A DNA stretch of 64,000 nucleotides from Nitrospinales bacterium (GTDB taxonomy: Bacteria; Nitrospinota; Nitrospinia; Nitrospinales; VA-1): assembly GCA_965262115.1 (NCBI GenBank), contig OZ253496.1, positions 2,080,001-2,144,000 of the forward strand. Reading direction: 5' to 3'. A program made the translations under genes and the position numbers. The notes below the pieces were generated by a model. That model did no database searches. It was not told where the DNA came from and saw nothing but the letters and a program-made list of their open reading frames with translations. How positions within the stretch are numbered: the stretch's first letter is position 1; each line of letters begins with the position of its first letter. Positions 1-64,000 of the stretch are shown here, one piece after another.

Positions 1-984
1 CTTATCGATTCCAATGATTTTGAAACGGGATCGGGAAAGATCGAGCAGACAAATGTTCTGGAATCTTATATGGAGAATATTTGCTCCATCATAAAGATAC
101 CCAGAAAAGTGAAAGTTGTGGTCGATGGTGGAAACGGGTGCTTCGGCATTGTCGGTCCGCAACTCTTACGAAAACTTGGACTGGAACCCATAGAAATTTT
201 TTGTGAACCGGATGGAACCTTTCCCAACCATCACCCCGACCCCACTGTGGAAGAAAACCTGAAAGGGTTGATGGAAAAAGTCCGCACCGAAAATGCGGAA
301 CTGGGTATCGGGTTTGACGGAGATGCCGACCGCATCGGCCTGGTCGATGATAAAGGCAATATTCTTTGGGGAGACCAACTGCTGACCATTTTTGCACGGG
401 ACATTTTATCGAGAAACCCCGGTGCCACCATTGTGGGCGAAGTCAAATGTTCCCAGAATCTATATCAGGATATTGAAAAACACGGCGGGGTTCCGGTCAT
501 GGCACCAGCAGGACATTCCCTGATCAAAAAGAAAATGAATGAAACCGGTGCGCTTCTGGCCGGAGAAATGAGCGGCCATGTTTGTTTCGCTGACAATTAT
601 TTCGGATTCGATGACGCAGTGTTTGCCGCTGGCCGCATATTACAAATTGTGGCGCAATCCAGCATGAAGGTTTCTGAAATGCTCGCCGACCTTCCCAAAA
701 CAGCCTGCACGCCGGAAATTCGCATCGACTGCCCCGATGACAGGAAGTTTGAAATCGTCCGCGAGTTGACAGAAATTTTCAGGAACCAATATGAAGTCAT
801 TGACATTGATGGAGTGCGGGTCAACTTTGGCGATGGCTGGGCTTTGATTCGTGCCTCCAACACCCAGCCGGTACTGGTGTTGAGGTTTGAGGCTGAAACC
901 CAGGACCGCCTTCAAGAACTGGTCGGCATCATAAAAAAACAAATGGATAAATACCAACCCGTTGTCCAGTTTTATTACTGCTAG
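1..984 (+). CDS. Phosphomannomutase/phosphoglucomutase (5' end outside window)
   Basis: Frame open from base 1; motifs FPNHHPDP, FDGDADR (metal loop), GEMSGH, RASNTQP of the AlgC/ManB family. Confidence 0.93.
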   Translation, partial: LIDSNDFETGSGKIEQTNVLESYMENICSIIKIPRKVKVVVDGGNGCFGIVGPQLLRKLGLEPIEIFCEPDGTFPNHHPDPTVEENLKGLMEKVRTENAELGIGFDGDADRIGLVDDKGNILWGDQLLTIFARDILSRNPGATIVGEVKCSQNLYQDIEKHGGVPVMAPAGHSLIKKKMNETGALLAGEMSGHVCFADNYFGFDDAVFAAGRILQIVAQSSMKVSEMLADLPKTACTPEIRIDCPDDRKFEIVRELTEIFRNQYEVIDIDGVRVNFGDGWALIRASNTQPVLVLRFEAETQDRLQELVGIIKKQMDKYQPVVQFYYC

Positions 985-1145
985 CCGCAGGGGCAACTGG
1001 GCAAGGGCTGGTCATCCGAAAAAAACGGCTGCTCACCAACTACGGCTGATTTATGCAAACCCCCTCTATCCCCATCAGGGGGAGTTATTAAAGTATTGCG
1101 CTTGAGTGTTCAGTCCGCTTTGCGGTTAATGCAGTGCTGGCAGCA

Positions 1146-1185
1146 TGTGATATCTCCTTCACTTGTTTCATGCCCCGAAGGGGTA
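1146..1185 (-). repeat. 39-nt hairpin element (family C), intact copy
   Basis: Reverse complement begins TACCCCTTCGGGGCATGAA and ends ATATCACA; 1171..1185 is an exact empty copy of the IS110 target. Confidence 0.8.
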
Positions 1186-1196
1186 CGCCTGGTGGG

Positions 1197-2027
1197 TTAT
1201 TTTATTATCATTCCTGCGTAACCCACGACCTGCTCCATATCCCCACTGACTTCCCCCGAAGTCTTATACTTGACCAACTCGGCCTCTTTGGCCCCCAGGA
1301 TTTCCGAACATAACAACATGACGGTGACCGGATTGACCCCGCACATGGTGATCTTTTCTGACTGCACCGTTTCAAACAAACCAACCGGGTCGCGATTTTT
1401 GATGCACGTGATAGCTAAACGGTCTTTGGTCCCGGCCCTGTCATGCGATTCATAATGCGTCATGTCCGAGCTGGCAACCAATAACACCGACTTCCCCAGC
1501 CGGTTCACCGCCCGCACAATGCCCTCGCTGAGTGCTTTACAGGCTGAAACTTTCATCCTCATGAGACAAATCGGAACGATTTTAAATTCCTTTTTAAAAT
1601 ACTGCAGAAACGGTAACTGAGTCTCCAGGGAATGCTCGAACCTGTGCGCGGAAGAATCCTGTTTCGCCATGACCGTTTCTTCGCATATGGCGTTTGCCAG
1701 TTCCCGGTCGATGGCAATATCACCCATCGGCATGGACCAGATTCCTTTCGTCATGACCGCCACCGCCTCGCCCTGGCCGGTGTGATTGGGACCGATTAAG
1801 ATAACCGTGTCCGGAATTTCAATTCTCGAATACACCGCCCCCGCCACATCCCCGGAATACTTGAACCCGGCATGCGGCACGACAATGCCCAGGACCGGAC
1901 TCTTCTCCACATTTTGCTCGATATGTGCTTCCACTTCTCGAACCAAAGCCTCACGCTGGGCGGGATAAAACCTGCCGGCCACCTCTGGCTGGCGTTTTTC
2001 ATGGCTCTCTTTTTCCGAAAATATCAT
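1197..2027 (-). CDS. MEMO1-family protein (AmmeMemoRadiSam system protein B)
   Basis: VAGRFYP, PHAG..YSG, GPNHTG, EHSLE.QLPFLQ, SSDMTHY, TMCG, VVGYAG motifs. Confidence 0.9.
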   Translation of the reverse strand: MIFSEKESHEKRQPEVAGRFYPAQREALVREVEAHIEQNVEKSPVLGIVVPHAGFKYSGDVAGAVYSRIEIPDTVILIGPNHTGQGEAVAVMTKGIWSMPMGDIAIDRELANAICEETVMAKQDSSAHRFEHSLETQLPFLQYFKKEFKIVPICLMRMKVSACKALSEGIVRAVNRLGKSVLLVASSDMTHYESHDRAGTKDRLAITCIKNRDPVGLFETVQSEKITMCGVNPVTVMLLCSEILGAKEAELVKYKTSGEVSGDMEQVVGYAGMIIK

Positions 2028-2773
2028 TGCCGAATCTCTCCGGTCATCGGCACAAACACCACACCGGTGATGAACCGCTTTCTCAGGCTTCCGTCTTCCT
2101 GCTTGGTCAACACTATCAGATTCTGTGGCGATCCTGTTTTTCCCAGAGGAAGCACCATCCTGCCGCCAACTTTCAACTGGTCAATCAGAGGTCGGGGTAT
2201 TTTGGGTGCCGCCGCGGTGATGAGAATTGCATCAAAAGGGGACTTTTCCGGCCACCCCCGGTAACCGTCGCCGTGCCTGACGGTCACATTGTTATAGCCT
2301 AGCTCTTTAAGCCTACTGTCTGCGGTGCGGGCAAGTGACTCGACAATCTCGATGGTATAGACCTGATTCACGATTTCCGCCAGCACCGCCGCCTGATAAG
2401 CCGAGCCAGTGCCGATTTCCAAAACGCGGTCATCGCCCTTCAACATTGCACTCTGAGTCATCAGCGCAACAATATAAGGCTGCGAAATTGTCTGGTTTTC
2501 TTTTATGGGAAGAGCAAAATCGGAATAAGCCCGGCTTAAAAAACTGGGCTCAACAAACAAGTGACGGGGTACCTTTAGCAGGGCCTGTAAAACAGCCGCA
2601 TCGCGGATGCCGCGACGCTTGATCTGATCTTCGACCATCTCTTTTCGAGCAGACTCAAAGTCTACAGAAAAGACGGGCCTAGACATGAAGAATGTCGAAC
2701 AGATGACCGTAACCAGGGCAGGGAAAAATGCCTTAAAAAATGAGCCCGTTTTTCTTGAGCCAATCATTGGCAT
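2024..2773 (-). CDS. pcm: Protein-L-isoaspartate O-methyltransferase
   Basis: VPRHLFV, QTISQPYIVA, VLEIGTGSAYQAA, GDGYRGWPEKSPFD; start moved to ATG 2773 (or 2767) to avoid long overlap with upstream gene. Confidence 0.9.
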   Translation of the reverse strand: MPMIGSRKTGSFFKAFFPALVTVICSTFFMSRPVFSVDFESARKEMVEDQIKRRGIRDAAVLQALLKVPRHLFVEPSFLSRAYSDFALPIKENQTISQPYIVALMTQSAMLKGDDRVLEIGTGSAYQAAVLAEIVNQVYTIEIVESLARTADSRLKELGYNNVTVRHGDGYRGWPEKSPFDAILITAAAPKIPRPLIDQLKVGGRMVLPLGKTGSPQNLIVLTKQEDGSLRKRFITGVVFVPMTGEIRQ

Positions 2774-3104
2774 CAAACTTTTTGTTGGCAAACTCCTGGA
2801 ATTCGATTTCTTTTTTAGAAAGTTCCTGTCCATCGATGAACTGCGGCTTTTGCGAAGACTTCTTACTCTTGCGCTTCTTTGGCGCGGGCCGCTCCTCCGT
2901 AAGTTCCTCTTCAACTTCCAATTCCAGCGAGTCGGTCAACACTTCCATCTTAAGGACCAACACCATAAAACTCTTGGGGCAGATATTGTCATCTTTCTGA
3001 ATTTCAGAAACGATCTTTTTAACTTTGGGTGATGTCATGACCGCTTCGGTGATTGCCTTGGACAATTTTTCAAAACTTCGCTCACTCCCATCGGAATCAC
3101 TCAC
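2733..3104 (-). CDS. Hypothetical protein (123 aa)
   Basis: Protein-like composition, GGGGA RBS upstream, co-oriented with and abutting pcm; no family recognised. Confidence 0.7.
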   Translation of the reverse strand: MSDSDGSERSFEKLSKAITEAVMTSPKVKKIVSEIQKDDNICPKSFMVLVLKMEVLTDSLELEVEEELTEERPAPKKRKSKKSSQKPQFIDGQELSKKEIEFQEFANKKFDANDWLKKNGLIF

Positions 3105-3279
3105 AAAATCCCCCTTTCAGTTTCCTGATAAAAAATTTTCGACCAAAAAGAATACTTCGTTTCTTCTATTCAACCTTAAACCTCTCCCACCACCTTGTCA
3201 AGCCGGGATGCCGCGGGGGCAAAATGCAATAGGCCCCTCAGCTTTCAAATAGCCCTTGGCGGCTGAAAAAAACTTCTGC

Positions 3280-4434
3280 TCAATACAGAGGCACTGAAGA
3301 GTCAACTTTCTCCGACCACTCGTTGATGCCACCCCGCATACTTTTGAGGTTGCGGAATCCCATTTCCTCCAATGCTTTCAGTGCTTTCATCGAGCGCACT
3401 CCGGCCTTGCAGTGAAGCACAATCTCGTCATCCGGATTCAACCCATTCAACCGGGCAGGATCTTTGGCCTCAATATCGCCCAGTGGAATCAAGGTCGCCC
3501 CTTCAATTTTGCAAATGTCGTATTCGGACGGTTCCCGAACATCGATCAGCTTGAAGGCGTGCTTCTTGTCCAACATTTGTTTGATCTGCTCCACAGCAAT
3601 TTCCTTTTCCAGGTCGGCGGCGGACTCTTCAACTGGCAGAATGCCACAAAACTGCTCATAGTCGATCAACTCTGTTATGGTCGGGTTGTCGCCGCAAATG
3701 GGACAGGATGGATCCTTACGCAATTTCATTTCCTTGAACTTCATCGACAAGGCATCAAACAGCAAAAGTCGTCCTACCAGTGATTCGCCTATACCCAGCA
3801 CCAGCTTGATCACCTCGTTAGCCTGAAGCAACCCAACAATGCCAGGCAGAATTCCGAGCACCCCACCCTCGGCGCAACTGGGAACCAGTCCGGGTGGAGG
3901 CGGTTCCGGATACAAACAACGGTAGCACGGTCCCACTCGGGAATCGAACACCGAAGCCTGACCTTCGAAGCGTAGGATGCTTCCATATATATAAGGTTTC
4001 TGCAACAACACGCAGGCATCGCTGGCCAGATAACGGGTGGGGAAGTTGTCCGTGCCATCGACGATGATGTCGTAGTCGGCAAAAATATCCATCACGTTTT
4101 CTGAAGACAAGCGCGTGTTATAGGTAGTGACATTGATGCTGGAATTAAGATCGGCAATACGGTCTTTGGCCGAATCGACTTTCAGTTTTCCAATGGTAGA
4201 TTCTCCATGCGCCACCTGCCTTTGCAGGTTACTAAAATCGACCACGTCAAAATCGATCAGGCCCAGGTTTCCCACCCCTGCCGCCGCAAGATACAAAGCC
4301 AGCGGTGAACCCAGCCCGCCGGTGCCAATCAAAAGCACCTTGGAATTACAGATTTTTTCTTGTCCCTCAACCCCCACCTCCGGCAAAAGCAGGTGCCGAC
4401 TATAACGGTTGATCTGATCCTGTGTCAAAGCCAT
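3280..4434 (-). CDS. moeB: MoeB/MoeZ ThiF-family adenylyltransferase with C-terminal rhodanese domain
   Basis: RYSRH, GTGGLG, SNLQRQ, DGTDNF, PCYRC, CPICG, rhodanese DVREP..HCKAGVRS. Confidence 0.93.
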   Translation of the reverse strand: MALTQDQINRYSRHLLLPEVGVEGQEKICNSKVLLIGTGGLGSPLALYLAAAGVGNLGLIDFDVVDFSNLQRQVAHGESTIGKLKVDSAKDRIADLNSSINVTTYNTRLSSENVMDIFADYDIIVDGTDNFPTRYLASDACVLLQKPYIYGSILRFEGQASVFDSRVGPCYRCLYPEPPPPGLVPSCAEGGVLGILPGIVGLLQANEVIKLVLGIGESLVGRLLLFDALSMKFKEMKLRKDPSCPICGDNPTITELIDYEQFCGILPVEESAADLEKEIAVEQIKQMLDKKHAFKLIDVREPSEYDICKIEGATLIPLGDIEAKDPARLNGLNPDDEIVLHCKAGVRSMKALKALEEMGFRNLKSMRGGINEWSEKVDSSVPLY

Positions 4435-4616
4435 AACGTAAATCCTTTAAAAAACAATCTCTATTTTTCCTTGATATTGATTAGATTCAATTCTACCAGA
4501 AAAGATTCTCCAATCAACCGGGCCCACTAGCGTGGGAAGCAAAGGGCGCAACTCTTTCTGGCGAACGAAAATTATCTCGGCTTTAGGGGCCATTGCCCAG
4601 TTGCCCCCTCGCCAGA

Positions 4617-4744
4617 GAGACCTTTGCATAAGTCGAAAAATCGAAGAATCGAGATGCTTCGACAAGCTCAGCATGACAATATTGGGCCATTTTGTCATTC
4701 TGAGGAACAAGGTGACGAAGAATCTCGGGTTATGCAAAGCTCTC
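4617..4744. mobile_element. MITE family B copy (128 bp)
   Basis: TIRs GAGACCTTTGCATAA / TTATGCAAAGCTCTC; exact 9-bp TSD CTCGCCAGA (4608..4616, 4745..4753). Confidence 0.9.
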
Positions 4745-4759
4745 CTCGCCAGAGGGCGG

Positions 4760-5935
4760 CTATGCCGAGAATGCCTGTTCGAATCCGGCGATGGAACCTT
4801 CGATGACCGAATCGGGCAGGCAATAGGAAATACGGAAATACCCCGGCAGGCCAAATCCTCTGCCTGGCACCACCAGCACCTTTTGTTCAGCCAGCTTTTT
4901 AACGAACTCCACCTCATCTTCCAGCGGGGATTTCGGGAAAAAATAAAATGCCCCTTGCGGTTTCACCACCTGATAGCCAATTCGGGTCAGCTCCTTATAT
5001 AAGTAATCGCGTTTTCGGCGATATTGTTCCACATCCACCGTCACTCCCTGCACCTGTTTCACCACGCGCTGGATGAGCGCCGGAGCGTTGACGAATCCCA
5101 ACACCCGGTTGCAGAAGATCAGTCCTGCCATGAGCTCTCCGGCGGACTCACATTGTGGATGCACCACCACAAAACCAATACGCTCGCCGGGCAGCGCGAT
5201 GTCCTTCGAATGGGAAGTGATATAAATACTGTTTTCGTAAAACTCCATGATGTTTGGCGCTTCGACCCCATCAAAGGTGATCTTTTTATACGGGTCGTCC
5301 GAGATCAGATAAACGGCCTTGCTAGGCCTGTCCGAATGCGCTTTTAAAATGTTTGCCAACTCCTGCAACTCTTCACGCGAATAAACCACCCCGGTCGGGT
5401 TGTTTGGGGAGTTGATGATGACGGCTTTAGTTCTTTCGTTGAGCGCATTTTTTAAAGCCGGGAAATCGAGGTGGAAATCTTCCAAGGTCGGAACCGCCAC
5501 CGCCTTGCCGCCGTGGTTGTCAGCATAAAATAGGTACTCAACAAAGTAAGGCGTGAAGATGATGACCTCATCATCCGGATCGAGCAGAGTCTTTAAAGTG
5601 ATGTTGAGTCCGCCCGCCGCGCCACACACCATGACCAAATCATTATCTGAGAGTTCCACCTTACATTCGGAGGACAGAGACCCGGCAATCGCCGCGCGCA
5701 CATCAGCAAATCCGGCATTTGGCATATAGCGGTGCAAGCCGGGAGTCTCATCCTGCGCGCTTTCAACCAGCGCTTTGCGGACTTCCTGCGGCGGTTCCAT
5801 CACCGGGTTGCCCAAGGAAAGGTCGAACACGTTATCCTCACCGAATTCCTTTTTCAGCCGGATGCCTTCCTCAAACATTTTACGAATCCAGGAAGACTTC
5901 TCCATGAACCCTATAACTTTTTGCGATATCGCCAT
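4760..5935 (-). CDS. PLP-dependent class I aminotransferase (aspartate aminotransferase-like)
   Basis: SLGNP, NSPNNPTG, SDDPY, SHSKDIALPGERIG (PLP lysine), FRISYC. Confidence 0.9.
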   Translation of the reverse strand: MAISQKVIGFMEKSSWIRKMFEEGIRLKKEFGEDNVFDLSLGNPVMEPPQEVRKALVESAQDETPGLHRYMPNAGFADVRAAIAGSLSSECKVELSDNDLVMVCGAAGGLNITLKTLLDPDDEVIIFTPYFVEYLFYADNHGGKAVAVPTLEDFHLDFPALKNALNERTKAVIINSPNNPTGVVYSREELQELANILKAHSDRPSKAVYLISDDPYKKITFDGVEAPNIMEFYENSIYITSHSKDIALPGERIGFVVVHPQCESAGELMAGLIFCNRVLGFVNAPALIQRVVKQVQGVTVDVEQYRRKRDYLYKELTRIGYQVVKPQGAFYFFPKSPLEDEVEFVKKLAEQKVLVVPGRGFGLPGYFRISYCLPDSVIEGSIAGFEQAFSA

Positions 5936-6035
5936 AAAAAAACTCCACTATAAAAATTTCATGCAAGGTGGCACCCTACACTCTGTTGGATTTTCAAGCC
6001 CATCCATAGCATATTCCCCAGGCAGGATCAACGGC

Positions 6036-6134
6036 CCACTCGGCGTGGGGCCAATGTGCTTTCACCTCCTAAGCCGCCAACACGGTTTGAGCGCAAGATA
6101 AAGGAATGGCTCATTGCCTGCGGAGGCTCTCCGC
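6036..6134 (+). repeat. Family A palindromic intergenic repeat unit (99 bp)
   Basis: Starts CCACTCGGCGTGGGGCCA, ends with hairpin GCGGAGGCTCTCCGC, same ends and length as units at 9435 and 9533. Confidence 0.8.
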
Positions 6135-6177
6135 GTTATATTGAGACCGAATAATTTTGCTAATATCCTTTTTCTCT

Positions 6178-6861
6178 ATGACCACTCCAATCATTCAATT
6201 TATAGATGTCTGCAAGTCCTACCAGAGCGGGTCGCAACTGGTGACCGCACTGGAGGCGGTGAATCTGAGCCTCGATGCCGGAGACTTCGTCACCATCATG
6301 GGGCCCAGCGGAGGAGGAAAAACCACCTTGCTCAACCTGCTTGCCGGACTCGACCTACCCGACAAAGGACAAATCATCCTCAACGGCCGCAAGGTGTCCG
6401 ACTTTTCTGATCATGAACTGACTCTGTTACGACGAAAAGAGATAGGTTTTGTATTCCAGTTTTTCAACCTCATGCCCACCCTCACGGTGATGGAGAATGT
6501 AGAACTGCCGCTTCTGCTGGCGCATTCATCCCGAACCGATGGTGAACGCATTAAAACCCTGCTCGACTATGTCGGACTCTGGCACCGGGCCGACTCTTTT
6601 CCTGCTGAGCTTTCGGGAGGGGAAATGCAACGCGTCGCCATCGCTCGCGCCCTGGTGCACCAACCCGTTATTTTGCTTGCCGACGAACCCACCGGCAACC
6701 TCGACTCGGAAAACGGATTGAAAATTATCGATCTTATGAGACAGGCCTCGTCCGATTTTAAAACGACGGTGGTCATGGCCACCCACAACCCGCAGGTCGC
6801 GGCCTTCGGCAACCGCCATTTCGAAATTCGCGACGGCAAACTGACCGATAAAATACTGTGA
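6178..6861 (+). CDS. ABC transporter ATP-binding protein (LolD/MacB type)
   Basis: Walker A GPSGGGKT, GFVFQFFNL, LSGGEMQRVAIARAL, LADEPTGNLD. Confidence 0.93.
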   Translation: MTTPIIQFIDVCKSYQSGSQLVTALEAVNLSLDAGDFVTIMGPSGGGKTTLLNLLAGLDLPDKGQIILNGRKVSDFSDHELTLLRRKEIGFVFQFFNLMPTLTVMENVELPLLLAHSSRTDGERIKTLLDYVGLWHRADSFPAELSGGEMQRVAIARALVHQPVILLADEPTGNLDSENGLKIIDLMRQASSDFKTTVVMATHNPQVAAFGNRHFEIRDGKLTDKIL

Positions 6862-9434
6862 GCTTTCTGCTTTATTTTAAAGACCTGTTCACCGCGCTCA
6901 TCCTGCGTCCCTTATTGCGCGACCCATTTCGTACCGCCATCACCATCCTTGGCGTGGCAGTCGGGGTCGCCGTGTTTCTCAGCATTCGTCTCGCCAACCA
7001 GCAAACCATGATGTCGTTCACCGAAAGCGTGAACCTGGTATTAGGTAGAGCCGATGCAGTCATCCGGGTTGAGGGTATGGACTTTAATGAATCGGTCTTC
7101 GAAAAGCTCCACGCTCTCCGTAAGGAGATCAAGGCCTACCCGGTGATTGAGGGATATGGCGTCGAGTCCACCAGCGACGAGGTGGTAGAAATTATAGGCA
7201 CCGACTTATTACAAGATAGTGGCATCCGCGACTTTTCCATCAAAACCGTGGAAGAAGGTCTGAAAGGATTAATTCCACTCATTACCGATCCGGCTGGAAT
7301 CATTCTTCCGGAAAAATTCGTGCCGGGCACCCGTTTTGCCCCCGGCGACACCATTGAGTTCCTGATAAAAGGAAAAATAAAAACTCTCAACGTCAACGCG
7401 ATATTGGAAGACGAGGGAATCGCCAAAGTCTTGAACGGCAATTTCGCCCTGATGGATATCGCGGCGGCGCAAAACGTATTTGACAAAGTGGGCCGACTGG
7501 ACCGCATCGACATTCAGTTTCTAAACTCCGCTGACTTCGAATCCATGCAGGAAAAAATAGCCTCCCTGCTTCCCGGAAACATGAAGGTCGAACGCCCACA
7601 ACGCAAGAACCGTCAGGTCGGGAAAATGTTGCAGGCGTTTCAATATAACCTGACCGCCTTGAGTTTCGTGGCCCTGCTGGTCGCCCTTTACCTGATCTAT
7701 AACATGATCGCTCTTTCGGTGGTGCGGCGAAGGGTAGAAATCGGCACACTGCGCGCGATAGGCGCCACCCCTACTTTGATCGCCCTGATTTTTTTTCTGG
7801 AGGCCGGGATCATCGGCGCGGTCGGCTCTTTGCTCGGAATCGGGTTGGGTTATTATTTCGCGCAGTTTTCTCTTGATGCTGTTTCACTCACCGTCAACAA
7901 CCTTTACGCGCCGAGTTATGTCACGGAAGTGGATTTCCAATGGAGCCAGATGGGCCCCTATTTCATTTTAGGTGTTGCACTTAGTTTTATATCTGCCCTC
8001 ATCCCCGCCTGGGATGCGGCCACCACCCCGCCCACCTCGGTCATGCGTCGAGGCAGTTATGACCTGAAACTGTTTCGCGGAAGCCGTGGGCTGAACCTGA
8101 CCGCCCTGATGGTAGTTCTGCTTGCTGCACTTTGTGCGCAACTGCCGCCAATCAACCACTTCCCTTATTTCGGATTCTTTTCGGTATTTTTAATCATTCT
8201 CGGCCTTTCCTTATTGTCTCCAGCGGTTTTGCTGTGGACCCGTGACCGACTGCATTTCTTTTGCAAAAAACACTTTGGCGGAGAAGGCCTGCTCGCCTGC
8301 ATGAACCTGTCGCAAAATGTAGGACGCAACGCCCTTGCGGTTTCGTCGCTGGCCATCGCTTTCATGATGGTCATCAGCATGTCGATCATGGTGCACAGCT
8401 TCCGCCAGACCGTGATCGTCTGGATCGACCAGACATTGCGGGCCGACCTGTTTGTACGCGTAGCCGGGGGACGTGATATCGATTACCAGCATACCCTTCC
8501 CTCCGAATCGGTGGAGAAACTGAAATCCTTAAAAGGCATTGCCGCGGTCGATCAGTTCCGCGCCCTCGACATCACTTATAACGATCTTCCGGTAGTGCTG
8601 GCCACCGGTGATTTTTCCGTGCTGTCCCAGTACGGCAATCTGATAATCAAGTCCGGTCCTCCCGCCCGGGAACTCGACCGCGTCATGGTCGGCCAGAATC
8701 GGGCCATGGTTTCCGAAGCGTTTTCTCTCAAGCACAAGAAGAATGTCGGAGATAGTATAGAGTTGCAGACACCCAGCGGTCCGGCCCGGATGGAAATCGC
8801 CGCCATCTATTTCGATTATTCCCGCGAACGCGGTTACATCATCCTCGACCGCACCACGTTTTTAAACTATTACAAGGAAACTGAGATCAACAGCTTTGTT
8901 ATTTACCTTGAAGATAAAACCCGGCTAGAGTCCGTACGGAAAGAAGTCCTTAAAACTTTAAAAGATCATCGGCTCATCATCCGTTCCAATTCCGAATTGA
9001 AACATCAGGTGCTCGAAGTGTTCGATAAAACTTTCGCCATCACTTACTCGCTGGAAATCATTGCCATACTGGTGGCAGTGCTGGGCCTATTCAACACCCT
9101 GGTTTCACTGATTCTAGAACGCAAACGGGAAATAGGAATCCTCAGGTTCCTCGGCGCGTTCACAGGACAAGTCAAGCGTATGGTGTTGATCGAAGCAGGA
9201 ATACTGGGACTGATCGGCTCAGTAATGGGTTTTGTCGCGGGCGTGGTTGTTTCCTATATCCTGATCTTCGTGATCAACAAACAATCTTTCGGCTGGACCA
9301 TTCAGGTGCATTTCCCCATCCTGTTCATTCTGGTCATGATAACCACGTTCTGGGGAATTTCTTTACTGTCCGGACTTTACCCGGCAAGGCTGGCAGAAAA
9401 ACTCAATCCCAAAGAAGCCGTGCGAGTCGAATAA
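6858..9434 (+). CDS. ABC transporter permease with two FtsX/MacB-type repeats
   Basis: Two RR.EIG.LR..GA motifs, multiple TM segments, overlaps ATPase stop (GTGA). Confidence 0.9.
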   Translation: MSFLLYFKDLFTALILRPLLRDPFRTAITILGVAVGVAVFLSIRLANQQTMMSFTESVNLVLGRADAVIRVEGMDFNESVFEKLHALRKEIKAYPVIEGYGVESTSDEVVEIIGTDLLQDSGIRDFSIKTVEEGLKGLIPLITDPAGIILPEKFVPGTRFAPGDTIEFLIKGKIKTLNVNAILEDEGIAKVLNGNFALMDIAAAQNVFDKVGRLDRIDIQFLNSADFESMQEKIASLLPGNMKVERPQRKNRQVGKMLQAFQYNLTALSFVALLVALYLIYNMIALSVVRRRVEIGTLRAIGATPTLIALIFFLEAGIIGAVGSLLGIGLGYYFAQFSLDAVSLTVNNLYAPSYVTEVDFQWSQMGPYFILGVALSFISALIPAWDAATTPPTSVMRRGSYDLKLFRGSRGLNLTALMVVLLAALCAQLPPINHFPYFGFFSVFLIILGLSLLSPAVLLWTRDRLHFFCKKHFGGEGLLACMNLSQNVGRNALAVSSLAIAFMMVISMSIMVHSFRQTVIVWIDQTLRADLFVRVAGGRDIDYQHTLPSESVEKLKSLKGIAAVDQFRALDITYNDLPVVLATGDFSVLSQYGNLIIKSGPPARELDRVMVGQNRAMVSEAFSLKHKKNVGDSIELQTPSGPARMEIAAIYFDYSRERGYIILDRTTFLNYYKETEINSFVIYLEDKTRLESVRKEVLKTLKDHRLIIRSNSELKHQVLEVFDKTFAITYSLEIIAILVAVLGLFNTLVSLILERKREIGILRFLGAFTGQVKRMVLIEAGILGLIGSVMGFVAGVVVSYILIFVINKQSFGWTIQVHFPILFILVMITTFWGISLLSGLYPARLAEKLNPKEAVRVE

Positions 9435-9723
9435 CCACTCGGCGTGGGGCCAACGAGCAAACATTCTATAGCTACCCACACTTTCAGAGCGCATTTAACC
9501 GCTATTACCAGTTACCTGCGGAGGTTCTCCGCCCACTCGGCGTGGGGCCAACGAGCAAACATTCTATAGCTACCCACACTTTCAGAGCGCATTTAACCGC
9601 TATTGCCAGTTACCTGCGGAGGTTCTCCGCCCACTCGGCGTGGGGCCAGCGTGCAATCGCTTTTTCTGGCAGGCAAACGTGTTCTAGGCTCAACAAGCTA
9701 TTGTTAATTGCCTCCACGGCAAG
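9435..9723 (+). repeat. Tandem family A units: two 98-bp copies (one mismatch) plus a third divergent unit
   Basis: CCACTCGGCGTGGGGCCA at 9435, 9533, 9631; units 1 and 2 differ only at 9507/9605. Confidence 0.9.
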
Positions 9724-9852
9724 GAGAGCTTTGCATAACCCGAGATTCTTCATCGCGTACGCTCTTCAGAATGACAAAATGGCCCAGTATTGTCATGCTG
9801 AGCTTGTCGAAGCATCTCGATTCTTCGATTTTTTGACTTACGCAAAGGTCTC
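9724..9852. mobile_element. MITE family B copy (129 bp)
   Basis: TIRs GAGAGCTTTGCATAA / TTACGCAAAGGTCTC; exact 9-bp TSD CACGGCAAG (9715..9723, 9853..9861). Confidence 0.9.
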
Positions 9853-9957
9853 CACGGCAAGTGGCCAGCGTGACGCTGGACCCGGTGAGCAATGTCTTTA
9901 TTTTGCCGTCAATCGGACTCTTGGCTCTATGGTCTATTGCCAACTGGCCCCACGCCG

Positions 9958-9996
9958 TACCCCTTCGGAGCATGAAGACATAGGTTAAATTTCACA
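9958..9996 (+). mobile_element. 39-nt hairpin element (family C) inserted in a family A end
   Basis: Removing TACCCCTTCGGAGCATGAAG..TTTCACA restores CTGGCCCCACGCCG|AGTGGG, the exact reverse complement of the family A left end. Confidence 0.85.
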
Positions 9997-10085
9997 AGTG
10001 GGCTGGGGTGGCAATTGGAGATCAAATCCTATATATTGATCCCCTTTACCCAACAGATAAAAACCCCCTAAATGAAGGAATTGGC

Positions 10086-10481
10086 ATGGCAGGCGCAACA
10101 CATCAAATTCAGATACGACATATTCTGGTCGAAAAAAAGGAAGTGGCAGACTTGCTCATGGAGACAATTGGCAGCCTGCCGACAGAAACGGCCCGGGTTC
10201 AAATGCTGATGAAGCTGGCCGGTAAGTACAGTGTTTGCCCTGCATCTAAAGAGGACGGCGGAAATCTGGGCTGGCTGGAAGTAGGCTGGAACAAGAGCGA
10301 CCCCCGGCAACCGCGGGGCGGTTTTAAAACATTGAGCAATGATGAGTTGAATGATTTTATTCTTGAGGGGGTTGCAAAAATGACCCTGCTTAAAGGAAGA
10401 TTGTTTGGTCCTTTTGAGTCCTATGAAGGATTTCATGTGGGACTCATTTGCCAAGAAATTAAGCTTGATCGGATTCTTTAG
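10086..10481 (+). CDS. Parvulin-like (rotamase) peptidyl-prolyl isomerase family protein
   Basis: RHILV, LAGKYS.CP.SK..GGNLGW, GPFES..GFH; start at ATG 10086 preferred over GTG 10008. Confidence 0.75.
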   Translation: MAGATHQIQIRHILVEKKEVADLLMETIGSLPTETARVQMLMKLAGKYSVCPASKEDGGNLGWLEVGWNKSDPRQPRGGFKTLSNDELNDFILEGVAKMTLLKGRLFGPFESYEGFHVGLICQEIKLDRIL

Positions 10482-10484
10482 CCG

Positions 10485-10612
10485 CCACTTGGTGTGCCAA
10501 CGCGACGCCGGACCCAGTGTGCAATGACTTGTTGAGTTAAGCTAAATGGCTAATTATTCCCCTTCTGGGCACGAGGAATTAGGAAGAATATAACGCAGCG
10601 GAGGTTCTCCGC
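10485..10612 (+). repeat. Family A unit carrying a family C insertion (10557..10595)
   Basis: Degenerate CCACTTGGTGTG left end, CCAACGCGACGCCGGAC module, 39-nt TTCCCCTTCTGGGCACGAGG..AATATAACG, right hairpin GCGGAGGTTCTCCGC. Confidence 0.7.
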
Positions 10613-10615
10613 TAC

Positions 10616-11728
10616 TCATGCCGACGGAGGTTCTCCACCCGTCAAGACCTCCGCGTCTTCTCCGACAAAATTATAAGCAAAGCAACCGCTTGAGCACCGG
10701 ACCATATAGTGCGGGCAGGATCGGCAAGGTTCTTTCGCCTCGGTCTTCTCAAACACCGTGTTCAGGAATTTGGCTCCCATCTTGGCCATGGCGATGGAGT
10801 TCACCTCTTTAAATTCCGAAACATTGCCCAGCTTCAGATTGTGAAAGGGAAAACAGTTGAAGCAGTCGCCTTTGGAGTCAATGTCCATAGGGCTTCCGTC
10901 CGCGCATCCGAAATAGTATTCATTACGGTTCCACTCTTCTATCGGGGGCAACTGTTTGTTTCCGTGAAAATAAATCCGGTCGGTGAGGGAGAGCTGGTCT
11001 TCGCCGATATCATCCAGGAAACAGGGGGGTAGGGAGCAGTCGAAACGAAAACACAGCTGCGGGAATCGCTCCATGACGGCCAGCATTTTCTTGCCGACTT
11101 TTGGGAAGTCCCGAATAGGCAAATAGGTGTTGGCCTCGCCCCCTATAATGGGGAACGCGGGGCTGACCCGGATTTTGTATTGTTTCCCGTTGGGCAAGCC
11201 GACTTTTTGATAGACTCGGTCGATTTCCTCGCATTGCCGTTCGAGGTCCTGATCCTTGGAGTACAGGTTGATGCTGAAAGTGACACTGTAACCGTTAACC
11301 CGCAACATACGCTCGGCGACTTCCTGACATCGCGCATGATTTTTTTCTGAAATATTTTCCATCGTCTGCCAGTTTAATAGGATGGCAAAGTTGATATTTT
11401 TGCTGATGGCGCCGCTGGGGCTGGCGACTTTCAGTAACAGGTCCAACACTTTTTCTGGCATCAAGCCGTTGGTGAAAACGCTGAGGTGCGAAAAGGGCAG
11501 AATGTCGTCATATGTATTTTGAAAAATGTCGGTGAATTGAGGATGCAGTGTGGGTTCCCCACCCATGAAATTGATAATGGGTGCATTTTTGATTTTAGGC
11601 AGGAACTCGTTCAGGAAATAATCATATTCCATGGATTTTCCCGGTGTCTTCACCGTTTCTTCCATGTACTCATCCGCAAAACAGTAATTGCAGCTTAGAT
11701 TGCAGTAACTGTTTAAAATAATATTCAC
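10616..11728 (-). CDS. Radical SAM protein with SPASM/twitch-type C-terminal Cys cluster
   Basis: CNLSCNYC, GGEPTLHP, FTNG, C-terminal GDCFNC and CRSC..C..GC. Confidence 0.88.
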   Translation of the reverse strand: MNIILNSYCNLSCNYCFADEYMEETVKTPGKSMEYDYFLNEFLPKIKNAPIINFMGGEPTLHPQFTDIFQNTYDDILPFSHLSVFTNGLMPEKVLDLLLKVASPSGAISKNINFAILLNWQTMENISEKNHARCQEVAERMLRVNGYSVTFSINLYSKDQDLERQCEEIDRVYQKVGLPNGKQYKIRVSPAFPIIGGEANTYLPIRDFPKVGKKMLAVMERFPQLCFRFDCSLPPCFLDDIGEDQLSLTDRIYFHGNKQLPPIEEWNRNEYYFGCADGSPMDIDSKGDCFNCFPFHNLKLGNVSEFKEVNSIAMAKMGAKFLNTVFEKTEAKEPCRSCPHYMVRCSSGCFAYNFVGEDAEVLTGGEPPSA

Positions 11729-11877
11729 TGGTTGCCTCCCTGGGAACCTTAAACGGTTCGGCTATGACCCTGAAGTCCCTAATAACGGGCCTTCTGCCGG
11801 GTCGAATCGTGAAATTACTAATATTTCCTAGAATGTACCATTATACTAGTTGAGGCTTGGAAAAGGTTCTTTAATGT

Positions 11878-12156
11878 CTAGGGATCGAATTTTTTCTTCC
11901 GGCGCAGGATTTGTGAGGTCCCTGCCTGGACGACAATCCCCATCTCACAGGGATAAGTCCGGACCACATTGATGAATTCCTGAATGGCCTTGTCTTTGGC
12001 ATCGGTATCATCTTTCGCTTCGCAGGCATACTCCCATGCAGAGCTTACGGTGGGGATTTTTTCCAAGCCGTGTTCTTCCAGTCGCTCTGCAATCTCCTTA
12101 TGGGCCTCTTCATTCAAATCTTTGAACTCTACCGCAATGAACACTTTGTACTGCAA
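11878..12156 (-). CDS. Hypothetical protein (92 aa)
   Basis: AAAGGAGG RBS upstream of TTG start; protein-like composition. Confidence 0.7.
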   Translation of the reverse strand: MQYKVFIAVEFKDLNEEAHKEIAERLEEHGLEKIPTVSSAWEYACEAKDDTDAKDKAIQEFINVVRTYPCEMGIVVQAGTSQILRRKKKFDP

Positions 12157-12404
12157 GGGGTTCCTCCTTTGCCTGTCAGGGTTATGAGAAATTTAAAGGG
12201 ACTAGTGTATAATAAGCCGAGTCAAACTACCAGCCGTCCTGTTATCTGGTAGAAAGCTAGCCAAAACATCGTTAGGTCACCAATTATCTCCTGATAATAC
12301 TTAAAGCTATTGCTAATAGCCAGCAGTGGCTACCAGAGGGAACACTCGCCTTGTCTTCGTTTCAAAAATTCATCGCTAATATTGGTTGGACTGTGCTGGG
12401 CAAG

Positions 12405-12710
12405 GTTGTGAGAAGAAAGTTTACTTCGTTGGATGTGATTGAAGTTTTATCAGAGCTATTTATTACACGGGGGTTGCCAAGGCATATCCGATCAGATAAT
12501 GGCCCGGAATTTACCTCGAAAGCGATTCAGAAGTGGTTAAACAATCTGGAGGCAGGCCCGTTATTCATCCAGCCGAGCAGTCCTTGGGAGAACGGTTATT
12601 AATGAGTCGTTCAATGGAAAACTCCGAGATGAATTACTGAATGGAGAGATATTCTATACTCTGAAGGAAGCGAAAATCATGATTGAGAGGTGGCGGGTTC
12701 ATGACAATTC
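12405..12710 (+). pseudogene. IS3-family transposase (integrase core) fragment, frameshifted
   Basis: IRSDNGPEF and PWENGY, then after a frameshift at ~12600 NESFNGKLRDELLNGEIF..IERWR. Confidence 0.85.
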
Positions 12711-13355
12711 GAACAACAATTTAAAAAATTCCAAATTATCGAAGTAGACATTCAGAGAAATAGGCAGGACTTTAGGCCAGAAAGCTATAGGGTTAAGATG
12801 GATTCTATAAAGCCATTAAGGGGAATTGGCACAAATAGAAACTGGGAAGAAAGAAAACATTATTTAATGCCTTTAGTTTCGCCCTCAATGTGTTCGATTC
12901 AAGAAGAACAAAAGGAAAACCAGCGATCGTTGGGATTATTTAAGCCTCTGGAGATAATTGATTTCATAGCAAAAGAAGATAAGGAGGGCTGGGATGAAGC
13001 TGACAAGAGATTACTTTCCCAAATGAAGCTTTTTGGGAAAGAAAAACAAATTCTGGAAAAGATTCCCTTTAAGTTCAAATTTCATTACCGTTGCTTGGGC
13101 GAAAAATGTAAGGGCCATAAGCAAACCATTATTGACTGGGAGGCGGCACAATTATACCGCAATCTAAAAAGTAAATATTCCCGTTCAGATTTAGTAAAAA
13201 AGATGAAGCAGAAATACCTGGACGAAATTTGTGGTTCAGATAAGGACGTTTATTTTATTGTAGGAAATCAGCGCGAAGGCCCCCTATCTTTTTTAATTCT
13301 AGGAATAATCTATCCGAACAAAGAAAATAACTCTCAAGACTCTTTTTCCTTTTGA
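12711..13355 (+). pseudogene. 5'-truncated AT-rich conserved hypothetical protein
   Basis: Frame of ORF 12798..13355 continues upstream as QQFKKFQIIEV..DFRPESYRV until it meets the IS3 fragment; no native start. Confidence 0.55.
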
Positions 13356-13381
13356 GAAAGATTTAATGTCAGGATCAGATT

Positions 13382-14340
13382 TTATTTGTTTTTTACCCGG
13401 CACAAACCAGCGGCGATACTGCCCAAAATGCAATGGGTGAGGGCGGAAATGGCACCGGGAACGGTAGCCAGCCCATAGCTTGAGAAATTGCTCCTTGCCA
13501 GTTCAGTTGCCAGTCCCGAGTTTTGCATCCCCACCTCAATTGATACGGTTTGCGCGTCCTTCTCGGCAAACCGGAGCAGGCGCGATAAAATGTATCCCAA
13601 TAAAAATCCCAACAGGTGAAGCAAAACCACGGCGCTTATTAACGCGGTGCCGATTTCAAGGATCGCATCTTTTTTCGCCGCCAGGATGAAGTCCACAATG
13701 AACACGATGGAAAGTACAGCGAGAAACGGGGTGTAGGCTTCGATCTTCTTCACCCAGCGGTGGAAATAATGGTTGAGGAAAACTCCGATCAAAACGGGAA
13801 GGATGACCACCTTCAAAGTTTTGAGCAACAGCCCCAGAGTGTCCACATCAACTTTTAATCCGGTCAACTCCAACGAAATGGACTCCACCCACCAGGTGGT
13901 CAAAAGCGGTGTGAGCAGAACTGCAAGCAGTGTCGAAACGGTGGTGGGCTGACTGAAAGCGCGACATGCGTCCGGGCGATGAAGCAGACGACATTGGAAG
14001 CGGTGCCGCCGGGACAGCAGGCAACCAGAGCCAGTCCGATGACAAAGTCGATAGGCAGGCTGAACGCCAGTGCCAATGCATAGCCCAGCCCCGGCATGAT
14101 GGTGTATTGCAGACCGACGCCGAGCAAAATGGATTTGGGTAGTTTAAGGACGCGGGAAAAATCTTCAAAGCTCAGGGTCAGTCCCATACTCAGCATGATG
14201 AGACCGAGGAAATACGGAATCCAGTCGGGCTGAAACCAGGTGGCGGTTTGCGGTTTCCACAAGGCCAGTCCGGCACCGGTCAATACCCAGACGGGGAACA
14301 GATTGGCCAGGGCAATGAAAACTCGCTCGACCGGATTCAC
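13382..14340 (-). pseudogene. Bile acid:sodium symporter (BASS/SBF) family, split by a frameshift at ~13947
   Basis: MLSMGLTL, QYTIMP, CPGGTASNV in first ORF; EVGMQNSGLA in second; restoring one base gives VALSVS-x-TTVSTLLAVLLTP. Confidence 0.85.
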
Positions 14341-15011
14341 TAAGGCGCGGGTTTCTGCGCGATGATGCTGGAATAGGCTTCTTTTCCGTCATCATAATCC
14401 TGATAACGGATAACTCTAAGACCTTTGAAGATATCAAGCAGTTCGTTGGTGTCGAGGGCCCACTTGCGACTAAACCGGGCGTATTTCAGGTAGTCAACAT
14501 TATAAGTTTCAACCACGATCATTCCGCCGGGTTTCAGGGCAGACTGGAATTGTTTGAAAAGATCGCGTTGCATATAGTAAGTGCAAAGGATCACGTCATA
14601 GGAGTTGGGCTCAAGTGTATAATTTTCGAGATCGACCACTTTAGTCTCAATGGTGGTGTTGTATTTTTCTGCCAGCTTATGAGCTTTTTCCAGACCCTTT
14701 TCAGAAATATCAAGGCCGAAAACATCGAATCCTTGTGTGGCGAGATAAACCCCGTTTCTTCCTTCTCCCATAGCGAGGTCGAGCGCCTTACCTTTTGGCA
14801 ACAGGTGAACATTGTGGGCCAAAAAAGGGATGGGTGTTTCCCCAAACAGATAGACTTCCGTTTCATATTTGCTGTCCCACCGACTCTTGTCTTTAGAGTG
14901 GGCAAGCACCGCACTAGCAGTACATAAAAGAAACAGCGCGGTTAAAACTACAATGCGTTGTTTAGTATCGTGAAATATTTTCATGGCGAGGGCATCGTGA
15001 AATATTTTCAT
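14340..15011 (-). CDS. Class I SAM-dependent methyltransferase (TehB-like) with N-terminal hydrophobic leader
   Basis: ALDLAMGEGRN, GLDIS, LKPGG; 27-bp tandem duplication at the start (14968..15021) gives two alternative ATGs. Confidence 0.85.
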   Translation of the reverse strand: MKIFHDALAMKIFHDTKQRIVVLTALFLLCTASAVLAHSKDKSRWDSKYETEVYLFGETPIPFLAHNVHLLPKGKALDLAMGEGRNGVYLATQGFDVFGLDISEKGLEKAHKLAEKYNTTIETKVVDLENYTLEPNSYDVILCTYYMQRDLFKQFQSALKPGGMIVVETYNVDYLKYARFSRKWALDTNELLDIFKGLRVIRYQDYDDGKEAYSSIIAQKPAP

Positions 15012-15152
15012 GGCGAGGGCCTTGTGAAAGTTGTTAAATCAGTCTACCGGAAGCCGAAAACCCGTTCAAGAGGATTTCCCATTTACTTGGGTTTAGCAAG
15101 CAGGTAAAATCTATATATTCTATAGTATGAGTTTTTTAAACGGAGTGGAGTT

Positions 15153-15680
15153 ATGTTATTGAGAAATACCACAGGAATGGGACTCGGCATGTTTTTGCTA
15201 GCACTCATCTTTTCTGCAAATAGTTGGGCCGAGGGTTTGGCGAATCAAAAACCGATTGCCCAATCCGCTGATAAGCGTTTCGCCAATTATGCCGATGGCA
15301 CCACCCTCGACAAAAAAACCGGTCTGCTGTGGATGACCCAGGACTACTGGCAACGAGAAACCAATTGGGTCAACTGGTACACGGCAAACGAATATGCCCA
15401 GCGCATGAACCATAAAAGTTTCGCCGGTTATACAGACTGGCGCCTGCCCACTCCTGAAGAAGCAATGACCTTGTATGACCGTAGAAAGCGCAACATAGAC
15501 AAAGACGGCGATAAAATTTTTATGGACACCATGTTTCCCAAAGGCGCGGGTTGGGGAACCTGGACCAGCAAAGAAAAACGCAATAAAGCGGTGGCCGTCT
15601 CCTTCAAAGATGAAGGCGGCAAAGCTTATCAGGATAAAATATCCGGCGTCGATGCCTTCCTAAGATTAGTCCGCCGCTAG
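15153..15680 (+). CDS. Secreted DUF1566 (Lcl-type) domain protein
   Basis: Signal peptide; DGT..D..TGL.W, AGYTDWRLPT..E, terminal LRLVR. Confidence 0.8.
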   Translation: MLLRNTTGMGLGMFLLALIFSANSWAEGLANQKPIAQSADKRFANYADGTTLDKKTGLLWMTQDYWQRETNWVNWYTANEYAQRMNHKSFAGYTDWRLPTPEEAMTLYDRRKRNIDKDGDKIFMDTMFPKGAGWGTWTSKEKRNKAVAVSFKDEGGKAYQDKISGVDAFLRLVRR

Positions 15681-15889
15681 GCGCGGGGCCAGCGTGACGC
15701 TGGACTCATTGAGTAATACTTGGCTGGGTGATCAAAAAGTTTTCTCGACTTGACGAGTCCTTGCCAATCCTTCCCACGGGAGCGGGCCAGTAGCCGTGAT
15801 GCTCCTTCCTTAACCTTCGTGAGTTTTTGATATAACCAACATTATTTTCATGCCCTGACAGGGGTAATCCGGGGTTATGCAAAGGTCTC
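15674..15889. repeat. Mosaic of family A unit, family C copies and a solo MITE B end
   Basis: A unit 15674..15786 with CCAGCGTGACGCTGGAC module; partial C at ~15795..15821; C at 15826..15866 (minus); TTATGCAAAGGTCTC at 15875..15889. Confidence 0.7.
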
Positions 15890-15977
15890 TCCGGAAGAAG
15901 GGGGGAGTGAAGAAGGTTCTGTCTTGCGGGTGGGGGTGGTATCCCTTCGAGTTTTTTGATATTAATGGATATAAACC

Positions 15978-16424
15978 ATGCGAACGATCCATTTAATCTC
16001 AATAGTTGCCTTTGCTCTCCTACTTACAGGTTTGGTCGAAGCTTTTCATCCGGATCACTATGAGCCGAGAGTTCCCTCCGAGCTTTTAGAAGAACTTCAG
16101 GATATGGATAACCCGTATCCCTTTACGCCTGAAAGGGTAGAAGCTGGGCGACAAATATATTTTGGCAAAGGCCAGTGTGTCACCTGCCACAACGTTAATG
16201 GTATGGGTGTGGAACGTCCCGGTCATTCGCCGAGAGACTTCACCGATCCCAAATGGCAGGAGACCCGGACGGATGGCGAACTCATGTGGGTATTGAGGAA
16301 TGGCAGCCCCGGAACGGAAATGCCGGTCCGGGTGGGCAAGGTCATCAGTGAGGAAGAAGGCTGGACGGTGATCCACTTCATCCGCACATTTTCTCCCACT
16401 AGGCGTGGGGCCAGTGACAAATGA
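15978..16424 (+). CDS. Monoheme cytochrome c
   Basis: Signal peptide, CVTCH, NGSPGTEMP (axial Met). Confidence 0.88.
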   Translation: MRTIHLISIVAFALLLTGLVEAFHPDHYEPRVPSELLEELQDMDNPYPFTPERVEAGRQIYFGKGQCVTCHNVNGMGVERPGHSPRDFTDPKWQETRTDGELMWVLRNGSPGTEMPVRVGKVISEEEGWTVIHFIRTFSPTRRGASDK

Positions 16425-16497
16425 CACAACATGATTGCTAGCTAAAAAAACTATTACTGTTTATCAGTTCTCCGCAATTAAATATAGGTGTTCAATA

Positions 16498-17043
16498 ATG
16501 GCGCAGGGGTTCGGCAGGAAAAGAAAAATTATAGTCGGAGTGATTTTGGGAATATTTTTGCTCGGGGTGATTTCTGATGTTTTGGCAGGGCCACCCCTGG
16601 GCCATGGGCGTCGGCATCATTTGCGAAGCTTTCAGGGGCATCATGGACAGGGATTTGCAGGACAGGGGATGTGTCCGCAGAAAAGGGTTACACCGCAGGC
16701 TCCCGAGGATATCCGCAACCAGTCCAATCCTCTGGAACTCAATCGGGAAGTTATTTATTCCGGCGAATCTTTATTTCAGGTGGATGTTCAACCGGTGGCC
16801 TGTAAAATTTGCCATGGCGTGAATGGAAATGGATTGGGCATCATGGCACAGGGGCTGAATCCTCCTCCGAGAAATTTCAACTGCAAAGAAACGATGCAAA
16901 AGGTTTCCGATGGCCAGTTGTTCTGGATCATCCGCAATGGTTCACAGGGAACGGGCATGCCGGCCTATAAAGATTTGGATGACCGGGAAATCTGGCAGAT
17001 CGTTCATTATCTACGCAAATTCTCTCAATCCCGGAAAAAGTAA
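16498..17043 (+). CDS. Monoheme cytochrome c
   Basis: N-terminal TM/signal, CKICH, NGSQGTGMP. Confidence 0.88.
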   Translation: MAQGFGRKRKIIVGVILGIFLLGVISDVLAGPPLGHGRRHHLRSFQGHHGQGFAGQGMCPQKRVTPQAPEDIRNQSNPLELNREVIYSGESLFQVDVQPVACKICHGVNGNGLGIMAQGLNPPPRNFNCKETMQKVSDGQLFWIIRNGSQGTGMPAYKDLDDREIWQIVHYLRKFSQSRKK

Positions 17044-17047
17044 AGCG

Positions 17048-17542
17048 ATGATCCGGATTCTGCTACTGGCCTTCGCGATATTTTTGGTTGACGAGGTAAA
17101 AGAAGTTTTTTCCGGAGACGCGCGGTCTTATAGGTCACAAGGTTTGGATGGATCGGTGCAGCGGGTTTCCGGAATCTGTCCGCAGAACCGTAAAACCCCT
17201 AAGGCCCCGAGCCGGTACTTGAAAAAGAAAAATCCGATTCCATCCACCTCGGTGAATATCGAGAGTGGAAAGCGGCTTTTTAGTAAGGATGCAAAACCCA
17301 CAGCCTGCAAGCTCTGCCATGGAGCTAGAGGTAATGGCAATGGCAGTCTGGCAAGAAGGTTGGACCCGCCTCCGAGAAATTTTACCTGCTCCGAAGTGAT
17401 GCGGGATCTGCCGGACGGTCAGTTATTCTGGATCATCCAGAACGGGTCCCGCGGTACAGCCATGCCGCCCCATAAATTCACTTTGAAGCCCGAAGAAATC
17501 TGGCAATTGATTCTATTTATAAAACAGTTTTTGAGAGTCTGA
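17048..17542 (+). CDS. Monoheme cytochrome c (paralogue of preceding gene)
   Basis: Signal peptide from ATG 17048, CKLCH, NGSRGTAMP. Confidence 0.88.
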   Translation: MIRILLLAFAIFLVDEVKEVFSGDARSYRSQGLDGSVQRVSGICPQNRKTPKAPSRYLKKKNPIPSTSVNIESGKRLFSKDAKPTACKLCHGARGNGNGSLARRLDPPPRNFTCSEVMRDLPDGQLFWIIQNGSRGTAMPPHKFTLKPEEIWQLILFIKQFLRV

Positions 17543-17571
17543 AGGTTATTAACAGGGACGGGAGAATTATT

Positions 17572-18573
17572 ATGCGGCGGTTATTGGTTAGATGTTTCGC
17601 GGTTTTACTGTTTGCATTGTTGTCAGTGCCGCCAGCCTTGTGGGCCGGGGATGATGGATTCGCCGAAAAAATAATCTACAGTCAGTGCAAAAACTGTCAT
17701 CGGTTTAAAGGCAAACCGACCTCCAAGTTTGAACTGAAAGCGCCCGACTTGATGTGGAGCGGCGTTAAATACCAACGCCCCTGGTTGATCCGCTGGTTGA
17801 TGGGCCAAGAGAGAAATCTCTATCCCAATAGTTATCGCTGGGATAAATCCACTTTTTCCGGGAAGCATATGGTTTTGATGCGCGAAGAAGCCACGGTGAT
17901 TGCCGACTATATGGAAAAGACTTTCCGCGACCCCCGCATTAAGAAAAGTTTTGTCGACATGTCCACCTTTACGGAAATGGAGGCCAGCTTGGGGGCGGAT
18001 ATTTTCCGGGAATATTCCTGTATGGGTTGCCACCAGATCAAGGATGATGAAGGAAAAAATATAGGCGGCCCGATCAGTGTTGACCTTTTTGATGCGGGCA
18101 ACCGCTATACGTTGGATTGGTGGAGCCGGTTCGCGGAAAACCCTCAGGATTTCACCCCGCACAGCGGCGAATACCTGGCCGATATTAGCCTGCGCAAGGC
18201 ACGCCATATTATTGGTTACCTCATGACTCTTGGCGTGAAAGATTTTAAGTTCTACGAACCGTGGAACTCAGCGGCTTTCAAAAAAGCCGACGCGAAACGC
18301 GGCGCCAAAGTTTATAAAGAATATTGTGTGCAGTGCCATGGACCTCAAGGTAAGGGCGATGGGCCGGGAGCCAAAGGGCTGGACCCGAAACCCGCAGTGC
18401 ATGCCGATCTGCCGCTTGCCGATTACCCCGACGATTATTTATATAATCTGATTTATTATGGCGGGAAGAGTGTCGGTAAATCCCCCAATATGCCGGACTG
18501 GGGCCTGACTTTACCTGAACAAAGCCTGGCCAATGTCATCGCTTACGTTCGTTCTACTTTCAAAGGTCAATAA
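17572..18573 (+). CDS. Triheme cytochrome c
   Basis: Signal peptide; CKNCH, CMGCH, CVQCH. Confidence 0.88.
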   Translation: MRRLLVRCFAVLLFALLSVPPALWAGDDGFAEKIIYSQCKNCHRFKGKPTSKFELKAPDLMWSGVKYQRPWLIRWLMGQERNLYPNSYRWDKSTFSGKHMVLMREEATVIADYMEKTFRDPRIKKSFVDMSTFTEMEASLGADIFREYSCMGCHQIKDDEGKNIGGPISVDLFDAGNRYTLDWWSRFAENPQDFTPHSGEYLADISLRKARHIIGYLMTLGVKDFKFYEPWNSAAFKKADAKRGAKVYKEYCVQCHGPQGKGDGPGAKGLDPKPAVHADLPLADYPDDYLYNLIYYGGKSVGKSPNMPDWGLTLPEQSLANVIAYVRSTFKGQ

Positions 18574-18580
18574 TAAAAGA

Positions 18581-18614
18581 GGCATTGTGTCTCAAGGCAC
18601 AATGCCCTATTTTT
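18581..18614 (+). terminator. Intrinsic terminator after cytochrome cluster
   Basis: GGCATTGTGTC-TCAA-GGCACAATGCC stem followed by CTATTTTT. Confidence 0.7.
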
Positions 18615-18830
18615 CCCATAAAATACAAAAGGTTGGGGATGGCTTCTGTCTCGCGTTCTGTGTCCGAAAATTTACAAATTAAAAAAATTAATTTGGAAAC
18701 TATGGCGAGAATTGTTTTCGGGAATTATATTCTAAAAAGTTAGTGGTCGAATTCAATGTTTGTGAAAAAAGTAAATTATGGTTTTTTTTAGACAGTGAAC
18801 TTTGTTCCCAATTCTGAGTAGGAGGTCATC

Positions 18831-19253
18831 ATGTCCATTTTAGGAAACGCTGCCAATACCAAAGGTAAGATTTTGCTCATTGATGATGAAGCTGAAGTGA
18901 TAGAGGTATTACGGCTTCACCTTGAATCGGATAAATATAATGTGATTGAGGCTTCAGATGGGGCAGAAGGCGTCACTCTGATGAAGTCGGGTTCCAATCT
19001 GCTGCAGGTTGGGCTGATCATTTGTGATATTAGAATGCCAAAGGTCAATGGCATTGAGACCATTGAGTATTTGAAACAGAATGCGCCTTCCATTCCTGTC
19101 ATTGTGGTCACGGGCTATCCCGACTCGGATCTCGCAGTTTCCTTGTTGAAAAAGGGTGTGAAGGATTATCTGGTGAAGCCTATTGAGAAAGTAAAACTGC
19201 TGGCCAAAGTTGCAGAGGTACTGGCCTCCCCGCAAGAATTTAATTATGTTTGA
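18831..19253 (+). CDS. Single-domain response regulator
   Basis: ILLIDDE, ICDIRMPKVNG, VVTGY, YLVKP; GGAGG RBS. Confidence 0.92.
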   Translation: MSILGNAANTKGKILLIDDEAEVIEVLRLHLESDKYNVIEASDGAEGVTLMKSGSNLLQVGLIICDIRMPKVNGIETIEYLKQNAPSIPVIVVTGYPDSDLAVSLLKKGVKDYLVKPIEKVKLLAKVAEVLASPQEFNYV

Positions 19254-19283
19254 ACCATGTATCCATAACAAGGGGTTCAATTT

Positions 19284-21716
19284 ATGGGTACCCAGCACGG
19301 CAACTCCGCTTCTCAAGTAAGGGGTTCCGGGGAAATCGAAACACGGAAGGGCATACGTACCGGATTAAAAAATAAGTTGATCTGGACTATGCTTGGGGTT
19401 GGGGCCTTGCCCTTGATGCTGGCTATGATCCTTTCCTATTTGCAGGGAACGAAATCCCTGCAGGGGGTGATCGGAGCCAGCTTCAAGGCGCTGGCTTATG
19501 AAACTTCCACCAAAATAGATTTATTGATTGAGGGTGAGATTTCAAGGAACATCCGTCACGCCACCCACCCTTCCATCAGGTCTACCATTTCTGGTTTTAA
19601 CCAGACCCTCCTTGCTCTTGATCCTGCAGCACGGCAAAAATATATTGAGGAAGAGAGCGTTGGTTCACCCCAGTCCATTCTTGGTTCAGAAGCCAGCGGG
19701 GCACTTCACAGTTTCCAGAAAAGAAAAACCCTGTCTGTCCTCGCGACCCGTGCCTTATATATCACCGATGCGTTCGGGGTTCTCAGGGCCAGCGTTAATG
19801 ACTTCCCTGAATTTCTTCATATTGGAAAACCCGATTGGGAAAAAACCATTTCCAGCGAAAAAGATTTTGTTTATATGGGACCGGTCACCCATAACGCAAA
19901 GACCGAAGCCTTCCTGATGACCTTTGCTTTCCCGATCCTGAATGCACAAGAAAAGACCATCGGGGTTCTCCACCATGTATTTGATGTGAAGGAATTTTTT
20001 TCCAGTTACATGGAACCGATTACTTTCGGCGAGACAGGTCATGTCATGTTGATCGATTCGAGAGGAATGGTCCTGGATTGCCCGATATTGCCAACGGGGT
20101 TTTTGTTGCCAGACCCGGTTCTGGTCAAGAGTGTTACGGGGAAGAATCCGGATTGGGTCAAAACCATGGGGGACGGTCATGGCGGCGAAGATCTTTCCAT
20201 TATCGGGTTCTCACCTCTAGAGCAGACCCGGGAATGGATTACCCGGTCGGAAGGGAAAACCTGGTACACCTTTGCGTGGCAGGCTTCGGATGAATTATTT
20301 GCTCCCATGCAAAAACTTTTTTTATGGATCTCCATGGCCGGGGTGGTTTCTATCCTGTTGATCGGGGGTATGGGTTCCCTGGCGGCAAAGAAAATTGTCC
20401 AACCCATTCGCGACCTTCAGAAAGCCACAGAGCGTATTGGTAAAGGTGAAAAAGTTGAGCCGCTGGAAATCAAGACGGGAGATGAACTTGAGGCGCTAGC
20501 CAATGAAGTCAACCTGATGAACGATTTGTTGCAAAAATCTTTTTCAGGGATGGAACACCAGGTGCTCGAAAAAACTGAGGAGGTTCTTTATCTCAAAGAA
20601 TACACCGACAGCATTCTCAGGAGCGTTCCCGATGCGGTGGTTATTTTTGATCCCAATTTAAAAATAGAATATATGAATGGGGCGTTTGAGACTGTTGCCC
20701 AGCAAACCGCCGGCCAACTTCAAGGACATTCTCTAATGGACTTGGGACTCGAGTCCGCCTCGACCTGGAAAGTTGTACAGGATGAACTCCTCAATTTTTA
20801 TAGTGAAATCGTTCCCATTTCCTCCCGAAAGATGGGGGATCAGACTATACAATGTTATACCGCTCAAGATCCTCTTGCCCCTAAGGAATCTCCTTCCCTG
20901 CAAAGCATGAAACAAACCGTCAAGCTGGATGGGAAGATTTTCGCATTTCAGATTTTTGATATTGTCATTCACGACGACAGTGGCAAACGATTGGGATTGC
21001 TTTTAAGGGATGTTACTGAAGATGTGGAGCTGCACAACCAATTGGCTATGGCGGAAAAACTGTCTGGTTTGGGCACACTCGCTGCGGGCATCGCCCATGA
21101 ATTGAACAATCCGTTGGTTTCCATCATGGGTTTTACTGAAGCCATCATAGGTGAAAAGGATCAGGGTAAAATTCAAAAATATGCCGGCAAAGTTTTTGAC
21201 CGTTCCAAACATATGGCGTCGATTATTCTCAATATGTCGGGTTACACGCGCTCGGCCGGGTTGGTGGAAGAAAAAGAAGTGGACCTCAATGAACGGATCG
21301 AGGCGGCCATTGAGATCGCTATTCTTGCTTCCTATAACAATGACATCAAAGTGGATAAAAATTTTTCTGAGCTACCACCTATCAAGGCAAAACCTGAGGA
21401 AATTCAACAGATCTTTATCAATCTGCTGACTAATGCCGTGCAGGCGATGGAAGGCAAAGGGAAACTGAGCATTTCAACAGAAGGGCAAAATGGAAATGTT
21501 CTCGCGACAATTAGAGATACAGGGCCGGGTATTCCACAAGAATACTTGTCGAAAATTTATGATCCATTTTTTACCACCAAGGAGCAGGGCAGAGGGACCG
21601 GCTTGGGACTGAACATCGTCCATAAACTGGTGGTGAAACTTGGAGGAAAGATTGATGTCTCCTCACGGGAAGGAAAAGGAACCACATTCTCCCTGACATT
21701 CCCCGCCAGCCAATAA
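19284..21716 (+). CDS. Membrane sensor histidine kinase (periplasmic sensor, HAMP, PAS, HisKA, HATPase)
   Basis: Two TM helices, [46 protein letters not shown]. Confidence 0.92.
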
Positions 21717-21766
21717 AAGTCCAAAAACCTAAACCAACGAAGGGGTATTAGCGTCACCACCACATT

Positions 21767-21842
21767 TATCCCTGTAGGGCACGAAGTACCCGTGCCGGGC
21801 ATGAAGAGGTCACACGCGTCACAGCCACGAAAAAATATCACC
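21767..21842 (+). mobile_element. Family C element nested inside another family C element
   Basis: Outer 20 nt (21767..21786) + 19 nt (21824..21842) = 39 nt; inner 37-nt copy 21787..21823. Confidence 0.8.
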
Positions 21843-21855
21843 GCCCACCGGTCGG

Positions 21856-23532
21856 TTAACGAATAGTAAGTTTTTTATATTTTGACCTTCTGTTTTCTTC
21901 TTTGCCACCCAATTCCTGTTTGCGTTTTTCCTGATACTCCTCGAAGTTTCCTTCGAACCATCGCACTTTGCTGTTGCCTTCAAAAACCAGAAGGTGGGTG
22001 CAGATGCGGTCGAGAAAAAACCGGTCATGGCTGATAACCAGGACGCATCCGCTGAAATCAAGAATGGCGTTTTCGAGATTGCGCAAGGTGGTTACATCCA
22101 GGTCGTTGGTGGGCTCGTCCAGAAGCAGGACATTTCCACCCCTTCTGAGAAGTTTTGCCAGATGAACCCGGTTGCGTTCTCCGCCTGAAAGTTCCCCCAC
22201 TTTTTTTTGTTGGTCGGGACCTTTGAAATTGAACCGTCCGACATAGGCTCTGGAAACGATTGTTTTTCCCGCGACTTCGATATTCTCGGTGCCTCCGGTG
22301 ATTTCTTCGAAGACAGTGTTGTCGGGGCTTAGATTGTGACGGTGCTGGTCAACGTAAGAAAGTTTTACCGTGGACCCCAGCTTGAGAGTTCCGGAATCGG
22401 GTAGTTCTTCGCTGGCGATCATGCGGAACAAAGTGGTTTTGCCAGTGCCATTAGGGCCGATCAATCCGACCACCGCCCCACGAGGTACCGAGAAAGTGAG
22501 GTCTTTGATGATGGGCTCTTCTTCCTGATAGCCTTTACTGAGAGAGTCGGCTTCGATCACCTGTTCGCCGAGTTGCGGGCCGGGAGCGATCTGGATTTCA
22601 AGCGAGTTATCTTCCAGGTCTACTTTGCGTGCGGAAAGTTTTTCGTATTCGGTGATCCGGCCTTTATTGTGTTTGCGTCTGGCGCCAGGAGTTTCCCTCA
22701 ACCATTGCAATTCTTTTTCCAGTCGTTTTTGCAGGGTCGATGCGGATTTTTCCCTTCGCCTCAGGATTTCGGCCTTTTGTTCCAGCCAGGAACTGTAGTT
22801 GCCTTCAAACGGTTTGCCTTTCCCGCCTTCCAATTCAAGGATCCATTTAGTGATGTTGTCGAGAAAATACCGGTCATGGGTGGAGACGATGATGTTGCCG
22901 GGATAATTGGAGAGCGTGTCTTCCAGCCATTGTACGGTCTCGGCATCAAGATGGTTGGTGGGTTCGTCGAGAAGAATCATATCGGGTTTTTGAAGCAGCA
23001 GTTTGCAAAGGGCAACTCGCCGGGCTTCGCCCCCTGAGAGAGTTCCCGCTTTCTGGTCATCGGCAGGAAGCACGAGAGCATCCATCGCCACTTCCACCTG
23101 CCGATCCAGTTCCCATCCGTCCGCGGCGTCAATTTGATCCTGAAGTCGGCCCATTTTTTCCATGGCTTTTTCCATTTCCTCATCCGACATGGGTTCTGCC
23201 ATTTTGGCGCTGACCTCGTTGAACTCTTCAATCATTTTTTTAATGTCGCTAAAAGCCTGTTCCACATTTTCCCGGACGGTTTGCTCGTCGTCCAGAACCG
23301 GTTCTTGAGGCAGGAACCCGATCGTGGTTCCCTTTAAGGGCGTGGCGCGTCCATCAAATTCCTGATCCTCTCCTGCCATGATTTTAAGAATGGTGGATTT
23401 ACCCGATCCATTTTCTCCGACGATACCAATCTTGGCGCCATGATAAAAACTAAGATTGATTCCATTCAGCACCTCGTTACGTCCATAACGTTTGACCAGG
23501 TCCTGCATGGTGAAAATATATTCTCCTGCCAT
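21856..23532 (-). CDS. ettA: Energy-dependent translational throttle ABC-F protein
   Basis: Two ABC cassettes without TM domain; [42 protein letters not shown]. Confidence 0.92.
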
Positions 23533-23543
23533 AATCCCTCTCT

Positions 23544-23639
23544 CCACTAGGCGTGGGGCCAGCGTGCAATAGCTCTGCTTGGCTGGCAAAAAGTTTTCTC
23601 GGCCTAATAGCCTTTACTATTTCCCTTTCACGGGAGTGA
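23544..23639 (+). repeat. Family A repeat unit
   Basis: CCACTAGGCGTGGGGCCAGCGTGCAATAGC start and conserved core GGCAAAAAGTTTTCTCGGC. Confidence 0.75.
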
Positions 23640-23659
23640 GTTGCTATCTGCCTCACTCG

Positions 23660-24298
23660 CTAGAGGCCCGGGCGGGGCCCGGGTTTCTTTAATACCACAA
23701 AATCATGTTTATTGTTGAAGACCAGTTTAAATCCCATATTTTCTGCCAGCCACTGGAAGGTCTGGGAACAGTAAAAAATAATATGGGTGGGGTCGCGTTT
23801 ATAATACCAGTCTGCAAAATCCTCTATAGGATAAAACCGGGTCATGATCGCTAGAACTCCTCCCGGTGCCACTTTGTCAGTAATGCGCGGGATTTCTTCG
23901 GTCGGATTTCTGAAATGCTCAAAGGTCTCTGTAGAGATGACAAGATCATAAAGTTTGTCCAAACGAGTGGCGGGGAAAAAATTCTGGTCATAACCGTCCG
24001 TCTTAATTCCCTGTCTTTCCAGCAGGGTTTTCAAGACAGGCTCATAGCCGCAGCCATAGTCCAGAGCCGATTTAATTTCGTATTCTTGAAGCAGGTCTAT
24101 TTTTTCCTGAAACATGCGGACATAACCTTCGTTCTCAAGGCTGTTTTCATGTTCCAGATAGCGTTTGACCTCTTCATCTTTGGGGATATGGAATTCTGCG
24201 GGAACGGAGATTACCCGGCACTCTGAGCAGAGCCAGTATTCCCGGCTTTCTCCGGAGGTTAGGTAATGGGCTGAAAAATTACATAATGGACATTTCAT
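23660..24298 (-). CDS. Class I SAM-dependent methyltransferase with N-terminal CxxC zinc ribbon
   Basis: CPLC..CSEC, LDYGCG, ETFEH, WYYKRDPTH. Confidence 0.85.
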   Translation of the reverse strand: MKCPLCNFSAHYLTSGESREYWLCSECRVISVPAEFHIPKDEEVKRYLEHENSLENEGYVRMFQEKIDLLQEYEIKSALDYGCGYEPVLKTLLERQGIKTDGYDQNFFPATRLDKLYDLVISTETFEHFRNPTEEIPRITDKVAPGGVLAIMTRFYPIEDFADWYYKRDPTHIIFYCSQTFQWLAENMGFKLVFNNKHDFVVLKKPGPRPGL

Positions 24299-24443
24299 CC
24301 CACTGACTCTCCTGAAACTTTCCTGTTGTGATCGGGATTTTCCTTGATTCTTTCTATTTGCTCCATGATAATCGTTGCTTCCAAGGGTGAAAAATTCGTT
24401 TTATCCTGCTTCAACAAATCAGAAAATTTAAGGGATTTGTCGA

Positions 24444-25016
24444 ATGGTTGCTTTTGTTAATGGTAACGGGCTTCGTCCCGGTTATGTGATCAAGGTAAAA
24501 GGTGATTTATATCGTGTTATGTCGGCCGAACATCGCACTCCAGGAAAAGGCAAGGCCTCCATGCAGGCTAAGCTTAGAAAACTAAAGGATGGAACGCAAA
24601 CAGAAATCAAGTTCCGCGCTGATGAATCGGTTGAGCGTGCCGAAATGGAGCAGGTGGAGATGGAATATCTGTATGATGATCCTTCGGGCTTATGTTTTAT
24701 GAACTGCGAAACTTATGAGCAGACATTCCTGAACGAAAAAATCATGGGCGATGACAAGAAGTTCCTTCTGCCCAATGCCAAGGTGACGGTTGAGTTTTGT
24801 GACGACAGCCCCATTGGTGTGTTTTTCCCTGAGGCCGTGGAACTCAAAGTGACTGATACTGAGCCTCCTCTGAAAGGAGCGACCGCTTCTGGTTCGGGAA
24901 AACCCGCGACGCTTGAAACCGGTCTAGTGGTGACAGTACCGCAGTTTATTCAAATAGGTGAAATGGTACGCGTTTCGACCACATCGGGAGAGTATTTGGA
25001 ACGGGCAAAGAAATGA
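24444..25016 (+). CDS. efp: Elongation factor P
   Basis: HRTPGKG loop, KPATLETG, VPQFI, EYLERA. Confidence 0.95.
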   Translation: MVAFVNGNGLRPGYVIKVKGDLYRVMSAEHRTPGKGKASMQAKLRKLKDGTQTEIKFRADESVERAEMEQVEMEYLYDDPSGLCFMNCETYEQTFLNEKIMGDDKKFLLPNAKVTVEFCDDSPIGVFFPEAVELKVTDTEPPLKGATASGSGKPATLETGLVVTVPQFIQIGEMVRVSTTSGEYLERAKK

Positions 25017-25221
25017 TTCCCAAGGGAGAGAGTGACCGTCTCGCCGTCAACTTATTTGAATTTGCCCCGATTATATTTCCCTCCGTATTTTCTTAGCAAT
25101 AATATTTGACTTAAACCGGAGATTTAATTAAAGTAAATTGTTGATTTAATTAGAAGAAAATAAACTTATACCTTTTGGCGTCCTGCCTTTGGGCCTCAAT
25201 TTTTCCGCGAAGAGGTTCCGT

Positions 25222-25986
25222 GTGCAAAATGTAATTTCTGATAGTCCATTAAGTGTTGTTGAGTTGGTCATGCAGTCGAGTTTGATGGCCAAAGGGGTTT
25301 TGTTCTTGCTCCTGGTATTTTCCATTGTTTCTTGGGCGATCATTTTTAACAAATTCATTTCCTATCGAAAAGCAAAAGGTGAAGATGGCAGATTTCTGGA
25401 AACCTTTTCGAAGACAGAAAACCTGACCCGCATTTACAACTTTGCTAAAGAGTTGCGGGCCAGTCCATTGGCTCGGATATTTTTGACTGGCTACCGGGAG
25501 CTATATGTTTTTCAGGAGATGGCCAAGGAAGAACGTAAAAAACGCGGAGAACCCCCTTCTACAGGAGGGGAGCTGGTGACACCCAGAGACTTGAAGGGAA
25601 TTGGTCTTGCCCTCAATAAAGCCATCAACCGGGAAGTGGGACGGCTGTCGCGCCGACTGGACTTTCTCGCTACAACAGGAAGCACGACGCCCTTTATTGG
25701 ATTGTTCGGGACGGTTTGGGGAATCATGCATTCTTTCAGGTCTATCGGGTTGCAGGGTACGGCCAGCATAGGGGGTGTGGCTCCGGGAATCGCGGAGGCG
25801 CTCATCGCAACTGCAGCGGGGCTGGTGGCGGCAATCCCGGCGGTCATTTTCTTCAATTACTTCAATAACAAAGTTATACTTTTTACATCTGCTATGGATG
25901 ATTTCTCATTGGACTTTGCTTACATGGCGGAAAAAAATTTCGTACAGGAACCGGTGGAAGAGGAAAACCTGTTCGATCTTTCGTAA
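25222..25986 (+). CDS. tolQ: TolQ
   Basis: TPFIGLFGTVWGIM, VAPGIAEALIATAAGL..AIPA; first gene of tol-pal cluster; start uncertain. Confidence 0.9.
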   Translation: MQNVISDSPLSVVELVMQSSLMAKGVLFLLLVFSIVSWAIIFNKFISYRKAKGEDGRFLETFSKTENLTRIYNFAKELRASPLARIFLTGYRELYVFQEMAKEERKKRGEPPSTGGELVTPRDLKGIGLALNKAINREVGRLSRRLDFLATTGSTTPFIGLFGTVWGIMHSFRSIGLQGTASIGGVAPGIAEALIATAAGLVAAIPAVIFFNYFNNKVILFTSAMDDFSLDFAYMAEKNFVQEPVEEENLFDLS

Positions 25987-26014
25987 CCTTCTTCAGGTCT
26001 GAAAAAAAGCGTTT

Positions 26015-26416
26015 ATGTTAAAGCAACGAAGACCGTTTTTGGCGGAAATTAACGTGACGCCGTTTGTCGATGTTATGTTGGTGTTACTGGTTATTTTTAT
26101 GATCACAGCCCCGCTCATGCAACACGGCATGGAAGTCCAGCTCCATAAAGAATCGATCGCCCCTATCAGCATCAAAGAAATCCCCACCATCACTTTAAAG
26201 AGCAGTAAGAAAATATTCTGGAAGCAGGAGGAACTGGCAAACCTGATGGGGTTAACCCGTAAAGTGGAGCAGTATATCGAAGCCCATAAAGAAGGCGGAG
26301 TTTATCTGCGGGCAGACAAAACACTGGACTATGGCTTTGTCATGCATATCTTATCCACCGTGAAGCAGGCCGGAGTACAAAATGTTGGGATGGTGACCGA
26401 ACCTTCAACGTCATGA
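26015..26416 (+). CDS. tolR: TolR/ExbD
   Basis: EINVTPFVDVMLVLLVIFMITAP, LRADK. Confidence 0.9.
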   Translation: MLKQRRPFLAEINVTPFVDVMLVLLVIFMITAPLMQHGMEVQLHKESIAPISIKEIPTITLKSSKKIFWKQEELANLMGLTRKVEQYIEAHKEGGVYLRADKTLDYGFVMHILSTVKQAGVQNVGMVTEPSTS

Positions 26417-27675
26417 AAGTCCTGTTTTCCCGGTCCATTGATTTCAATCAGATGCTTGTGTTTTCTGTTTTTGGGCATCTTCTGCTTTTAACCGTTGTCT
26501 TGTTTCTTCCCAAGCCCGGTTTTTCGGCGAAAGTGGTGGTCCCGGCGTTTATGGTGAACCTGGTCAGTGAACCGACGGGGTTTAAGTCAGCCGCGGTACA
26601 ACGTTCGCAATCCTCGGCAAGAGTCAAGAAGCCAGGGGCAAAGCAGTTCGACAAAAAAAGCCCGGCTTTAAAGAAAAGCACGGCTTCCAAATCGAGTGAG
26701 GTGAAAAAGGTTTCCGCAGTCAAAACTCCCAAGTCCAACGGAATTCTTGAAAAGTTGAATGAGTTGGAAGCAAAGATGGCTCTCGCGACCCCGCTGGGGA
26801 AAAAAATGGTGGAAGAATTGGACCGGTTGGCGCGGTTGGAAAAACCAAAGCATAAACCCTTGGCGGCTAAACCTATTAAGAAGAAACCTCTTGGCGAGGA
26901 AACTTTTCGGGAATTGGACATTTTAAAAAATAAAAAGGTCAATGAAATAAAGGCTGTGGTGCCTATTCTTCTACATAATGATATTCTGGAGGATGTTGAA
27001 GAGCTTAAAGAGGAGGAAAGCTTACCCCGACCCTCTCTCGAAAAAAAACAGGCAGAAAAACCCAAAGGTACTGAAGTGGATTTGTTGAAGGAGTTACAAA
27101 AGTTGGCCAAGTTGGATGTTTCGCCTGCACCCGAAGTGGGAGCGCAGGAACCGGGTCCCCGGGAAAGTATAGAGAAGGGCAGTGAATCATTCGATTCCGT
27201 TATGGAGAAGTTTGGTGCTTTATCGGTCGAGTCCGAAACGATAAGAGTGGAAATTTCCAGTGCCAGGCTTGACTCTTCCAGCTTTCAAAGCAAATTGCGC
27301 AGCTTACCCAGGTCTTCCCCAGCTACAACTGAATCAGGAGTGGGGGGTTCCTATGTGTTTGCCAGGAAAGAAGGAACCCCGGGCGCGGATATTCAATCGT
27401 TGTATGTGGGCATGGTTCAGAAGAGAATTAATAAAAAGTGGCGAGAACCTTTAGCTCAAGAACATAATCGGGAAACAATTGTTGTCTTTTTTATTTTTCG
27501 CCATGGAAATATCGATAAGCCTGTTATCAAAAAAAGCTCGGGAGTGGAAGCCTTGGATACCCTTGCTGTCAGAGCTGTTTTGGACTCCATGCCTTTCCCT
27601 GAATTTCCTCAGGGGTTAAAGGCACCTAACCTTCGTATAGAAATGTATTTTAAATATGTTCCCAAAGACGAGTAA
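26413..27675 (+). CDS. tolA: TolA/TonB-like energy transducer
   Basis: TM anchor SxxxH, Lys/Pro/Glu-rich linker, C-terminal SSG..LD..A.RAV..PFP; position between tolR and tolB. Confidence 0.75.
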   Translation: MKVLFSRSIDFNQMLVFSVFGHLLLLTVVLFLPKPGFSAKVVVPAFMVNLVSEPTGFKSAAVQRSQSSARVKKPGAKQFDKKSPALKKSTASKSSEVKKVSAVKTPKSNGILEKLNELEAKMALATPLGKKMVEELDRLARLEKPKHKPLAAKPIKKKPLGEETFRELDILKNKKVNEIKAVVPILLHNDILEDVEELKEEESLPRPSLEKKQAEKPKGTEVDLLKELQKLAKLDVSPAPEVGAQEPGPRESIEKGSESFDSVMEKFGALSVESETIRVEISSARLDSSSFQSKLRSLPRSSPATTESGVGGSYVFARKEGTPGADIQSLYVGMVQKRINKKWREPLAQEHNRETIVVFFIFRHGNIDKPVIKKSSGVEALDTLAVRAVLDSMPFPEFPQGLKAPNLRIEMYFKYVPKDE

Positions 27676-29005
27676 ATCCGGATTTTATTTATCTCTGATT
27701 TTAACGGTACTGGTGTTGTTGCAGACCCGGGCTGGTTTGGCCGCGCCTCAAATTCGCATTGACCTGGAACGTGAGACGCGGAAAAAGGTGGGGGTGGCGA
27801 TTACGGATTTTGTTGTAAAAGGTCCCGGCGCGGATGACCTGGAACTTGGCAAGGAAGCGAAAAAGATTCTGAAAAAGGATTTGATGCTTTCTGAATGGTT
27901 TTCTCCTCTGCAAGAACAGGTGTTTGAGGAATTGGAGAAAATGGAACGTTCGGGTTCTAAAGTGGACTACAGAAGCTGGCATCAGGTAGGAGCCCAGTGG
28001 CTCATTAAAACCGAATATAGTGTGTTGGCAAAGGGGAAAGGCCAGGTTTTTACCTTTCGACTCTATGACGCGGTGAATAAACGGTTCCTTCTCGCCAAAC
28101 GTTATAGCGCCTCGCGGGACCTGCTTCGAAAAAGCATTCATCGATTTGCCGATGAAGTGGTCATGCGGTTGACGGGAAAACGCGGCCTTGCGGAAACCCA
28201 GGTAGCTTTCCTGAATCAGGAAAACGCAGGCAAGGAAATCTACCTGGTAGATTTTGACGGACACAACCTGAGGCGGGTGACCCGCGATCATACGGTAAAC
28301 CTCAGCCCTGCCTGGTCTCCGGATGCTAAATGGATTGTTTATACCTCCTACGCGGCGCATAATCCGGATTTGATCATGATCGATACGGTCGGGGAAAAGC
28401 GGCAGACTCTCCACCGCCTTCCGGGTCTGAATGCTGCACCGGCCTGGTCTCCAGATATGCAGAGGATTGCCCTGGTGTTAAGCCGGGATCAGAATTCTGA
28501 AGTTTATATTTTGAATAGAGATCGCCAATTGGAACGCTTAACCCACCATTTCAATATTGATACGTCCCCCACCTGGTCTCCGGACGGAAAAAAAATAGCC
28601 TTCACTTCCGATCGCTCAGGAACCGGAGCCCCGCAAATTTATATAATGGATTCCGTCAAAGGTGACCAGTCCAAGGTGACTCGCATCTCTTTCGGTTCTG
28701 GTTATAACGATAACCCGGCTTGGTCTCCCAATGGGGATCAAATTGCCTACACATCGCGAGTGGGGAAAAGGTTGCAAATCAGAATATATGATCTAAACAC
28801 ACGTCAGAGCCAAGTCGTGACCAAGGGTTCTGGAAGTTGTGAGCAACCCAGTTGGTCTCCCGATGGCCGATTTATCATATATCGAAAGAGGGAAAATGAT
28901 CGGTACAATCTTTTCATCCAGAAAGCGGAGAGCGGCAGGGCAAGACAGCTGACTTTCTCCGGTAAGGGACACAGCCCCGCATGGTCCCCTTATTTCAAAC
29001 GCTAA
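27656..29005 (+). CDS. tolB: TolB
   Basis: Signal peptide, HRFADEV, repeated PAWSPD beta-propeller motifs. Confidence 0.92.
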   Translation: MFPKTSKSGFYLSLILTVLVLLQTRAGLAAPQIRIDLERETRKKVGVAITDFVVKGPGADDLELGKEAKKILKKDLMLSEWFSPLQEQVFEELEKMERSGSKVDYRSWHQVGAQWLIKTEYSVLAKGKGQVFTFRLYDAVNKRFLLAKRYSASRDLLRKSIHRFADEVVMRLTGKRGLAETQVAFLNQENAGKEIYLVDFDGHNLRRVTRDHTVNLSPAWSPDAKWIVYTSYAAHNPDLIMIDTVGEKRQTLHRLPGLNAAPAWSPDMQRIALVLSRDQNSEVYILNRDRQLERLTHHFNIDTSPTWSPDGKKIAFTSDRSGTGAPQIYIMDSVKGDQSKVTRISFGSGYNDNPAWSPNGDQIAYTSRVGKRLQIRIYDLNTRQSQVVTKGSGSCEQPSWSPDGRFIIYRKRENDRYNLFIQKAESGRARQLTFSGKGHSPAWSPYFKR

Positions 29006-29290
29006 GCAGTCCCCCGGCATCAAAAAATGACGAAATCAGGCTTGTGATCTGAACCCGTTTGCCTCACCATTTTAATATATCCTTTTTTAATGGTTTGGGC
29101 TTTAAAATTAAAATGTTTGGAATATTGGTATTTACGAAAAAATCACAAGTATTTCACTATTTTCGTTGTAATTATAACATAATTATAGGATGGTAAAGCT
29201 GTCCAATAAATTTTTAAGCGCAATAGATTCTGAAGCGTAGTACTATTTGGTTTGATAAATTCTGGGAAACTTTTTAGGCAAGGATTATAT

Positions 29291-30046
29291 ATGAAAACTA
29301 TGGATTGGAAGGCAACCACCATCGCAGTATTTTGTGTGTTCTTAACAACGGCTTGTTCGAAAAAGCTTATGCCGCTGGAGATCGAAACATCAGGGAGCGT
29401 CAGTAAAGGGACGGAAGGGAGCGTCAGTAAAGGGACGGAGTTTAGAGATTCCCCATCGTCAGACAGTGCCTTTGCCGACTCAGGCGGCTCAGGAGATTCC
29501 AGTTTCTTCAGCGAAGAACCTATTTTAGAATATGGATCTCCTTCAGGTGGTTTTTCTTCTGAAAGCTCAGGCAATGGTTCAAGTGGTTCTTCAGGCTCCA
29601 ACCCGTTTGCTTCGGGTGGACAGGGTCAGGACATGGGCCGCTGGAATCCCGATTCTTCAGGATCCACAGGCTCGGGCATGCAAGAGTCCCGGTTGCAGTC
29701 TTTCCGGGCATCGTCTGACTTGCAGGACATCCATTTCAAATTTGACCAGTATGATCTGGATAGCAATTCCAAAATGATCCTTCAGAAGAATGCTACTTTT
29801 CTCAAAAGCAATCCGAATGTGCGTGTAGAAGTTCAGGGTCATTGTGATGAGAGAGGCACCAATAATTATAATATTGCTCTGGGTGAGCGCCGTGCGCATT
29901 CCACCAAGAATTATCTGGTGTCTCAAGGTGTGGATTCCAGAAATGTGCATGTCATTAGCTATGGCGAAGAGAAGCCTTTCTGTTTTGAAAGTGGCAAAAC
30001 CTGCTGGTATCAGAACCGGCGGGCGCATTTTGTGGTTTCAAAATAA
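29291..30046 (+). CDS. pal: Peptidoglycan-associated lipoprotein Pal with long Ser/Gly linker
   Basis: Lipobox TTAC, GHCDERGT..YN.ALGERRA, SYGEEKP, QNRRA; 24-bp tandem repeat (GSVSKGTE x2). Confidence 0.92.
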   Translation: MKTMDWKATTIAVFCVFLTTACSKKLMPLEIETSGSVSKGTEGSVSKGTEFRDSPSSDSAFADSGGSGDSSFFSEEPILEYGSPSGGFSSESSGNGSSGSSGSNPFASGGQGQDMGRWNPDSSGSTGSGMQESRLQSFRASSDLQDIHFKFDQYDLDSNSKMILQKNATFLKSNPNVRVEVQGHCDERGTNNYNIALGERRAHSTKNYLVSQGVDSRNVHVISYGEEKPFCFESGKTCWYQNRRAHFVVSK

Positions 30047-30091
30047 CCATTCCCTGTTTCTAACGATTCAGGATGGAATCGTATATAATAA

Positions 30092-30130
30092 GGCCGCGTT
30101 TGGGGGTTCGTCCCCGGCGCGGCTTTTTTT
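30092..30130 (+). terminator. Intrinsic terminator after pal
   Basis: GCCGCG..GGGG / CCCC..CGCGGC stem followed by T7. Confidence 0.7.
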
Positions 30131-30186
30131 GATAAAAGAGCTTCAATTACCGGTACATTTAGATTTTTAACGAAAGAGCAAAATCC

Positions 30187-31542
30187 ATGAAGGCGAAACC
30201 CACCCGCGCACTTCCCTTTTTATTACTCTTAATTCTCCTTTTCCCTGTCAATGCATTTGCTTTGGTTTTCGATACCTCAAATGATGAGTTAAAAAAAGTA
30301 GCCCATGAGTTAAAAAGGTTCAACATCCATTTGGAAAACTTAAAAACTAATGAGTTTTCAAATTTACGGGGACAGCAAGAAGATCTTTTGCGCCAGATTG
30401 AAGAAATTAAACAGATTCTCCCGCAATTACAGGGGGCAGTCGAGCTGAACAAATCCGAAACCTTGAGCGGTCTGGGAAAAACCAATGCCAAGCTGTATGA
30501 TTTGGCGGTGGAAGTTAAAAACCAGGTTTTGGGGGAAATCCGCCAGCAAAACAAAAACCTGCAACAGTTTGGGGAAGGGCAGAAAAGACTGAAAGAGGGG
30601 CTGGCACAGGATATAGAAAAATTCGAACAATCCAGTAAAACAAATTTCCGGGAGTTTGCCGCAGCGAATAACAAGACACTGGAAAGAGTTGTTCAACAGT
30701 TGGAAGCGCAGAGCGCCACAACCAAAAAAGGCTTCGATGATATCATCGCTCTTTTTAAAGCAGATGTTATTCCCGCCATCGCTACGGACAACCAGAAGAT
30801 CCGGCAAATGGTTCTGGAGCACTTGACGAATGCCAACAAGGAAACCCGGAAAAACCTGGAAGCCTTCTCTGCCAAAAATCAACAATTGAACCAGAAGTTG
30901 ATCAAAATTCTTGAGGAGAGTTTGAAGCAGGGTCTGAACACCAGATCCCTGCTGGATTTCATCAAAAAAGATATGGAAAGCACTCGTGTCAGAGTGGAAG
31001 GGACGAATGCTAACCTTATTGCTGCGGATGAAAAAATTAATATGTTGGTCGGGAGCCTAGAAGCACTGCAAGCTCAAAACACCGCATCCAATAAAGAGCT
31101 TGTTGTTCTCAAAGCGGAACTGGAGCAGGCCGGGGAGTTCAACAAATTAGCCGATGAAAAGGTCAACAAGCTTATCGACCTTTCCTTAGACCTTGCTACT
31201 CATTCCGAAGAATTGGAAAATTCGGTGGTTGGGCAGTTAAAAGATTCGGCGCAGAAGGTGGGCCTGGTAGATGAGAAGCTCTCCCGCCTGATTGAAATTC
31301 TTAAGGCGATCGCCGAGGAACAGGATAAGCTGGGTCCTGTTGCCACGACACTGGCTAAGATGCAAAAGGAGCAGGAGGCTTTGCAAGAGACTCAGACAGG
31401 TCTCAGGAAAAGTCAGGGAGAAATCAAGGAGGCACTCGCCGATTTACGCCGAAAAGCGAATGTTAATATTTCCCGAAACGATGATATTAAGAAAACCCTT
31501 GGGCAATTAGGTTCCTCGAAAAGTAAGACCGGTGGTCAATAG
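30187..31542 (+). CDS. Secreted long coiled-coil protein
   Basis: Signal peptide ending NAFA; heptad-like Leu/Glu/Lys pattern throughout. Confidence 0.75.
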   Translation: MKAKPTRALPFLLLLILLFPVNAFALVFDTSNDELKKVAHELKRFNIHLENLKTNEFSNLRGQQEDLLRQIEEIKQILPQLQGAVELNKSETLSGLGKTNAKLYDLAVEVKNQVLGEIRQQNKNLQQFGEGQKRLKEGLAQDIEKFEQSSKTNFREFAAANNKTLERVVQQLEAQSATTKKGFDDIIALFKADVIPAIATDNQKIRQMVLEHLTNANKETRKNLEAFSAKNQQLNQKLIKILEESLKQGLNTRSLLDFIKKDMESTRVRVEGTNANLIAADEKINMLVGSLEALQAQNTASNKELVVLKAELEQAGEFNKLADEKVNKLIDLSLDLATHSEELENSVVGQLKDSAQKVGLVDEKLSRLIEILKAIAEEQDKLGPVATTLAKMQKEQEALQETQTGLRKSQGEIKEALADLRRKANVNISRNDDIKKTLGQLGSSKSKTGGQ

Positions 31543-31636
31543 AATAGCCGGGCGACAAAAGCTTTTTCGAGGCCTAAAAATGTTTCTGCTTTTTCAGAAC
31601 TTGACCGATTGCTGACTCCCGTTGCTCCGCTTGATT

Positions 31637-33007
31637 ATGGCTAAAACCACTACTATTTTTGTCTGTCAGGAATGCGGACACCAGATTCCAAAGTGGATGG
31701 GAAAGTGTCCCGAATGTATGGCCTGGAACAGCTTTGTCGAAGAGGCCTCGCGCCTACCGTCGGCTTCGCGTAATGCTAAACGAAGCCCGGATTCCTCAGT
31801 ATTAATCCCCATCACAGAAGTTCAGTCGATCGTCGATAATCGTTTGACCACCGGCATCGAAGAGTTTGACCGGGTTCTCGGCGGAGGTATGGTCGAGGGC
31901 TCGCTCATCCTGATCGGGGGCGAACCGGGGATCGGGAAGTCTACCCTCATTTTACAAAGCATGGGCCACTTGGCCCGGCTTGGGAAAAAGGTTCTGTATG
32001 TATCCGGGGAGGAATCGGGTTCCCAGATCAAGCTCCGTGCTGAACGCCTCAACGCTTTGTCTGAGAACCTTCTGGTTTGCTCTGAGATCTGCGTAGAGGA
32101 TATTCTTCAATGGGTAGATAAGGTTAAGCCCGATGTGCTGGTGCTGGATTCTGTGCAAACCTTTTACACTTCAGATTTGCAGTCCGCTCCGGGAAGCATA
32201 GGCCAGGTACGGGAAGTGGCATTCAAAATTTTCCAATCCATCAAGCAACGTGGTCTGCCAACTCTTTTGATCGGTCACATCAATAAAGATGGGGCGATAG
32301 CCGGTCCCAAATCTTTAGAGCATATTGTCGATACGGTGGTTTATTTCGAGGGCGATCAGGGCCATGCTTACCGGGCCTTGAGGGCAACTAAAAACCGGTT
32401 TGGCCCCACTCCGGAAATTGGAGTGTTTCAAATGGCGCCGGAAGGATTGGTGCCGGTGGAAAATCCTTCTGAATGGTTTTTGTCTGAGCGACCTGAAGAT
32501 TCCCCAGGTTCCGCTATTGCGGCCACCCTTGAGGGAAGCCGCACCTTGCTGGTCGAGGTTCAAGCCTTGGTCAGCACATCTTCTTCCATAGGTATGCCTA
32601 GAAGAATGGCCACAGGTTTTGACCATAACCGCATGTCACTGTTGATCGCCATTATCGAAAAGCGAATGGAGTTTCACCTGCAAGGCGAAGACATTTTCGT
32701 GAATCTGGCGGGAGGAATAAAAATTACCGAACCGGCTCTGGATCTGGCAGTTGTGGCCGCCATTGCGGGAAGTTTTCGTGACAAGGTCATAGATCCGCAA
32801 ACTGTGTTGGTCGGGGAGGTGGGTTTGACAGGAGAGGTGCGCTCTGTCATGCGGTTGGATGCCCGCATCCTGGAAGCGAGAAGGCTCGGTTTTAAACGTT
32901 GTGTCATCCCATATTCTGCGAAAAAAGCAAAGAACCTGCCGGATGAAGGTATTGAGTTGTTATTTGTGAAAAATCTTGCTGAAGTTTTTGAACACTTATT
33001 TGAATAG
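31637..33007 (+). CDS. radA: DNA repair protein RadA/Sms
   Basis: CQECG..W.GKCPEC zinc finger, GEPGIGKST, KNRFG, GEVGLTGEVR. Confidence 0.95.
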   Translation: MAKTTTIFVCQECGHQIPKWMGKCPECMAWNSFVEEASRLPSASRNAKRSPDSSVLIPITEVQSIVDNRLTTGIEEFDRVLGGGMVEGSLILIGGEPGIGKSTLILQSMGHLARLGKKVLYVSGEESGSQIKLRAERLNALSENLLVCSEICVEDILQWVDKVKPDVLVLDSVQTFYTSDLQSAPGSIGQVREVAFKIFQSIKQRGLPTLLIGHINKDGAIAGPKSLEHIVDTVVYFEGDQGHAYRALRATKNRFGPTPEIGVFQMAPEGLVPVENPSEWFLSERPEDSPGSAIAATLEGSRTLLVEVQALVSTSSSIGMPRRMATGFDHNRMSLLIAIIEKRMEFHLQGEDIFVNLAGGIKITEPALDLAVVAAIAGSFRDKVIDPQTVLVGEVGLTGEVRSVMRLDARILEARRLGFKRCVIPYSAKKAKNLPDEGIELLFVKNLAEVFEHLFE

Positions 33008-33013
33008 TCAACT

Positions 33014-33706
33014 ATGAATGTGCGCGCGATCATTCCTGCAGGAGGCCAGGGAACTCGAATGGGGGGAACAGTCCCCAAACAGTTTCAAGTGCTGAGGGGA
33101 AAACCTATCCTGCATTACACTTTGAAAACGCTAGAGGAATCGGGACTCATTGATTCGTTGGTTCTGGTGGTGCCCCAAAACGAACTGGAAAATGCCCGCA
33201 CCGACTGGCTGGAGCACCCCCCGATTGTTGAACAAGTTGTAGTGGGGGGTGAAAAAAGGCAGGACTCTGTTTTTAACGGTTATCAGTCTCTCCCCGAGGA
33301 TACGGATATTGTTCTGGTTCACGATGGGGTGCGTCCCTTTTTGTCGATGGAGATGATTCAGGAAACGATCCAGGTTGCCGAAAAATCTGGCGCGGCGATC
33401 ACGGCCATTCCTGTCAACGACACCCTCAAACAGGTAGATGGTTCCGGCAAGGTTGAGCGTACTGTGGAGCGAGAAGGATTGTGGCGCGTTCAGACTCCGC
33501 AAGCTTTTCGCTATGACCTTCTCGGCGAGGCTTTTCGCAACGCCCGGAAGGATTCCTTTTATAGTACAGACGAGGGTGCCTTGATTGAATATCTGGGGCA
33601 CGAGGTCCGAGTTGTGGACGGCTCCGAATGGAATCTCAAAATCACCCGCCCGAAAGATCTTGTGCTTGGCGAAAGCATTGCGGCGAAATTGTTCCCTGAG
33701 TTTTGA
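33014..33706 (+). CDS. ispD: 2-C-methyl-D-erythritol 4-phosphate cytidylyltransferase
   Basis: PAGGQGTRM, PKQF, RQDSV, VHDGVRP, QTPQAF, NLKIT. Confidence 0.95.
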   Translation: MNVRAIIPAGGQGTRMGGTVPKQFQVLRGKPILHYTLKTLEESGLIDSLVLVVPQNELENARTDWLEHPPIVEQVVVGGEKRQDSVFNGYQSLPEDTDIVLVHDGVRPFLSMEMIQETIQVAEKSGAAITAIPVNDTLKQVDGSGKVERTVEREGLWRVQTPQAFRYDLLGEAFRNARKDSFYSTDEGALIEYLGHEVRVVDGSEWNLKITRPKDLVLGESIAAKLFPEF

Positions 33707-33826
33707 GAGTTTTATCGTCGCAATCCTAAAAAAGTCTGCTCCCTGAAAGCTTTCAGACCATCTAACACCTGCTCAGATAACACCAGTTCAGAAAATAAAA
33801 TTAACCTTATCCAGGGAGAAAGAAAA

Positions 33827-34264
33827 ATGTTACAACCCGGAACCGATGCGCCAGATTTTTCTGTGAAAGATCATAACGGAAACACCGTAAACCTGAAGGA
33901 TTGCAGAGGGAAAAAAGTGGTGCTTTGGTTTTACCCCAAGGCCGATACCCCCGGTTGCACTATGGAGGGCCAGGGGTTCCGCGATGATTACAAAAGTTTC
34001 GAGAAAAAAAATGTCCAGATTTTCGGGGTCAGCCTGGACAATGAAGCGGATAACAAAGCCTTTGCAGAAAAATTCTCTTTCCCCTATCCCCTGCTTTGCG
34101 ATGTGAATCGGGAAATCGCACTGGGCTATCAGGCGGTCAAAAGCGCCGAAGAGCAATACGCGGCCCGCATCACCTATGTGATCGGGGAAGATGGAAAGAT
34201 TCTCGAAAGCATCGAAAGTGTGGACACCAAGACCCACTCGCAAGGTTTATGCTCCCGGCTTTGA
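33827..34264 (+). CDS. bcp: Peroxiredoxin Q/BCP
   Basis: FYPKADTPGCT motif. Confidence 0.9.
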   Translation: MLQPGTDAPDFSVKDHNGNTVNLKDCRGKKVVLWFYPKADTPGCTMEGQGFRDDYKSFEKKNVQIFGVSLDNEADNKAFAEKFSFPYPLLCDVNREIALGYQAVKSAEEQYAARITYVIGEDGKILESIESVDTKTHSQGLCSRL

Positions 34265-34277
34265 TCCTTTAGCGGGG

Positions 34278-34406
34278 GAGACCTTTGCATAACCCAATAT
34301 TCTTCGTTGCAATAGCTCCTCAGAATGACAAAATAGCCTTTTATTGTCATGCTGAGCTTGTCGAAGCATCTCGCTTTTCTGCTTTATAGACTTACGCAAA
34401 GGTCTC
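34278..34406. mobile_element. MITE family B copy (129 bp)
   Basis: TIRs GAGACCTTTGCATAA / TTACGCAAAGGTCTC; exact 9-bp TSD TTAGCGGGG (34269..34277, 34407..34415). Confidence 0.9.
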
Positions 34407-34499
34407 TTAGCGGGGGGGGGGGCATTAGCAACGACTCTTCAAGCCGAGGTGATCGCTTGTTTGCCAGCAAAAGCTATTACCCCTTGTATGTTGTTCATA

Positions 34500-34710
34500 A
34501 GGGGAATTTGTAGTAGTTGTACCTGTGAGCCCTGTGGGAAGCCGGTTTTGTGTTTTCCACAAGCTCCCAGGATTTGATTCAGGGCACAATAGATCGTTTA
34601 CCCCTTGGGCTTTTAAGCCCGTCCCGAAGCGCAGATCGTTGTGTCCTATTTTGATTAACCCGAACAGTTGCCTGGGCCACTGAGCCCGCATCGGCAAGGC
34701 TGGGAGACCA
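34500..34710 (+). ncRNA. IS110 bridge RNA (predicted)
   Basis: 5' hairpin 34522..34571; target loop with TTACCCCT (34598..34605) and GTCCCGAAG (34621..34629); donor loop with ACAGTTGC (34664..34671) and GCAAG (34694..34698); RNA ends approximate. Confidence 0.85.
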
Positions 34711-34714
34711 AATT

Positions 34715-35665
34715 ATGAATCAGAAACCCCATTTTATTGGCATCGATATTTCTAAACTCCATCTGGATGTTGCTGACAGCATGACTCAAGAAACCTGGCA
34801 AACCGCTAACAATGAAGAAGGGATTGCTGGTTTGGTCGAGAGTTTATCCGCCTTAAATCCTCCATTGATCGTTTTGGAAGCCACAGGCGGCTTAGAGATC
34901 CCGTTGGCTTCGGCCCTGGTTGCGGGTCGACTGCCAGTAGCCGTGGTCAACCCGCGACAAGTTCGTGATTTTGCCAAAGCCACCGGGAAACTGGCAAAAA
35001 CCGATGTCATTGATTCTCTTGTGCTGGCCCATTTTGCCAAGGCCGTACGTCCTGAGGTCAGGAAAATCAAAGACGAAGAATCTCTTGAACTCTCAGCTCT
35101 GGTGACACGCCGTCGCCAGTTGATCGAGATGCTGACCAAAGAAAAAACCCGTCTAAAACAAGCTCCAAAATGGATATGTAAAGACATTAAGGAGCATATC
35201 GAATCTCTTAAAAAACGCTTGCGAAAAATCGATGGCGACCTTTCCAGAACCATCAAAAACAGTTCTGCCTGGCGTGAGCACGACCAGATTATACAAAGTG
35301 TTCCCGGTGCCGGTCCCGTTCTGGCTGTCAACCTCTTGGCCGGGGTTCCGGAACTTGGAGTTCTTAATCAGAAGCAAATCGCCGCCCTCATCGGTCTCGC
35401 TCCCCTCAATCGGGACAGCGGAAAGTTCCGGGGCCGCCGGTGTATCTGGGGCGGCCGCGCCAATGTGCGTGCCGCTTTATACATGGCCGCCGTCACTGCC
35501 ATGCAGCATAATCCCGTGATTCGTACCTTTTACACACGCCTCATCGAAAAGGGCAAACCCTTTAAAGTTGCCATTACCGCATGCATGAGAAAGTTATTAA
35601 CGATCATCAATACCATGATCAAAACAAAAACACTCTGGAATGAAAATCTCATTACCAGCACTTGA
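34715..35665 (+). CDS. IS110-family recombinase/transposase
   Basis: DEDD residues in IGID, LEATG, KTD..D; SG motif in RDSGK; KVAITACMRKL. Confidence 0.95.
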   Translation: MNQKPHFIGIDISKLHLDVADSMTQETWQTANNEEGIAGLVESLSALNPPLIVLEATGGLEIPLASALVAGRLPVAVVNPRQVRDFAKATGKLAKTDVIDSLVLAHFAKAVRPEVRKIKDEESLELSALVTRRRQLIEMLTKEKTRLKQAPKWICKDIKEHIESLKKRLRKIDGDLSRTIKNSSAWREHDQIIQSVPGAGPVLAVNLLAGVPELGVLNQKQIAALIGLAPLNRDSGKFRGRRCIWGGRANVRAALYMAAVTAMQHNPVIRTFYTRLIEKGKPFKVAITACMRKLLTIINTMIKTKTLWNENLITST

Positions 35666-35682
35666 CATTTAACACAGTTGCT

Positions 35683-35794
35683 TCGGGGCACGAGATACCC
35701 GTGCCGGGCATGAAGGCAAAGGTAAAATATCACATACCCGTGCCGGGCATGAATTTTAAGGAAGAGGACATCACAGCTATGAAAGAATATCACG
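35683..35794 (+). repeat. Family C cluster: remainder of the IS110-interrupted copy with two nested copies
   Basis: Outer copy 34478..34484 + 35683..35695 + 35776..35794 = 39 nt; inner copies 35696..35734 (39 nt) and 35735..35775 (41 nt). Confidence 0.8.
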
Positions 35795-35885
35795 GCCACC
35801 GGCGGCTCGTCGGCCACGCCTGGTGGGTTGACGGAGCCGGGTTAGGGCGTTATGATTCTTTTTCATTAAATTTCTGGAGCAAAGA

Positions 35886-37007
35886 ATGGGGTACAAAGAA
35901 TCTTATATGCCTGAACCCTTGGATGAGGGCCAAAAGAAGAAGAAAAAAGAAATTTTAAATACCCGGATTGCTCCGGTCGACTTTGAAAATATTAAGGATG
36001 TGGGTGATCTGGTGGAGTCGTTTCAATCGGCTTCCATTCAGGCCCGAAACCTCGGGCAATGCGCCAAAATATTTGGGGAAATGCTTCAAGATGAGGAAAA
36101 ACCCACTATTATCCTGGGGCTGGCGGGTCCCCTGATTGCGGCGGGACTGAGAAAAGTCCTGCGTGATATGGTGCATTACAATATGGTGGATGTGATCGTT
36201 TCCACCGGGGCGATTTTATATCAGGATTATTACAACGCCCTCGGCGGGGGTCATTATTATGGCAGCCCAAATGCTGATGATACCAAGCTCAGGGAACTCT
36301 TCATCAACCGGATTTATGACACCTATGTTGATGATGAATTATTTGTCGAGGACGACACCCTGGTGGGAAGGTTCGCCGATACTTTAGAACCCGGAAACTA
36401 TTCCAGCAGGGACTTCATCTCCAGACTATCAGAAACCATCGATGATGATGAATCCATTCTGGTCACGGCCCGGAAAAACAATATTCCGATTTTTTGCCCG
36501 GCCATCAACGACTCCAGCTTAGGGATAGGGTTGACAGAGCATTATCACTCGGCTCGCAAAGAGGGGCGCACTCCTATCACCATCGATTCCATTCGCGACA
36601 ATTACGAACTCACTCAGATCGTGGTGAACTCGACACGCACGGCGGCTTTTTATGTTGCGGGCGGAGTGCCTAAAAACTATGTCAACGATTCGGTGGTCAT
36701 GGCCTATATTTTTGGTAAGGATACCGGTGGTCACAAATATGCCCTGCAAGTGACCACGGACTCGCCGCATTGGGGCGGGTTGAGCGGCAGCACGTTAGCC
36801 GAGGCGCAGTCGTGGGGGAAAGTCAATAAAGAGGCGACACATAGCATGGCGTTTGTCGAGCCCAGCGTTTCGCTTCCGTTGATTTATGGTTATGCGTTTC
36901 AAAAAGGTCTTTATAAAGGGCGCCCACGAATGGACTTCAAATGGGAGGGTGATACCCTGAAAAAAATGGCCCGCCGCCAGCGTGACGCTGGACTCAATGA
37001 GCAATAA
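35886..37007 (+). CDS. Deoxyhypusine synthase-like protein (DHS family)
   Basis: STGA, RIYD, PAINDSSLG, GGVPKN, GGLSGSTLAEAQSWGK. Confidence 0.9.
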   Translation: MGYKESYMPEPLDEGQKKKKKEILNTRIAPVDFENIKDVGDLVESFQSASIQARNLGQCAKIFGEMLQDEEKPTIILGLAGPLIAAGLRKVLRDMVHYNMVDVIVSTGAILYQDYYNALGGGHYYGSPNADDTKLRELFINRIYDTYVDDELFVEDDTLVGRFADTLEPGNYSSRDFISRLSETIDDDESILVTARKNNIPIFCPAINDSSLGIGLTEHYHSARKEGRTPITIDSIRDNYELTQIVVNSTRTAAFYVAGGVPKNYVNDSVVMAYIFGKDTGGHKYALQVTTDSPHWGGLSGSTLAEAQSWGKVNKEATHSMAFVEPSVSLPLIYGYAFQKGLYKGRPRMDFKWEGDTLKKMARRQRDAGLNEQ

Positions 37008-37072
37008 CTTTTGCTGGCTAGCAACGAATTATCTCGGCTCAGCAAGCTATTGCTAATTGCCCCTCCGGCTAG
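36977..37072 (+). repeat. Family A repeat unit between convergent genes
   Basis: CCAGCGTGACGCTGGAC module; stem GCAATAAC.TTGCTG / CAGCAAGCTATTGC. Confidence 0.7.
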
Positions 37073-38190
37073 GAGTTGAGATCGAGAAACACTCGGGCCT
37101 GATCGATCTGAGGAGCGGTCTCAAGTTTGGATTTGATGTTTGTCACCAAAGTGCGTGACTCTTCCAAGTTTTGCTGCGAGTCGATCTTAATAAACACCTC
37201 CAAAATATTCTTTCCCTTGATATGATGCACCCGAATTTCGGGTTGCGAAATACTTCCATCCAATTCTGAAATCAAGGGTAGGGTAATTTCGATCAGCTCT
37301 TTTCTCGTAATGGGGTAGATGGCCTCGACTTCCGTATCGGATTCGCCATCGACATGAACCAGCACATCCTGAATATTGTCAAAGGCCTTGATGAGGTTAC
37401 GTCGTGCGATTTCAGCAACTCGATGTCCTTCGGTGACCGTTATTTCAGGATCGACGAGGATATGCACATCTATGAGGAACTCTCCACCAATGACACGGCT
37501 GCGCAAATCATGAAAATGAAGAACCTCGGGAATTTTCCTCAAAATAGTTTGGGTTTTTTTGGTATTCTCATCGCTCAGGGCCGTGTCCATCAAGTCCCGC
37601 ACCCCTTGCCGGGTTATGTCGATGCCGACTTTCACAATCATGCCACCGACCACTGCTCCCGCCAGAGGGTCCATGAAAGGAAATCCTTGCCCGGCCCCGA
37701 CAATTCCAATCAGAGCGGCTATTGACGAAATGGCATCGGTTCGGTGATGCCAGGCGTTGGCGATTAAAGAAGGGCTTTGCGTCGCCTCGCCCACCCGACG
37801 GGTGTAATGATAGAGTCCTTCATTAATAAGAATAGAAAGTGTTGCGGCGAGGGCCGCCAGAATTACGGGTATTTGCCCGGAGCTTGCATCGATGGCTTGC
37901 CAGGTTTCATGGATAACGCCGATGCCAGTGGCGATGATGAACAGGCCGATGACGGTAGCCCCAATCGTCTCTGCCCGTCCATGCCCATAGGGGTGGTCTT
38001 CGTCCTGCGGCATTTTCCCGATTCGGTGGGTGAACAGGACAATGATGTCTGTCACCAGGTCGGAAAGGGAGTGGATGGCATCCGCCACCAGAGCCACGCT
38101 GTTTCCCAGAATTCCTCCGGCAAACTTAAAAGCGGAAAGCAGCAGATTGGCGATGGCACCAACAATAATGGCTCGGATTCCGGGGGTCAT
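37069..38190 (-). CDS. Cation diffusion facilitator transporter with duplicated C-terminal domain
   Basis: ADAIHSLSD, HPYGHGRAE, AWHHRTD, VTEGHRVA, VLVHVD. Confidence 0.9.
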   Translation of the reverse strand: MTPGIRAIIVGAIANLLLSAFKFAGGILGNSVALVADAIHSLSDLVTDIIVLFTHRIGKMPQDEDHPYGHGRAETIGATVIGLFIIATGIGVIHETWQAIDASSGQIPVILAALAATLSILINEGLYHYTRRVGEATQSPSLIANAWHHRTDAISSIAALIGIVGAGQGFPFMDPLAGAVVGGMIVKVGIDITRQGVRDLMDTALSDENTKKTQTILRKIPEVLHFHDLRSRVIGGEFLIDVHILVDPEITVTEGHRVAEIARRNLIKAFDNIQDVLVHVDGESDTEVEAIYPITRKELIEITLPLISELDGSISQPEIRVHHIKGKNILEVFIKIDSQQNLEESRTLVTNIKSKLETAPQIDQARVFLDLNS

Positions 38191-38215
38191 AGTATTGACC
38201 GAGTAAGTGGAAGAT

Positions 38216-39298
38216 TTAAACTTTGCCGCTAACTAGCTTCTTTATAATTTTAACATTGGCTGCAGGAAAAGGATATGTGTCTAATGTTTCCGCTTTCACC
38301 CAGTTCCATTCTTCGCATTGAGTAGGCGAAATTCGACCTGAGCGGACTCTGCATAGGAAAACATGCAGGGTCACTCGAAAGCGGGTGTAGCTGTGCTTGA
38401 CCGTCATAAGCTTTTCATCTATATGGAGAGACACCCGCAACTCTTCTTTGATTTCACGGTTGAGGCATTGTTCGGCAGATTCACCAGATTCGAATTTTCC
38501 TCCGGGGAACTCCCATAGTCCGCCCATCAGTCCGCCGATTTTTCTTTTTTGAATATAGACTTTGTTGCGTCGCAAGATGACCGCCGCGCTGACTTCAATT
38601 TTTGTGGTTGAGGCCTTTTGTTTGCGCGGTGGGTAAAGATTTTGTTTTCCGGCTTTTTGCACTTTGCAGTTTCGCTTCAGAGGGCAGAGCAGGCAAAGAG
38701 TATTTTTGGGCAGGCAGACCGTGGCGCCCAGTTCCATGAAAGCCTGATTAAAATTCCCGGCTCCTGTTTCAGGCAGAAGGCTTTGCATGGCTTCCCATAA
38801 AACATTTTCTGATTTGCGATTGCCTCCGTTTTCCTTGAGCAGAAAAAGCCGTGACAAAACCCTTTTGACATTGCCATCGAGTACGGAAACTTTTTGGCCG
38901 AAGGCAATGCTGAGAACGGCTCCGGCCGTGTAACGACCGACCCCGGGCAGTTTCAGGATTTCATCCATCGAGTCTGGAACCTTCCCGGAATATTCCTGTT
39001 GGATTTTTTGCGCGGCCTTTTTCAAGTTGCGGGCGCGGGAATAATAGCCCAATCCCTCCCAGTGTTTTAAAACCGCAGATTCCCGGGCCTGTGTCAGTTT
39101 TTGCACGGTGGGGAACGATTTCATCCACCGCTCAAAATAAGGGATGGCGGTCTTCACCTGGGTTTGTTGCAACATGAACTCCGACACAAGAATGCGATAG
39201 GGGTTCCGGTTATTGCGCCAGGGCATCTCCTTTTTTTCTTCTTCGTACCATTTCAGTAATTGCTTTTGCAGAGTTCTGCTGGAGATGCGGGGTTTCAT
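38216..39298 (-). CDS. mutY: A/G-specific adenine glycosylase with C-terminal Nudix domain
   Basis: SEFMLQQTQV, WEGLGYYSRARNL, LPGVGRYTAGA, DGNVKRV, Cx6Cx2Cx5C cluster motif. Confidence 0.93.
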   Translation of the reverse strand: MKPRISSRTLQKQLLKWYEEEKKEMPWRNNRNPYRILVSEFMLQQTQVKTAIPYFERWMKSFPTVQKLTQARESAVLKHWEGLGYYSRARNLKKAAQKIQQEYSGKVPDSMDEILKLPGVGRYTAGAVLSIAFGQKVSVLDGNVKRVLSRLFLLKENGGNRKSENVLWEAMQSLLPETGAGNFNQAFMELGATVCLPKNTLCLLCPLKRNCKVQKAGKQNLYPPRKQKASTTKIEVSAAVILRRNKVYIQKRKIGGLMGGLWEFPGGKFESGESAEQCLNREIKEELRVSLHIDEKLMTVKHSYTRFRVTLHVFLCRVRSGRISPTQCEEWNWVKAETLDTYPFPAANVKIIKKLVSGKV

Positions 39299-39314
39299 TA
39301 GAGGTGGCTGTCGG

Positions 39315-39953
39315 TCACACACCGATAGCGTTTTTGCTCCAGATGACCTTATGAAGCTGGGTTTGCAGGCGCACCGGTAACCGGTCTTCAAGAATCCATT
39401 CGGAGAGATCCTTCAGGTTGAGCTTGTCATAAACCGGGGAAAACAAAACCTGTACGGAGGAGGGCAGGTCGCATTTTTGCAGCAGATCACGGCTCCATTC
39501 ATAGTCGGCACGATCAAGCAGGACAAACTTGACTTCATCATACGGGGCAAGGAATTTCAGGTTTTCAAGATGGTTCTTTTTTTCCTCTCCACTTCCGGGG
39601 CATTTGATGTCGAGAATTTTAATCACTTTTTCAGGAACTTTATCAATCGGCAGCGCCCCGCCTGTTTCCAGCATGACCTTATAGCCTTTTTCCAGCAGCG
39701 CGTCTATAAGTGGATAGACGTCTTCTTGCATCAAGGGTTCTCCGCCTGTGATTTCGACTAAAGGAAGAGAGAAGCTGTCTACCTTCTCCAGAGTTTCATC
39801 TAGGGAAAGGTTTTTCCCTTCATAAAAAGCATAAGCGGTGTCGCACCAGGAACAACGCAGGTTGCACCCTGTTAAACGGACAAAGACACAGGGAAGACCT
39901 GTGTGAGACGATTCCCCCTGGATGCTGGCATAAATTTCATTAATTTTAAGCAT
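39315..39953 (-). CDS. queE: 7-carboxy-7-deazaguanine synthase
   Basis: SIQGE, RLTGCNLRCSWCDT, ITGGEP, QLHK..W. Confidence 0.9.
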   Translation of the reverse strand: MLKINEIYASIQGESSHTGLPCVFVRLTGCNLRCSWCDTAYAFYEGKNLSLDETLEKVDSFSLPLVEITGGEPLMQEDVYPLIDALLEKGYKVMLETGGALPIDKVPEKVIKILDIKCPGSGEEKKNHLENLKFLAPYDEVKFVLLDRADYEWSRDLLQKCDLPSSVQVLFSPVYDKLNLKDLSEWILEDRLPVRLQTQLHKVIWSKNAIGV

Positions 39954-40040
39954 GTTTTTCTTGTATGCCCGCAACCGTTTTTGTTATATTGCCGATCACT
40001 TACCTATTCTAACATGATCAGGATAAGGTGATGAAAAAAT

Positions 40041-42304
40041 ATGGAATACATAGCTCATGCGAAGGAAAATTTATCCGCAGAAAAAGGGTTTGACATACAC
40101 CTGCTGGAAGATCATCTGCGGAAGGTCGCAAAAAAAGCACAAGAGTTTGCGGGAGCATTTGGTGCGGGTGACTGGGCTTATCCGGCAGGACTGTGGCATG
40201 ATTTAGGCAAGTATCGCGCAGCTTTTCAGGCGTACATACAACGCGGCACTGGCATAAACCCGGACGCGCACATAGAGAAAGACAGCGACCCGAGAACCAA
40301 CCATGCGTCTTCCGGTGCTATCTATGCACTTAAAAAATTGGGTGAAGAAGTTGGATTGCCGCTGGCATATATGATTGCCGGGCATCACGCTGGATTACCT
40401 GATTATGAAGGTGGTGGCGAAGCCAGGGGTGTTCCGCTTCGGGAAGTTCTTGAGCGCGATAAATCACTTTTAGAAGAAGCCCTTCGTGAGCAAATTCCAG
40501 AAGATATATTTTCTGGAAACAGACCTGAAACGAATTGCCCCGGCGGTCCCAGCGGGGCGCATCTTTGGATTCGCATGTTGTTTTCCAGTTTGGTGGATGC
40601 AGACTTTCTGGACACAGAGTCTTTTATATCACCGCACCTTTCCAAGCAACGATCTGTAGCCATTCCACTTGATAAATTGCTGGATGCTTTCAATGAAGGA
40701 ATGACGACAAAGGTGCAAAACTATGAGCCGTCACCAGTCAACAAAATTCGAGCGGAATTCTTATCTCAATGTCGGGAAGCCGCAACAAAGGCACCGGGCA
40801 TTTTCACCTTGACTGTTCCCACCGGCGGCGGCAAAACCCTGTCGAGTTTGGCTTTTGCGTTGGAGCATGCTATCCGGCACAAAAAGAGGCGCATCATTTA
40901 CGCTATTCCCTACACCAGCATCATTGAACAAACAGCAAAAGAATTTAAGAAAATTGTTGCGCCATTGGGTGATTCAATCCTGGAGCATCACAGCAATGTC
41001 GAGCCAGATAAAGAATCCCAGGAAAATGCCAAATCTCGACTTGCCACCGAAAACTGGAACGCTCCCATTGTGGTTACTACCACGGTACAATTGTTCTAAT
41101 CATTATTCGCTGCCCGTACAAGCCGTTGTCGAAAACTACACAACATAGCCAATAGCGTTGTCGTTCTTGATGAGGTTCAGTTGTTACCGTTGCAACACCT
41201 TGCTCCCATTCGAAAAATCATGGCACTCTTGGCAAAGCACTACGGGGTAACTTTTATTCTTTCGACAGCAACACCGACTGGATTAAACGCACAAAACAAC
41301 CCGTTTGGGAAAAAATTACTTGAGGGATTAAGCAGCACGGAAATTGTTCGCAATCCCGGAAAATACTACACTCAACTTGAACGGGTTCGCTATAAGCTAC
41401 CAGAAAACTTTCAGACCCCCCGTAGCTGGGTTGAGATAGCTAAAGAGCTAGAGCTATATAAATATGATTCGGTTCTTGTCATCGTCAACAAGCGGCAAGA
41501 TGCAAAGGACCTGTTTGATTTGATGCCCACAGGAACTTACCACCTCTCGGCCCTTATGTGTCCTGCGCATCGCTCTTGCGTGATTAAGGAAATAAAGAGA
41601 GGCTCAAGGACTGTAAGCCAACCAGAGTGATTAGCACACAGTTGGTTGAGGCAGGTGTTGATTTAGATTTTTCGGTTGTTTATCGAGCTATAGCTGGGAT
41701 GGATTCAATTGTTCAGGCTGGCGGTCGATGTAATCGTGAAGGCAAACTTGGTGCCGGAAAGGGGAAGGGAAATGTTGTGGTGTTCGTGCCACCTTCAACC
41801 CCACCCAAAGGCGCAATCGGAACGGCTATCGCGTCCTGCATATCAACGCTTAGTTGTCTTAACGATCGGGAATCTATTGATAGCCCGGAAATATTTGAAT
41901 GTTACTTTAACCATTTGTTCAACCAGGTAGAAGCCGACGCCGCTAACATGTGCGATTTGTTGGAACGCGACGCGGGACGCTTACAGATTCAATTTCGCAC
42001 AGCCGCTCTTAAATTCAGGATGATTGACGATGCTAATACCCATACGATATATGTGAAATACGGGGAAGAGGTTGACGGCTGGTTGCAGGAATTGAGGTTT
42101 CACCCGAACAGGGAGCTATTAAGAAAACCCCAGCGTTACAGCGTGACAGTATATAATCACCAGTTTAATGCGATGCTCGCCAGGGGCTATATCGAAGAGG
42201 TATCATCAGGGTTTTACGCTCAATGTAATAGCGAAATTTACGATGACAAACTCGGCTTGCTGGTGGGTGAAATAGAACTCACACCCGGCAATTCTGTTCT
42301 GTGA
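40041..42304 (+). pseudogene. cas3: Cas3 HD nuclease-helicase, disrupted
   Basis: HDLGK, TVPTGGGKT, LDEVQ, STQLVEAGVD, QAGGRCNREG; in-frame TAA 41097..41099 and frameshift at ~41595. Confidence 0.92.
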
Positions 42305-42316
42305 GGAAACTTTTAT

Positions 42317-43045
42317 ATGCCAAGTAAAGAAACTTTTTGTCTTGAAGTTACGGGTGATTTCGCCTGTTTTACCCGGCCTGAAATGAAAGTCGAGCGAGTG
42401 TCCTACGACGTTATTACCCCATCGGCGGCACGGGCTATATTCGAAGCGATACTCTGGAAGCCAGCCATGTGCTGGCACATTACCAAAATAGAGGTACTCA
42501 AGCCCATTAACTGGGTCAATATACGCCGCAATGAAGTAGCATCCATAATCAGTATTAACAACGTCAAACAGGTAATGAATGGCGATAGCAGGAACTTGCA
42601 TATTCTGGTCGAGAATGATCGCCAGCAAAGAGCGGGGCTTTTCCTTCGTGATGTTGCCTATCGGCTTTATGCACGTTTCTCGCTACAGGATGACAGTAAA
42701 CATATCCACCACTACCCACATTTGCAATGCGCGGACGCAGACCGTTCCGAAAACACCTACATGAAGTTCGCGGATATGTTTAAGAGACGCGCAAAAAAAG
42801 GACAATGTTTTAATCAACCCTATCTCGGCACCCGTGAATTTTCTGCCGATTGGCGACTGATTGAAACATCGCAACAAGAACCCCATGCTTTACAGTTTGA
42901 TCAGGACAAACCATTGGGCTGGATGCTTTATGACATGGACTTTTCCGATCCCAAACAACCCTCTCCGCGATTTTTTAGTGCTGTACTGAAAAAGGACGGC
43001 TCAATTGATGTTCCGGCATGGGACAGCGAGGAGGTGCGAGGATGA
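42317..43045 (+). CDS. cas5c: Type I-C Cas5
   Basis: FTRPEMKVERVSYDVITPSAAR, WKP, RRNEV, PYLGTREF. Confidence 0.95.
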   Translation: MPSKETFCLEVTGDFACFTRPEMKVERVSYDVITPSAARAIFEAILWKPAMCWHITKIEVLKPINWVNIRRNEVASIISINNVKQVMNGDSRNLHILVENDRQQRAGLFLRDVAYRLYARFSLQDDSKHIHHYPHLQCADADRSENTYMKFADMFKRRAKKGQCFNQPYLGTREFSADWRLIETSQQEPHALQFDQDKPLGWMLYDMDFSDPKQPSPRFFSAVLKKDGSIDVPAWDSEEVRG

Positions 43046-44747
43046 TTTTGCAGGCGTTAAATCAGTATTACGACAGAAAAATGGCATTCTCCAAAGGTGA
43101 ACTCCCACCATACGGGTTTGAAATAAAAAATATTCCTGTCATCATAGAAATAGATACTGATGGGAATTTCGTTCAGACCATCGTTCGTGATAAAAAAGAT
43201 CCAAATACAAATGAGCAGGTACCATGCTCCGTAAAACGAAGTGTCGGCATTAAAAGCAACTTGCTTTGGGATAACACGGAATATGCTTTGGGTATTGATA
43301 CCAGAGACAAGCCAGAACGTGTTGCCAACCAGCACTAGTCTTTTCGCGATAGAATTTCCTCACTTGGTACAGATGATACCAGCATTCAGGCCATCATGAG
43401 TTTTTTGGACAAAATAGATAGAGAGTTTATTCAAAGAGATGCTACCAAATGGGAGACACTAAAAAAGAATCCCAACATCAGTTTTCGTATTGCTGGTGAA
43501 TCTTACCTGATTTGCCAGAAACCAGAATTGCAAGAAATACTTGCCAATGCCAATCATTCAGACAGCGACACAGCCTATTGCTTGCTGACAGGTGAAAGAC
43601 ATCCAATCGAACGATTACTCCAGCTATTAAAGGCGTATGGGGTGCACAGAGTTCTGGGGGGAATATTGTCTCCTTCAACCTGGATTCATTTAGGTCATAT
43701 AGGAAATCTCAAGGTGATAATGCGCCTGCGGGAGAAGAAGCAAGTTTTGCCTATACCACGGCACTGAATCACTTGCTTAGAAAGGGATCATAACAACGTT
43801 TTCAAGTCGGTGATGCTTCAACGATTTTCTGGGCAGAAAAGACTACATCAATGGAATCTGATTTTGGCGCAATTTTTGGTTCGACACCGACACAAATCAA
43901 AGACGACCCTGATGCCTATACAAGGGCAGTAAAAGCAGTTTTTAATTCAGTTTATAAAGGGTGGTATCAAGGCGAAGACGGGGAAGATCGGTTTTATGTT
44001 CTGGGGTTGTCTCCTAATACGTCGCGTATTTCGATTCGATTTTGGCAGGTAGCGACGGTTGCTGAAATATCGCAACGCACCAAACAACACTTCGACTATT
44101 TGGAGATAATTCATGCTCCAAGTGAAATGCCTTATTTGCCGTTATTTTTGCTTTTGGTCAACGTAGCGTCTCAAGGGAAAAGCGAAAACATACCCCCCAA
44201 TCTTGCGGGTGAATTGATGCGAAGCATTCTTGCCGGACAATCCTATCCTCGCACTTTACTATCCGCGGCCGTTCGTCGTTGCAAAGCAGAGAGGAAAGTA
44301 AATTATCAGAGGACCGCTCTCATAAAAGCCTGTATCAATAGTTGTCAATCTAAGGAGGAACTCACAGTGGCTTTAGATACTGAAAATACGAATCCCGCCT
44401 ACCGTCTGGGCAGGCTCTTTTCTGTGCTGGAAAAAATACAGGAAGAAGCACACCCAAAGATCAATGCTACCATAAGAGACCGCTATTACAGTGCGGCATC
44501 CAGCAATCCTGTCAGCGTATTTCCTACTTTGCTGAAACTCAAAAATCATCATCTGAGCAAATTGGAGTTGGTTGGGCGTAAAATCAATCTTGAAAAACTA
44601 ATAGGTGAAATTATGCGCGAAATACTCCCGGACTTACCCGCAAGCCTGAACCTTCAGGACCAGGGACGCTTTGCCGTAGGTTACTACCACCAGCGTCAAG
44701 ATTTTTTCACCAGTAAGCCAACCAAAGAACCAGGAGAGCAATCATGA
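43042..44747 (+). pseudogene. cas8c: Type I-C Cas8c (Csd1), disrupted
   Basis: MILQAL..YY, LWDNTEYALG, LSPN..R.SIRFW, AYRLGRLF, FAVGYYHQ; TAG 43336, frameshift ~43620, TAA 43791. Confidence 0.92.
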
Positions 44748-45658
44748 GTTTAGAAAACCGTTATGATTTTGTATTGTTATTTGATGTTAAAGATGGCAAC
44801 CCGAATGGAGACCCGGACGCAGGAAATATGCCACGCATTGATGCCGAAACGGGTCGAGGCCTTGTCACCGATGTTTGTTTGAAACGTAAGGTGCGTAACT
44901 ATGTGATAATCAATAAAGAACTGTCTCCTCCCTACAATATATACGTTCAGGAAAATGCCATCTTGAACCAGCTAAATGAGGGGGCATATCAAGCCATTGG
45001 AGAACCAGCGAAAGTAGGCCCGAAGAACGACAAAAGAAGAGGATCGTCTGATCCACTCGTTCCACAAGTCCGTCAGTGGATGTGCGAGCAGTATTACGAT
45101 GTTCGAACTTTTGGTGCTGTCATGTCAACAAACGTCAATTGCGGTCAAGTGCGAGGTCCAATACAATTGACTTTCTCACGCTCTATTGACCCCATAGCAG
45201 CTCATGAACATTCAATTACTCGTATGGCGGCTACCGATGAAAAGGAAGCAAAAAAGGTTGCGGAGGCATCGGAAAAAGAGTCAGGTGACAATCGCACCAT
45301 GGGAAGGAAGCATACTGTTCCCTACGGCTTATACCGATGCCATGGTTTTATATCCGCCCATTTAGCACGACAAACCGGCTTTTCAGAAGAAGATCTGGAG
45401 CTATTTTTCACTGCCCTTGAACAAATGTTTGAGCATGATCGTTCAGCCGCTCGTGGAGAAATGACCACTCGCGGCCTGTATGTGTTCAAGCATGAAAGCC
45501 TGCTTGGCAATGCCCATGCCAACAAACTTTCTGAGCGCATCAAGGTAACACTTGAAAATGAACACAAGCCACCGAGAGATTTCGGAGACTATAGCGTAAC
45601 GGTAAATGAATCAGATATGCCGACAGAGGTCGAGTTGATTCAGCGAATTCATGGATAA
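44744..45658 (+). CDS. cas7c: Type I-C Cas7 (Csd2)
   Basis: [41 protein letters not shown]. Confidence 0.95.
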
Positions 45659-45666
45659 GTGCCTAT

Positions 45667-45694
45667 TTGACAATAATGGGGAAGCGCATAGAAT
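45667..45694 (+). promoter_or_regulatory. Putative sigma70 promoter for cas4-cas1-cas2
   Basis: TTGACA-N16-TAGAAT in the only sizeable intergenic gap of the cas operon. Confidence 0.55.
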
Positions 45695-45749
45695 ATAGCC
45701 ACCGCATCAGATAACTAAACCGCTAACTATTGTAAGAGGTCGGTGATTA

Positions 45750-46373
45750 ATGGTGCAAAACGTTTCAATCCCAATTTCCGCTCTCCAACACTATTCATTC
45801 TGCCCGAGGCAGTGTGCGTATATCCATATTGAACAGGTGTGGAGCGACAACTATCTCACGGCCAAGGGTAGCCAGCTGCACGAGCGGGTGCATAGCAGCG
45901 AGACGGAAACACGCGGCAACATCCGCTCCGAGCGCGGGGTACAGGTTTGCTCTGAAAAATTGGGCGTACATGGTCAGCTTGATCTGCTGGAAGTGGATCG
46001 CGGTTCCGGTGCGGTCATGCCTGTTGAATACAAAAGAGGCAAACCCAAGACTGCGGATTGCGACCGTGTTCAGCTTTGCGCCCAGGTCTTGTGTCTGGAG
46101 GAAATGACCGGGCACCGGATAGACAAGGCGGAAATCTGGTATTGGCAGGTTCGGCGGCGCGAATGGATCAATGTTGACGACGCGCTAAGAAAATCAACGC
46201 TGGCGGTTATCAACGCGACAAAAAAATTATTCAGTACAGGGGAATTACCGAAAGCAGTGTATTCCCCTTCGTGCAAAGCCTGCTCGTTTGTTGACCGATG
46301 TTCCCCGCAACAAAAGGATCATAGCGATTCTTATGTAAAAAAAATGTTTCTCAATGAAGAAATTACTCAATAA
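45750..46373 (+). CDS. cas4: Cas4
   Basis: ISALQHY.FCPRQ, PVEYKRGK, QLCAQ, CKACSF..C. Confidence 0.95.
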   Translation: MVQNVSIPISALQHYSFCPRQCAYIHIEQVWSDNYLTAKGSQLHERVHSSETETRGNIRSERGVQVCSEKLGVHGQLDLLEVDRGSGAVMPVEYKRGKPKTADCDRVQLCAQVLCLEEMTGHRIDKAEIWYWQVRRREWINVDDALRKSTLAVINATKKLFSTGELPKAVYSPSCKACSFVDRCSPQQKDHSDSYVKKMFLNEEITQ

Positions 46374-47373
46374 TCTGTACATCACTACTGATGGTAGTTA
46401 TGTACACAAAGAACGTGAAACTATCGTTATAGAGCAGGAAAAGAAAAAAGTATTTCAACTGCCGTTTCACGCGATTGGCAACCTGTTTTGCTTTGGCAGG
46501 GTCATGGTATCGCCTGCGTTAATGGCAGCATGCGGTGAAAAGGGGATTGGACTTTCGTTCTTTACCGGATTTGGAAAGTTTCAAGGGCGGGTGCAGGGAC
46601 CGCAAAGCGGCAATGTGTTATTGCGCCGTACGCAATACCGGTTGGCCGACCATGGACCCGGAATATTGTCACGGCTTTTTGTAGCCGCAAAACTGACAAA
46701 CAGCAGACAAATACTGATGAAACATCAACGCAACCATGGCAACGATGATTCGGTAAAGCAAGTTGTAACCATGCTGGCCGGGTGCATAAGACGACTGGAG
46801 CACCAGACCGATGTCGATCAAATAAGAGGCATAGAAGGAGAGGCCGCCGCCCACTATTTTTCCGTATTCAACCAGTTGGTGCTGGAAGGCCAGCGGAAGA
46901 ACTTTTCATTTAGAGGCAGAACCAAAAGGCCGCCTCTTGACAAAATCAACGCGTTGCTTTCCTTCAGCTACACCTTGTTGACCCATGAAATCGCCTCTGC
47001 GCTACAAGGGGTGGGGTTAGACCCATACGTTGGCTTTTTGCATACGGATCGCCCTGGACGGGTAAGTCTGGCGCTGGACATGCTGGAAGAATTTAGAGCA
47101 TGGTGGTGTGATCGGTTCGTGTTGACTTTAATCAACCGGAATCAAATTAAATCATCAGATTTTATAAACGAAGCCAGCGGTGCTATTCGCATGAAGGACG
47201 ATGCCAGGAAAATGTTTCTTACACAATGGCAAGAACGAAAGCAGGAGAATCTGCAGCATCCCTATATCGGAGAGAAAATTCAGATTGGTCTGTTGCCACA
47301 TGTGCAAGCCCTGTTGTTGGCAAGATTTTTACGCGATGACTTGGAATGCTATCCGCCGTTTTTGGTTCGTTGA
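46354..47373 (+). CDS. cas1: Type I-C Cas1
   Basis: SGNVLLRR.QY, RGIEG.AA..YF, NALLSF.Y, GFLH.DRPGR.SLALD..EEFR. Confidence 0.96.
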   Translation: MKKLLNNLYITTDGSYVHKERETIVIEQEKKKVFQLPFHAIGNLFCFGRVMVSPALMAACGEKGIGLSFFTGFGKFQGRVQGPQSGNVLLRRTQYRLADHGPGILSRLFVAAKLTNSRQILMKHQRNHGNDDSVKQVVTMLAGCIRRLEHQTDVDQIRGIEGEAAAHYFSVFNQLVLEGQRKNFSFRGRTKRPPLDKINALLSFSYTLLTHEIASALQGVGLDPYVGFLHTDRPGRVSLALDMLEEFRAWWCDRFVLTLINRNQIKSSDFINEASGAIRMKDDARKMFLTQWQERKQENLQHPYIGEKIQIGLLPHVQALLLARFLRDDLECYPPFLVR

Positions 47374-47382
47374 AGAGCCGCC

Positions 47383-47676
47383 ATGTTAGTGTTGATAACC
47401 TATGATGTGAGTGTGGCTGGAGCCAAGGGGAGCAGGCGCTTACGGCATATCAGCAAATTGTGCCAGGATTACGGTATTCGTGCTCAGTATTCGGTTTTCG
47501 AGTGTGAAATAACTCCAGCCCAATGGGTGGATTTAAAATCCGCATTGCTGGGGGCCTATGATGCTGATCTCGACAGTTTACGGTTTTATTATCTTGGATC
47601 TAACTGGAAGCGAAAGGTAGAGCACCATGGAACAAAACAGACGCCGGACGTGCTTCGAGACCCACTGGTTTTATGA
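47383..47676 (+). CDS. cas2: Cas2
   Basis: LITYDV, RAQYSVFEC, DSLRFY.LG. Confidence 0.96.
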   Translation: MLVLITYDVSVAGAKGSRRLRHISKLCQDYGIRAQYSVFECEITPAQWVDLKSALLGAYDADLDSLRFYYLGSNWKRKVEHHGTKQTPDVLRDPLVL

Positions 47677-47852
47677 CCGCTAACGGTCAGTTATCATGAA
47701 ATCAACGCAAGGTTAGCGGGGCCGCAAACACTTGATTTTTAAGAATATAGCTTCAGATAGAGTGTTATGCGTTGATCTTTTGCAGTTTGGAATTATCGGT
47801 TAGCGTTATATTGCCTGTTCCTTCAACGATAACAATCGGGTAGGATAGGGCT
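47677..47852 (+). promoter_or_regulatory. CRISPR leader
   Basis: Non-coding between cas2 and repeat 1; CCGCTAAC/GTTAGCGG inverted motif, third GGTTAGCG at 47798, IHF-consensus match at 47725..47737. Confidence 0.75.
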
Positions 47853-47950
47853 GTCGCCCCCCGTGCGGGGGCGTGGATTGAAACTTAAATTTACAGGCTG
47901 GACCATGGAATCATCCGAGTCGCCCCCCGTGCGGGGGCGTGGATTGAAGT
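47853..47950 (+). CRISPR. Minimal type I-C array: 2 repeats, 1 spacer
   Basis: 32-bp GTCGCCCCCCGTGCGGGGGCGTGGATTGAAAC at 47853, degenerate terminal copy (..GAAGT) at 47919; 34-bp spacer 47885..47918. Confidence 0.92.
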
Positions 47951-47951
47951 G

Positions 47952-48125
47952 CTACATACCGATGTCCGTGCAGGCTATCGTCAAAGGTTGCGGTGTTTCC
48001 CGTTTCACGCTCGTGGCAGGCGGCGACATAGAGAAACCCGAGTCTCGGGTAATAGCCTTTACCGCCTTTGGCACGGAAGATTCGAGAGAAATGGTTTCGG
48101 GTGGGACGAGGAATAAAATTTTCAT
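47952..48125 (-). pseudogene. Possible N-terminal remnant of a gene ending at the CRISPR array
   Basis: MKILFLVPPET.. start resembles B12-binding radical SAM N-termini, AAGGA upstream, but the ORF stops after 57 aa. Confidence 0.3.
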
Positions 48126-48290
48126 GGGATTGAACAACGTTTTCCTTTAGAATCAGACTTCCGAGAATCTCTGAAATTGCTTTTGGCCATGAGCGGCCCT
48201 TATTTTAAGGGCCTGCGAGTTGCCTTAGAGAAAATTACCGAATACACAGAATCCCCTATTACGTTACCACAGAAAATCTGAAAGGACGGT

Positions 48291-49274
48291 ATGATGCCCA
48301 TCGTTACCGTGACCAATATGTTTCCCGAGGCCGCTTTGGAAAAACTGGCGCCGCATTGTGACCTGCGAACCAACCAGACGGAAAGTCCGCCAACCGCCGA
48401 AGTTCTTAAAAAACATGTTTCTGAAAGCGTGGTGATCGTCACTTACTTATCGGACAAAATCGGCCAGGACATTATTGATTGTGGAAAGAATTTGAAGCTC
48501 ATCGCCAATTATGGGGCCGGATTCAACAATATTGACGTGGCGCATGCCGCTAAAAAGGGCATCTGGGTGACGAATACCCCGGGAGTTCTGCATGAGACCA
48601 CTGCCGATTTAACCTGGGCGATGATTCTGGGGGCGGCCCGGTGCATTGTTCCCGCCGAACGCTTCACTCGCGAAAACCGGTTCAAGGGCTGGCAGGCGAA
48701 AATGTATCTGGGAGGCGATGTCTATGGCAAAACTCTGGGCGTTATCGGTTGTGGTGAAATCGGCTCGGCGGTTGCCCGTAGAGCTTCGGGTTTCAATATG
48801 CGGGTTCTCTACCATAACCGCACCCGATTATTGGAAGAAAAAGAACGTGATTGGAACGCAATCTACACTTCGTTGGAGGAGCTGCTCCGGCAATCCGATT
48901 TTGTCACGGTTCACGCGCCTTTGACCAAAGCGACCCAACACATGATCGGCAAAGAACAATTTTTAATGATGAAGCCCACCGCTTATTTCATCCATACCGC
49001 CCGGGGAAAAGTGGTGGACGATGAGGCTCTGGTCGAAGCATTGAAAGCAGGAAGAATCGCCGGAGCGGCGCTGGATGTTTATGAAAACGAGCCAGCGCTC
49101 AGCCAAGGCATGACCGAGTTGGAGAACCTGATGTTGCTCCCGCATATTGGCAGTGCCAGTCATGAGACACGAGATAAAATGGCAGACCTTGTGGCGGATA
49201 ACGTGTTGGATGCTTTGGCAGGTAAAACCCCACGTTGTCTTGTGCCGTCGTGGAAAAAACAGGTTACACGTTGA
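48291..49274 (+). CDS. D-2-hydroxyacid dehydrogenase (glyoxylate/hydroxypyruvate reductase type)
   Basis: NTPGVL.ETTAD, GCGEIG, TARG, LDVYENEP, PHIGSA. Confidence 0.92.
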   Translation: MMPIVTVTNMFPEAALEKLAPHCDLRTNQTESPPTAEVLKKHVSESVVIVTYLSDKIGQDIIDCGKNLKLIANYGAGFNNIDVAHAAKKGIWVTNTPGVLHETTADLTWAMILGAARCIVPAERFTRENRFKGWQAKMYLGGDVYGKTLGVIGCGEIGSAVARRASGFNMRVLYHNRTRLLEEKERDWNAIYTSLEELLRQSDFVTVHAPLTKATQHMIGKEQFLMMKPTAYFIHTARGKVVDDEALVEALKAGRIAGAALDVYENEPALSQGMTELENLMLLPHIGSASHETRDKMADLVADNVLDALAGKTPRCLVPSWKKQVTR

Positions 49275-50361
49275 AACGAAAATGCATGATGTCGCCGTCC
49301 TGGACGACATAATCCTTGCCCTCGACCCTTAATTTCCCCGCGTCTTTAATAGCGGCCTCCGATTTATGCTGAACCAGGTCTTCCAGGCTATAGACTTCGG
49401 CGCGAATGAATCCTTTTTCGAAGTCGGTATGGATCGCTCCCGCCGCTTGTGGAGCTTTCGAATTTTTCGGGATCGTCCAGGCGCGGTTTTCTTTACCTCC
49501 TGCTGTAAAAAACGTGACCAGTTTGAGCAGTCCATAACCGGCAGAGATCATGCGGTCGAGTCCGGTTTCGGCCAGGCCCATTTCCTCCATAAACATTTGC
49601 TGTTCTTCCAGGTCTTCGATCTCCATAATTTCACCCTCAATTTTTCCTGCCAGAGCCACCACTGATGAGCCGTCCTGTTCAGCAATCTTTTTGACCTTTT
49701 GCACCCGTTCGTTTTCTGTGTCTCCAGGGTCCATGACATTGCAGATATACAGAACGGGTTTGGCGCTCAAAAGAGTCAGGCTTTTTACGAACTGTTTTTG
49801 TTCGTCATTGAGACAGGTAACGGTTTTGGCTGGTTGGTTTTGATCGAGAGCTTCGGACAGCTTGGCGAGTACTTCCACTTGCATGCGTGCTTCCTTGTCG
49901 CCAGATTTAGCCAGTTTCTCAATCCTGGTTTTTCTGCGGTCAAGGGATTCCATATCGGCGATCATCAATTCGGTGTTGATGGTGTCGATATCGGAAGCCG
50001 GGTCGATGACATCGCTGACATGGGGGACATTGCTATCCTCGAAACAGCGCACCACATGGGCGACGGCATCCACCTCGCGGATGTGTCCGAGAAATTTATT
50101 ACCCAGGCCTTCTCCCTTGGATGCCCCTTTGATGAGTCCAGCGATATCGACAAACTCCATGGTTGTGGGAACAACTTTATCGGCCTTGATGTGCCGGGAG
50201 ATGGTATCCAGGCGCTTATCAGGAACGGGAACGATGCCGCTATTGGGTTCGATGGTGGTGAACGCATAATTTCCTGCCTGAGCTTTGGTACGTGTCAAAG
50301 CGCCGAAGAGGGTTGATTTCCCCGCATTTGGGAGGCCGACAAGGCCGCAGGTGAATCCCAT
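49264..50361 (-). CDS. ychF: Ribosome-binding ATPase YchF
   Basis: GLPNAGKST, DIAGL..GAS.GEGLGNKFL, IHTDFEKGFIRAE, DGD..HFRFNV. Confidence 0.96.
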   Translation of the reverse strand: MGFTCGLVGLPNAGKSTLFGALTRTKAQAGNYAFTTIEPNSGIVPVPDKRLDTISRHIKADKVVPTTMEFVDIAGLIKGASKGEGLGNKFLGHIREVDAVAHVVRCFEDSNVPHVSDVIDPASDIDTINTELMIADMESLDRRKTRIEKLAKSGDKEARMQVEVLAKLSEALDQNQPAKTVTCLNDEQKQFVKSLTLLSAKPVLYICNVMDPGDTENERVQKVKKIAEQDGSSVVALAGKIEGEIMEIEDLEEQQMFMEEMGLAETGLDRMISAGYGLLKLVTFFTAGGKENRAWTIPKNSKAPQAAGAIHTDFEKGFIRAEVYSLEDLVQHKSEAAIKDAGKLRVEGKDYVVQDGDIMHFRFNV

Positions 50362-50403
50362 AAAACGTTAATTCCTTTTTTATAAGGTTGGCTCCCCTTA
50401 GCA

Positions 50404-50626
50404 GAGAGCTTTGCATAAGTCGATAAAACAGAAAAGCGAGATTCTTCACGGAGCCTGTGCTGAGCTTGTCGAAGCATTCAGAATGACAGCAACAAGATTC
50501 TTCACTGCGTTCAGAATGACAATACTGGGCCATTTTGTCATTCTGAGGAACAAGGTGACAAAGACATGATATTTTTCTTTAAACTTCGTGCCCCGCAGGG
50601 GTAATCTTGGGTTATGCAAAGCTCTT
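50404..50626. mobile_element. Expanded MITE family B copy with family C insertion (50565..50603)
   Basis: Left TIR GAGAGCTTTGCATAA, degenerate right TIR, imperfect TSD (CCCTTAGCA vs TCCTTAACA); extra internal hairpins; 39-nt insert relative to the 4617 copy. Confidence 0.8.
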
Positions 50627-50699
50627 CCTTAACAGGGGAGGTAGCTAGCAAGAACCTTTTAAGCCGAGATAACTCTTTGCTTACCAGCAAAAGTGATTG

Positions 50700-52112
50700 C
50701 TATCTGCCCCCACGGCGAGTGGGGAAGGGCTTTAAAAAAAACAGGGATAAGAATACCAGAAAAGCGTAGCCAGCGATGACTTTAAAAAACATCTGTGGGG
50801 TCATGAAACTGAACAGGGTGAGAAAGATAACCGCTCCGACACTGCCATAGGCCCCTGCCAGGCCGGCCAGCTTCCCGGTGAGGGGTTTGGATATCTGTGG
50901 AATCACTGCAAAACAGGCGCCGTTACCTGCTTTTAAGAAGATGGATCCCACTACCGCAAGGGTGATGGCACTGGAAAGCTGCCAACTGGAGTCAATCTCT
51001 CCCATTAACCAGTGACTCACCATTCCCCCAAGGACCATGATGAAAAGAGTTCTGCGGCGACCAAACCGGTCAGAAATCCAACCTCCTCCGGGCCGAGCCA
51101 CCAGGTTCATGAAAGCATAACTGGCCCCCAGCATTCCCGCTAATCCCACAGAAAGTGAAAACGTTGTTTCCATAAACTGCGGGAACATCGAAACGACCGC
51201 CAACTCGGAACCGAATGTAAGAGAATAGACCATGCTCAATATAGCGATCTGGCTGAACAAATATTTTTCTTCTTCAGGCACGGGGTGTTGCAGTCGAGGA
51301 ATGTTGACTTTCCAGCATCGCAATACGTTCAGGAAAAAAAGCAATACCATGCCAAGAATCAAAACCAGGGCAAGGGAGTTGGAAATCAAACCAAACGGAT
51401 GCCCGGAAAGCTTCCAGATGAATAAAGACAGGGTTCCATAAATGGGTAAGAGGAGAAGGATTTGCAGGATCAGATCCCGGCGCGAAGTGACTTCAATCAC
51501 GCCATGCAGGTCGACCAGGAAATCCTGACCTTTCCCTGGAGCATCAGGGCAAAATCGATAATAAACCCCCGCCCAGATAAGACAGGAAAGTCCCGAAAGA
51601 CCAGTAGCCACCCGCCACCCGGACTCTTCAGGCAAGAGAAAGGCAATAAGAGGAAGGGAAAACGCCGCGAACGCCGAACCGAAGTTGCCCCAACCTGCGT
51701 AAATACCCTGCGCCGTTCCCATCTTTTCCGGCGGGAACCACTCAGCGACCATTTTTATACCCACCACGAATCCGCCACCGACGATCCCCATCAACAAGCG
51801 GGTGACCAGCAATGTTTTGAAGTCCTGCGACATGGCGAATGCAAAACATACCAGTGCGGAAAAGATCAATAGTCCGCTGAACACTTTTTGCGGGCCGTGT
51901 TTATCAACCCAGAAACCGATAACGATTCTGGCGGGAATGGTCAAAACCACATTGCAGACCATCAAGATACTGATCTCGGCGGAAGACAGGTTCAAAGCGC
52001 GCATGATCGTGGTGTTGAAGGGCGCCATGTTAAACCAGGCCACAAAGGTCAGAAAAAACGCGATCCAGGTCAGGTGCAGGGTGTTCCATTGGATTTTGCT
52101 GAAACCTAACAT
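50700..52112 (-). CDS. NarK/NRT2-family nitrate/nitrite MFS transporter
   Basis: TIPARI, GIYAGWGNFG nitrate signature, FGSELAVVS, ARPGGGWISDRFG. Confidence 0.88.
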   Translation of the reverse strand: MLGFSKIQWNTLHLTWIAFFLTFVAWFNMAPFNTTIMRALNLSSAEISILMVCNVVLTIPARIVIGFWVDKHGPQKVFSGLLIFSALVCFAFAMSQDFKTLLVTRLLMGIVGGGFVVGIKMVAEWFPPEKMGTAQGIYAGWGNFGSAFAAFSLPLIAFLLPEESGWRVATGLSGLSCLIWAGVYYRFCPDAPGKGQDFLVDLHGVIEVTSRRDLILQILLLLPIYGTLSLFIWKLSGHPFGLISNSLALVLILGMVLLFFLNVLRCWKVNIPRLQHPVPEEEKYLFSQIAILSMVYSLTFGSELAVVSMFPQFMETTFSLSVGLAGMLGASYAFMNLVARPGGGWISDRFGRRRTLFIMVLGGMVSHWLMGEIDSSWQLSSAITLAVVGSIFLKAGNGACFAVIPQISKPLTGKLAGLAGAYGSVGAVIFLTLFSFMTPQMFFKVIAGYAFLVFLSLFFLKPFPTRRGGR

Positions 52113-52120
52113 TCGGTTGC

Positions 52121-52300
52121 CTCTTTCGGGATTTCCTTGAGGGCAATGATAGAGTTAAAAACAGTCATGGGCGGAAGATAACGGCGAGGAAAGAGACGAT
52201 TTCTGTGACCTGTTTTCGAGATTTGCTTGAGGGCAATGGTGAAGTTAAAAACAGTCATGGGCGGAAGATAACGGCGAGGAAAGAGATGGTTCTATGATCC
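52121..52300. repeat. 90-bp imperfect tandem duplication upstream of the NarK-type gene
   Basis: Units 52121..52210 and 52211..52300 share an identical core AGTTAAAAACAGTCATGGGCGGAAGATAACGGCGAGGAAAGAGA. Confidence 0.88.
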
Positions 52301-52316
52301 GTTTATTGTCACCGGT

Positions 52317-52628
52317 TTATGGCTGGTTGGTCATCATTTGATGGGACTTCACCACACCGTGCTGGTCAAAAACGATGATCATATCTTTGGTGATATCGCT
52401 GCCTAGGGAGTTGTAATAATTATATTCATAAGTCCAGATCCGGCTCCCATTCTGGACGCCCTTTTTAAAAGGCGGTCCAAACATGGACTGAACTTCCTTA
52501 TGGGTTGTTGTTCCTGCAACAATATTTTTATAAAGTGACTCATCGAAGTTTTTTCCGGCAGTGCCACAACCGTATGCGAAAAGCAAACCGATCAGGAGAA
52601 GAATATTCACGACGAAATTTGTTTTCAT
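52317..52628 (-). CDS. SmpA/OmlA (BamE-like) lipoprotein
   Basis: Lipobox AYGC, GTTT..EV...FG.P, W.Y, FD..GVV. Confidence 0.75.
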   Translation of the reverse strand: MKTNFVVNILLLIGLLFAYGCGTAGKNFDESLYKNIVAGTTTHKEVQSMFGPPFKKGVQNGSRIWTYEYNYYNSLGSDITKDMIIVFDQHGVVKSHQMMTNQP

Positions 52629-52642
52629 TTTGCAGTTCCTCA

Positions 52643-54169
52643 TTATGATGCCACAATATTATATTTTTCCCGATGCAGTTTCGGGTTCACCTGAAAGGTG
52701 ATTTCGATATTGTTTTGTTTTTCCATTTCTTCAAGAAAACTGCTCTCTTCTTCGAATAGCATGTCATAAATCGTTGGATGCACTTCGATGTCGATTTTCT
52801 TTTTAGTGATATTGTCGGTTCCCCGCCGCTGAATTTCACGGATGATTTCGTAACAGACCGTCGAAGTGCTCTTGATATATCCTTTGCCCTCACAGTAATC
52901 GCAGGGATCGCAAAGGGTTTGTGCCAGGCTTTCGCGCACGCGCTTGCGGGTCATTTCCACCAGCCCCAATTCGGAAATTTTAAGGATGCGGGTTCGTGAG
53001 CGGTCTGATTTCAGTGCCTGCTTGAGTGCGTTGGACACCATCTCCTTGCTTTCTTCTTTAGCCATGTCGATGAAATCGACGATGATGATACCGCCGATGT
53101 TCCGGAGCCGAAGCTGATACACGGTTTCTTTAGCTGCCTCCAGATTGGTTTTCAGGATGGTGTCTTCCGGATCGTTGTGGCCGACATATTTTCCGGTGTT
53201 GACATCAATGGCAACCAGGGCTTCGGTCTGGTCGATGATGATATAGCCGCCGGATTTGAGCCAGATGGTTCGGCCCAGAGCGCGACTGATATCCATCTCA
53301 ATGCCATAGTGATCGAAGATCGGCATCGGGTCTTTATACTGCTCAATTTTATCCGATAAATGTGGGAGATAGGTGGAGCAGAACTCCAAGCATTTGGTGA
53401 AATCCGACTTCGAGTCGATCACCAGCCGTTCAGTATCTTTGGTGAAAAGATCACGGATAGACCGAAAGATCAGGTTCAGATCCTCGTAAACCAGATGCGG
53501 GGCGCTTAAGTTTTCAGATTGGTTTTTCAGGTTTTCCCAAAGGCGGTGAAGAAACTTGAGATCCGAGTCAAAATCTGCGCGCGTGGCATCCTGCCCGGCG
53601 GTTCGGACAATATAGCCTCCACCGGGGTTGCCGATTTCGCTGAGAAGTTTTTTCAGCCGTTCTTTTTCGTCTTCATCTTCAATACGACGGGAAACACTGA
53701 TGTGGTTAACTGTGGGCATATAGACCAGATAGCGTCCGGGCAGGGTGATGTAATTGGTGATGCGTGCGCCTTTAGTTCCCAGCCGATTCTTGGCAACCTG
53801 CACCAGAATCTCCTGACCTTCCTGTAAAATATCTTGAATACGGATGTCATGATTGGGCCGACCAGGTTTTCCGGCAAAGGGGTTTTCTTTTTCATCAGTC
53901 AGAGGAGGAGGGTTCAGTTCGTCTTCGAGTCCGAGCATATCGACGACATCGATATCTCCGACGTATAGAAAGCCAGCTTTTTCCAGCCCGATATCGACAA
54001 AGGCCACCTGCATTCCGGGAAGAATCTTGGTGACTTTGCCCTGATAAATATTCCCAACAATGCCCTTGTTGGTTTTATGTTCGATAAACAATTCCGAGAC
54101 CTGATTGTTTTCCATCAGGGCAACACGAATTTCGCGCTGGTTGGAATTTATCAGTACTTCAGAAGACAT
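52643..54169 (-). CDS. rng: Ribonuclease G (Rne/Rng family)
   Basis: GNIY.G.V..ILPGMQ.AFVDIG, IDVNTG, LRLRNIGGIII.DFIDM, EMTRKR, CDYC. Confidence 0.92.
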   Translation of the reverse strand: MSSEVLINSNQREIRVALMENNQVSELFIEHKTNKGIVGNIYQGKVTKILPGMQVAFVDIGLEKAGFLYVGDIDVVDMLGLEDELNPPPLTDEKENPFAGKPGRPNHDIRIQDILQEGQEILVQVAKNRLGTKGARITNYITLPGRYLVYMPTVNHISVSRRIEDEDEKERLKKLLSEIGNPGGGYIVRTAGQDATRADFDSDLKFLHRLWENLKNQSENLSAPHLVYEDLNLIFRSIRDLFTKDTERLVIDSKSDFTKCLEFCSTYLPHLSDKIEQYKDPMPIFDHYGIEMDISRALGRTIWLKSGGYIIIDQTEALVAIDVNTGKYVGHNDPEDTILKTNLEAAKETVYQLRLRNIGGIIIVDFIDMAKEESKEMVSNALKQALKSDRSRTRILKISELGLVEMTRKRVRESLAQTLCDPCDYCEGKGYIKSTSTVCYEIIREIQRRGTDNITKKKIDIEVHPTIYDMLFEEESSFLEEMEKQNNIEITFQVNPKLHREKYNIVAS

Positions 54170-54256
54170 GGGTTTCCTGTGTCAGATTGGGTGAATGAAA
54201 AATTATAACATGGGGGCGGGTCAAACCTTGAGAAAAAACCAGACGGGGCGTTTTTG

Positions 54257-55357
54257 CTAATGCATTGACCTTCGCATTTCAACGTTGAGAAGCAGTCCTA
54301 CCGCGAAAAAATGGGTAATGAGCGAAGAGCCACCATAACTCAGGAAAGGAAGAGGAATACCGGTGATGGGAAACAGGCCGATGGTCATGCCAACATTGAA
54401 GATGACGTAAAATGCGATGGAGCTGATGAGCCCGAGAGAAAGAAAAAAACCAAACCGGTCCGCGGCCCTGAATGCGATGTTTAAACCTTTCAGGATGATA
54501 AAAAGGAATAAAGATAAAAGAACGATCACACCAAAAAAACCGGTTTCCTCGGCGAAGACTGAAAAAATAAAGTCGGTATGTTTTTCCGGCAGGAAGTTGA
54601 GTCGGCTTTGGGTTCCCGCAAGCAGACCTTTTCCCCAGAACCCGCCCGACCCGATAGCGATTTTGGACTGGATAGAATGGTAGCCTGCTCCGAGCGGATC
54701 CAATTCCGGGTTGAACAAGGTTAGAAGCCGGGTTTTCTGATAGTCCTTGAGGAAGAGCCAGAGTGCCGGAGCCAGCATGAGCCCACCGGTGAAAAGTTTT
54801 ATCACGGTCATTCTTTCCATTTCGATGGTGGCTATGAAAACCAGGAAAATGAAGAAAACCATCATGGTGGTGCCGAGGTCGGGCTGGACAACGATGAGCC
54901 CTCCAAGAGCCGCCGTCATCAATGTCGGGATGATCAGATCCTTCAACGTATATTGGTTCGGCATCTTTACCGATTCGAAGTATTTAGCCAGGACAATGAT
55001 GAGCGACACTTTGGCGAACTCGGAAACCTGAATACTGATGGAGCCCATATGAATCCAGCGGCGCGAACCCGACACGATCACTCCATGGAGCAGTACATAA
55101 GCGAGAGCCAGCAGGGTAAAAAAATAGATGAGGTAGGCATAACGACTGAACAGGCGGTAATCCAGCGCCAGAGCGATGAGCATGGCCACCATCCCACAGC
55201 CGATCCAGTAAATTTGTTTGATATAAAGGCTGCGGAAAAAAGCTTCCGGCCGAGCGTGGTTGGCACTGTAAATGGTCACCACGCCGAGAATAGCTATTCC
55301 CAGGCAGGTCAGGAAAAACAACCAGTTGAAATTGGAAACCAGGTGCCGACCAATCAT
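54257..55357 (-). CDS. rodA: Rod shape-determining SEDS protein RodA
   Basis: QPDLGT, YQK.R, DPLGAGY..IQS.IAIGSGG, LPEKHTDFIF, LPFLSYGGSS. Confidence 0.93.
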   Translation of the reverse strand: MIGRHLVSNFNWLFFLTCLGIAILGVVTIYSANHARPEAFFRSLYIKQIYWIGCGMVAMLIALALDYRLFSRYAYLIYFFTLLALAYVLLHGVIVSGSRRWIHMGSISIQVSEFAKVSLIIVLAKYFESVKMPNQYTLKDLIIPTLMTAALGGLIVVQPDLGTTMMVFFIFLVFIATIEMERMTVIKLFTGGLMLAPALWLFLKDYQKTRLLTLFNPELDPLGAGYHSIQSKIAIGSGGFWGKGLLAGTQSRLNFLPEKHTDFIFSVFAEETGFFGVIVLLSLFLFIILKGLNIAFRAADRFGFFLSLGLISSIAFYVIFNVGMTIGLFPITGIPLPFLSYGGSSLITHFFAVGLLLNVEMRRSMH

Positions 55358-55947
55358 AGGATAATTTTATCATAGCGCATTGCAAATTATGGATGTTTTC
55401 ACTCCCTCCATGAATTCTGCAACCTCATTGGGTAGCTGGCATGGCTAGGGTTGACGGCCATGGTCGTTATCTCGATTCCAGCCGAACAGGTTCTCCGTAT
55501 TATCAGACCTTACAACAGCATGCTGCCTGTACCTGGATCAAGATATGCGTAGGCATTACCTGGGAAACAGAGAATTGATAGAGTTGAATTATTTTTGGGT
55601 GTTGCACCCGGATTGCGTATGCTATTAAAGAATGAGAATGATTGATTGAGTTGGAGGACGATGATGAACAATCCGGACAAGGATCCTAAGCAAGAGAAGC
55701 CTCCTGGAAAGAAGGAGGAAAAAGATAGCCCCGGCAGTGAAAACAAACCTTCGCGCCTTGCGGAACGTAAAGGCCAGTGCCCGGAATTTCCCTTCAGGAG
55801 AAAACCGGTTTAGCGGGTGCTTCGTTTTTTTGTTACCCGGGTCTTGCCTGGGCCTGTTTTCCCGGAAGCCTCTTCTTGAATCGGAACGTTTTCAGGCATT
55901 GCTTGAGGAAAAATGAACTTTTAACCAGAAAGACCGGATTCTCCAAA

Positions 55948-56463
55948 ATGAAAGATTGCCCCTGCGGTTCGAATTTTCCTTTCACCGATTGTTGTGCTCC
56001 GTTGATTCGGGGCACCGGTTTTCCGGATACGGCGGAGGATTTGATGCGGTCGCGTTATACCGCCTTCACCCAGAAAAACTGGGAATATCTGGTGATCACC
56101 AGTCATCCGGAAGAAAAAAAAGAAATGGCTAAACTGGAGGAAGACCTGATCCGGGATGGGGTGGTTTGGAAAAGACTGGAGATTATGGATACCCGGACTG
56201 GAGGTCAGGACGATTCTGAAGGGCAGGTGGATTTTGTCGCACATTATACCAGGGAAGGCGTCGAACAAACCCTGCGAGAATCCTCCCGTTTTTATAAAAT
56301 CAATGGCCGTTGGGTCTATAGCCGTAAAGATTCCACTCTGCCCCCTGTCCCGTCTTCACCCCGGAAGAAACCCAAAACCTTTGTTCGTGACGAAGTTAAA
56401 ATAGGTAGAAACGATCCTTGCCCTTGTGGAAGTGGGAAAAAGTATAAAAAATGTTGTGGCTAG
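55948..56463 (+). CDS. YchJ-family protein with N- and C-terminal SEC-C motifs
   Basis: [43 protein letters not shown]. Confidence 0.9.
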
Positions 56464-56497
56464 CCTACAGATTGGGTTGAGGCTAGACTATAAAACA

Positions 56498-56665
56498 GAG
56501 ACCTTTGCATAACCCCGAGATTCTTCGTCACGTTGTTCCTCAGAATGACAAAACAGCCCTTTATTGTCATGCTGAGCTAGTGATACTCGACCTTTGCCTT
56601 CTTGCCCCGGAGGGGTATGTCGAAGCATCTCGCTTTTCTGCTTTATCGACTTACGCAAAGCTCTC
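56498..56665. mobile_element. MITE family B copy with family C insertion (56579..56617)
   Basis: TIRs GAGACCTTTGCATAA / TTACGCAAAGCTCTC; exact 9-bp TSD TATAAAACA; 168 bp = 129 + 39. Confidence 0.9.
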
Positions 56666-56699
56666 TATAAAACAGGGGCTCTTTCGGAAAAAAGCCTGG

Positions 56700-57500
56700 A
56701 AAATCCTTCTCTTGAAAATGTCTTTAGATGCACCCTCTCCCTGTGACAGAAAAACTTCAAGATGGTGTTAAAAATCAAGAGGTTTTTCAGGTTGCATACT
56801 TTCTAATCGGGAACCCCAAAGGCCTTTAATTACCCCGTATTAGAAAATGATTACCCAGTGTTTCCCACAGGTTTTACACAAATAGTGTGGAAAAGATGTT
56901 TTTCTAGCGAGGGTCCCATTGAAACCCTTTGCAGACAAGGAAATGAGGGGTCGTGGAGAAGAAGCCCCCCGTCTCATAAGGTGTGCTCGATCATGTTTTC
57001 TTTATACGCCTAATACATTGGCTTAGGAGGGGGAAGCAAAGACTTGATTTTGGTTAGTCCAAACATATTAGGAGCAGAACAGGTGTCAAAATTCCGCTAT
57101 CGTGTTCCCCCTACATTTGGCTTTCCAGAGGGGCAAGTCACGGTGTCGATGATGTAATGTTTTTTGACAGCCTGATTATCAGGGGAAAAGCATGACGGGA
57201 CTTTGATACCCTTCTCTCGCTTTTATTCTAGAGATCCTCTCAAAAACTCTTTCCGTTTTAAAATTTGTGGAAAACTCGCAAAGACTTCCTTCAACGTCAA
57301 TGGTTTTTCGACATTGCAGAGGGCTCGCATTAACTTATTGAAAATAAAGGTCAATTTTTTTACCATGTAAAAAAATCTATTAATCTGAGAAATTAAAATA
57401 TCGAATTTCTGATACCTGAAAAACTTTCCACAAATAACTCACAAGTAGAGGTCGTGAGAGAACTTGAAACATTACGCTTTAGTCTGAGGCGTGAATGAAT
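56700..57500. promoter_or_regulatory. Non-coding region with clustered DnaA-box-like 9-mers (candidate oriC)
   Basis: TTWTNCACA matches at 56872 (+), 56886 (-), 57266 (-); one-mismatch boxes at 56861, 57424; AT-rich 57330..57420. Confidence 0.45.
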
Positions 57501-57520
57501 ATTTTTATTCCTGAAGCACG

Positions 57521-58450
57521 TCAATTATTTCGTGGGGGCTCATACCCGTGTGTTTGTAAAAAAGTTTCCATATCCTGTGGGAGCGGCGCGCGAAATGACA
57601 GGTTCGAACCTTTGATCGGATGTTTCAGTTCCAGTTTATGGGCGTGCAGAGCCTGCCTGGGCATCTTTAGGTCTGTGGATTTCCCACCATAGAGTTGGTC
57701 TCCGATTATAGGATGATGGATCGAAGCCAAATGCACCCGAATTTGATGGGTTCTACCGGTTTTGGGCCAGAGCTTGAGGTAGGACCAAATTTTACAACGG
57801 TGTACGACTTGGTATTCCGTAGAGGCTTCCCGACCGTTTGAGGCTTTGGTGTCCATTTTTTTGCGATGTATTTTATGACGGCCGATGGCGGCATGAATCG
57901 AACCTGCGTCCTTTTTAACATTGCCTTTTACGATCGCCAGATATTCTTTGCGAATCTCGCGTTTCTTGAATTGTGCCGCCAGGTTTTTGTGGGCGGCTTC
58001 GGTTTTGGCCACCAATACCAGTCCCGAAGTATCCTTATCCAGCCGGTGAACAATGCCGGGCCGCTCGACCCCACCGATCCCCGGCAGGTCTTTGCAATGA
58101 TGTAGTAAGGCGTTGACCAGCGTCCCGGCAGAATGTCCCGGTGCCGGGTGAACCACAATGTCCGCCGGTTTATCCAAGGCAATTAAAAACTCGTCTTCAA
58201 AAATAATATTCAGCGGAATGTCTTCCGCGACAGTATCAAGAGGAACCGGGGCGGGTACCTGAACCGTGACCTGGTCTCCCTCCCGGACTTTATACCCGAC
58301 AGATCGAACTTCACCGTTGACTGTCACCCGGCCTTCAACAATTAGTTTTTTCAATCGCGACCGGCTGATCTCTGTCTGTCGGGCGGACAGAAAAACATCG
58401 AGCCGTTCCCGACTGGAAACTGAATCTACTTTAAATTTGTATTGTTCCAT
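57521..58450 (-). CDS. rluD: RluA/RluD-family pseudouridine synthase with S4 domain
   Basis: RLDVFL..SRS, GTLVNALL, GIVHRLDKDTSG, TGRTHQIRVH, GDQLYG. Confidence 0.92.
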   Translation of the reverse strand: MEQYKFKVDSVSSRERLDVFLSARQTEISRSRLKKLIVEGRVTVNGEVRSVGYKVREGDQVTVQVPAPVPLDTVAEDIPLNIIFEDEFLIALDKPADIVVHPAPGHSAGTLVNALLHHCKDLPGIGGVERPGIVHRLDKDTSGLVLVAKTEAAHKNLAAQFKKREIRKEYLAIVKGNVKKDAGSIHAAIGRHKIHRKKMDTKASNGREASTEYQVVHRCKIWSYLKLWPKTGRTHQIRVHLASIHHPIIGDQLYGGKSTDLKMPRQALHAHKLELKHPIKGSNLSFRAPLPQDMETFLQTHGYEPPRNN

Positions 58451-58452
58451 TG

Positions 58453-59160
58453 CTAAAGGGATGCGCCGCCATCGACGAAAAGGGTTTCTCCGTTCACAAA
58501 TGTGTTTTCCATCAGGTAGTCCAGGGCTTTGAGCAGGTCCTCCATACTGCCGTGGGTACCGGTCGGAACTTTTTTGGCGGCTTTTTCCAGATAATCAGGC
58601 GGCCCACCCTGAGGGGGGAGGATGAGTCCCGGAGCGATGCCGTTGACCCTTACCGACTTCCCCCATTCCACTGCCGCCAGTTCCGTTAAATGTTTCAAAC
58701 CCACTTTGCTGACTGAATAAGCCGCGAAGGTGGGGACGGTTTTTGTCACACGTTCATCAAGAATGTTGACGATCAAACCTTTGTTCACCTTGCGCTTGTA
58801 CTCGCGCATCAACAAATAAGGAGCCATGAGATTGAGGTTGAGGGTGTCGACTAAAGTTTTTAGGCTGGTCTCCTCTACATTTTCCTGAATGAAATTGGCG
58901 GCGGAATTGACCAGAAGTTCGACATCATCGAAGTTCTTGAGGACTTTGCCGATGAACGATTCGGCTTCCTCCGGGCTTCTCAAGTCTCCCGCATAGCCCT
59001 GGCACCGAACCCCTTGTGCTCGTGCCTCCTCGATCGTTGTTTCACTGTCCGTTCCGGAGCTATGGTAAAGCAGGGCGATATCAAATCCCTTGCCAGCCAG
59101 ATGCAGGGCCATCGCTCGGCCAATGCGGATCGCTCCCCCTGTCACAATGGCTGTTGGCAC
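58453..59160 (-). CDS. SDR oxidoreductase, pteridine reductase-like
   Basis: TGGAIRIG, LVNSA, YSVSK, RVNGIAPG. Confidence 0.88.
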   Translation of the reverse strand: MPTAIVTGGAIRIGRAMALHLAGKGFDIALLYHSSGTDSETTIEEARAQGVRCQGYAGDLRSPEEAESFIGKVLKNFDDVELLVNSAANFIQENVEETSLKTLVDTLNLNLMAPYLLMREYKRKVNKGLIVNILDERVTKTVPTFAAYSVSKVGLKHLTELAAVEWGKSVRVNGIAPGLILPPQGGPPDYLEKAAKKVPTGTHGSMEDLLKALDYLMENTFVNGETLFVDGGASL

Positions 59161-59293
59161 TTTTGCTCCTCACAAATGGCTTATGTTATACTCACAGGCT
59201 AATCATCAATTTACCATAAACCGGCATTATAGAAACCGTTTTGAATCCTTTACAGACCCAAAACATTTTAAGGAAACAGGAGTGACCAAAAAA

Positions 59294-59806
59294 ATGAGTG
59301 AGAAAAAAATCGTGAACATTGCCGTGTTGACAGTTTCCGACACCCGGACGGAAGCGGACGATAAATCCGGCCAGATTCTGGTTGATCGGATTCAGGGAGC
59401 CGGGCACCATCTGGTTGAAAAGAAAATCATTAAAGATGAAAAAGACTTGCTTCAGGAGCAATTGAAAAAATGGATCGCCAGTCCCGATGTCGATGCGGTG
59501 ATCGCAACAGGCGGGACAGGTGTAACAGGACGCGACATCACTCCCGAAGCGTTCGAGGAACTGTATGAAAAGTCCATCCCCGGGTTCGGCGAATTGTTCC
59601 GCATGTTGAGTTATGAAAGCATCCGAACATCCAGTTTGCAGTCGCGCTGTACGGCAGGAGTTGCCAACGGCACCTTCCTGTTTGCGTTACCGGGCTCGAC
59701 CGGGGCCTGCAAGGACGGGTGGGACCAGATTCTTGTCCATCAGTTGAACAGCACCCACAAACCGTGCAATTTGGTCGAACTGATGCCGCGCCTTCTCGAA
59801 AAATAA
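59294..59806 (+). CDS. moaB: Molybdenum cofactor biosynthesis protein B
   Basis: [44 protein letters not shown]. Confidence 0.93.
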
Positions 59807-60057
59807 CCACTAGGCGTGGGGCCGACTGCAATAGCATTCATGAGCGGACAACAGGTTTGCTCGGCTTAACGAGGTTTTGCCCCCCTCTTTCTCAAAGAGG
59901 GCTGGGGTGATTTACAAACAAGGGTTCAGTTTATCATGCTGAGCAGAGTCGAAGCATATACTTCGCTGGCCGGATTTTTGGCTTTCATTGACTCATTTAT
60001 TATTGTTATTCTTACATAAACAGGTTTCATCCCCGACATAAATTCCAGGAGATCAAA

Positions 60058-60399
60058 ATGAAAAAGATGTTTTTTGCGATTCTATTGCTAGTGATGGGAA
60101 TTTTATTTTCTTCCACGGCTTTTGCCCACGATGGTGAAGCCCACGCTAAGGAAGTTTACGAAGAAGGCAGTGGCGGCTCCTCAATGGATATGGGCCACAA
60201 AGCCGGTGCAACGGCTCATGAATATAAAGGCGAGCATGCCGGTGGAGCGGAGCACTCCAAAGAATATTATGAAAAGAAATACGGCAAATACGAGCATGAA
60301 AAACAGGGGTTACAGGAGGAAGGTAGCGGTATGAAAGAAGAAGCCATGAAGATGAAAGAAATGGAGCATCAACGCATGGAAGAAGGCAGCAGAATGTAG
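60058..60399 (+). CDS. Small secreted His/Glu/Met-rich protein
   Basis: AGGAG RBS, signal peptide ending AFA, three EEGS motifs. Confidence 0.8.
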   Translation: MKKMFFAILLLVMGILFSSTAFAHDGEAHAKEVYEEGSGGSSMDMGHKAGATAHEYKGEHAGGAEHSKEYYEKKYGKYEHEKQGLQEEGSGMKEEAMKMKEMEHQRMEEGSRM

Positions 60400-60476
60400 C
60401 CGCGTCCACTCGGCGTGGGGCTAGTGTAATAAGCCCGATGCTTGTCTCAATAATTCCTCTCCCCTTGAGGGAGAGG

Positions 60477-60856
60477 ATGAAGGTGAGGGGGAATAAAAAA
60501 TCTCTTCCAAATTTTCTGCAAGAAAACTCCGAAACAACTCCACCGATGCAGAAATAAAGCTATGGTCTGCACTTAGGTCTGCACTTAAAAACCGCCAACT
60601 GGCTGATTTCAAGTTTCGCCGTCAAGCACCCGTAGGAAAATACATTGTAGATTTCTTGTGCCATGAAAAATGTTTGATCGTTGAAGTCGATGGTGGCCAG
60701 CATATGGAAGCATCGATAGCCGATGATCAGCGTACCGCTTGGTTGCAGTCACAAGGATATCAAGTTATTCGATTTTGGAATGATCAAGTCTTGAAAGAAA
60801 CTGATGCGGTTCTTGAAGAGATACTGAGGTGCCTGAGCCAGGAAAGCCAGCGGTGA
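60477..60856 (+). pseudogene. DUF559/Vsr-like endonuclease, frameshifted near the start
   Basis: ARKLR.NST.AE..LW, FRRQ.P.GKYIVDF, EVDGGQH, VIRFWN; ATG 60477 is out of frame across the A-run at 60495; 12-bp in-frame duplication GGTCTGCACTTA. Confidence 0.8.
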
Positions 60857-61092
60857 AAATATTTGAATCCCCCTCATCCCAGCCTTCTCCCTCTAGGGGA
60901 GAAGGAGAAGAATCCACAAAGGAAATTGATTCAAAATTAATAATTCCTCTCTCCTTGAGGGAGAGGATAAAGGTGAGGGGGGCTAAGAAATATTCCTTAT
61001 TTTCCAATGGGTTGTATCGAAATGTGGGCGACATAAAAGTCCCGGCTGACAACTCTTCTTTTGTAAGAATTGAATCGCTCGGAGGGAGCATT

Positions 61093-61404
61093 ATGTCTGA
61101 TAATTTAGGAATCAACGAATTGAGGGTGCTATCCACTTTGATGGGAAAAGAAAAATATGGTCTCGAAATCATCCAGTTCGTTAAAGATGAAACCGGTAAG
61201 GAACTCTCCTTGGGCGGACTCTATACAACATTGCATCGGTTGGAAAAGAAAGGTTATGTCAAGGGCCGTCATGGAGAAGCCACTGCTGAACGTGGCGGCA
61301 ACCGTCGGAAATATTACAAGCTCACCGGCACCGGGCAAAAGGTTCTCGCCGATGCCCGCCAATCACTTTCACCTTTATGGGAGTTGGGGGTGCAGGGTGC
61401 TTGA
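61093..61404 (+). CDS. PadR-family transcriptional regulator
   Basis: YGLEI, GGLYTTLHRLEKKG, RGG.RRKYY.LT..G; GGAGG RBS. Confidence 0.9.
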   Translation: MSDNLGINELRVLSTLMGKEKYGLEIIQFVKDETGKELSLGGLYTTLHRLEKKGYVKGRHGEATAERGGNRRKYYKLTGTGQKVLADARQSLSPLWELGVQGA

Positions 61405-61542
61405 TAAAAAAAATTTGGTGATTAAACTTGAACCCGCTATCGATACAATTCTGGAATAATGTCCGCTTGGCTTATGTTTCATATCGTGATGAATTGATAA
61501 GAGCTGGATTATAACAACGATTAACAAAAAAGAGATCGAAAA

Positions 61543-62166
61543 ATGAAATCGCTAAAAGAAATGCTGCACAAAAAACCATATTTGGCAGTTGATGCAATGA
61601 TTCGGGGGCTGGATAACCCGCCGGAAAACTTTGTGGTTAATATGGATTCGTTCGGTGGGGTAATAACTGGAGTGTGTGAGGGTGGCGCAGCAACTCTGGC
61701 ACTGCAGAAACTCAGCAATCATGAGTTCACACCAGAGGAAATTTATGATACTAGAGTAAGGTCGGAGGCTCTGGGTTTCGATTACTCTGAAGTATTTAAA
61801 TTTGAAACTGCAATGGATTCATTAAGGATGGGAGACATAGGAAACCTCGCTGATTTTTGCAATATTAGAAGGACAGATATGCCAGCCCCATATCCTGATT
61901 TAGATGTTTTAGATACCAAGAAAAACTTTTTAAAAAAAATATCTGCCGAAAAAATAATTACGTTTTGCGGTTACTTTTTTCCCAAGAAATTCAGGGAAGA
62001 GGCAAAGGGCGATATCTTTGAAACTCGCCATGAAATGATTGAAAATGATTGCTCGAAAATAGCAATCTTTTGTGTGACAGCATTTAAAATCTTTTCTTTG
62101 ATCTTGGGTTCGTTGCGTATTCGCCTGAGCGATCTGGTTAAAACAGAAAATGAGATGAATAAGTAG
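61543..62166 (+). CDS. Hypothetical protein downstream of PadR
   Basis: 207-aa AT-rich ORF; C-terminal FFPKKFREE..GD..E segment. Confidence 0.6.
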   Translation: MKSLKEMLHKKPYLAVDAMIRGLDNPPENFVVNMDSFGGVITGVCEGGAATLALQKLSNHEFTPEEIYDTRVRSEALGFDYSEVFKFETAMDSLRMGDIGNLADFCNIRRTDMPAPYPDLDVLDTKKNFLKKISAEKIITFCGYFFPKKFREEAKGDIFETRHEMIENDCSKIAIFCVTAFKIFSLILGSLRIRLSDLVKTENEMNK

Positions 62167-62355
62167 GGGATTTCAGTTAAATCACCCTCACCCCAGCCCT
62201 CTCCCCTCAAGGGCGAGGGGGAACCCCACATATAGTAAAATCCCTTCTCCCCTGGAGGGAGAAGGTTAGGATGAGGGGGGTATATAAAGACTTTGCTCAC
62301 TGGCCCCACGCCAAGTGGACTGTGGTTAAGTTTGGGACTTTGGTATATAATTCCC

Positions 62356-63039
62356 TTAAGTTTTATAAGCAACCGGGTCTTTCATTCCAGCTTCCTGAAA
62401 GCCTTTGAGGCGCAGTTGGCAACTGTCGCACACGCCGCAGGACAATCCTCCCTCTGCCGGGTCATAACAACTGTGGGTCATGGCATAATCCACCCCCAAC
62501 TCTAAACCCTTCTTTATGATTTCTGCTTTCGTGAGTTTTATCAGTGGAGTATGAATCTTAATAGATTCTTTCCCTTCCACCCCGGCTTTGGTGGCGAGGT
62601 TGGCGAGAGTTTCAAATGCGGCGATGAACTCGGGTCGGCAATCGGGGTAGCCGCTATAGTCGACAGCGTTGACCCCGATAAAAATATCATTGGCCTCTTT
62701 CACTTCCGCATAAGCCAGACAGAACGAAAGGAAGATGGTGTTGCGCGCCGGAACATAGGTGACGGGAATGCTCGATGTCGTTGTTTCCTGATCCCGGCCG
62801 GTTGGAACGTCGATGGAATCGGTCAGGGCCGAGCCGCCGAATTGGCGAAGATCGATTTTGACGATTTGATGATCGACGGTGCCGAAATGTTGGGCGATGT
62901 CCCGGGCCCGGTCGAGTTCAACTCTATGTCGCTGGCCGTAGTCGAAGGTGAGGCAGAAGAGGTCAAACCCTTCTTTCCGGGCTAAGGCCAGGGTGGTGGT
63001 GGAGTCCAATCCCCCGCTCAATAAAACAACTGATTTCAT
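62356..63039 (-). CDS. queC: 7-cyano-7-deazaguanine synthase
   Basis: LSGGLDS, YGQRH, TYVPARN, GYPDCR, SCY..CG.CDSC.LR. Confidence 0.96.
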
Positions 63040-63187
63040 AAGGGTTTACCTGATTGTCGGCAATTAAATGGTGTTTTATTTGCTGTGATCTTATCGCCTT
63101 GCGCATTCCGGGTTGTTATTATATACTAATCCGCTTAAAATAAACCGGATAGTCCCCTTAAAATTAAAGGGTTTAGCCCCCGTTTAG

Positions 63188-64000
63188 ATGTTCGATAATT
63201 TATCCGATCGCCTTGAAGCGATCTACAAAAAATTAAAGGGCCGCGGTGTCCTCAAAGAACCCGATGTCGATGAGGCCTTGCGTGAAATTCGGGTTGCATT
63301 GATCGAGGCGGATGTCAGTCTGCCGGTCATCAAAGATTTTATTGCCGAAGTCCGAGTGCAAGCCGTCGGTCAGGAAGTTTTGAAAAGCCTGACTCCGGGA
63401 CATCAGATGGTCAAGATCGTCAACGATCACTTGACTCATTTGCTGGGCGAAGAGTTTGTTGATATTCAGATTGCTTCGAAGCCGCCGACTGTTATTTTGA
63501 TGGCGGGACTTCAGGGGTCAGGGAAAACCACCACGGTTGGTAAACTGGCCAAGCGGTTTAAGGAAAAAGGAAAAAACTGTCTTCTCGTTCCGGCGGATGT
63601 TTACCGCCCGGCGGCGATTGAGCAGTTGCATGTTTTAGGACGGGAACTCGGCGTAGCGGTGTATGACGCTGGGGAAGAAAAAGATCCGGTAGCGATCTGT
63701 AAAAAATCGCTGGATGAAGCCGTCAACAAAATGAGTCAGGTAGTGATCATTGATACTGCGGGTCGTCAGCAGGCCGATGATGCCTTGATGGAAGAATTAA
63801 AGCAGATCAAGGAAACGGTTCAGCCGCACGAAGTATTGTTTGTCGCGGATGCGATGATGGGCCAGCAGTCTGCCGATATCGCCAAAACGTTTAATGATGC
63901 TGTTGGTATTGATGGCGTGATCTTGACCAAGATGGACGGTGATGCGCGCGGTGGTGCGGCATTTTCCATCAAGAGGGTGACCGGCAAACCCATTCGCTTT
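63188..64000 (+). CDS. ffh: Signal recognition particle protein (3' end outside window; absent from ORF track)
   Basis: Manual translation MFDNLSDRL.., ALIEADV, GLQGSGKTT, DVYRPAA, DTAGR, TKMDGDARGGAA. Confidence 0.95.
   Translation, partial: MFDNLSDRLEAIYKKLKGRGVLKEPDVDEALREIRVALIEADVSLPVIKDFIAEVRVQAVGQEVLKSLTPGHQMVKIVNDHLTHLLGEEFVDIQIASKPPTVILMAGLQGSGKTTTVGKLAKRFKEKGKNCLLVPADVYRPAAIEQLHVLGRELGVAVYDAGEEKDPVAICKKSLDEAVNKMSQVVIIDTAGRQQADDALMEELKQIKETVQPHEVLFVADAMMGQQSADIAKTFNDAVGIDGVILTKMDGDARGGAAFSIKRVTGKPIRF

Follow-up and report, generated by a model that had tools for sequence, protein, structure and literature searches.

Cyanobacterial small dispersed repeats (SDRs) are 21 to 27 nt long, show nested self-insertion and compensatory structure, and are limited to particular clades; SDR1 to SDR8 of Nostoc and its relatives were reportedly described by Elhai et al. 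in 2008. An RNA-based movement was proposed for these repeats; to our knowledge no mover of them has been named, nor, since the SDR report, any enzyme or intermediate in the movement of repeats shorter than 50 nt. Co-conversion of flanking bases is known from intron homing and retrohoming; we know of no report of an end-joining pair or of flank changes for SDRs. The consulted sections of PMC4390886 describe precise insertion of SDR5 into HIP1, those of PMC2884548 and PMC3116915 mention SDRs, and PMC3184786 does not mention them.

The element described here is a non-coding, 39- to 41-nt mobile repeat of Nitrospina-type bacteria, recognized in a window of 64,000 nt (bases 2,080,001 to 2,144,000 of one 2.68-Mb contig, genome G000). 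A profile of its first 19 bases recovered 383 copies on both strands of this genome, as against 2 and 1 matches in control scans of the reversed and the complemented sequence (a single strand each), and a chance origin of the copies is excluded. A 3' end was recognizable in 258 copies, of which 249 were 39 to 41 nt long (40 nt in 73 and 41 nt in 80). The initial annotation had taken most copies to be exactly 39 nt; this is indeed the commonest class, but genome-wide it comprises only 96 of the 258 copies, with the two longer classes nearly equal to it, and the literal consensus offered there had no match in the window. The copies are neither the ends of a longer insertion sequence (IS), since an IS110 inserts inside them, nor members of an Rfam family, with no Rfam match within the 64-kb window. 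A literature search, the scope of which took in few subscription journals, returned no description of the element, nor of flank changes for such repeats.

The full pattern occurred in 19 of 22 genomes of the same genus and in none of the 18 other genomes sampled, and the 18-nt start was found in 41 of 120 genomes of the phylum, representing 8 of 30 genera. Of 127 GTDB loci with the element, each of the 80 listed bore a title of Nitrospina, Nitrospinaceae, Nitrospinales or Nitrospinota. In another family, genomes with few copies hold them in host repeats next to ordinary genes. Three phage contigs carry one copy each at gene ends (L290:3001-3040, L291:3001-3039 and L292:3001-3039), and phages could be carriers of the element between genera; the copy in L291 spans the terminus of an ORF with a RusA-like appearance on visual inspection. 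In another family (L416, L417, L418 and L419; genomes G048 and G049), a variant whose 3' end differs was observed, in every case within one and the same host repeat. Within G000, the first 55 kb (G000:C1:1-55000) differ from the remaining chromosome in having a CA microsatellite and extended tandem arrays of low complexity, contain almost no element copies and are possibly foreign or misjoined. The small genome G009 of the same genus has no element and one MutS-family match, versus two in four element-rich genomes, which may be mere genome reduction.

The closest known counterpart of this element is the group of cyanobacterial SDRs. Like them, it is very short and non-coding, inserts precisely into other repeats without duplication, nests in its own copies and in other repeats, shows compensatory structure and is limited to one clade. 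It differs from them in length (39 to 41 nt versus 21 to 27 nt) and in phylum, the comparison being one of descriptions and not of sequences. With REP/REPIN-RAYT and IS200/IS605 systems, as presented in the consulted sections of PMC6006769, PMC3116915 and PMC3733652, the element shares a short hairpin, bases at the 5' foot that pair with the end, and the lack of duplication; as in the REP accounts given there, it is mainly intergenic and the target of an IS110. However, judged by column frequencies, it has no GTAG/GTGG or CGTC tag at the hairpin foot of the kind described for REPs in those sections of PMC3733652, it occurs as single copies and not as the inverted doublets of REPINs, and element-rich complete genomes yielded no Y1 HUH gene, which in REP-RAYT systems is present and flanked by the repeat. 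In contrast to IS200/IS605, it shows neither a lagging-strand bias nor excision scars. It also has neither the terminal inverted repeats nor the target duplication of a miniature inverted-repeat element (MITE), and it lies outside both the REP/RAYT and the MITE classes. As in intron homing and retrohoming, the filled allele converts an empty one and brings flanking bases with it; unlike introns, the element encodes no endonuclease or reverse transcriptase (RT), measures only 39 to 41 nt, uses many unrelated target families and has tracts of only a few bases.

At every position claimed for a copy in the window the element was present, in places decayed or nested (Table 1). The entry given as 34478/35683 does hold the element, but as one copy split by an IS110 and by two further copies. 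Contigs aligned to window positions 44500 to 58500 gave no clean skip of copies 50565 or 56579 among the joints listed. Two other repeats were seen in the window: at 9435 to 9630, two near-identical 98-nt tandem units of REP-like repeats stand at a synteny break with relatives, and at 52124 to 52291 there is a 90-nt direct repeat, the second copy of which is skipped in contigs of two other runs.

Table 1. Copies of the element and associated features in the 64,000-nt window
Feature	Position	Strand	Remarks
40-nt copy in repeat D1	1146-1185	-	Orthologues empty in G013 and in a contig of run X6
Flank bases +3 and +4 of copy 1146, edited	1142-1143	-	CT here; GG in empty orthologues and empty D1 repeats
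39-nt copy	9958-9996	+	In CCACGCCG|AGTGG hairpin repeat; empty sister sites exist
39-nt older copy, decayed start	10557-10595	+	Common to G013 and G007
Decayed copy-in-copy composite	15795-15866	-	Inner copy 15826-15866, then remainder of outer copy; by eye
Decayed nested pair	21767-21843	+	Inner copy from 21787, after base 20 of outer copy
Bases 1-7 of split copy	34478-34484	+	End in CT core used by IS110
IS110-family element in hairpin of split copy	34485-35682	+	Recombinase ORF 34715-35665
Predicted bridge RNA of IS110	34530-34700	+	Sequence match and predicted loop
Bases 8-20 of split copy	35683-35695	+
39-nt copy	35696-35734	+	Inserted after base 20 of split copy
41-nt copy	35735-35775	+	Head-to-tail with copy 35696-35734
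Bases 21-39 of split outer copy	35776-35794	+
39-nt copy	50565-50603	-	In GAT|TCTT site of REP-like repeat
39-nt copy, A16:T39 subtype	56579-56617	-	In CGACA|AGCTC site

The initial annotation had proposed a mobile unit of very small size with exact insertion, no duplication of the target and a preference for hairpin repeats, and both junctions and orthologues support this. Exact removal yielded a 24-nt junction present elsewhere in the genome (at most 2 mismatches allowed) in 107 of 256 copies, tandem cases included, versus 10, 2, 1 and 3 junctions for removals that were 1, 2, 3 and 4 nt shorter and 22, 5, 2 and 1 for removals that were 1 to 4 nt longer. Clean presence/absence at orthologous loci, which had been set beforehand as a test, was seen as well: comparison of G000 with parts of three genomes (1.40 Mb of G013, 1.26 Mb of G019 and 0.10 Mb of G007) gave 535 anchored pairs, including 24 distinct filled/empty pairs with a gap-free empty junction and no duplication, one of them being a tandem copy-number difference. 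The three empty-site junctions named at the outset (copies 9958, 56579 and 50565) were correct; exact removal restores the length of an empty site, but fixed flank substitutions are present in several host repeats, including that of copy 1146.

Among complete copies, 178 of 272 had at least one of four repeat motifs at a distance of no more than 60 nt, as against 15% of random intergenic places, and the targets were mostly REP-like repeats and the element's own copies, with self-insertion at several fixed positions and head-to-tail. The target motif is loose, with W at -3 and -2, S at +2, Y at +3 and C at +5. Across 217 distinct junction windows, A stood at -3 in 27 of 39 copies of the G6-C10 hairpin subtype and in 27 of 149 of the C6-G10 subtype, a link that may reflect either target specificity or lineage history. 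The variable middle was rejected as a target guide (130 sites, |z| at most 1.4, with no mutual-information or best-match signal), as was a hammerhead-like or box C/D-like reading of it, for which the order was wrong by eye and conservation was absent. In addition, the end of orfA in an IS3-family element holds a 41-nt copy in all 17 IS3 copies found, and omission of this copy gives an IS3-like end. The IS3-family element (G000:C1:695213-696536 and 16 further copies) has multiplied with the 41-nt copy aboard, and 10 of the 17 also carry an IS110 inside that copy.

Pairing joins the two ends of the element. Besides the hairpin covariation at 6:10 noted on first reading, a further pair was found between base 16 and the last base, which was Watson-Crick in 318 of 351 distinct variants and of four types (TA 205, CG 108, AT 4 and GC 1, besides TG 21, CA 9 and other 3); four Watson-Crick types at one pair would be hard to reach by descent alone. 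In 73 aligned 39-mers picked for diversity, 96.1% of cells paired, versus 37 to 59% in slid controls, and both sides had changed at 16:39 in 28 of the 73 (a count inflated by the relatedness of variants), a score that 0 of 500 shuffles reached. With pair 1:15 invariant, the 16:last pair would stack the last base on the first and so bring the two ends, each with its flank, next to each other. On the opposite strand, every position of the stem pairs (G-T in place of an A-C mismatch) and the hairpin closes with a G-N-A triloop, a motif that is stable in DNA. Whole-strand folds were no more stable than shuffles (z from -0.03 to 0.63), and since these energies are unremarkable, the end helix, which consists of two pairs, probably needs a protein.

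Filled sites differ from empty ones a few bases beyond the 3' junction. Between filled and empty sister repeats of G000, differences were found at +3 in 37 of 119 comparisons, at +4 in 38 and at +5 in 21, as against 2 to 14 at each of the other positions from -13 to +16, and 20 at -14. Fixed base changes 2 to 6 nt from the 3' junction were present at filled sites of six host repeats. For copies inserted after base 9 of another copy, GG had become CT in 40 of 55 filled versus 0 of 536 empty sites in three genomes (16 of 18 versus 0 of 308 at other loci), and the same GG-to-CT change occurred in repeat D1 (17 of 23 versus 0 of 143). Insertion after base 20 of another copy was accompanied by a flank change in 17 of 23 filled versus 0 of 84 empty sites, and three more sites gave 9 of 37 versus 0 of 47, 7 of 7 versus 0 of 27 and 7 of 17 versus 0 of 29, the members of one host family not being independent in any of these counts. 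The edited form never occurred at empty sites of the six host repeats, which argues that edited copies are not precisely excised. No significant flank change was seen in 19 of 27 host clusters, and an A-to-C change at +5 in repeat D9 was dropped as a flank edit because empty sites with C exist. At CGACA sites, a C-to-G change at -2 (29 of 41 filled versus 0 of 33 empty) covaries with the loop base and may represent one lineage.

Orthologues gave a similar result, in that positions +3 to +5, which had been chosen from the G000 sister repeats, differed in 19 of 72 cells versus 72 of 888 elsewhere (p 1e-5). In 6 of the 24 orthologous pairs, of which at most a minority had the direction of change polarized with an outgroup, the filled allele has the edited flank of its family, the resident repeat being otherwise retained; the G019 orthologue of window position 21787, where the inner copy hosts a further copy with the GG-to-CT change, adds a seventh case. 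The edits shift the flank towards the target motif, base +1 is usually the target's own, and the CT change was found with 34 different inner sequences. For CT in copy-in-copy insertions, a possible source is an abundant REP-like repeat in which the five left bases are identical and the edited flank comes next (more than 100 empty sites and 1 filled). A similar two-sided source was found for one more change, that is, for two of the six, and none for the other four; an abundant repeat with matching left and edited right flanks is a plausible first donor. Since the edits accompany many inner sequences and appear at orthologous resident repeats, donor flank bases travel with the element, at least in these families. 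A general flank memory from -3 to +5 at unrelated sites was rejected, for it came mostly from the GAT|TCTTC family and was weak after its removal. Together, the end-joining pair and the flank changes argue against simple cut-and-paste.

We tentatively favor, at somewhat less than even confidence, a spread of the element by copy-in from a folded single strand that bears its flanks. In the postulated single-stranded donor, which ends in the C-GNA-G hairpin, the fold would set the two ends, and hence the two flanks, side by side, so that the flanks could pair with both sides of a look-alike empty junction and form a four-way junction. A nicking enzyme would cut the empty strand at this four-way junction, and repair synthesis would then proceed through the element and, 3' of it, through as many as about five bases of the donor, with the donor copy not being excised. 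Such copy-in would be the simplest single account of the fixed ends, the terminal hairpin with its 16:last pair, the edits and the lack of scars, all of which are observed, as is the absence of target duplication. Against it, a filled allele can also be transferred, flanks included, when repeats undergo ordinary gene conversion, and mosaics and whole host-plus-element blocks indicate much ordinary recombination. A simple continuous tract leaves the retained target base +1 unexplained, the predicted sharing from -3 to +5 at unrelated sites is strong only in one large family, the hairpin-plus-pairing layout fits HUH-type elements too, and no enzyme was found among the families searched.

The search for a mover took single protein families one by one, and no tested enzyme tracked the element across genomes. 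The candidates put forward by the initial annotation (Y1 HUH, RT and IS110) were either not found or broken in element-rich genomes. G000 has 9 DUF559 and 7 small GIY-YIG matches beside repeats that serve as element targets. DUF559 was rejected as a mover, as it occurs in 12 of 22 same-genus genomes, was not found at E<=1e-15 in G007 or G004 and is common in families without the element; the small GIY-YIG family, present in 40 of 41 genomes, is uninformative for tracking the element and was likewise set aside, and its genes are flanked by their own repeats of a REP-like family. Tyrosine recombinases, with two near-full-length matches per complete genome and a few partial ones, were also discarded. 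Among genes flanked by two element copies, no nuclease-like candidate was recognized by eye. The window itself contains a DUF559 gene (about 60509 to 60835) flanked by its own purine/pyrimidine hairpin repeats (60449 to 60991), and whole repeats around DUF559 and GIY-YIG genes are present or absent between close genomes, with no RAYT found.

The main rival to copy-in, which we regard as possible, is that the element travels as a circle of single-stranded DNA without flanks, cut and joined by an HUH enzyme like that of IS200/IS605 or RAYT, the flank changes being separate, later gene conversion; the enzyme could have diverged, could have disappeared or could arrive occasionally through transfer. 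This would agree with the lack of target duplication, the DNA-type GNA hairpin, the loose target motif that, on the hairpin strand, precedes the insertion point on its 5' side (+2 S, +3 Y and +5 C on the + reading), the 23 head-to-tail junctions genome-wide and circular folding, in which end-pair probabilities were near 0.45. The bases just 5' of the hairpin foot, moreover, pair with the element end like the guides of IS608 and REPs in the consulted section of PMC6006769. However, the Y1 HUH family was found neither in G000 nor in the 98%-complete, element-rich G007 and G013, while its 7 of 22 same-genus genomes include the element-free G009, and Y2 HUH was represented by no intact gene, only by a fragment in 1 of 23 genomes. 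There is no replication-strand bias (178 leading versus 191 lagging copies, p 0.53, with the origin placed by GC skew only), and no excision scars were seen, despite edits that bring flanks closer to the target motif. A circle would also require repeated microhomology events for the same GG-to-CT change in two unrelated hosts.

Movement via RNA, in which a flank-bearing transcript would undergo reverse splicing or target-primed reverse transcription, is improbable. The one-sided flank changes do resemble exon co-conversion in retrohoming, the fold places the flanks side by side as in an intron, and T-G outnumbers C-A at the end pair (21 versus 9), but wobble counts over all pairs favor neither strand, and the GNA triloop is the DNA-stable motif noted above. 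Furthermore, no intact RT was detected in three element-rich genomes, G000 having a broken gene and G007 and G019 yielding none (7 of 22 other genomes have one), copies show no orientation bias to neighboring genes (88 versus 89), and the window has no Rfam match.

It is quite improbable that the element has no mover of its own and is a functional or neutral hairpin that spreads only as host repeats carry it along, through slippage and gene conversion without bias. Whole host-plus-element blocks are indeed present or absent between genomes, mosaics and tandem arrays are common, and the proximity of most complete copies to four repeat motifs would be expected of a passenger. Against this stand the exact ends retained in 147 flank clusters, 103 of which are single sites, the copies inside an IS3 gene and three phage contigs, the nested self-insertion at several fixed positions and the compensatory end pair. 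Mobilization by the resident IS110 recombinase and its bridge RNA is very unlikely, for although G000 has 24 recombinase matches with nearly all ends inside the element and the edited dinucleotide CT is like the IS110 core, the crossover falls at base 7|8 and not at the element ends, the guides match the hairpin and not the varied targets, and the protein is split or fragmentary in G013 and G019 and was found in only 3 of 22 same-genus genomes, G007 (98% complete, 79 pattern matches) not among them, so that IS110 exploits the element and is not its mover.

The IS110 in the window is better read as a second parasite, with a predicted bridge RNA aimed at the element hairpin. In G000, 25 of 26 IS110 left ends follow the element's first bases, with the CT core after base 7, and all 26 right ends precede the remainder of the element; one left end (G000:C1:2144783) lies inside the non-coding end of another IS110 and not in the element. 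The window IS110 has DEDD and Tnp20 domains, and its orthologous site in G013 has no IS. In the predicted loop of its non-coding left end, a left target guide (34597 to 34605; 9 nt identical to the element start) faces a right target guide (34623 to 34629; 7 nt complementary to element bases 6 to 12), and donor guides are predicted near 34664 to 34671 and 34693 to 34698. This layout of target guides in a loop is as in the consulted sections of PMC11208160. With the IS621-type IS110 described there, the window IS110 has in common the DEDD and Tnp20 domains, the CT core and target guides in the non-coding end; it differs in that its target is a micro-element and not a REP, and its RNA is predicted from sequence alone.

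Returning to copy-in, it would make up, in its widest form, a mode of mobility without known counterpart, in which an end-joining fold uses the flanks as a microhomology guide for one-way copy-in into empty look-alikes, rewrites neighboring bases through an unrecognized nuclease or host repair, and is parasitized by IS110; we consider this full combination doubtful. The same copy-in could also underlie the movement of cyanobacterial SDRs. The element itself is a real, ultra-small mobile repeat whose mechanism is now sharply constrained. The family sets hard constraints (exact ends, the end-joining pair, the target motif, flank changes and no excision scars) that span hundreds of copies and close genomes and separate cut-and-paste by a circle from copy-in by a template, and flank transfer offers a reporter read-out for finding the enzyme. 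The IS110 on the element hairpin is a clear case of a bridge RNA, as predicted, tuned to another mobile element. If copy-in is true, the element would represent a minimal natural system of precise insertion and short-patch editing.

Follow-up and report, generated by a model that had tools for sequence, protein, structure and literature searches.

Two nested loci in the window

The window, a stretch of 64,000 nucleotides from a Nitrospinales genome, contains two loci at which copies of a short repeat, hereafter the element, lie inside one another. The genes around them encode a histidine kinase, an ATPase of ABC-F type, a peroxiredoxin and a deoxyhypusine synthase. A sequence-only reading of the window had proposed that a 39-nt element inserts into itself, and this self-nesting is real at both loci, where the copy boundaries are read directly from the sequence. 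At locus 1 (21767..21842), 20 nt of an outer copy are followed by an inner copy of 37 nt and by 19 nt of the outer copy. At locus 2, 7 nt of an outer copy, an IS110, 13 nt of the same outer copy, two inner copies of 39 and 41 nt, and a last 19 nt of the outer copy succeed one another. All three inner copies begin with one identical 19-nt head, as had been noticed, but they are not all 39 nt long as had been supposed, their lengths being 37, 39 and 41 nt. The features are listed below.

21767..21786, + strand: outer copy, bases 1-20, decayed hairpin head; also in the relatives G019 (L192) and G011 (L193)
21787..21823, + strand: inner copy, 37 nt, after outer base 20; a decayed 41-mer, as judged from the G011 orthologue
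21824..21843, + strand: outer copy, bases 21-39 plus one extra C; the last base, G, complements C16
34478..34484, + strand: outer copy, bases 1-7; its closing CT serves as the IS110 core
34485..35682, + strand: IS110 inserted into the element hairpin; transposase ORF 34715-35665 (PF01548 + PF02371)
34597..34629, + strand: predicted bridge-RNA target-binding loop within IS110 (fold and by-eye target comparison)
35683..35695, + strand: outer copy, bases 8-20
35696..35734, + strand: inner copy A, 39 nt; 7 exact copies genome-wide
35735..35775, + strand: inner copy B, 41 nt, of the usual +20 sub-family
35776..35794, + strand: outer copy, bases 21-39, a decayed form of the common nested tail
1146..1185, - strand: free copy, 40 nt, in a CCAC..GGCG/TGGGGCC-type host; CT at +3/+4
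9958..9996, + strand: free copy, 39 nt
10557..10595, + strand: free copy, 39 nt, decayed
50565..50603, - strand: free copy, 39 nt, in a GAGAT/TCTTC host repeat
56579..56617, - strand: free copy, 39 nt, A16/T39 sub-family, in a CTTCGACA/AGCTCAG host repeat

Because the outer copy of locus 1 carries one extra C in the window, its true last base is G21843. One letter, at 21841, is missing from contigs of runs X5, X7 and X10, and those of X5 and X10 show a break or a branch point at 21795, inside the inner copy. At locus 2, inner copy A was likely added after inner copy B, on the head side of the latter. Across the junction of these tandem copies (35722-35760), either strand can fold into a longer hairpin (z of -2.7 for one, -2.2 for the other).

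A short non-coding element present in hundreds of copies

The element, mostly 39-41 nt long, has about 400 copies in this genome (a 2.68-Mb single contig, 93.9% complete). The figure of 404 copies comes from a profile parser that strips IS110 and allows one flank change, and that gave 0 in a reversed-genome control. With a regex parser the number was 317, and the head motif had 219 matches against 0 and 1 in two Markov simulations. Given the head-motif simulations and the reversed-genome control, the copies cannot be due to chance. Each consists, in order, of a hairpin head, CAYGAA, a degenerate purine-rich middle, ATCAC and one final base. The ends are fixed, and the hairpin has 4 bp and a loop that reads TNC, or GNA on the opposite strand.

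By a crude gene call, 275 of 285 top-level sites are intergenic, and 355 of 378 insertion blocks are single copies (spaced inverted pairs being left out of this count). The copies had no bias in orientation relative to transcription (70 versus 78) or to replication (155 of 317 on the leading strand). Counted per 200 kb, they are densest close to the inferred origin (42-44, at around 1.4-1.8 Mb) and sparsest in the region of the terminus (7-13).

Among the matches listed for the element pattern, 79 of 80 named records are from Nitrospinota. The head pattern is present in 29 of 61 family genomes, with 0 to 327 matches per genome. A viral collection gave three element loci in two contigs; one of these, the 50-kb contig IMGVR_UViG_3300032272_000019, has two copies (L063, L064), and phages may ferry the element between hosts. 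No Rfam match was found for the element itself, and a literature search, most subscription papers lying outside its reach, returned no description of this family.

The element inserts into itself at a few fixed bonds

The profile parser yielded 57 internal nests: 25 at +9 (after base 9 of the outer copy), 15 at +20, 8 at +30, 8 at reverse 17 and one elsewhere, the last being a rearranged palindrome. Locus 1 lies below the threshold of this parser, and counting it gives 16 at +20. The sequence-only reading had held that the insertion position is fixed. Tallied over the genome, the offsets are indeed non-random, 56 of the 57 internal nests lying on four bonds, but the single position that it had named, +20, is one of four, and +9 is commoner. 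The idea of fixed bonds holds up against shared descent as well. The 46 nests of a first parser reduce to 11 lineages by the strictest count and to 34 by the loosest, and 10 of the 11 strict lineages occupy 4 of 76 possible positions, a clustering matched in 1 of 200,000 uniform simulations; the offsets also recur in relatives. The head end receives new copies too, and 23 blocks of adjacent copies were found.

Relatives were searched with an exact nest pattern, which misses decayed nests and covers the forward orientation only. By this pattern, the 22 matches in G019 comprised 9 at +9, 9 at +18 to +21, 1 at +30 and 3 unrelated, and the 14 in G011 comprised 7 at +9, 4 around +20, 1 at +30 and 2 unrelated; G033 gave no nests. 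In three genomes of other genera, no +20 nest was present among 44 matches, which were +9 nests, their stacks and a few other contexts. A reverse-17 nest is visible in one locus of a relative (L030). The same offsets were found in a set of 213 copies that includes loci chosen for their likeness to the window. In G026 and G019, +9 nests stack up to several levels deep, each level being a separate event at one bond. In G026 (L026, L042, L046, L050), a variant with a 10-nt head segment and a four-base loop occurs in such Russian-doll stacks. The spacing 0/9/20/30/39 looks helical, as far as three internal points allow.

Orthologous loci and nesting lineages

The orthologue of locus 1 in G019 has the same 37-nt inner copy. 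In G011, the middle of the inner copy is of the normal 41-nt kind, and a further insertion after base 9 divides this copy in turn; the odd middle of the 37-mer is therefore the result of decay and not of capture. The extra +9 insert, also seen in contigs of runs X5 and X10, makes this site polymorphic (present in G011, absent in G000 and G019). At the orthologue of locus 2 in G019 (L208), no IS is found; the first inner copy is the same, the second has a different, known middle, and the nested tail is the common one. In G033, the orthologous site has no element copy.

Both outer tails in the window resemble that of one widespread nested lineage, so the two loci probably come from one nested composite, which is the alternative that the sequence-only reading had itself offered. 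A single ancestral event for all nests is a different matter, since at least 2 and up to 8 separate lineages exist genome-wide at +20 alone. The intergenic gaps concerned seem to turn over quickly, to judge from their sequences: the gap at 21723-21925 of the window is matched in five relatives (L192-L196) by wholly different repeat mosaics, with a reverse-17 nest in G046.

Targets of insertion

When the flanks of a copy are joined, the empty host repeat is restored, and there is no target duplication. Among 250 distinct junctions, 134 have an empty-like counterpart, that is, a match at at least 6 of 10 junction letters; most of the other junctions are without one in this genome. The targets fall into 103 classes, or about 100 unrelated host contexts. 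A motif built from 90 non-self targets is weak (1.8 bits), and in leave-one-out tests it placed the true site among the top 3 of 61 positions in 40% of cases. When the element itself is scored, reverse 17 comes first of 40 on its strand, and on the other strand the head end comes third and +9 fourth; the scores at +20 and +30 are below zero. Nests at these last two bonds involve a single head sub-family, preceded by AAG or AAA in 9 of 11 host classes. It had been suggested that the insertion point is measured from the hairpin. Such a measure is needless for +9, the head end and reverse 17, which a weak local motif already ranks near the top. The suggestion keeps some ground at +20 and +30, where the motif scores fail and the AAG/AAA-following sub-family is used.

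A guide located in the variable middle was ruled out, as no element-flank covariation appeared over 236 weighted rows; the best value was 0.09, versus 0.49-0.56 for real pairs. A fold common to the targets was rejected as well, the mean pairing profile around the 103 target classes being flat.

Other repeats share these sites. A repeat of about 130 nt with GAGACCTTTGCATAA-type inverted ends holds two of the favourite host sites of the element; its copies in the window are at 4586-4750, 9718-9883, 34277-34419, 50403-50641 and 56497-56666. Several further repeat families stack within the same intergenic spaces of the genome. An IS3-like transposase element (family assigned by eye; for example G000:C1:695324-696172 and 1657572-1658420) has one fixed element site in 7 of 7 parsed copies (host class 7), and no empty version of it is present in the genome. 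About 10 further IS3-like sites also hold IS110, making three-level nests.

A two-base change beside insertions

In +9 nests, the right halves read CT where intact heads read GG (bases 12-13, three bases downstream). After an element end, there were 23 CT, 11 GG and 24 other loose-pattern matches; of 272 intact heads, 254 read GG and 1 CT. A second host has CT in 8 of 12 filled copies versus 0 of 82 empty ones. Of 24 CT-changed nests, 23 keep a junction flank base complementary to outer base 6, and GG>CT accompanies the new +9 insert in G011. The change is common in the same genus (12 CT, 3 GG); because it is nearly absent in other genera (1 CT, 25 GG) and is not found in AGGG targets, it is not a general property of insertion. 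What is observed is an association with the nests; the insertion reaction may be its cause. Four other origins were weighed by inspection and rejected: repair at a quasi-palindrome, a hit-and-run footprint of IS110, the scar of a MITE excision, and donor flank carried over; none fits both hosts together with the retained first base. Two other letters are confined to filled sites and may be founder effects: position +5 of +20 nests has C in place of A, and in another host G replaces C at position -2 (26 filled copies of 40, versus 0 of 22 empty ones).

Pairing between the ends

Two column pairs stand out in covariation, the strongest being 6:10 in the hairpin, and the second base 16 with the last base. 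Among 377 unique variants, taken from this genome and its relatives, so that pair counts among relatives are not independent events, base 16 and the last base are Watson-Crick complementary in 340, versus 174 expected (T-A 197, C-G 127, A-T 16). Among near-identical variants, 365 pairs differ by a compensatory change at these two positions; four control columns gave 0, 0, 6 and 3. Base 17 and the last-but-one base are G-C in 349 of the 377.

These two base pairs extend the hairpin stem only when the last base adjoins base 1. With the ends joined, the minus strand has an 8-bp stem, with one G.T and a GNA triloop, and a single strand of this form would be one state of the element. When the variants were folded as circles, base 16 and the last base paired in 162 of 230 for the minus strand and in 124 for the plus strand; these folds had energies near zero or above. 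Among the assembled contigs of the sequencing runs, no circle was seen. T.G wobbles at this pair outnumber C.A (18 versus 5), an excess that would point to the plus strand. A linear strand or an RNA could equally well make use of the end pair.

Arrays grow by addition of the element itself

It had been suggested that repeated insertion builds arrays of a conserved head with variable tails, loosely like repeat-spacer growth. This likeness does not stand, as the middles are shared sub-family variants and the longest array repeats identical units. At +20, the 41-mer either stands alone or is preceded, at its head, by identical 39-mers, making blocks of 2, 2 and 5, and in the only 5-copy array four units are identical. 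Middles are common to many copies (198 types among 317). A match of the middles to host or phage sequences had also been envisaged. Exact matches outside parsed copies exist for 26 of 194 middles, versus 3.2 expected, and 34 of 43 such matches are unparsed remnants of the element; for a 97-nt block, no phage match was better than E 0.9. Array growth is thus polar and adds self, not foreign DNA. A CRISPR-like array has a constant repeat and unique foreign spacers, which is not what we find here, and the element lends no support to a new system of that kind.

Candidate movers and the resident IS110

All 26 left ends and 26 right ends of IS110 border the element hairpin at the CT core, bar one left end, which lies inside another IS copy. 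This IS110 has recently expanded, with the copy at 34485-35682 of the window and about 25 near-identical ones in the genome, all in the element hairpin. Its left end, which has a weak sX15 match in Rfam, folds into a loop whose two unpaired strands match both sides of the hairpin (fold and comparison by eye). According to PMC11208160, the loop strands of bridge RNAs match the two sides of a target. In its CT core, folded non-coding left end and target-matching loop, the window IS110 is like the REP-targeting IS110 of IS621 type, as described in PMC11208160 and bioRxiv 10.64898/2026.03.19.712850; this likeness belongs to the IS110 parasite and not to the element. From the predicted fold, IS110 appears to be programmed against the element hairpin, and would be a parasite of the element that does not explain its spread. 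It makes a clean natural example of a predicted bridge RNA aimed at a host repeat.

PF01548 was found in 10 of 61 genomes and is missing from the element-rich G011, G028, G032 and G026. The Y1 HUH transposase (PF01797) gave 0 matches in G000, G019 and G033; it occurs in 13 of 61 family genomes without tracking element copy number, and in none of 10 Y1 loci examined was the gene flanked by the element. Ten ORFs bordered by copies on both sides included no mover candidate, being housekeeping or IS3 genes. The only reverse transcriptase in G000 is broken. None of four GIY-YIG loci examined was flanked on both sides by the element, and two sit among other repeats. By eye, no orphan head leading to a tail-closed ORF, as expected of an autonomous parent, was seen, and no candidate enzyme was recognised among the viral ORFs at L063 and L064.

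Discussion

The reading that we favour, with a probability of about 0.55, is that of a non-coding element of 39-41 bases which inserts at a few fixed bonds, in other repeats as well as in its own copies, without duplicating the target, and which likely moves as single-stranded DNA with its ends held in one stem. A nicking-joining enzyme acting in trans would recognise the hairpin and the ATCAC box, and would cut or seal at the joined ends. The strand would be inserted at weakly preferred sites, roughly T/A-rich on the left and N-S-Y-N-C on the right. As nests at +20 and +30 spare the outer hairpin and the end pair, a whole composite could travel as one unit. Together with slippage and gene conversion, such travel would multiply a few original nestings and give arrays of identical units. 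The lack of a lagging-strand bias counts against movement of the IS200/IS605 type, which predicts such a bias. It is conceivable, though doubtful, that a distinct chemistry is at work, in which a 40-base single-stranded dumbbell splints its own ends for sealing and is integrated by an enzyme outside the Y1, IS110 and reverse transcriptase classes; two bases of the target, three positions away from the junction, would be replaced in the process, and the base next to the junction would be kept. If so, target choice by the sub-families would vary via the variable pair and the loop of the hairpin.

Could the nests instead be a few old insertions, spread by gene conversion, composite movement and slippage, with offsets and flank changes merely inherited? 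All 15 nests at +20 hold one 41-nt inner sub-family, and conservative clustering leaves two lineages at +20, one at +30 and one at reverse 17. The tail GCTACG follows an inner end 10 times and its own head 0 times, chimeras occur (for example a +9 left half joined to a +30 right half), and the second inner middle at the IS110 locus differs between orthologues. Yet the stacks of +9 nests call for several events at a single bond, one orthologous site is polymorphic for a +9 insert, the host contexts number about 100 (103 classes), and one founder cannot give a junction base that complements outer base 6 in 23 of 24 CT-changed nests. We consider founders and recombination an unlikely explanation. 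An RNA intermediate, whose transcript ends pair and which is reverse-transcribed or reverse-spliced into nicked targets, the flank changes coming from a co-transcribed donor flank, strikes us as quite improbable. It would account for the excess of T.G over C.A wobbles at 16:last (18 versus 5) and at 6:10, and for the junction letters being shared somewhat more by close variants (0.52 at left -1, versus 0.26 in distant ones), and such a route is said to have been proposed once for the SDRs of Nostoc. However, the reverse transcriptase of G000 is broken and transcription-orientation bias is lacking, the A2.C14 mismatch, which is invariant, and the GNA triloop suit a minus strand made of DNA, and the first right-flank base is not inherited (identity 0.06-0.29 in close variants).

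That a known transposase is the mover, either the resident IS110 with its CT core or a now-lost REP-associated or IS200-type Y1 enzyme, seems highly unlikely to us. IS110 ends do border the element (26 left, 26 right, one left end excepted), and the flank change creates CT, at which both enzyme types act according to PMC11208160 and PMC8266576. But the match of the IS110 guide loop to the hairpin is that of a target, whose core lies at bases 6-7 and not at the bonds of self-insertion; PF01548 is confined to 10 of 61 genomes, the element-rich G011, G028, G032 and G026 being without it; element junctions have neither a CT core nor guide-like flank covariation; and the three richest near-complete genomes have no Y1 gene. 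As for repeat-spacer growth, in which a constant head and captured variable sequence are added at one end, additions are indeed polar (41-mers alone at +20, extra 39-mers upstream, on the head side). We nevertheless give it hardly any credence: the middles are shared and follow a degenerate consensus, their outside matches are for 34 of 43 remnants of the element, the phage search with the 97-nt block gave nothing better than E 0.9, the longest array is one unit four times over, and the odd 37-mer is a decayed ordinary copy.

Among the closest known systems are the small dispersed repeats (SDRs) of Nostoc. They are reportedly about 20-27 nt long, and Elhai et al. 2008 are said to have described them nesting in other repeats and in themselves, with a structure revealed by compensatory change; we know of no mover for them. 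Repeats of this type are less than 100 nt long and dispersed, insert precisely in other repeats and in themselves, and have a structure with compensatory changes; the element is of the same type. It differs in that it uses several bonds for self-insertion, on both strands; the pairing of its ends and the change of two flank bases are further features of the element. SDR1-8 of Nostoc punctiforme are very short, dispersed and lineage-confined repeats (PMC4390886, PMC2884548, PMC3116915), and SDR5 inserts precisely at a fixed bond of HIP1 (PMC4390886). The element shares with SDRs its very small size, dispersion, confinement to a lineage, precise insertion in repeats and in itself, and compensated structure; it differs in length (39-41 nt versus about 20-27) and in phylum. 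SMR-A and the PATEs of Haloquadratum walsbyi, according to PMC3119063, have no target duplication or coding capacity, favour palindromes of mobile repeats, and have a mobilisation termed "enigmatic"; SMR-A is about 110 bp with terminal inverted repeats, and PATEs have palindromes near both ends, related to IS605 ends. Like them, the element is non-coding, makes no target duplication and prefers other repeats; unlike them, it has a single hairpin, no inverted ends and no TnpA partner that we could find.

Other classes fit less well. With REPs and REPINs, as described in PMC8266576, PMC3733652 and PMC3116915, the element shares a short intergenic hairpin, hundreds of copies and use as an IS110 target, and some REPs lie inside target palindromes. 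It has, however, no GTAG/CGTC tag by the stem, no RAYT gene and no cognate TnpA-REP (Y1) flanked by repeats; its ends are fixed without a CT junction, and its tail is long and asymmetric. Its outline recalls IS200/IS605 in the hairpin near one end, the absence of target duplication and the base outside the hairpin that complements the end base (PMC8266576), but there is no fixed target tetranucleotide or guide-target covariation (motif of 1.8 bits), no TnpA was found, and lagging-strand bias is lacking. A MITE has terminal inverted repeats and target duplication, and the element has neither; a miniature derivative of IS110 needs the core dinucleotide at both ends and a donor-loop match, and the element lacks both. 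The element is like the Nostoc SDRs and SMR-A, and is set apart from REP-RAYT, IS200/IS605, MITE, IS110 and CRISPR systems.

To our knowledge, no mover is known for very small mobile repeats that land in other repeats. This family offers handles on the problem: exact ends, a compensated end pair, mapped hotspots, insertions polymorphic between strains and a possible two-base footprint. They define a substrate for pull-down or in vitro joining, and a signature to be sought in similar elements of other phyla. A 40-base insertion system that leaves no duplication would also interest tool makers.

Follow-up and report, generated by a model that had tools for sequence, protein, structure and literature searches.

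Introduction

Between a bcp-type peroxiredoxin gene and a gene of the deoxyhypusine-synthase family, the genome of a marine Nitrospina-type bacterium carries four kinds of repeated DNA packed into and beside one another, directly upstream of a promoter-like site (35828-35856): a hairpin module (family A), a MITE (B), a unit of 39-41 nt (C) and an IS110 element. The question raised by this locus is why such elements have come together in one intergenic space. A first-pass annotation had read it as a layered safe-harbour system, with every element landing on the one before it. We consider it probable that the pile-up results from three separate targeting rules, all aimed at hairpin repeats, and that C moves as single-stranded DNA with short flanks; the site rules of IS110, B and C differ from one another.

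The window, i.e., the whole stretch of 64,000 nucleotides that was analysed, covers positions 2,080,001-2,144,000 of one 2.68-Mb contig, and element coordinates are given below as window positions. The genome under study is referred to as G000 and the relatives' genomes as G007, G013, G016 and G019. Genes were called with a crude ORF model made for this analysis, by which about 21% of the genome is non-coding. Nested elements were removed from the whole genome by automatic peeling, innermost elements first, which gave 437 elements in total (24 IS110, 338 C and 75 B).

Layout of the nest

The following features have been assigned to the locus.

33827..34264, plus strand: bcp/AhpC-TSA peroxiredoxin gene (ORF; Pfam PF00578, 4e-37)
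34269..34277, no strand: left copy of the B target duplication, 9 bp, 0 mismatches to 34407-34415
34278..34406, plus strand: MITE B, 129 nt, with 15-bp terminal inverted repeats common to an IS5-family element (peeling, repeat-pair search)
34407..34415, no strand: right copy of the B target duplication, within A's terminal hairpin (peeling)
34420..34477, minus strand: left part of the family A linker (profile hit, 37.4 bits)
34478..34484, plus strand: first piece of C1 (positions 1-7), with the CT core of the IS110 target at its end (peeling)
34485..35682, plus strand: IS110 element, IS621-like, second CT core at 35681-35682 (peeling; copy search)
34575..34714, plus strand: predicted bridge RNA (fold with two stem-internal-loop units; guide-target match and covariation)
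34597-34605 and 34621-34629, plus strand: left and right guides of the predicted target-binding loop of the bridge RNA (read by eye after PMC11208160)
near 34664-34672 and 34689-34698, plus strand: guides of the predicted donor-binding loop of the bridge RNA (read by eye after PMC11208160)
34715..35665, plus strand: IS110 recombinase gene, 316 aa (PF01548 and PF02371; NF033542, 225 bits against a cut-off of 140; 8wt6_A, 4e-30)
35683..35695, plus strand: second piece of C1 (positions 8-20) (peeling)
35696..35734, plus strand: C2, 39 nt, placed after C1 position 20, identical in G013 (peeling; relatives' loci)
35735..35775, plus strand: C3, 41 nt, in tandem directly behind C2 (peeling)
35776..35794, plus strand: last piece of C1 (positions 21-39) (peeling)
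35795..35827, minus strand: remainder of the A module, terminal hairpins (peeled sequence; profile hit reaches 35806)
35828..35856, plus strand: predicted sigma-70-like promoter of the next gene, 10/12 consensus (consensus match only)
35886..37007, plus strand: deoxyhypusine-synthase-family gene (PF01916, 3e-86; NCBIfam matches below cut-offs)

The stop codon of bcp adjoins the hairpin into which B inserted, and the interior of this B contains two inverted GTCAT..GAAG repeats. C1 spans 34478-35794, and its three pieces sum to 39 nt. The local anatomy had been drawn correctly in the first-pass annotation: A holds B at one end and C at the other, this C holds IS110 and two further C copies, and peeling gives the same arrangement. 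The nesting had been counted as four levels deep; since B and C1 lie side by side in A, the depth at this locus is three, and the chain of A holding B, B holding C and C holding IS110 is found for 0 of the 437 peeled elements. The nest leaves 35828-35856 intact, and promoter-like boxes stand at the equivalent place in the relatives' loci.

The linker of family A, 62-71 nt long and bordered by 13-20-nt hairpins that belong to a few related types, is present in about 330-400 copies (358-417 profile hits with hairpins on the flanks, against 2-5 hits in the reversed genome). Like REP, REPIN and BIME sequences, these are extragenic palindromes in many copies, arranged as inverted pairs around a conserved linker, and they resemble the modules described in PMC3333891 and PMC3116915 in being hairpin-linker-hairpin units, sometimes in tandem and often at stop codons. 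Unlike the systems of REPs with RAYT/TnpA-REP, the genome has no Y1 transposase: a Y1_Tnp profile search of G000 for a RAYT (Y1 HUH) gene flanked by A or C gave 0 Y1 genes. Such genes occur in 7 of the 23 genomes of the genus, where none of the eight loci is flanked by A or C and other repeats take that place; one of the eight has both A and C about 600 nt upstream. A is the most diverged of the four families (nearest-copy identity 0.73), and it would be the oldest layer, a REPIN/BIME-like module serving only as substrate.

IS110 and its guides

G000 has 23 full copies of the IS110 element, 21 at 98-100% and two at 87% identity, and all of them have the CT core on both sides, no long inverted repeats and no duplication. 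The recombinase combines a DEDD RuvC-like domain with a C-terminal serine domain (PF01548 and PF02371, with NF033542 above its cut-off) and can be aligned over 304 residues with an IS110-family transposase of solved structure, IS621 (8wt6_A) being the second match. In the predicted fold the left end makes two stem-internal-loop units, the form described for bridge RNAs in PMC11208160, and its guides match target and donor; no Rfam family scored above cut-off for this RNA.

The left guide matches C bases 1-7, the right guide complements the core and the bases that follow except one, and the guide base that varies faces the single loop base left free by C. In the two 87% copies one base of the right guide is changed and the target shows the complementary change (a TGC loop for TTC); because these two copies are close kin, this compensatory change counts as one event. 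A third guide, found in the IS110 homologues of G013, G016 and G019, fits a TCC loop, and the single readable target in G013 is TTC despite the TCC-type guide, a wobble or mismatch. All 23 full copies adjoin the right flank of C's hairpin. The 12-nt target has 46 copies in the genome freed of IS sequences, 43 of them in C, and 17 of the 48 C copies with the target loop are occupied; none with a TAC, TCC, GTGCC or GTTCC hairpin is. IS110 uses one position in one loop variant. Only 2 of the 66 C copies hosted by B carry the target loop, which explains why the fourth level is missing, and no IS110 lies in any B-hosted C. A circle joint of IS110 was absent from the contigs of four sequencing runs, and contigs drop rare forms.

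It is likely that IS110 is steered to C's hairpin by its bridge RNA. Matching of IS110 guides to hairpin repeats is known biology (IS621 in REPs): ISPpu9, ISPpu10 and ISPa11 are given as earlier cases of targeting to REP-like hairpins in Tobes and Pareja (2006, PMC1525189), and further cases of bridge-RNA targeting are reported by Durrant (2024, PMC11208160), Hiraizumi (2024, PMC11208158) and Na (2026, bioRxiv 10.64898/2026.03.19.712850). As far as these accounts describe those elements, the present one shares with them a recombinase with DEDD and serine domains, a long left end with two guide loops, the CT core and the use of one fixed position in a multicopy intergenic hairpin. It differs in that the target is a mobile 40-nt unit and no RAYT-linked REP, and in that the three guide variants of the genus match three of C's four loop variants.

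MITE B and its IS5-type parent

B has terminal inverted repeats and a target duplication and contains no transposase, as is expected of a MITE: a 9-bp duplication, one mismatch being allowed, accompanies 55 of 81 terminal-repeat pairs, and the basic length of 128-129 nt grows in steps of 39-40 nt as C copies enter. Its ends are also found on broken transposase genes in G000, one of which matches DDE_Tnp_1, with an IS5 model as the best NCBIfam match, below cut-off. An intact element with the same ends exists in G013 (1173 bp, a 313-aa transposase ORF, seven copies); three of the five copies examined have a perfect 9-bp duplication and lie in hairpins, and this parent also inserts in hairpins other than A.

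The B sites are self-complementary, with a C-rich left side and a G-rich right side, and 51% of 45 sites fold at -4 kcal/mol or below, compared with 10.6% of 1500 random intergenic sites. B therefore prefers hairpins in general, and the ends of A are one kind among several. It is likely moved into GC-stemmed palindromes by the transposase of the IS5-family element with which it shares its ends. An IS5 MITE in palindromes is a known kind, and the ends of B presumably resemble those of IS1106. IS5-family MITEs likewise have short terminal inverted repeats common to an autonomous IS5-type element and a target duplication, and B's regional preference for hairpin repeats recalls ISNm1106 of Neisseria, for which PMC1525189 mentions a preference for extragenic spaces with REPs. 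B differs in its 9-bp duplication, in its body of two inverted repeats and in its 39-40-nt length steps.

A repeat present twice, in inverted orientation, makes up the body of B, and at another place this repeat borders a small GIY-YIG gene. This single-domain gene (contig C1 of G000, near 2573200; 112-116 aa), whose subfamily was not confirmed by NCBIfam, has B's inner repeats on both sides and recalls the Ssn single-strand nucleases as described in PMC11893778. We rejected an Ssn-related motif (SRM) in the inner repeats, with five matches to the motif published there compared with seven in the reversed control.

The 39-41-nt unit C

A profile of C gave 444 hits in the genome and one in the reversed genome. 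Its ends are exact and there is no target duplication: the boundary is backed by exact empty sites at 22 of 128 sites, and a 3-nt duplication is seen at 1 of 128. Such precise insertion is also the mark of the cyanobacterial small dispersed repeats (SDRs). The pattern of C is present in 26 of 51 other genomes of the family (329 matches in G013 and 79 in G007) and in 0 of 40 genomes outside it, and at least 80 records, all of Nitrospinota, were found among the matches listed.

C has a hairpin at one end, whose closing pair covaries and whose G-N-A loop is kept on the strand that folds best (junction fold -5.2 kcal/mol, -3.9 on the other strand). G-N-A loops form stable DNA hairpins. Base 16 of C is complementary to its last base at 192 of 209 sites, and where base 16 differs between close relatives (36 disjoint pairs), the last base has switched too in 27, compared with 5 of 94 control pairs. 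These two bases can extend the stem only when the end of C is joined to its start; the pair therefore exists only in a circle or a tandem junction.

The features expected of miniatures of IS200/IS605 (a fixed target tetranucleotide, a hairpin at either end and a replication-strand bias) are lacking, as C has a weak flank consensus, one hairpin and no strand bias relative to replication (159 of 338 copies on the leading strand). Neither a GTAG-type tag at the stem foot nor a CT cleavage site appeared in the consensus or the flank matrices. C is thus like REPs with RAYT/TnpA-REP, as characterised in PMC3333891 and PMC3116915, in being a REP-sized hairpin unit with a stem mismatch, and unlike REP, BIME and REPIN sequences in having no GTAG tag, single insertion with exact ends and no fixed CT at its sites. 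We also considered whether C's variable middle is a guide pairing with the target, and rejected this, the best z being 3.4 among several hundred registers with negative values equally large.

The closest known system appears to be the SDRs of Nostoc (Elhai, 2008). These are reportedly 21-27 nt long and, like C, are tiny structured units that are mobile, insert precisely and lie inside other repeats, and for which no enzyme is known; C differs in its greater length, in its occurrence here within one family of Nitrospinota and in its junction pair. Precise insertion has been described for SDR5 of Nostoc in PMC4390886. No publication on C or on the nest in Nitrospina was found in a literature search whose coverage excluded most subscription journals.

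Sites of C and changes in their flanks

C occupies fixed positions within each host, and its lineages keep to like sites. The nearest relative of a C copy lies in a like site at 65 of 140 sites outside B (null mean 5.9, maximum 13); excluding B, C and IS3 hosts altogether leaves 96 sites, of which 30 show this (null 2.8, maximum 10). One C variant is found in the loops of many different host C copies. Among 89 site classes 64 are singletons, so that C must have some further way of entering kinds of site it did not occupy before.

Filled and empty hosts were compared over G000 and 2.4 of the 2.86 Mb of G013. Filled C loops have CT in place of GG at +3/+4 in 15 of 21 cases, and empty loops in 0 of 509; filled A hairpins have C at +3 in six of seven cases, and among empty ones there are 98 TGGGG and 0 TGCTG. 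At eight orthologous pairs of filled and empty sites, bases differ at 13 of 48 positions from +1 to +6, at 2 of 48 from -6 to -1 and at 12 of 352 further out (p 4e-7 for +1 to +6 versus further out). This strict set left out two sites as tandem, one of which is a true case and is included in a looser set of 17. There the differences are 24/102 on the right, 14/102 on the left and 53/748 further out; right versus left is not significant (p 0.10), 6 of the 14 left changes come from one misaligned site, and seven of the 17 sites show no change from +1 to +6.

The T at +4 is not accounted for by C's own sequence, and +1 often stays host-like. Templating of the flank change by C's own hairpin arm was rejected, as by inspection it does not yield T at +4. 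A pair profile of flank identity was set aside as evidence, being dominated by one B-hosted class. Co-amplification of older composites of host plus C is reduced as an explanation by the flank filter. New in this analysis are C's junction pair, the way its lineages keep to similar sites, and the altered flanks of sites that are filled.

How C may move

Under the reading that we favour, excision or copying of C would pass through a circle or tandem junction, where its joined ends lengthen the hairpin stem, and the single strand would carry a few flanking bases of the donor. The carried flank may then pair with a look-alike site and overwrite +1 to +6, the annealed C would be fixed by replication, much as in SPDIR, and selection would remove insertions in genes. 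Our working guess is that a hairpin-specific nuclease makes a nick, after which annealing takes place at the host's replication fork. Single-strand transfer with flanks would explain the fixed positions in each host, the tie between variants and site classes, and the flank changes, but not how C enters new kinds of site. In SPDIR, single strands of DNA pair through microhomologies at the replication fork, and small indels accompanied by clustered substitutions result (bioRxiv 10.1101/2024.07.02.601687); according to what that preprint describes, SPDIR is very rare and has no fixed cargo, whereas C is one exact-ended cargo recurring hundreds of times.

The searches of G000 identified no mobiliser or intermediate of C. 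Y1 transposases are absent from G013 and G007 as well as from G000, and the Y2_Tnp profile gave 0 hits in G000, a result that carries no weight since its control gave no hit anywhere either. G000 also has no PDDEXK_3, only two broken, stop-containing fragments of reverse transcriptase, and four hits to tyrosine recombinases; none of its GIY-YIG (seven hits) and DUF559-like (seven loci) genes is bounded by C or A in the manner of an element.

The main alternative, which we regard as unlikely, is that a dedicated enzyme, an HUH-like or integron-integrase-like single-strand transposase or recombinase, moves C as a bare circle of 39-41 nt, the flank changes and the tie between variants and sites arising from later gene conversion and host amplification. 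Such a circle fits the exact ends without duplication, the junction pair, the conserved G-N-A loop with its better folding on one strand and the many singleton site classes, and TnpA-REP, which cuts near bound hairpins, is proposed in PMC3333891 to excise single-strand circles. Against it stand the lack of a Y1 gene in all three genomes, G013 and G007 with their many matches included, the other repeats that flank the Y1 genes of the genus, and the lack of strand bias. Unbiased conversion from 509 empty loops, moreover, would be expected to erase the 21 filled ones and not to spread them.

Nesting across the genome

Compared with a random intergenic expectation, every link is enriched: the excess over intergenic share is 3.5-fold for B in A and rises to about 40-fold for IS110 in C. 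Nesting at no more than the intergenic expectation, named beforehand as the outcome that would refute the layered reading, was thus not what was found. The shares of non-coding DNA are 6.5-6.9% for A, 1.7% for B and 2.3% for C. The hosts of the 338 C copies are A (88), B (66), C (37 nested and 12 in tandem), IS3 (13), other non-coding DNA (119) and called genes (3); in the window, C copies lie in A, B, C or other intergenic DNA. Distinct top-level C sites fall in A at 86 of 194, against a share of 6.9% (binomial p 2e-47, or 5e-25 if non-coding DNA is halved). IS110 had been placed in C, and it lies in intact C at 21 of 24 sites, the remaining three also having C's right flank.

The link from B to A is looser than the window suggests. 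Four of the five complete B copies of the window lie in A, but genome-wide this holds for only 17 of 71 sites (p 5e-6; 0.014 with non-coding DNA halved), or 18 or 19 with wider A masks, the three masks giving 24-27%; the A model was seeded from this window and may favour the window's high figure. Most B copies lie in hairpins other than A, and 3 of 75 lie inside C. B is also found within two transposase genes, which we take to be IS30-like. The claim that no housekeeping gene is hit was borne out at the seven sites called coding, but B lies in one host ORF of 292 codons.

Median nearest-copy identity, which gives a rough order of activity and no clock, falls from 0.998 (IS110) through 0.98 (B) and 0.90 (C) to 0.73 (A). 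The dating implied by a layered system agrees at its two ends, A being the most diverged and IS110 the least, but fails in the middle, where B is younger than C. A ladder with A as the target of B, B as that of C and C as that of IS110 is very improbable. It could claim the enrichment of all three links, the 17 chains of C in B in A and the five of IS110 in C in A (a further chain, of A, C, C and IS110, occurs once). It is contradicted by the complete absence of the full chain, by the minority of B copies in A, by B inside C, by the 88 C copies directly in A and by the order of B and C, and B's parent IS also enters hairpins other than A. What stands of the layered safe harbour is that the guides of IS110 match C; the hosts form a web and not a ladder onto the previous element.

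Two other explanations were weighed. Copying of C through RNA, with reverse transcription primed at a nick and the RNA's downstream bases overwriting the primer end, agrees with the one-sided changes (+1 to +6) of the strict ortholog set and with the exact ends, but is very improbable given that the only reverse transcriptase in G000 is the two stop-containing fragments and that the G-N-A loop is conserved on the strand that folds best as DNA. That there is no targeting, the survivors of selection simply lying in scarce, repeat-rich intergenic DNA, can appeal to the small non-coding share in the crude gene model and to the few insertions in genes, a pattern that selection alone can give, but is hardly credible where repeats, about 15% of non-coding space, hold 119 of 196 top-level C sites, where C takes fixed positions in each host and where IS110 takes one position of one loop variant. 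The enrichments refute this reading as long as the intergenic space that tolerates insertions is not below a tenth of the estimate used here.

History of the locus

The same two genes are adjacent in 21 of the 22 relatives' loci, and IS110 is present in none. The G007 locus has the A module alone, its linker matching the left part found here without B or C; the G013 locus has A with C1, an identical C2, a C3 variant and no IS110. G013 also has a B-type element in the opposite orientation with its duplication shifted by 3 nt, so that B entered this hairpin twice. We read the order at the locus as A, then C1 with C2 and C3, then IS110 last, B having arrived independently. A contig of run X6, from another strain that has IS110 elsewhere, joins 34274 to 35846 via 214 other letters, which is consistent with late arrival of IS110. 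A C inside B at this locus in a contig of run X5 (and similarly in X4) matches other B copies of G000 and was taken to be a graph chimera.

At five other sites, outgroups did not polarise gain against loss, G000, G013 and G019 forming a near trichotomy (support 54); at two of the five sites checked G019 is filled as well. One site shows a stepwise series, empty in G007, with a host C in G013 and with host and inner C in G000.

The nests also recombine. The segment 34478-36062, with IS110, C2, C3, the promoter and the start of the next gene, has a second copy at another place in the genome, 98.5% identical, and among the IS110 and C copies there are several whose two flanks derive from different hosts. 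The harbour is thus safe in that the promoter and both genes are intact and few insertions fall in called genes, but not in that its nests serve as recombination substrates, one of which has duplicated a promoter and a gene start.

Significance

Because the entry of IS elements into REP-like hairpins is known, the nest itself is unsurprising. The question addressed by C is how DNA units of fewer than 50 bases move without an enzyme of their own. C is abundant, varies between close genomes and bears two marks of its movement, a base pair that exists only at the junction and the accompanying flank changes. The bridge-RNA guide variants of IS110, matched by loop variants of the mobile C, form a natural series, which is useful for work on IS110 specificity.

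A bolder reading, which we put forward tentatively as a possibility, is that C is a micro-homing element: about 40 bases of single-stranded DNA with a junction-closed hairpin and no gene of its own, in which bases from the last site guide the next landing, and which is tracked by IS110. If this is true, carried flanks would overwrite the target flank and C lineages would thereby specialise on host repeats, while IS110 would keep up with C through changes at the single guide base opposite C's free loop base, so that two mobile elements would be engaged in a chase of guide against target.

Duplicated segment and insertion sequences

Part of the studied locus (window 34478-36062) has a second copy, with 98.5% identity, at G000:C1:1417996-1419571 on the single contig of the same genome (G000:C1), located beside an IS3. 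The duplicated segment includes the IS621-like IS110 element, the nested repeat copies C2 and C3 and the promoter, and extends 177 nt into the deoxyhypusine-synthase-family gene. Thirteen IS3 copies in this genome have the 39-41-nt mobile repeat C near one end (for example, C1:1810395-1812469), with IS110 inside in 6 of the 13. One frameshift is common to several of the genome's IS110 copies. Another IS110 copy, immediately beyond the window (G000:C1:2144620-2145970), follows a 162-nt fragment of its own left end, and the two are joined within the predicted bridge-RNA target loop.

Hosts and neighbors of repeat families

The left and right flanks of the C copies at G000:C1:1145130, 1427517, and 1834454 are derived from different host repeats, as would be expected after recombination between C copies. 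The C pattern is also contained in two viral contigs (L301 and L302). In the window, at 60449-60991 and 62180-62290, a further hairpin family, D, is found on the flanks of an ORF that we take to be DUF559-like, and likewise at other loci; this family is a frequent insertion site for both C and the 129-nt MITE B. Small GIY-YIG genes at G000:C1:2573200 and 2378957 are flanked by a repeat present twice in B, and the latter gene is broken, with C within its frame. At G000:C1:1718461, B lies within a host ORF resembling a disrupted membrane protein gene, presumably of the DUF898 type.

Y1 (HUH-type) transposase genes found in the genus (L055-L061) encode 325 aa and are flanked by short GGGGTCAAG-type repeats, which are unrelated to C or to the hairpin-linker-hairpin module A. 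At window 46354-47950, cas1 and a cas2-like ORF are accompanied by no more than two 30-nt CRISPR-like repeats, which lie 66 nt apart.

Arrays and turnover of A modules

Two 98-nt A modules, 99% alike, are arranged in tandem at window 9435-9630, and longer arrays with a 96-nt unit are found near G000:C1:2466700-2467080. As a raw count, 101 of the 291 A modules in the genome end 15 nt or less from a stop codon. At the loci of relatives corresponding to the studied one (L002-L023), the A-type module between the bcp peroxiredoxin gene and the next promoter differs in almost every genome of the genus (103-457 nt), and this gap is a hot spot of module turnover.

Follow-up and report, generated by a model that had tools for sequence, protein, structure and literature searches.

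A predicted left-end bridge RNA likely guides an IS621-type IS110 element to the hairpin end of a ~40-nt mobile repeat in a Nitrospinales genome

The locus described here raises the question of what brings an IS110 insertion sequence to one and the same position of a short, dispersed hairpin repeat. The window, that is, the whole stretch of 64,000 nucleotides analyzed from contig OZ253496.1 of a Nitrospinales bacterium (genome G000), carries one copy of this element, an intact IS110 insertion sequence that belongs to the IS621 type in each feature that could be tested. Very probably, a predicted bridge RNA encoded in its left end guides the recombinase to the hairpin end, TACCC-CT-TCGGG, of a ~40-nt mobile repeat. 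We base this reading on sequence and comparison, which bear on the element boundaries, the single CT core of the empty site, the catalytic residues, a two-loop RNA fold, a 5+2+5 covariation between guides and flanks, and the occupation of one repeat allele.

The preliminary description had delimited the element by a CT dinucleotide at each end, and this holds throughout the genome: the same CT marks the breakpoint of the 26 left ends and the 26 right ends identified in G000, and in the relative G013 (L142) the orthologous bcp–dhs interval is a repeat array in which the target contains one CT and the insertion sequence is absent. Because the same interval of the relative G007 has neither repeat nor insertion sequence, the repeat arrived first and the insertion sequence second. 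A single CT is also found in 7 empty copies of an IS3-family element (see below), indicative of scarless insertion at a short shared core without further duplication. The motifs named in the preliminary description were all recovered at the positions listed in Table 1. The recombinase scores over the cut-off in profile searches with both PF01548 (N-terminal DEDD RuvC-like domain) and PF02371 (C-terminal domain with the catalytic serine), and it aligns with IS621 (8WT6, phmmer E = 4e-30) and ISCro4 (9T56, E = 7e-33), the only solved structures related to it by sequence; its residues D11, E55, D97, D100, and S235 are aligned with the catalytic residues of these two enzymes. The nearest named relatives are Nitrospina/Nitrospinaceae records, and a tblastn search of G000 found no other IS110 family. 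The long non-coding left end (232 nt) and short right end (17 nt) are those of the IS621 type; membership in the IS1111 group, with a guide RNA in a long right end, was rejected since the right end is 17 nt and the RNA lies in the left end.

Table 1 Features of the element, its predicted bridge RNA, and its target (positions in the window).
Feature	Position	Strand	Basis or remark
IS110 element	34483..35682	+	1200 bp including both CT cores; genome-wide breakpoints, empty orthologous site in G013
Left target arm TACCC (host DNA)	34478..34482	+	first 5 bases of the ~40-nt repeat; 22/26 left junctions
Left CT core and right-donor arm TGTAT	34483..34489	+	sequence, also in relatives
Predicted -10 box TATGTT	34487..34492	+	17 nt from -35 once the ends are joined; consensus match only
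Target-binding loop domain, predicted bridge RNA	34581..34647	+	outer stem 34581-34595 with 34634-34647
Left target guide TTTACCCCT	34597..34605	+	covarying part 34599-34603, plus core
Inner stem-loop of target-binding loop	34607..34620	+	single-sequence fold, 44-sequence alignment, RNAalifold
Right target guide CCCGAAG	34623..34629	+	5 arm and 2 core bases; A34627 faces the variable repeat-loop base
Predicted handshake guide CG, target loop	34630..34631	+	complementary to TG before the donor core, one G.T
Donor-binding loop domain	34659..34704	+	donor variants, handshake pairs, stems
Left donor guide ACAGTTGC	34664-34671	+	
Inner stem, donor-binding loop	34675-34687	+	
Right donor guide ATCGGCAAG	34690-34698	+	
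Donor-loop handshake guide	34699-34700	+	
Bridge recombinase gene, 316 aa	34715..35665	+	residues D11, E55, D97, D100, S235
Predicted -35 box TTGACA	35662..35667	+	overlaps the stop codon; kept in relatives
Left-donor arm ACAGTTG and right CT core	35674..35682	+	sequence, relatives
Right target arm TCGGG and rest of repeat head (host DNA)	35683..35695	+	23/26 right junctions
Two further ~40-nt repeat copies (39 and 41 nt), GTGCC-type hairpin allele	35696..35775	+	nested behind the target copy
Motif TTACCCCT	34477 and 34598		
Motif GTCCCGAAG	34621		first two bases are scaffold
Motif AGGGCACAAT/GTTGTGTCCT	34581/34638		closing pair
Motif GGGCTT/AAGCCC	34607/34615		stem
Motif ACAGTTGC	34664 and 35674		
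Motif GCAAG	34694		

The IS621 bridge RNA architecture proposed for the left end is borne out by comparative folding. A single-sequence fold is weak and only suggestive (z -1.8), but when 44 left ends of relatives are aligned, 90% of the cells of the four-helix structure are paired, as against 33–48% in slid controls, and 17 of 28 pairs show changes on both sides, a value reached in 0 of 500 shuffles, although kinship among the 44 sequences inflates these controls. Both-side changes occur in 10 of the 14 pairs of the outer stem of the target loop, and the two loops with their conserved closing stems were recovered unaided by RNAalifold from the same alignment. The donor-binding loop is likewise tied to the ends of the element: in relatives, the left donor guide tracks the donor variants ACAG/ACGG/ACAATCG/ACAGCTG, and the right donor guide fits the discontiguous 9-on-7 pattern described for IS621 (PMC11208160). 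In 37 of 38 sets, the first handshake base of the donor loop forms a pair with position 7 of the left target (31 G-C, 4 U-A, 2 G.T), as expected from the pairing of this base with the target (PMC11208158); the handshake guide of the target loop was placed by analogy with the same work, its donor base being invariant in the set. An Rfam match to sX15 was ignored, being on the minus strand and below threshold (36 bits vs 55).

How many bases of the target are read was estimated from the covariation of guides and flanks. Ends and flanks were taken from 110 loci, the left guide being extracted by alignment column, and yielded 32 distinct guide sets with a right flank and 51 for the left guide; L050, L104, and L108, which have gaps, and L016, a tandem locus, were excluded, and loci with no detectable right end contributed no right target. 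The right guide matches its flank at positions 1–7 with frequencies of 0.89, 0.92, 0.87, 0.80, 0.80, 0.20, and 0.25 (shuffled, 0.30, 0.29, 0.26, 0.37, 0.34, 0.12, and 0.25), and the left guide with 0.15, 0.41, 0.64, 0.78, 0.79, 0.83, and 0.92 (shuffled, 0.23, 0.31, 0.36, 0.31, 0.34, 0.34, and 0.62). Judged by right positions 1–5 and left positions 3–7, the footprint is about 5+CT+5; the shuffle p-values overstate its significance because the relatives are kin. The claim that the guides match donor and target is thus supported, but that of an unusually long, 9-nt right target guide has to be withdrawn: G34621, the ninth base in the GTCCCGAAG reading, is invariant in 53 of 53 guide sets and belongs to the scaffold, and positions 6 and 7 do not covary, so that neither the 9-nt length nor its G.T pair is supported. 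The guide is 7 nt with its core, a length already published; some orthologues naturally have longer right guides, the one tested being of 7 bp (PMC11208160), and a predicted 9-bp right guide has been listed (10.64898/2026.08.14.744561). Pairing of base 34606, which follows the left guide, with the guide letter or the first right-target base, suggested by two variant copies, was dropped as the 44 sequences gave no pattern. Sister IS110 elements of the same order and of Dehalococcoidia (L004, L006, L007-L010, L012, and L039-L046) are directed by matching guides to other hairpin repeats, AATCCCC-CT-CACCC and GTCATT-CT-GAGCG. A first metagenome pattern scan gave 0 matches, and a later one 30 loci, 6 with this guide domain and 24 attributable to chance; the 3 viral loci from the pattern scan were not relevant.

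Referring to the mechanism of IS621, the element would circularize at its CT core, whereupon the joined ends would form a TTGACA-17-TATGTT promoter producing the RNA; the donor loop would grip ACAGTTG-CT-TGTAT, the target loop would open the repeat, and the handshake bases would drive strand exchange with no target duplication. Activity of the predicted junction promoter is inferred from that of the IS621 model (PMC11208160). The circle joint is not listed in the assembled contigs of the sequencing runs, and such contigs drop rare forms.

The junctions in G000 agree with the predicted guides. Of the 24 matches exceeding 1000 bases, 22 belong to the main type (98–100% identical, one cut at its 5' end) and two are variants at 87% identity, both broken; 15 of the main-type copies encode the whole protein and the other 7 share a 10-bp deletion. 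As to the suggestion that all other genomic copies share the target, the 26 right ends continue with TCGGG in 23 cases, GCGGG in 2, and CGGGG in 1 (a base missing), giving N-CGGG in 25 of 26, and all of them run into a repeat-like head; the 26 left ends are preceded by TACCC (22), ACCCC (3), or GTGTC (1), and the two bases to the left of TACCC vary freely. The multiplicity is not an assembly artefact, as the body of the insertion sequence is ~20-fold deeper than its flank in run X1 (301 vs 13), although such depths are not copy numbers. Two copies have aberrant left junctions. One (L168, G000:C1 about 2034330) has lost its first ~115 bases and is joined to DNA of its own left guide at an 11-bp direct repeat, a junction also present in run X3 that may reflect self-targeting or slippage; in the other (L167, G000:C1 2144617-2145980), a whole copy comes after left-end bases 1–165, the two being fused at a CT within the outer stem of the RNA, with neither arm matching a guide.

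The 12-mer TACCC-CT-TCGGG occurs at 28 of 287,816 CT sites in G000, so that the occupied junctions exceed chance. All 28 perfect empty 12-mers and every occupied site are repeat heads, and the CT core lies at the stem-loop junction of the repeat hairpin, the variable base being the middle of the triloop. These facts would also suit a recombinase that reads the target hairpin itself, guide pairing being insufficient, as in the sequence-structure dual match of ISPpu10, and hairpin gating in an IS110 element has been reported (10.64898/2026.03.19.712850). We regard such a double requirement as rather unlikely here: G000 cannot separate guide from hairpin, since perfect sites outside repeats are absent from it, but in the relatives G016 and L209, which have nearly the same guide, the sites are mostly not repeat heads.

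Guidance by the RNA would account, in addition, for a preference at the level of a single letter. The empty loop alleles in G000 number 41 A, 35 G, 30 C, and 28 T, and the main-type right ends are found in the T allele in 23 of 23 cases, while the 106 A-, C-, and G-allele sites stay empty; counted as 9 independent clusters, the T junctions differ from the 106 non-T sites with a Fisher p of 2e-6. In the two variant copies, the guide reads CCCGCAG (A34627 to C) and the element is located in a G allele, although this amounts to one independent right junction, with 227 shared bases, in two broken copies (L165, L166). The shared flank of these copies ends in the head of another repeat, and their depth in run X3 is about single-copy. 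All four guide letters occur among relatives: L200 has a G letter and lies in a C-allele repeat, and G letters occur with T sites, by wobble, in G013, L209, and 3 of 5 cases in G016, whose right flanks are T, T, T, C, and G (C match 1/5, G mismatch 1/5). L226 has a U letter, which would read A, yet lies at a T site, and the 19 differing right flanks of G015 are 17 T and 2 C, the guide being absent from its assembly. A34627 would sense the unconstrained base in the middle of the triloop, each letter reaching its own share of the repeats, but L226 and the mixed flanks of G016 imply that discrimination is not strict in every lineage, and with wobble and two outright mismatches the letter series is suggestive rather than clean. 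Three IS3 copies with a G-to-T change in the right target arm (G000:C1 411.5k, 603.9k, and 1658.4k) carry the IS110 in 0 of 3 cases vs 10 of 14 with an intact site, these copies not being independent.

The target had been taken for a mobile micro-element, and this is supported. The repeat is a high-copy short hairpin inserting as a unit, with 311 heads in G000, 262 of them followed by the tail, and 0 in a reversed control. At the orfA/orfB junction, the 41 bases of the repeat and no others are missing from related IS3 elements of other genomes, revealing an exact 41-nt insertion; another hairpin repeat is interrupted by the ~40-nt repeat in 2 of its copies and uninterrupted in 56; and the repeat is missing from the orthologous site of G007, which has none of the array behind the target that G013 shares with the window. 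In contrast to REP/REPIN elements with a RAYT, a profile search of G000 (94% complete) with the Y1 (HUH) transposase profile PF01797 found no hit, the control giving signals in 6 of 14 genomes. Given this, and since both the IS110 and the repeat insert without target duplication and ISPpu9 moves a small passenger module (PMC12288879), one might suppose that the repeat, too, is mobilized by the IS110 recombinase, which would then be the missing enzyme. We find this scarcely credible, as the repeat ends are unlike the donor ACAGTTG-CT-TGTAT, the repeat sites have no common CT core, and the repeats abound in members of the genus where no full element was found (80 T-allele sites in G007). Other dispersed hairpin repeat families, often nested, lie at 34265-34420, 4586-4760, 9430-9890, 50400-50720, 56500-56670, and 60450-62320 of the window, and the bcp–dhs interval holds differing hairpin repeats in each of 22 relatives. 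Three consecutive open reading frames at 40041-42304 (+) resemble, as judged from their translations, a fragmented CRISPR Cas3-type HD/helicase gene.

Part of the flank uniformity has another origin. A stretch of 914 bases is common to ten of the left ends, and one of 374 bases to 7 of the right ends; both belong to an IS3-family element, which occurs in 17 near-identical copies, all with the 41-nt repeat and 7 of them without the IS110 (e.g., G000:C1 695240-696529; L169:188-1101); having ends and ORFs of their own and IS110-free copies, these stretches were dismissed as IS110 cargo. All 7 copies with the 10-bp deletion touch IS3, vs 4 of 15 intact copies, which suggests that the deletion copies spread as passengers. 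A 3-bp duplication is preserved at two composite loci, whereas 12 of 14 IS3 end pairs do not in cis and several match in trans, so flanks have been swapped by recombination or assembly, and because of this exchange left and right junctions are not always pairable. The IS110 copy number is therefore likely to stem partly from passive copying within the repeat-carrying IS3 and from recombination between copies. That the uniform flanks are due solely to multiplication of a single insertion, through IS3 transposition, recombination, or assembly, is nevertheless very improbable: the flanks still comprise 9 independent clusters on the right and 18 distinct sequences on the left, G015 has its 19 differing right flanks, and IS3 is not needed to explain the covariation in other phyla. 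As a full account it is refuted, since beyond the repeat the flanks are unrelated; it holds for a subset of copies. With respect to the IS3 itself, the repeat insert makes orfB inaccessible to a -1 frameshift at the A6G run, and still the element has multiplied. A copy of window positions 35683-36062 (380 bases), including the start of a deoxyhypusine-synthase-like gene, is present in one IS3::IS110 locus (L169, G000:C1 1419192-1419571), where it ends at a 10-bp microhomology with the IS3 3-bp duplication intact.

As to selection of the guide for this repeat, a guide that was simply inherited and meets the repeat as a by-product is possible, though doubtful: the 5+2+5 footprint is clade-wide and not fitted to the end of the repeat, and G016, whose guide differs in one letter, has 0 exact T-allele sites and no more than 9 repeat-like heads, and of its 5 right flanks about 4 are atypical of repeat bodies. 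On the other hand, L200 and L226 (66% and 74% protein identity), distant members of the same guide lineage, lie in repeats, as do the G013 copy and most of the 19 G015 right ends, and variation in the guide is greatest at the position opposite the free loop base. Tentatively, the element may even live as an RNA-guided hyperparasite on an orphan mobile element of 40 nt, a relation in which sister lineages have tuned one guide letter to share the four loop alleles and, via the IS3-borne repeat, broken IS110s have multiplied as third-layer passengers.

The element is worth comparing with known systems. Like the bridge recombinases IS621 of E. coli and ISCro4/IS622 (PMC11208160, PMC11208158, 10.1101/2025.05.14.653916; for further mechanism, see also PMC13626964 and 10.64898/2026.08.31.748434), it has a DEDD and Ser recombinase, a long left end with a two-loop RNA, a CT core, an ACAG..CT-TGTAT-type donor, a 9-on-7 right donor guide, handshake bases, and a target in a dispersed hairpin repeat; a junction promoter like theirs is predicted. 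It differs from them in its distant protein, and from IS621 in its footprint (5+2+5 vs 7+2+2) and in its target, a ~40-nt repeat in a genome in which no RAYT was found. Many copies at one position and in one orientation of a host hairpin repeat are likewise known for ISPpu9, ISPpu10, ISPa11, and ISRm19 (PMC1525189, PMC12288879, 10.64898/2026.03.19.712850); here, in distinction from these REP-targeting elements, the core is situated at the stem-loop junction, with one base of the guide opposite the free base of the loop. RNA-guided insertion into other mobile DNA is shared with the IS1111-group elements IS4321/IS5075 (Tn21 ends) and ISKpn4/ISPst6 (attC), in which, however, the RNA lies in the right end and the inverted repeats are sub-terminal (PMC11187229). 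The proposal of a new natural bridge recombinase with a mobile target therefore stands as a new example, but its novelty was overstated, since targeting of REP hairpins, attC, and Tn21 ends has been published. The literature matches listed, among them the best 12 of 573, in which Nitrospina is not mentioned, contained no description of this element, a weak negative; the target tables of PMC11208160 and bioRxiv supplements may list it or its clade.

As the mechanism has already been published, what the element mainly adds is a new, well-documented bridge recombinase whose sequence is remote from that of IS621. The significance of the element lies in an unusually complete natural record of specificity, namely a natural test of single-base discrimination in which one allele is occupied, three are empty, and a sister copy is switched by one letter. 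The clade, with guides reading 5+2+5 bases, offers a testable substrate set for whether target hairpins gate insertion, and the three nesting layers (IS110 in repeat in IS3) bear on the spread of IS110 copies. If the hyperparasite reading is true, these lineages would provide, for bridge recombinases, a natural series of specificities differing by single bases, combined with a 5+2+5 footprint that is symmetric.
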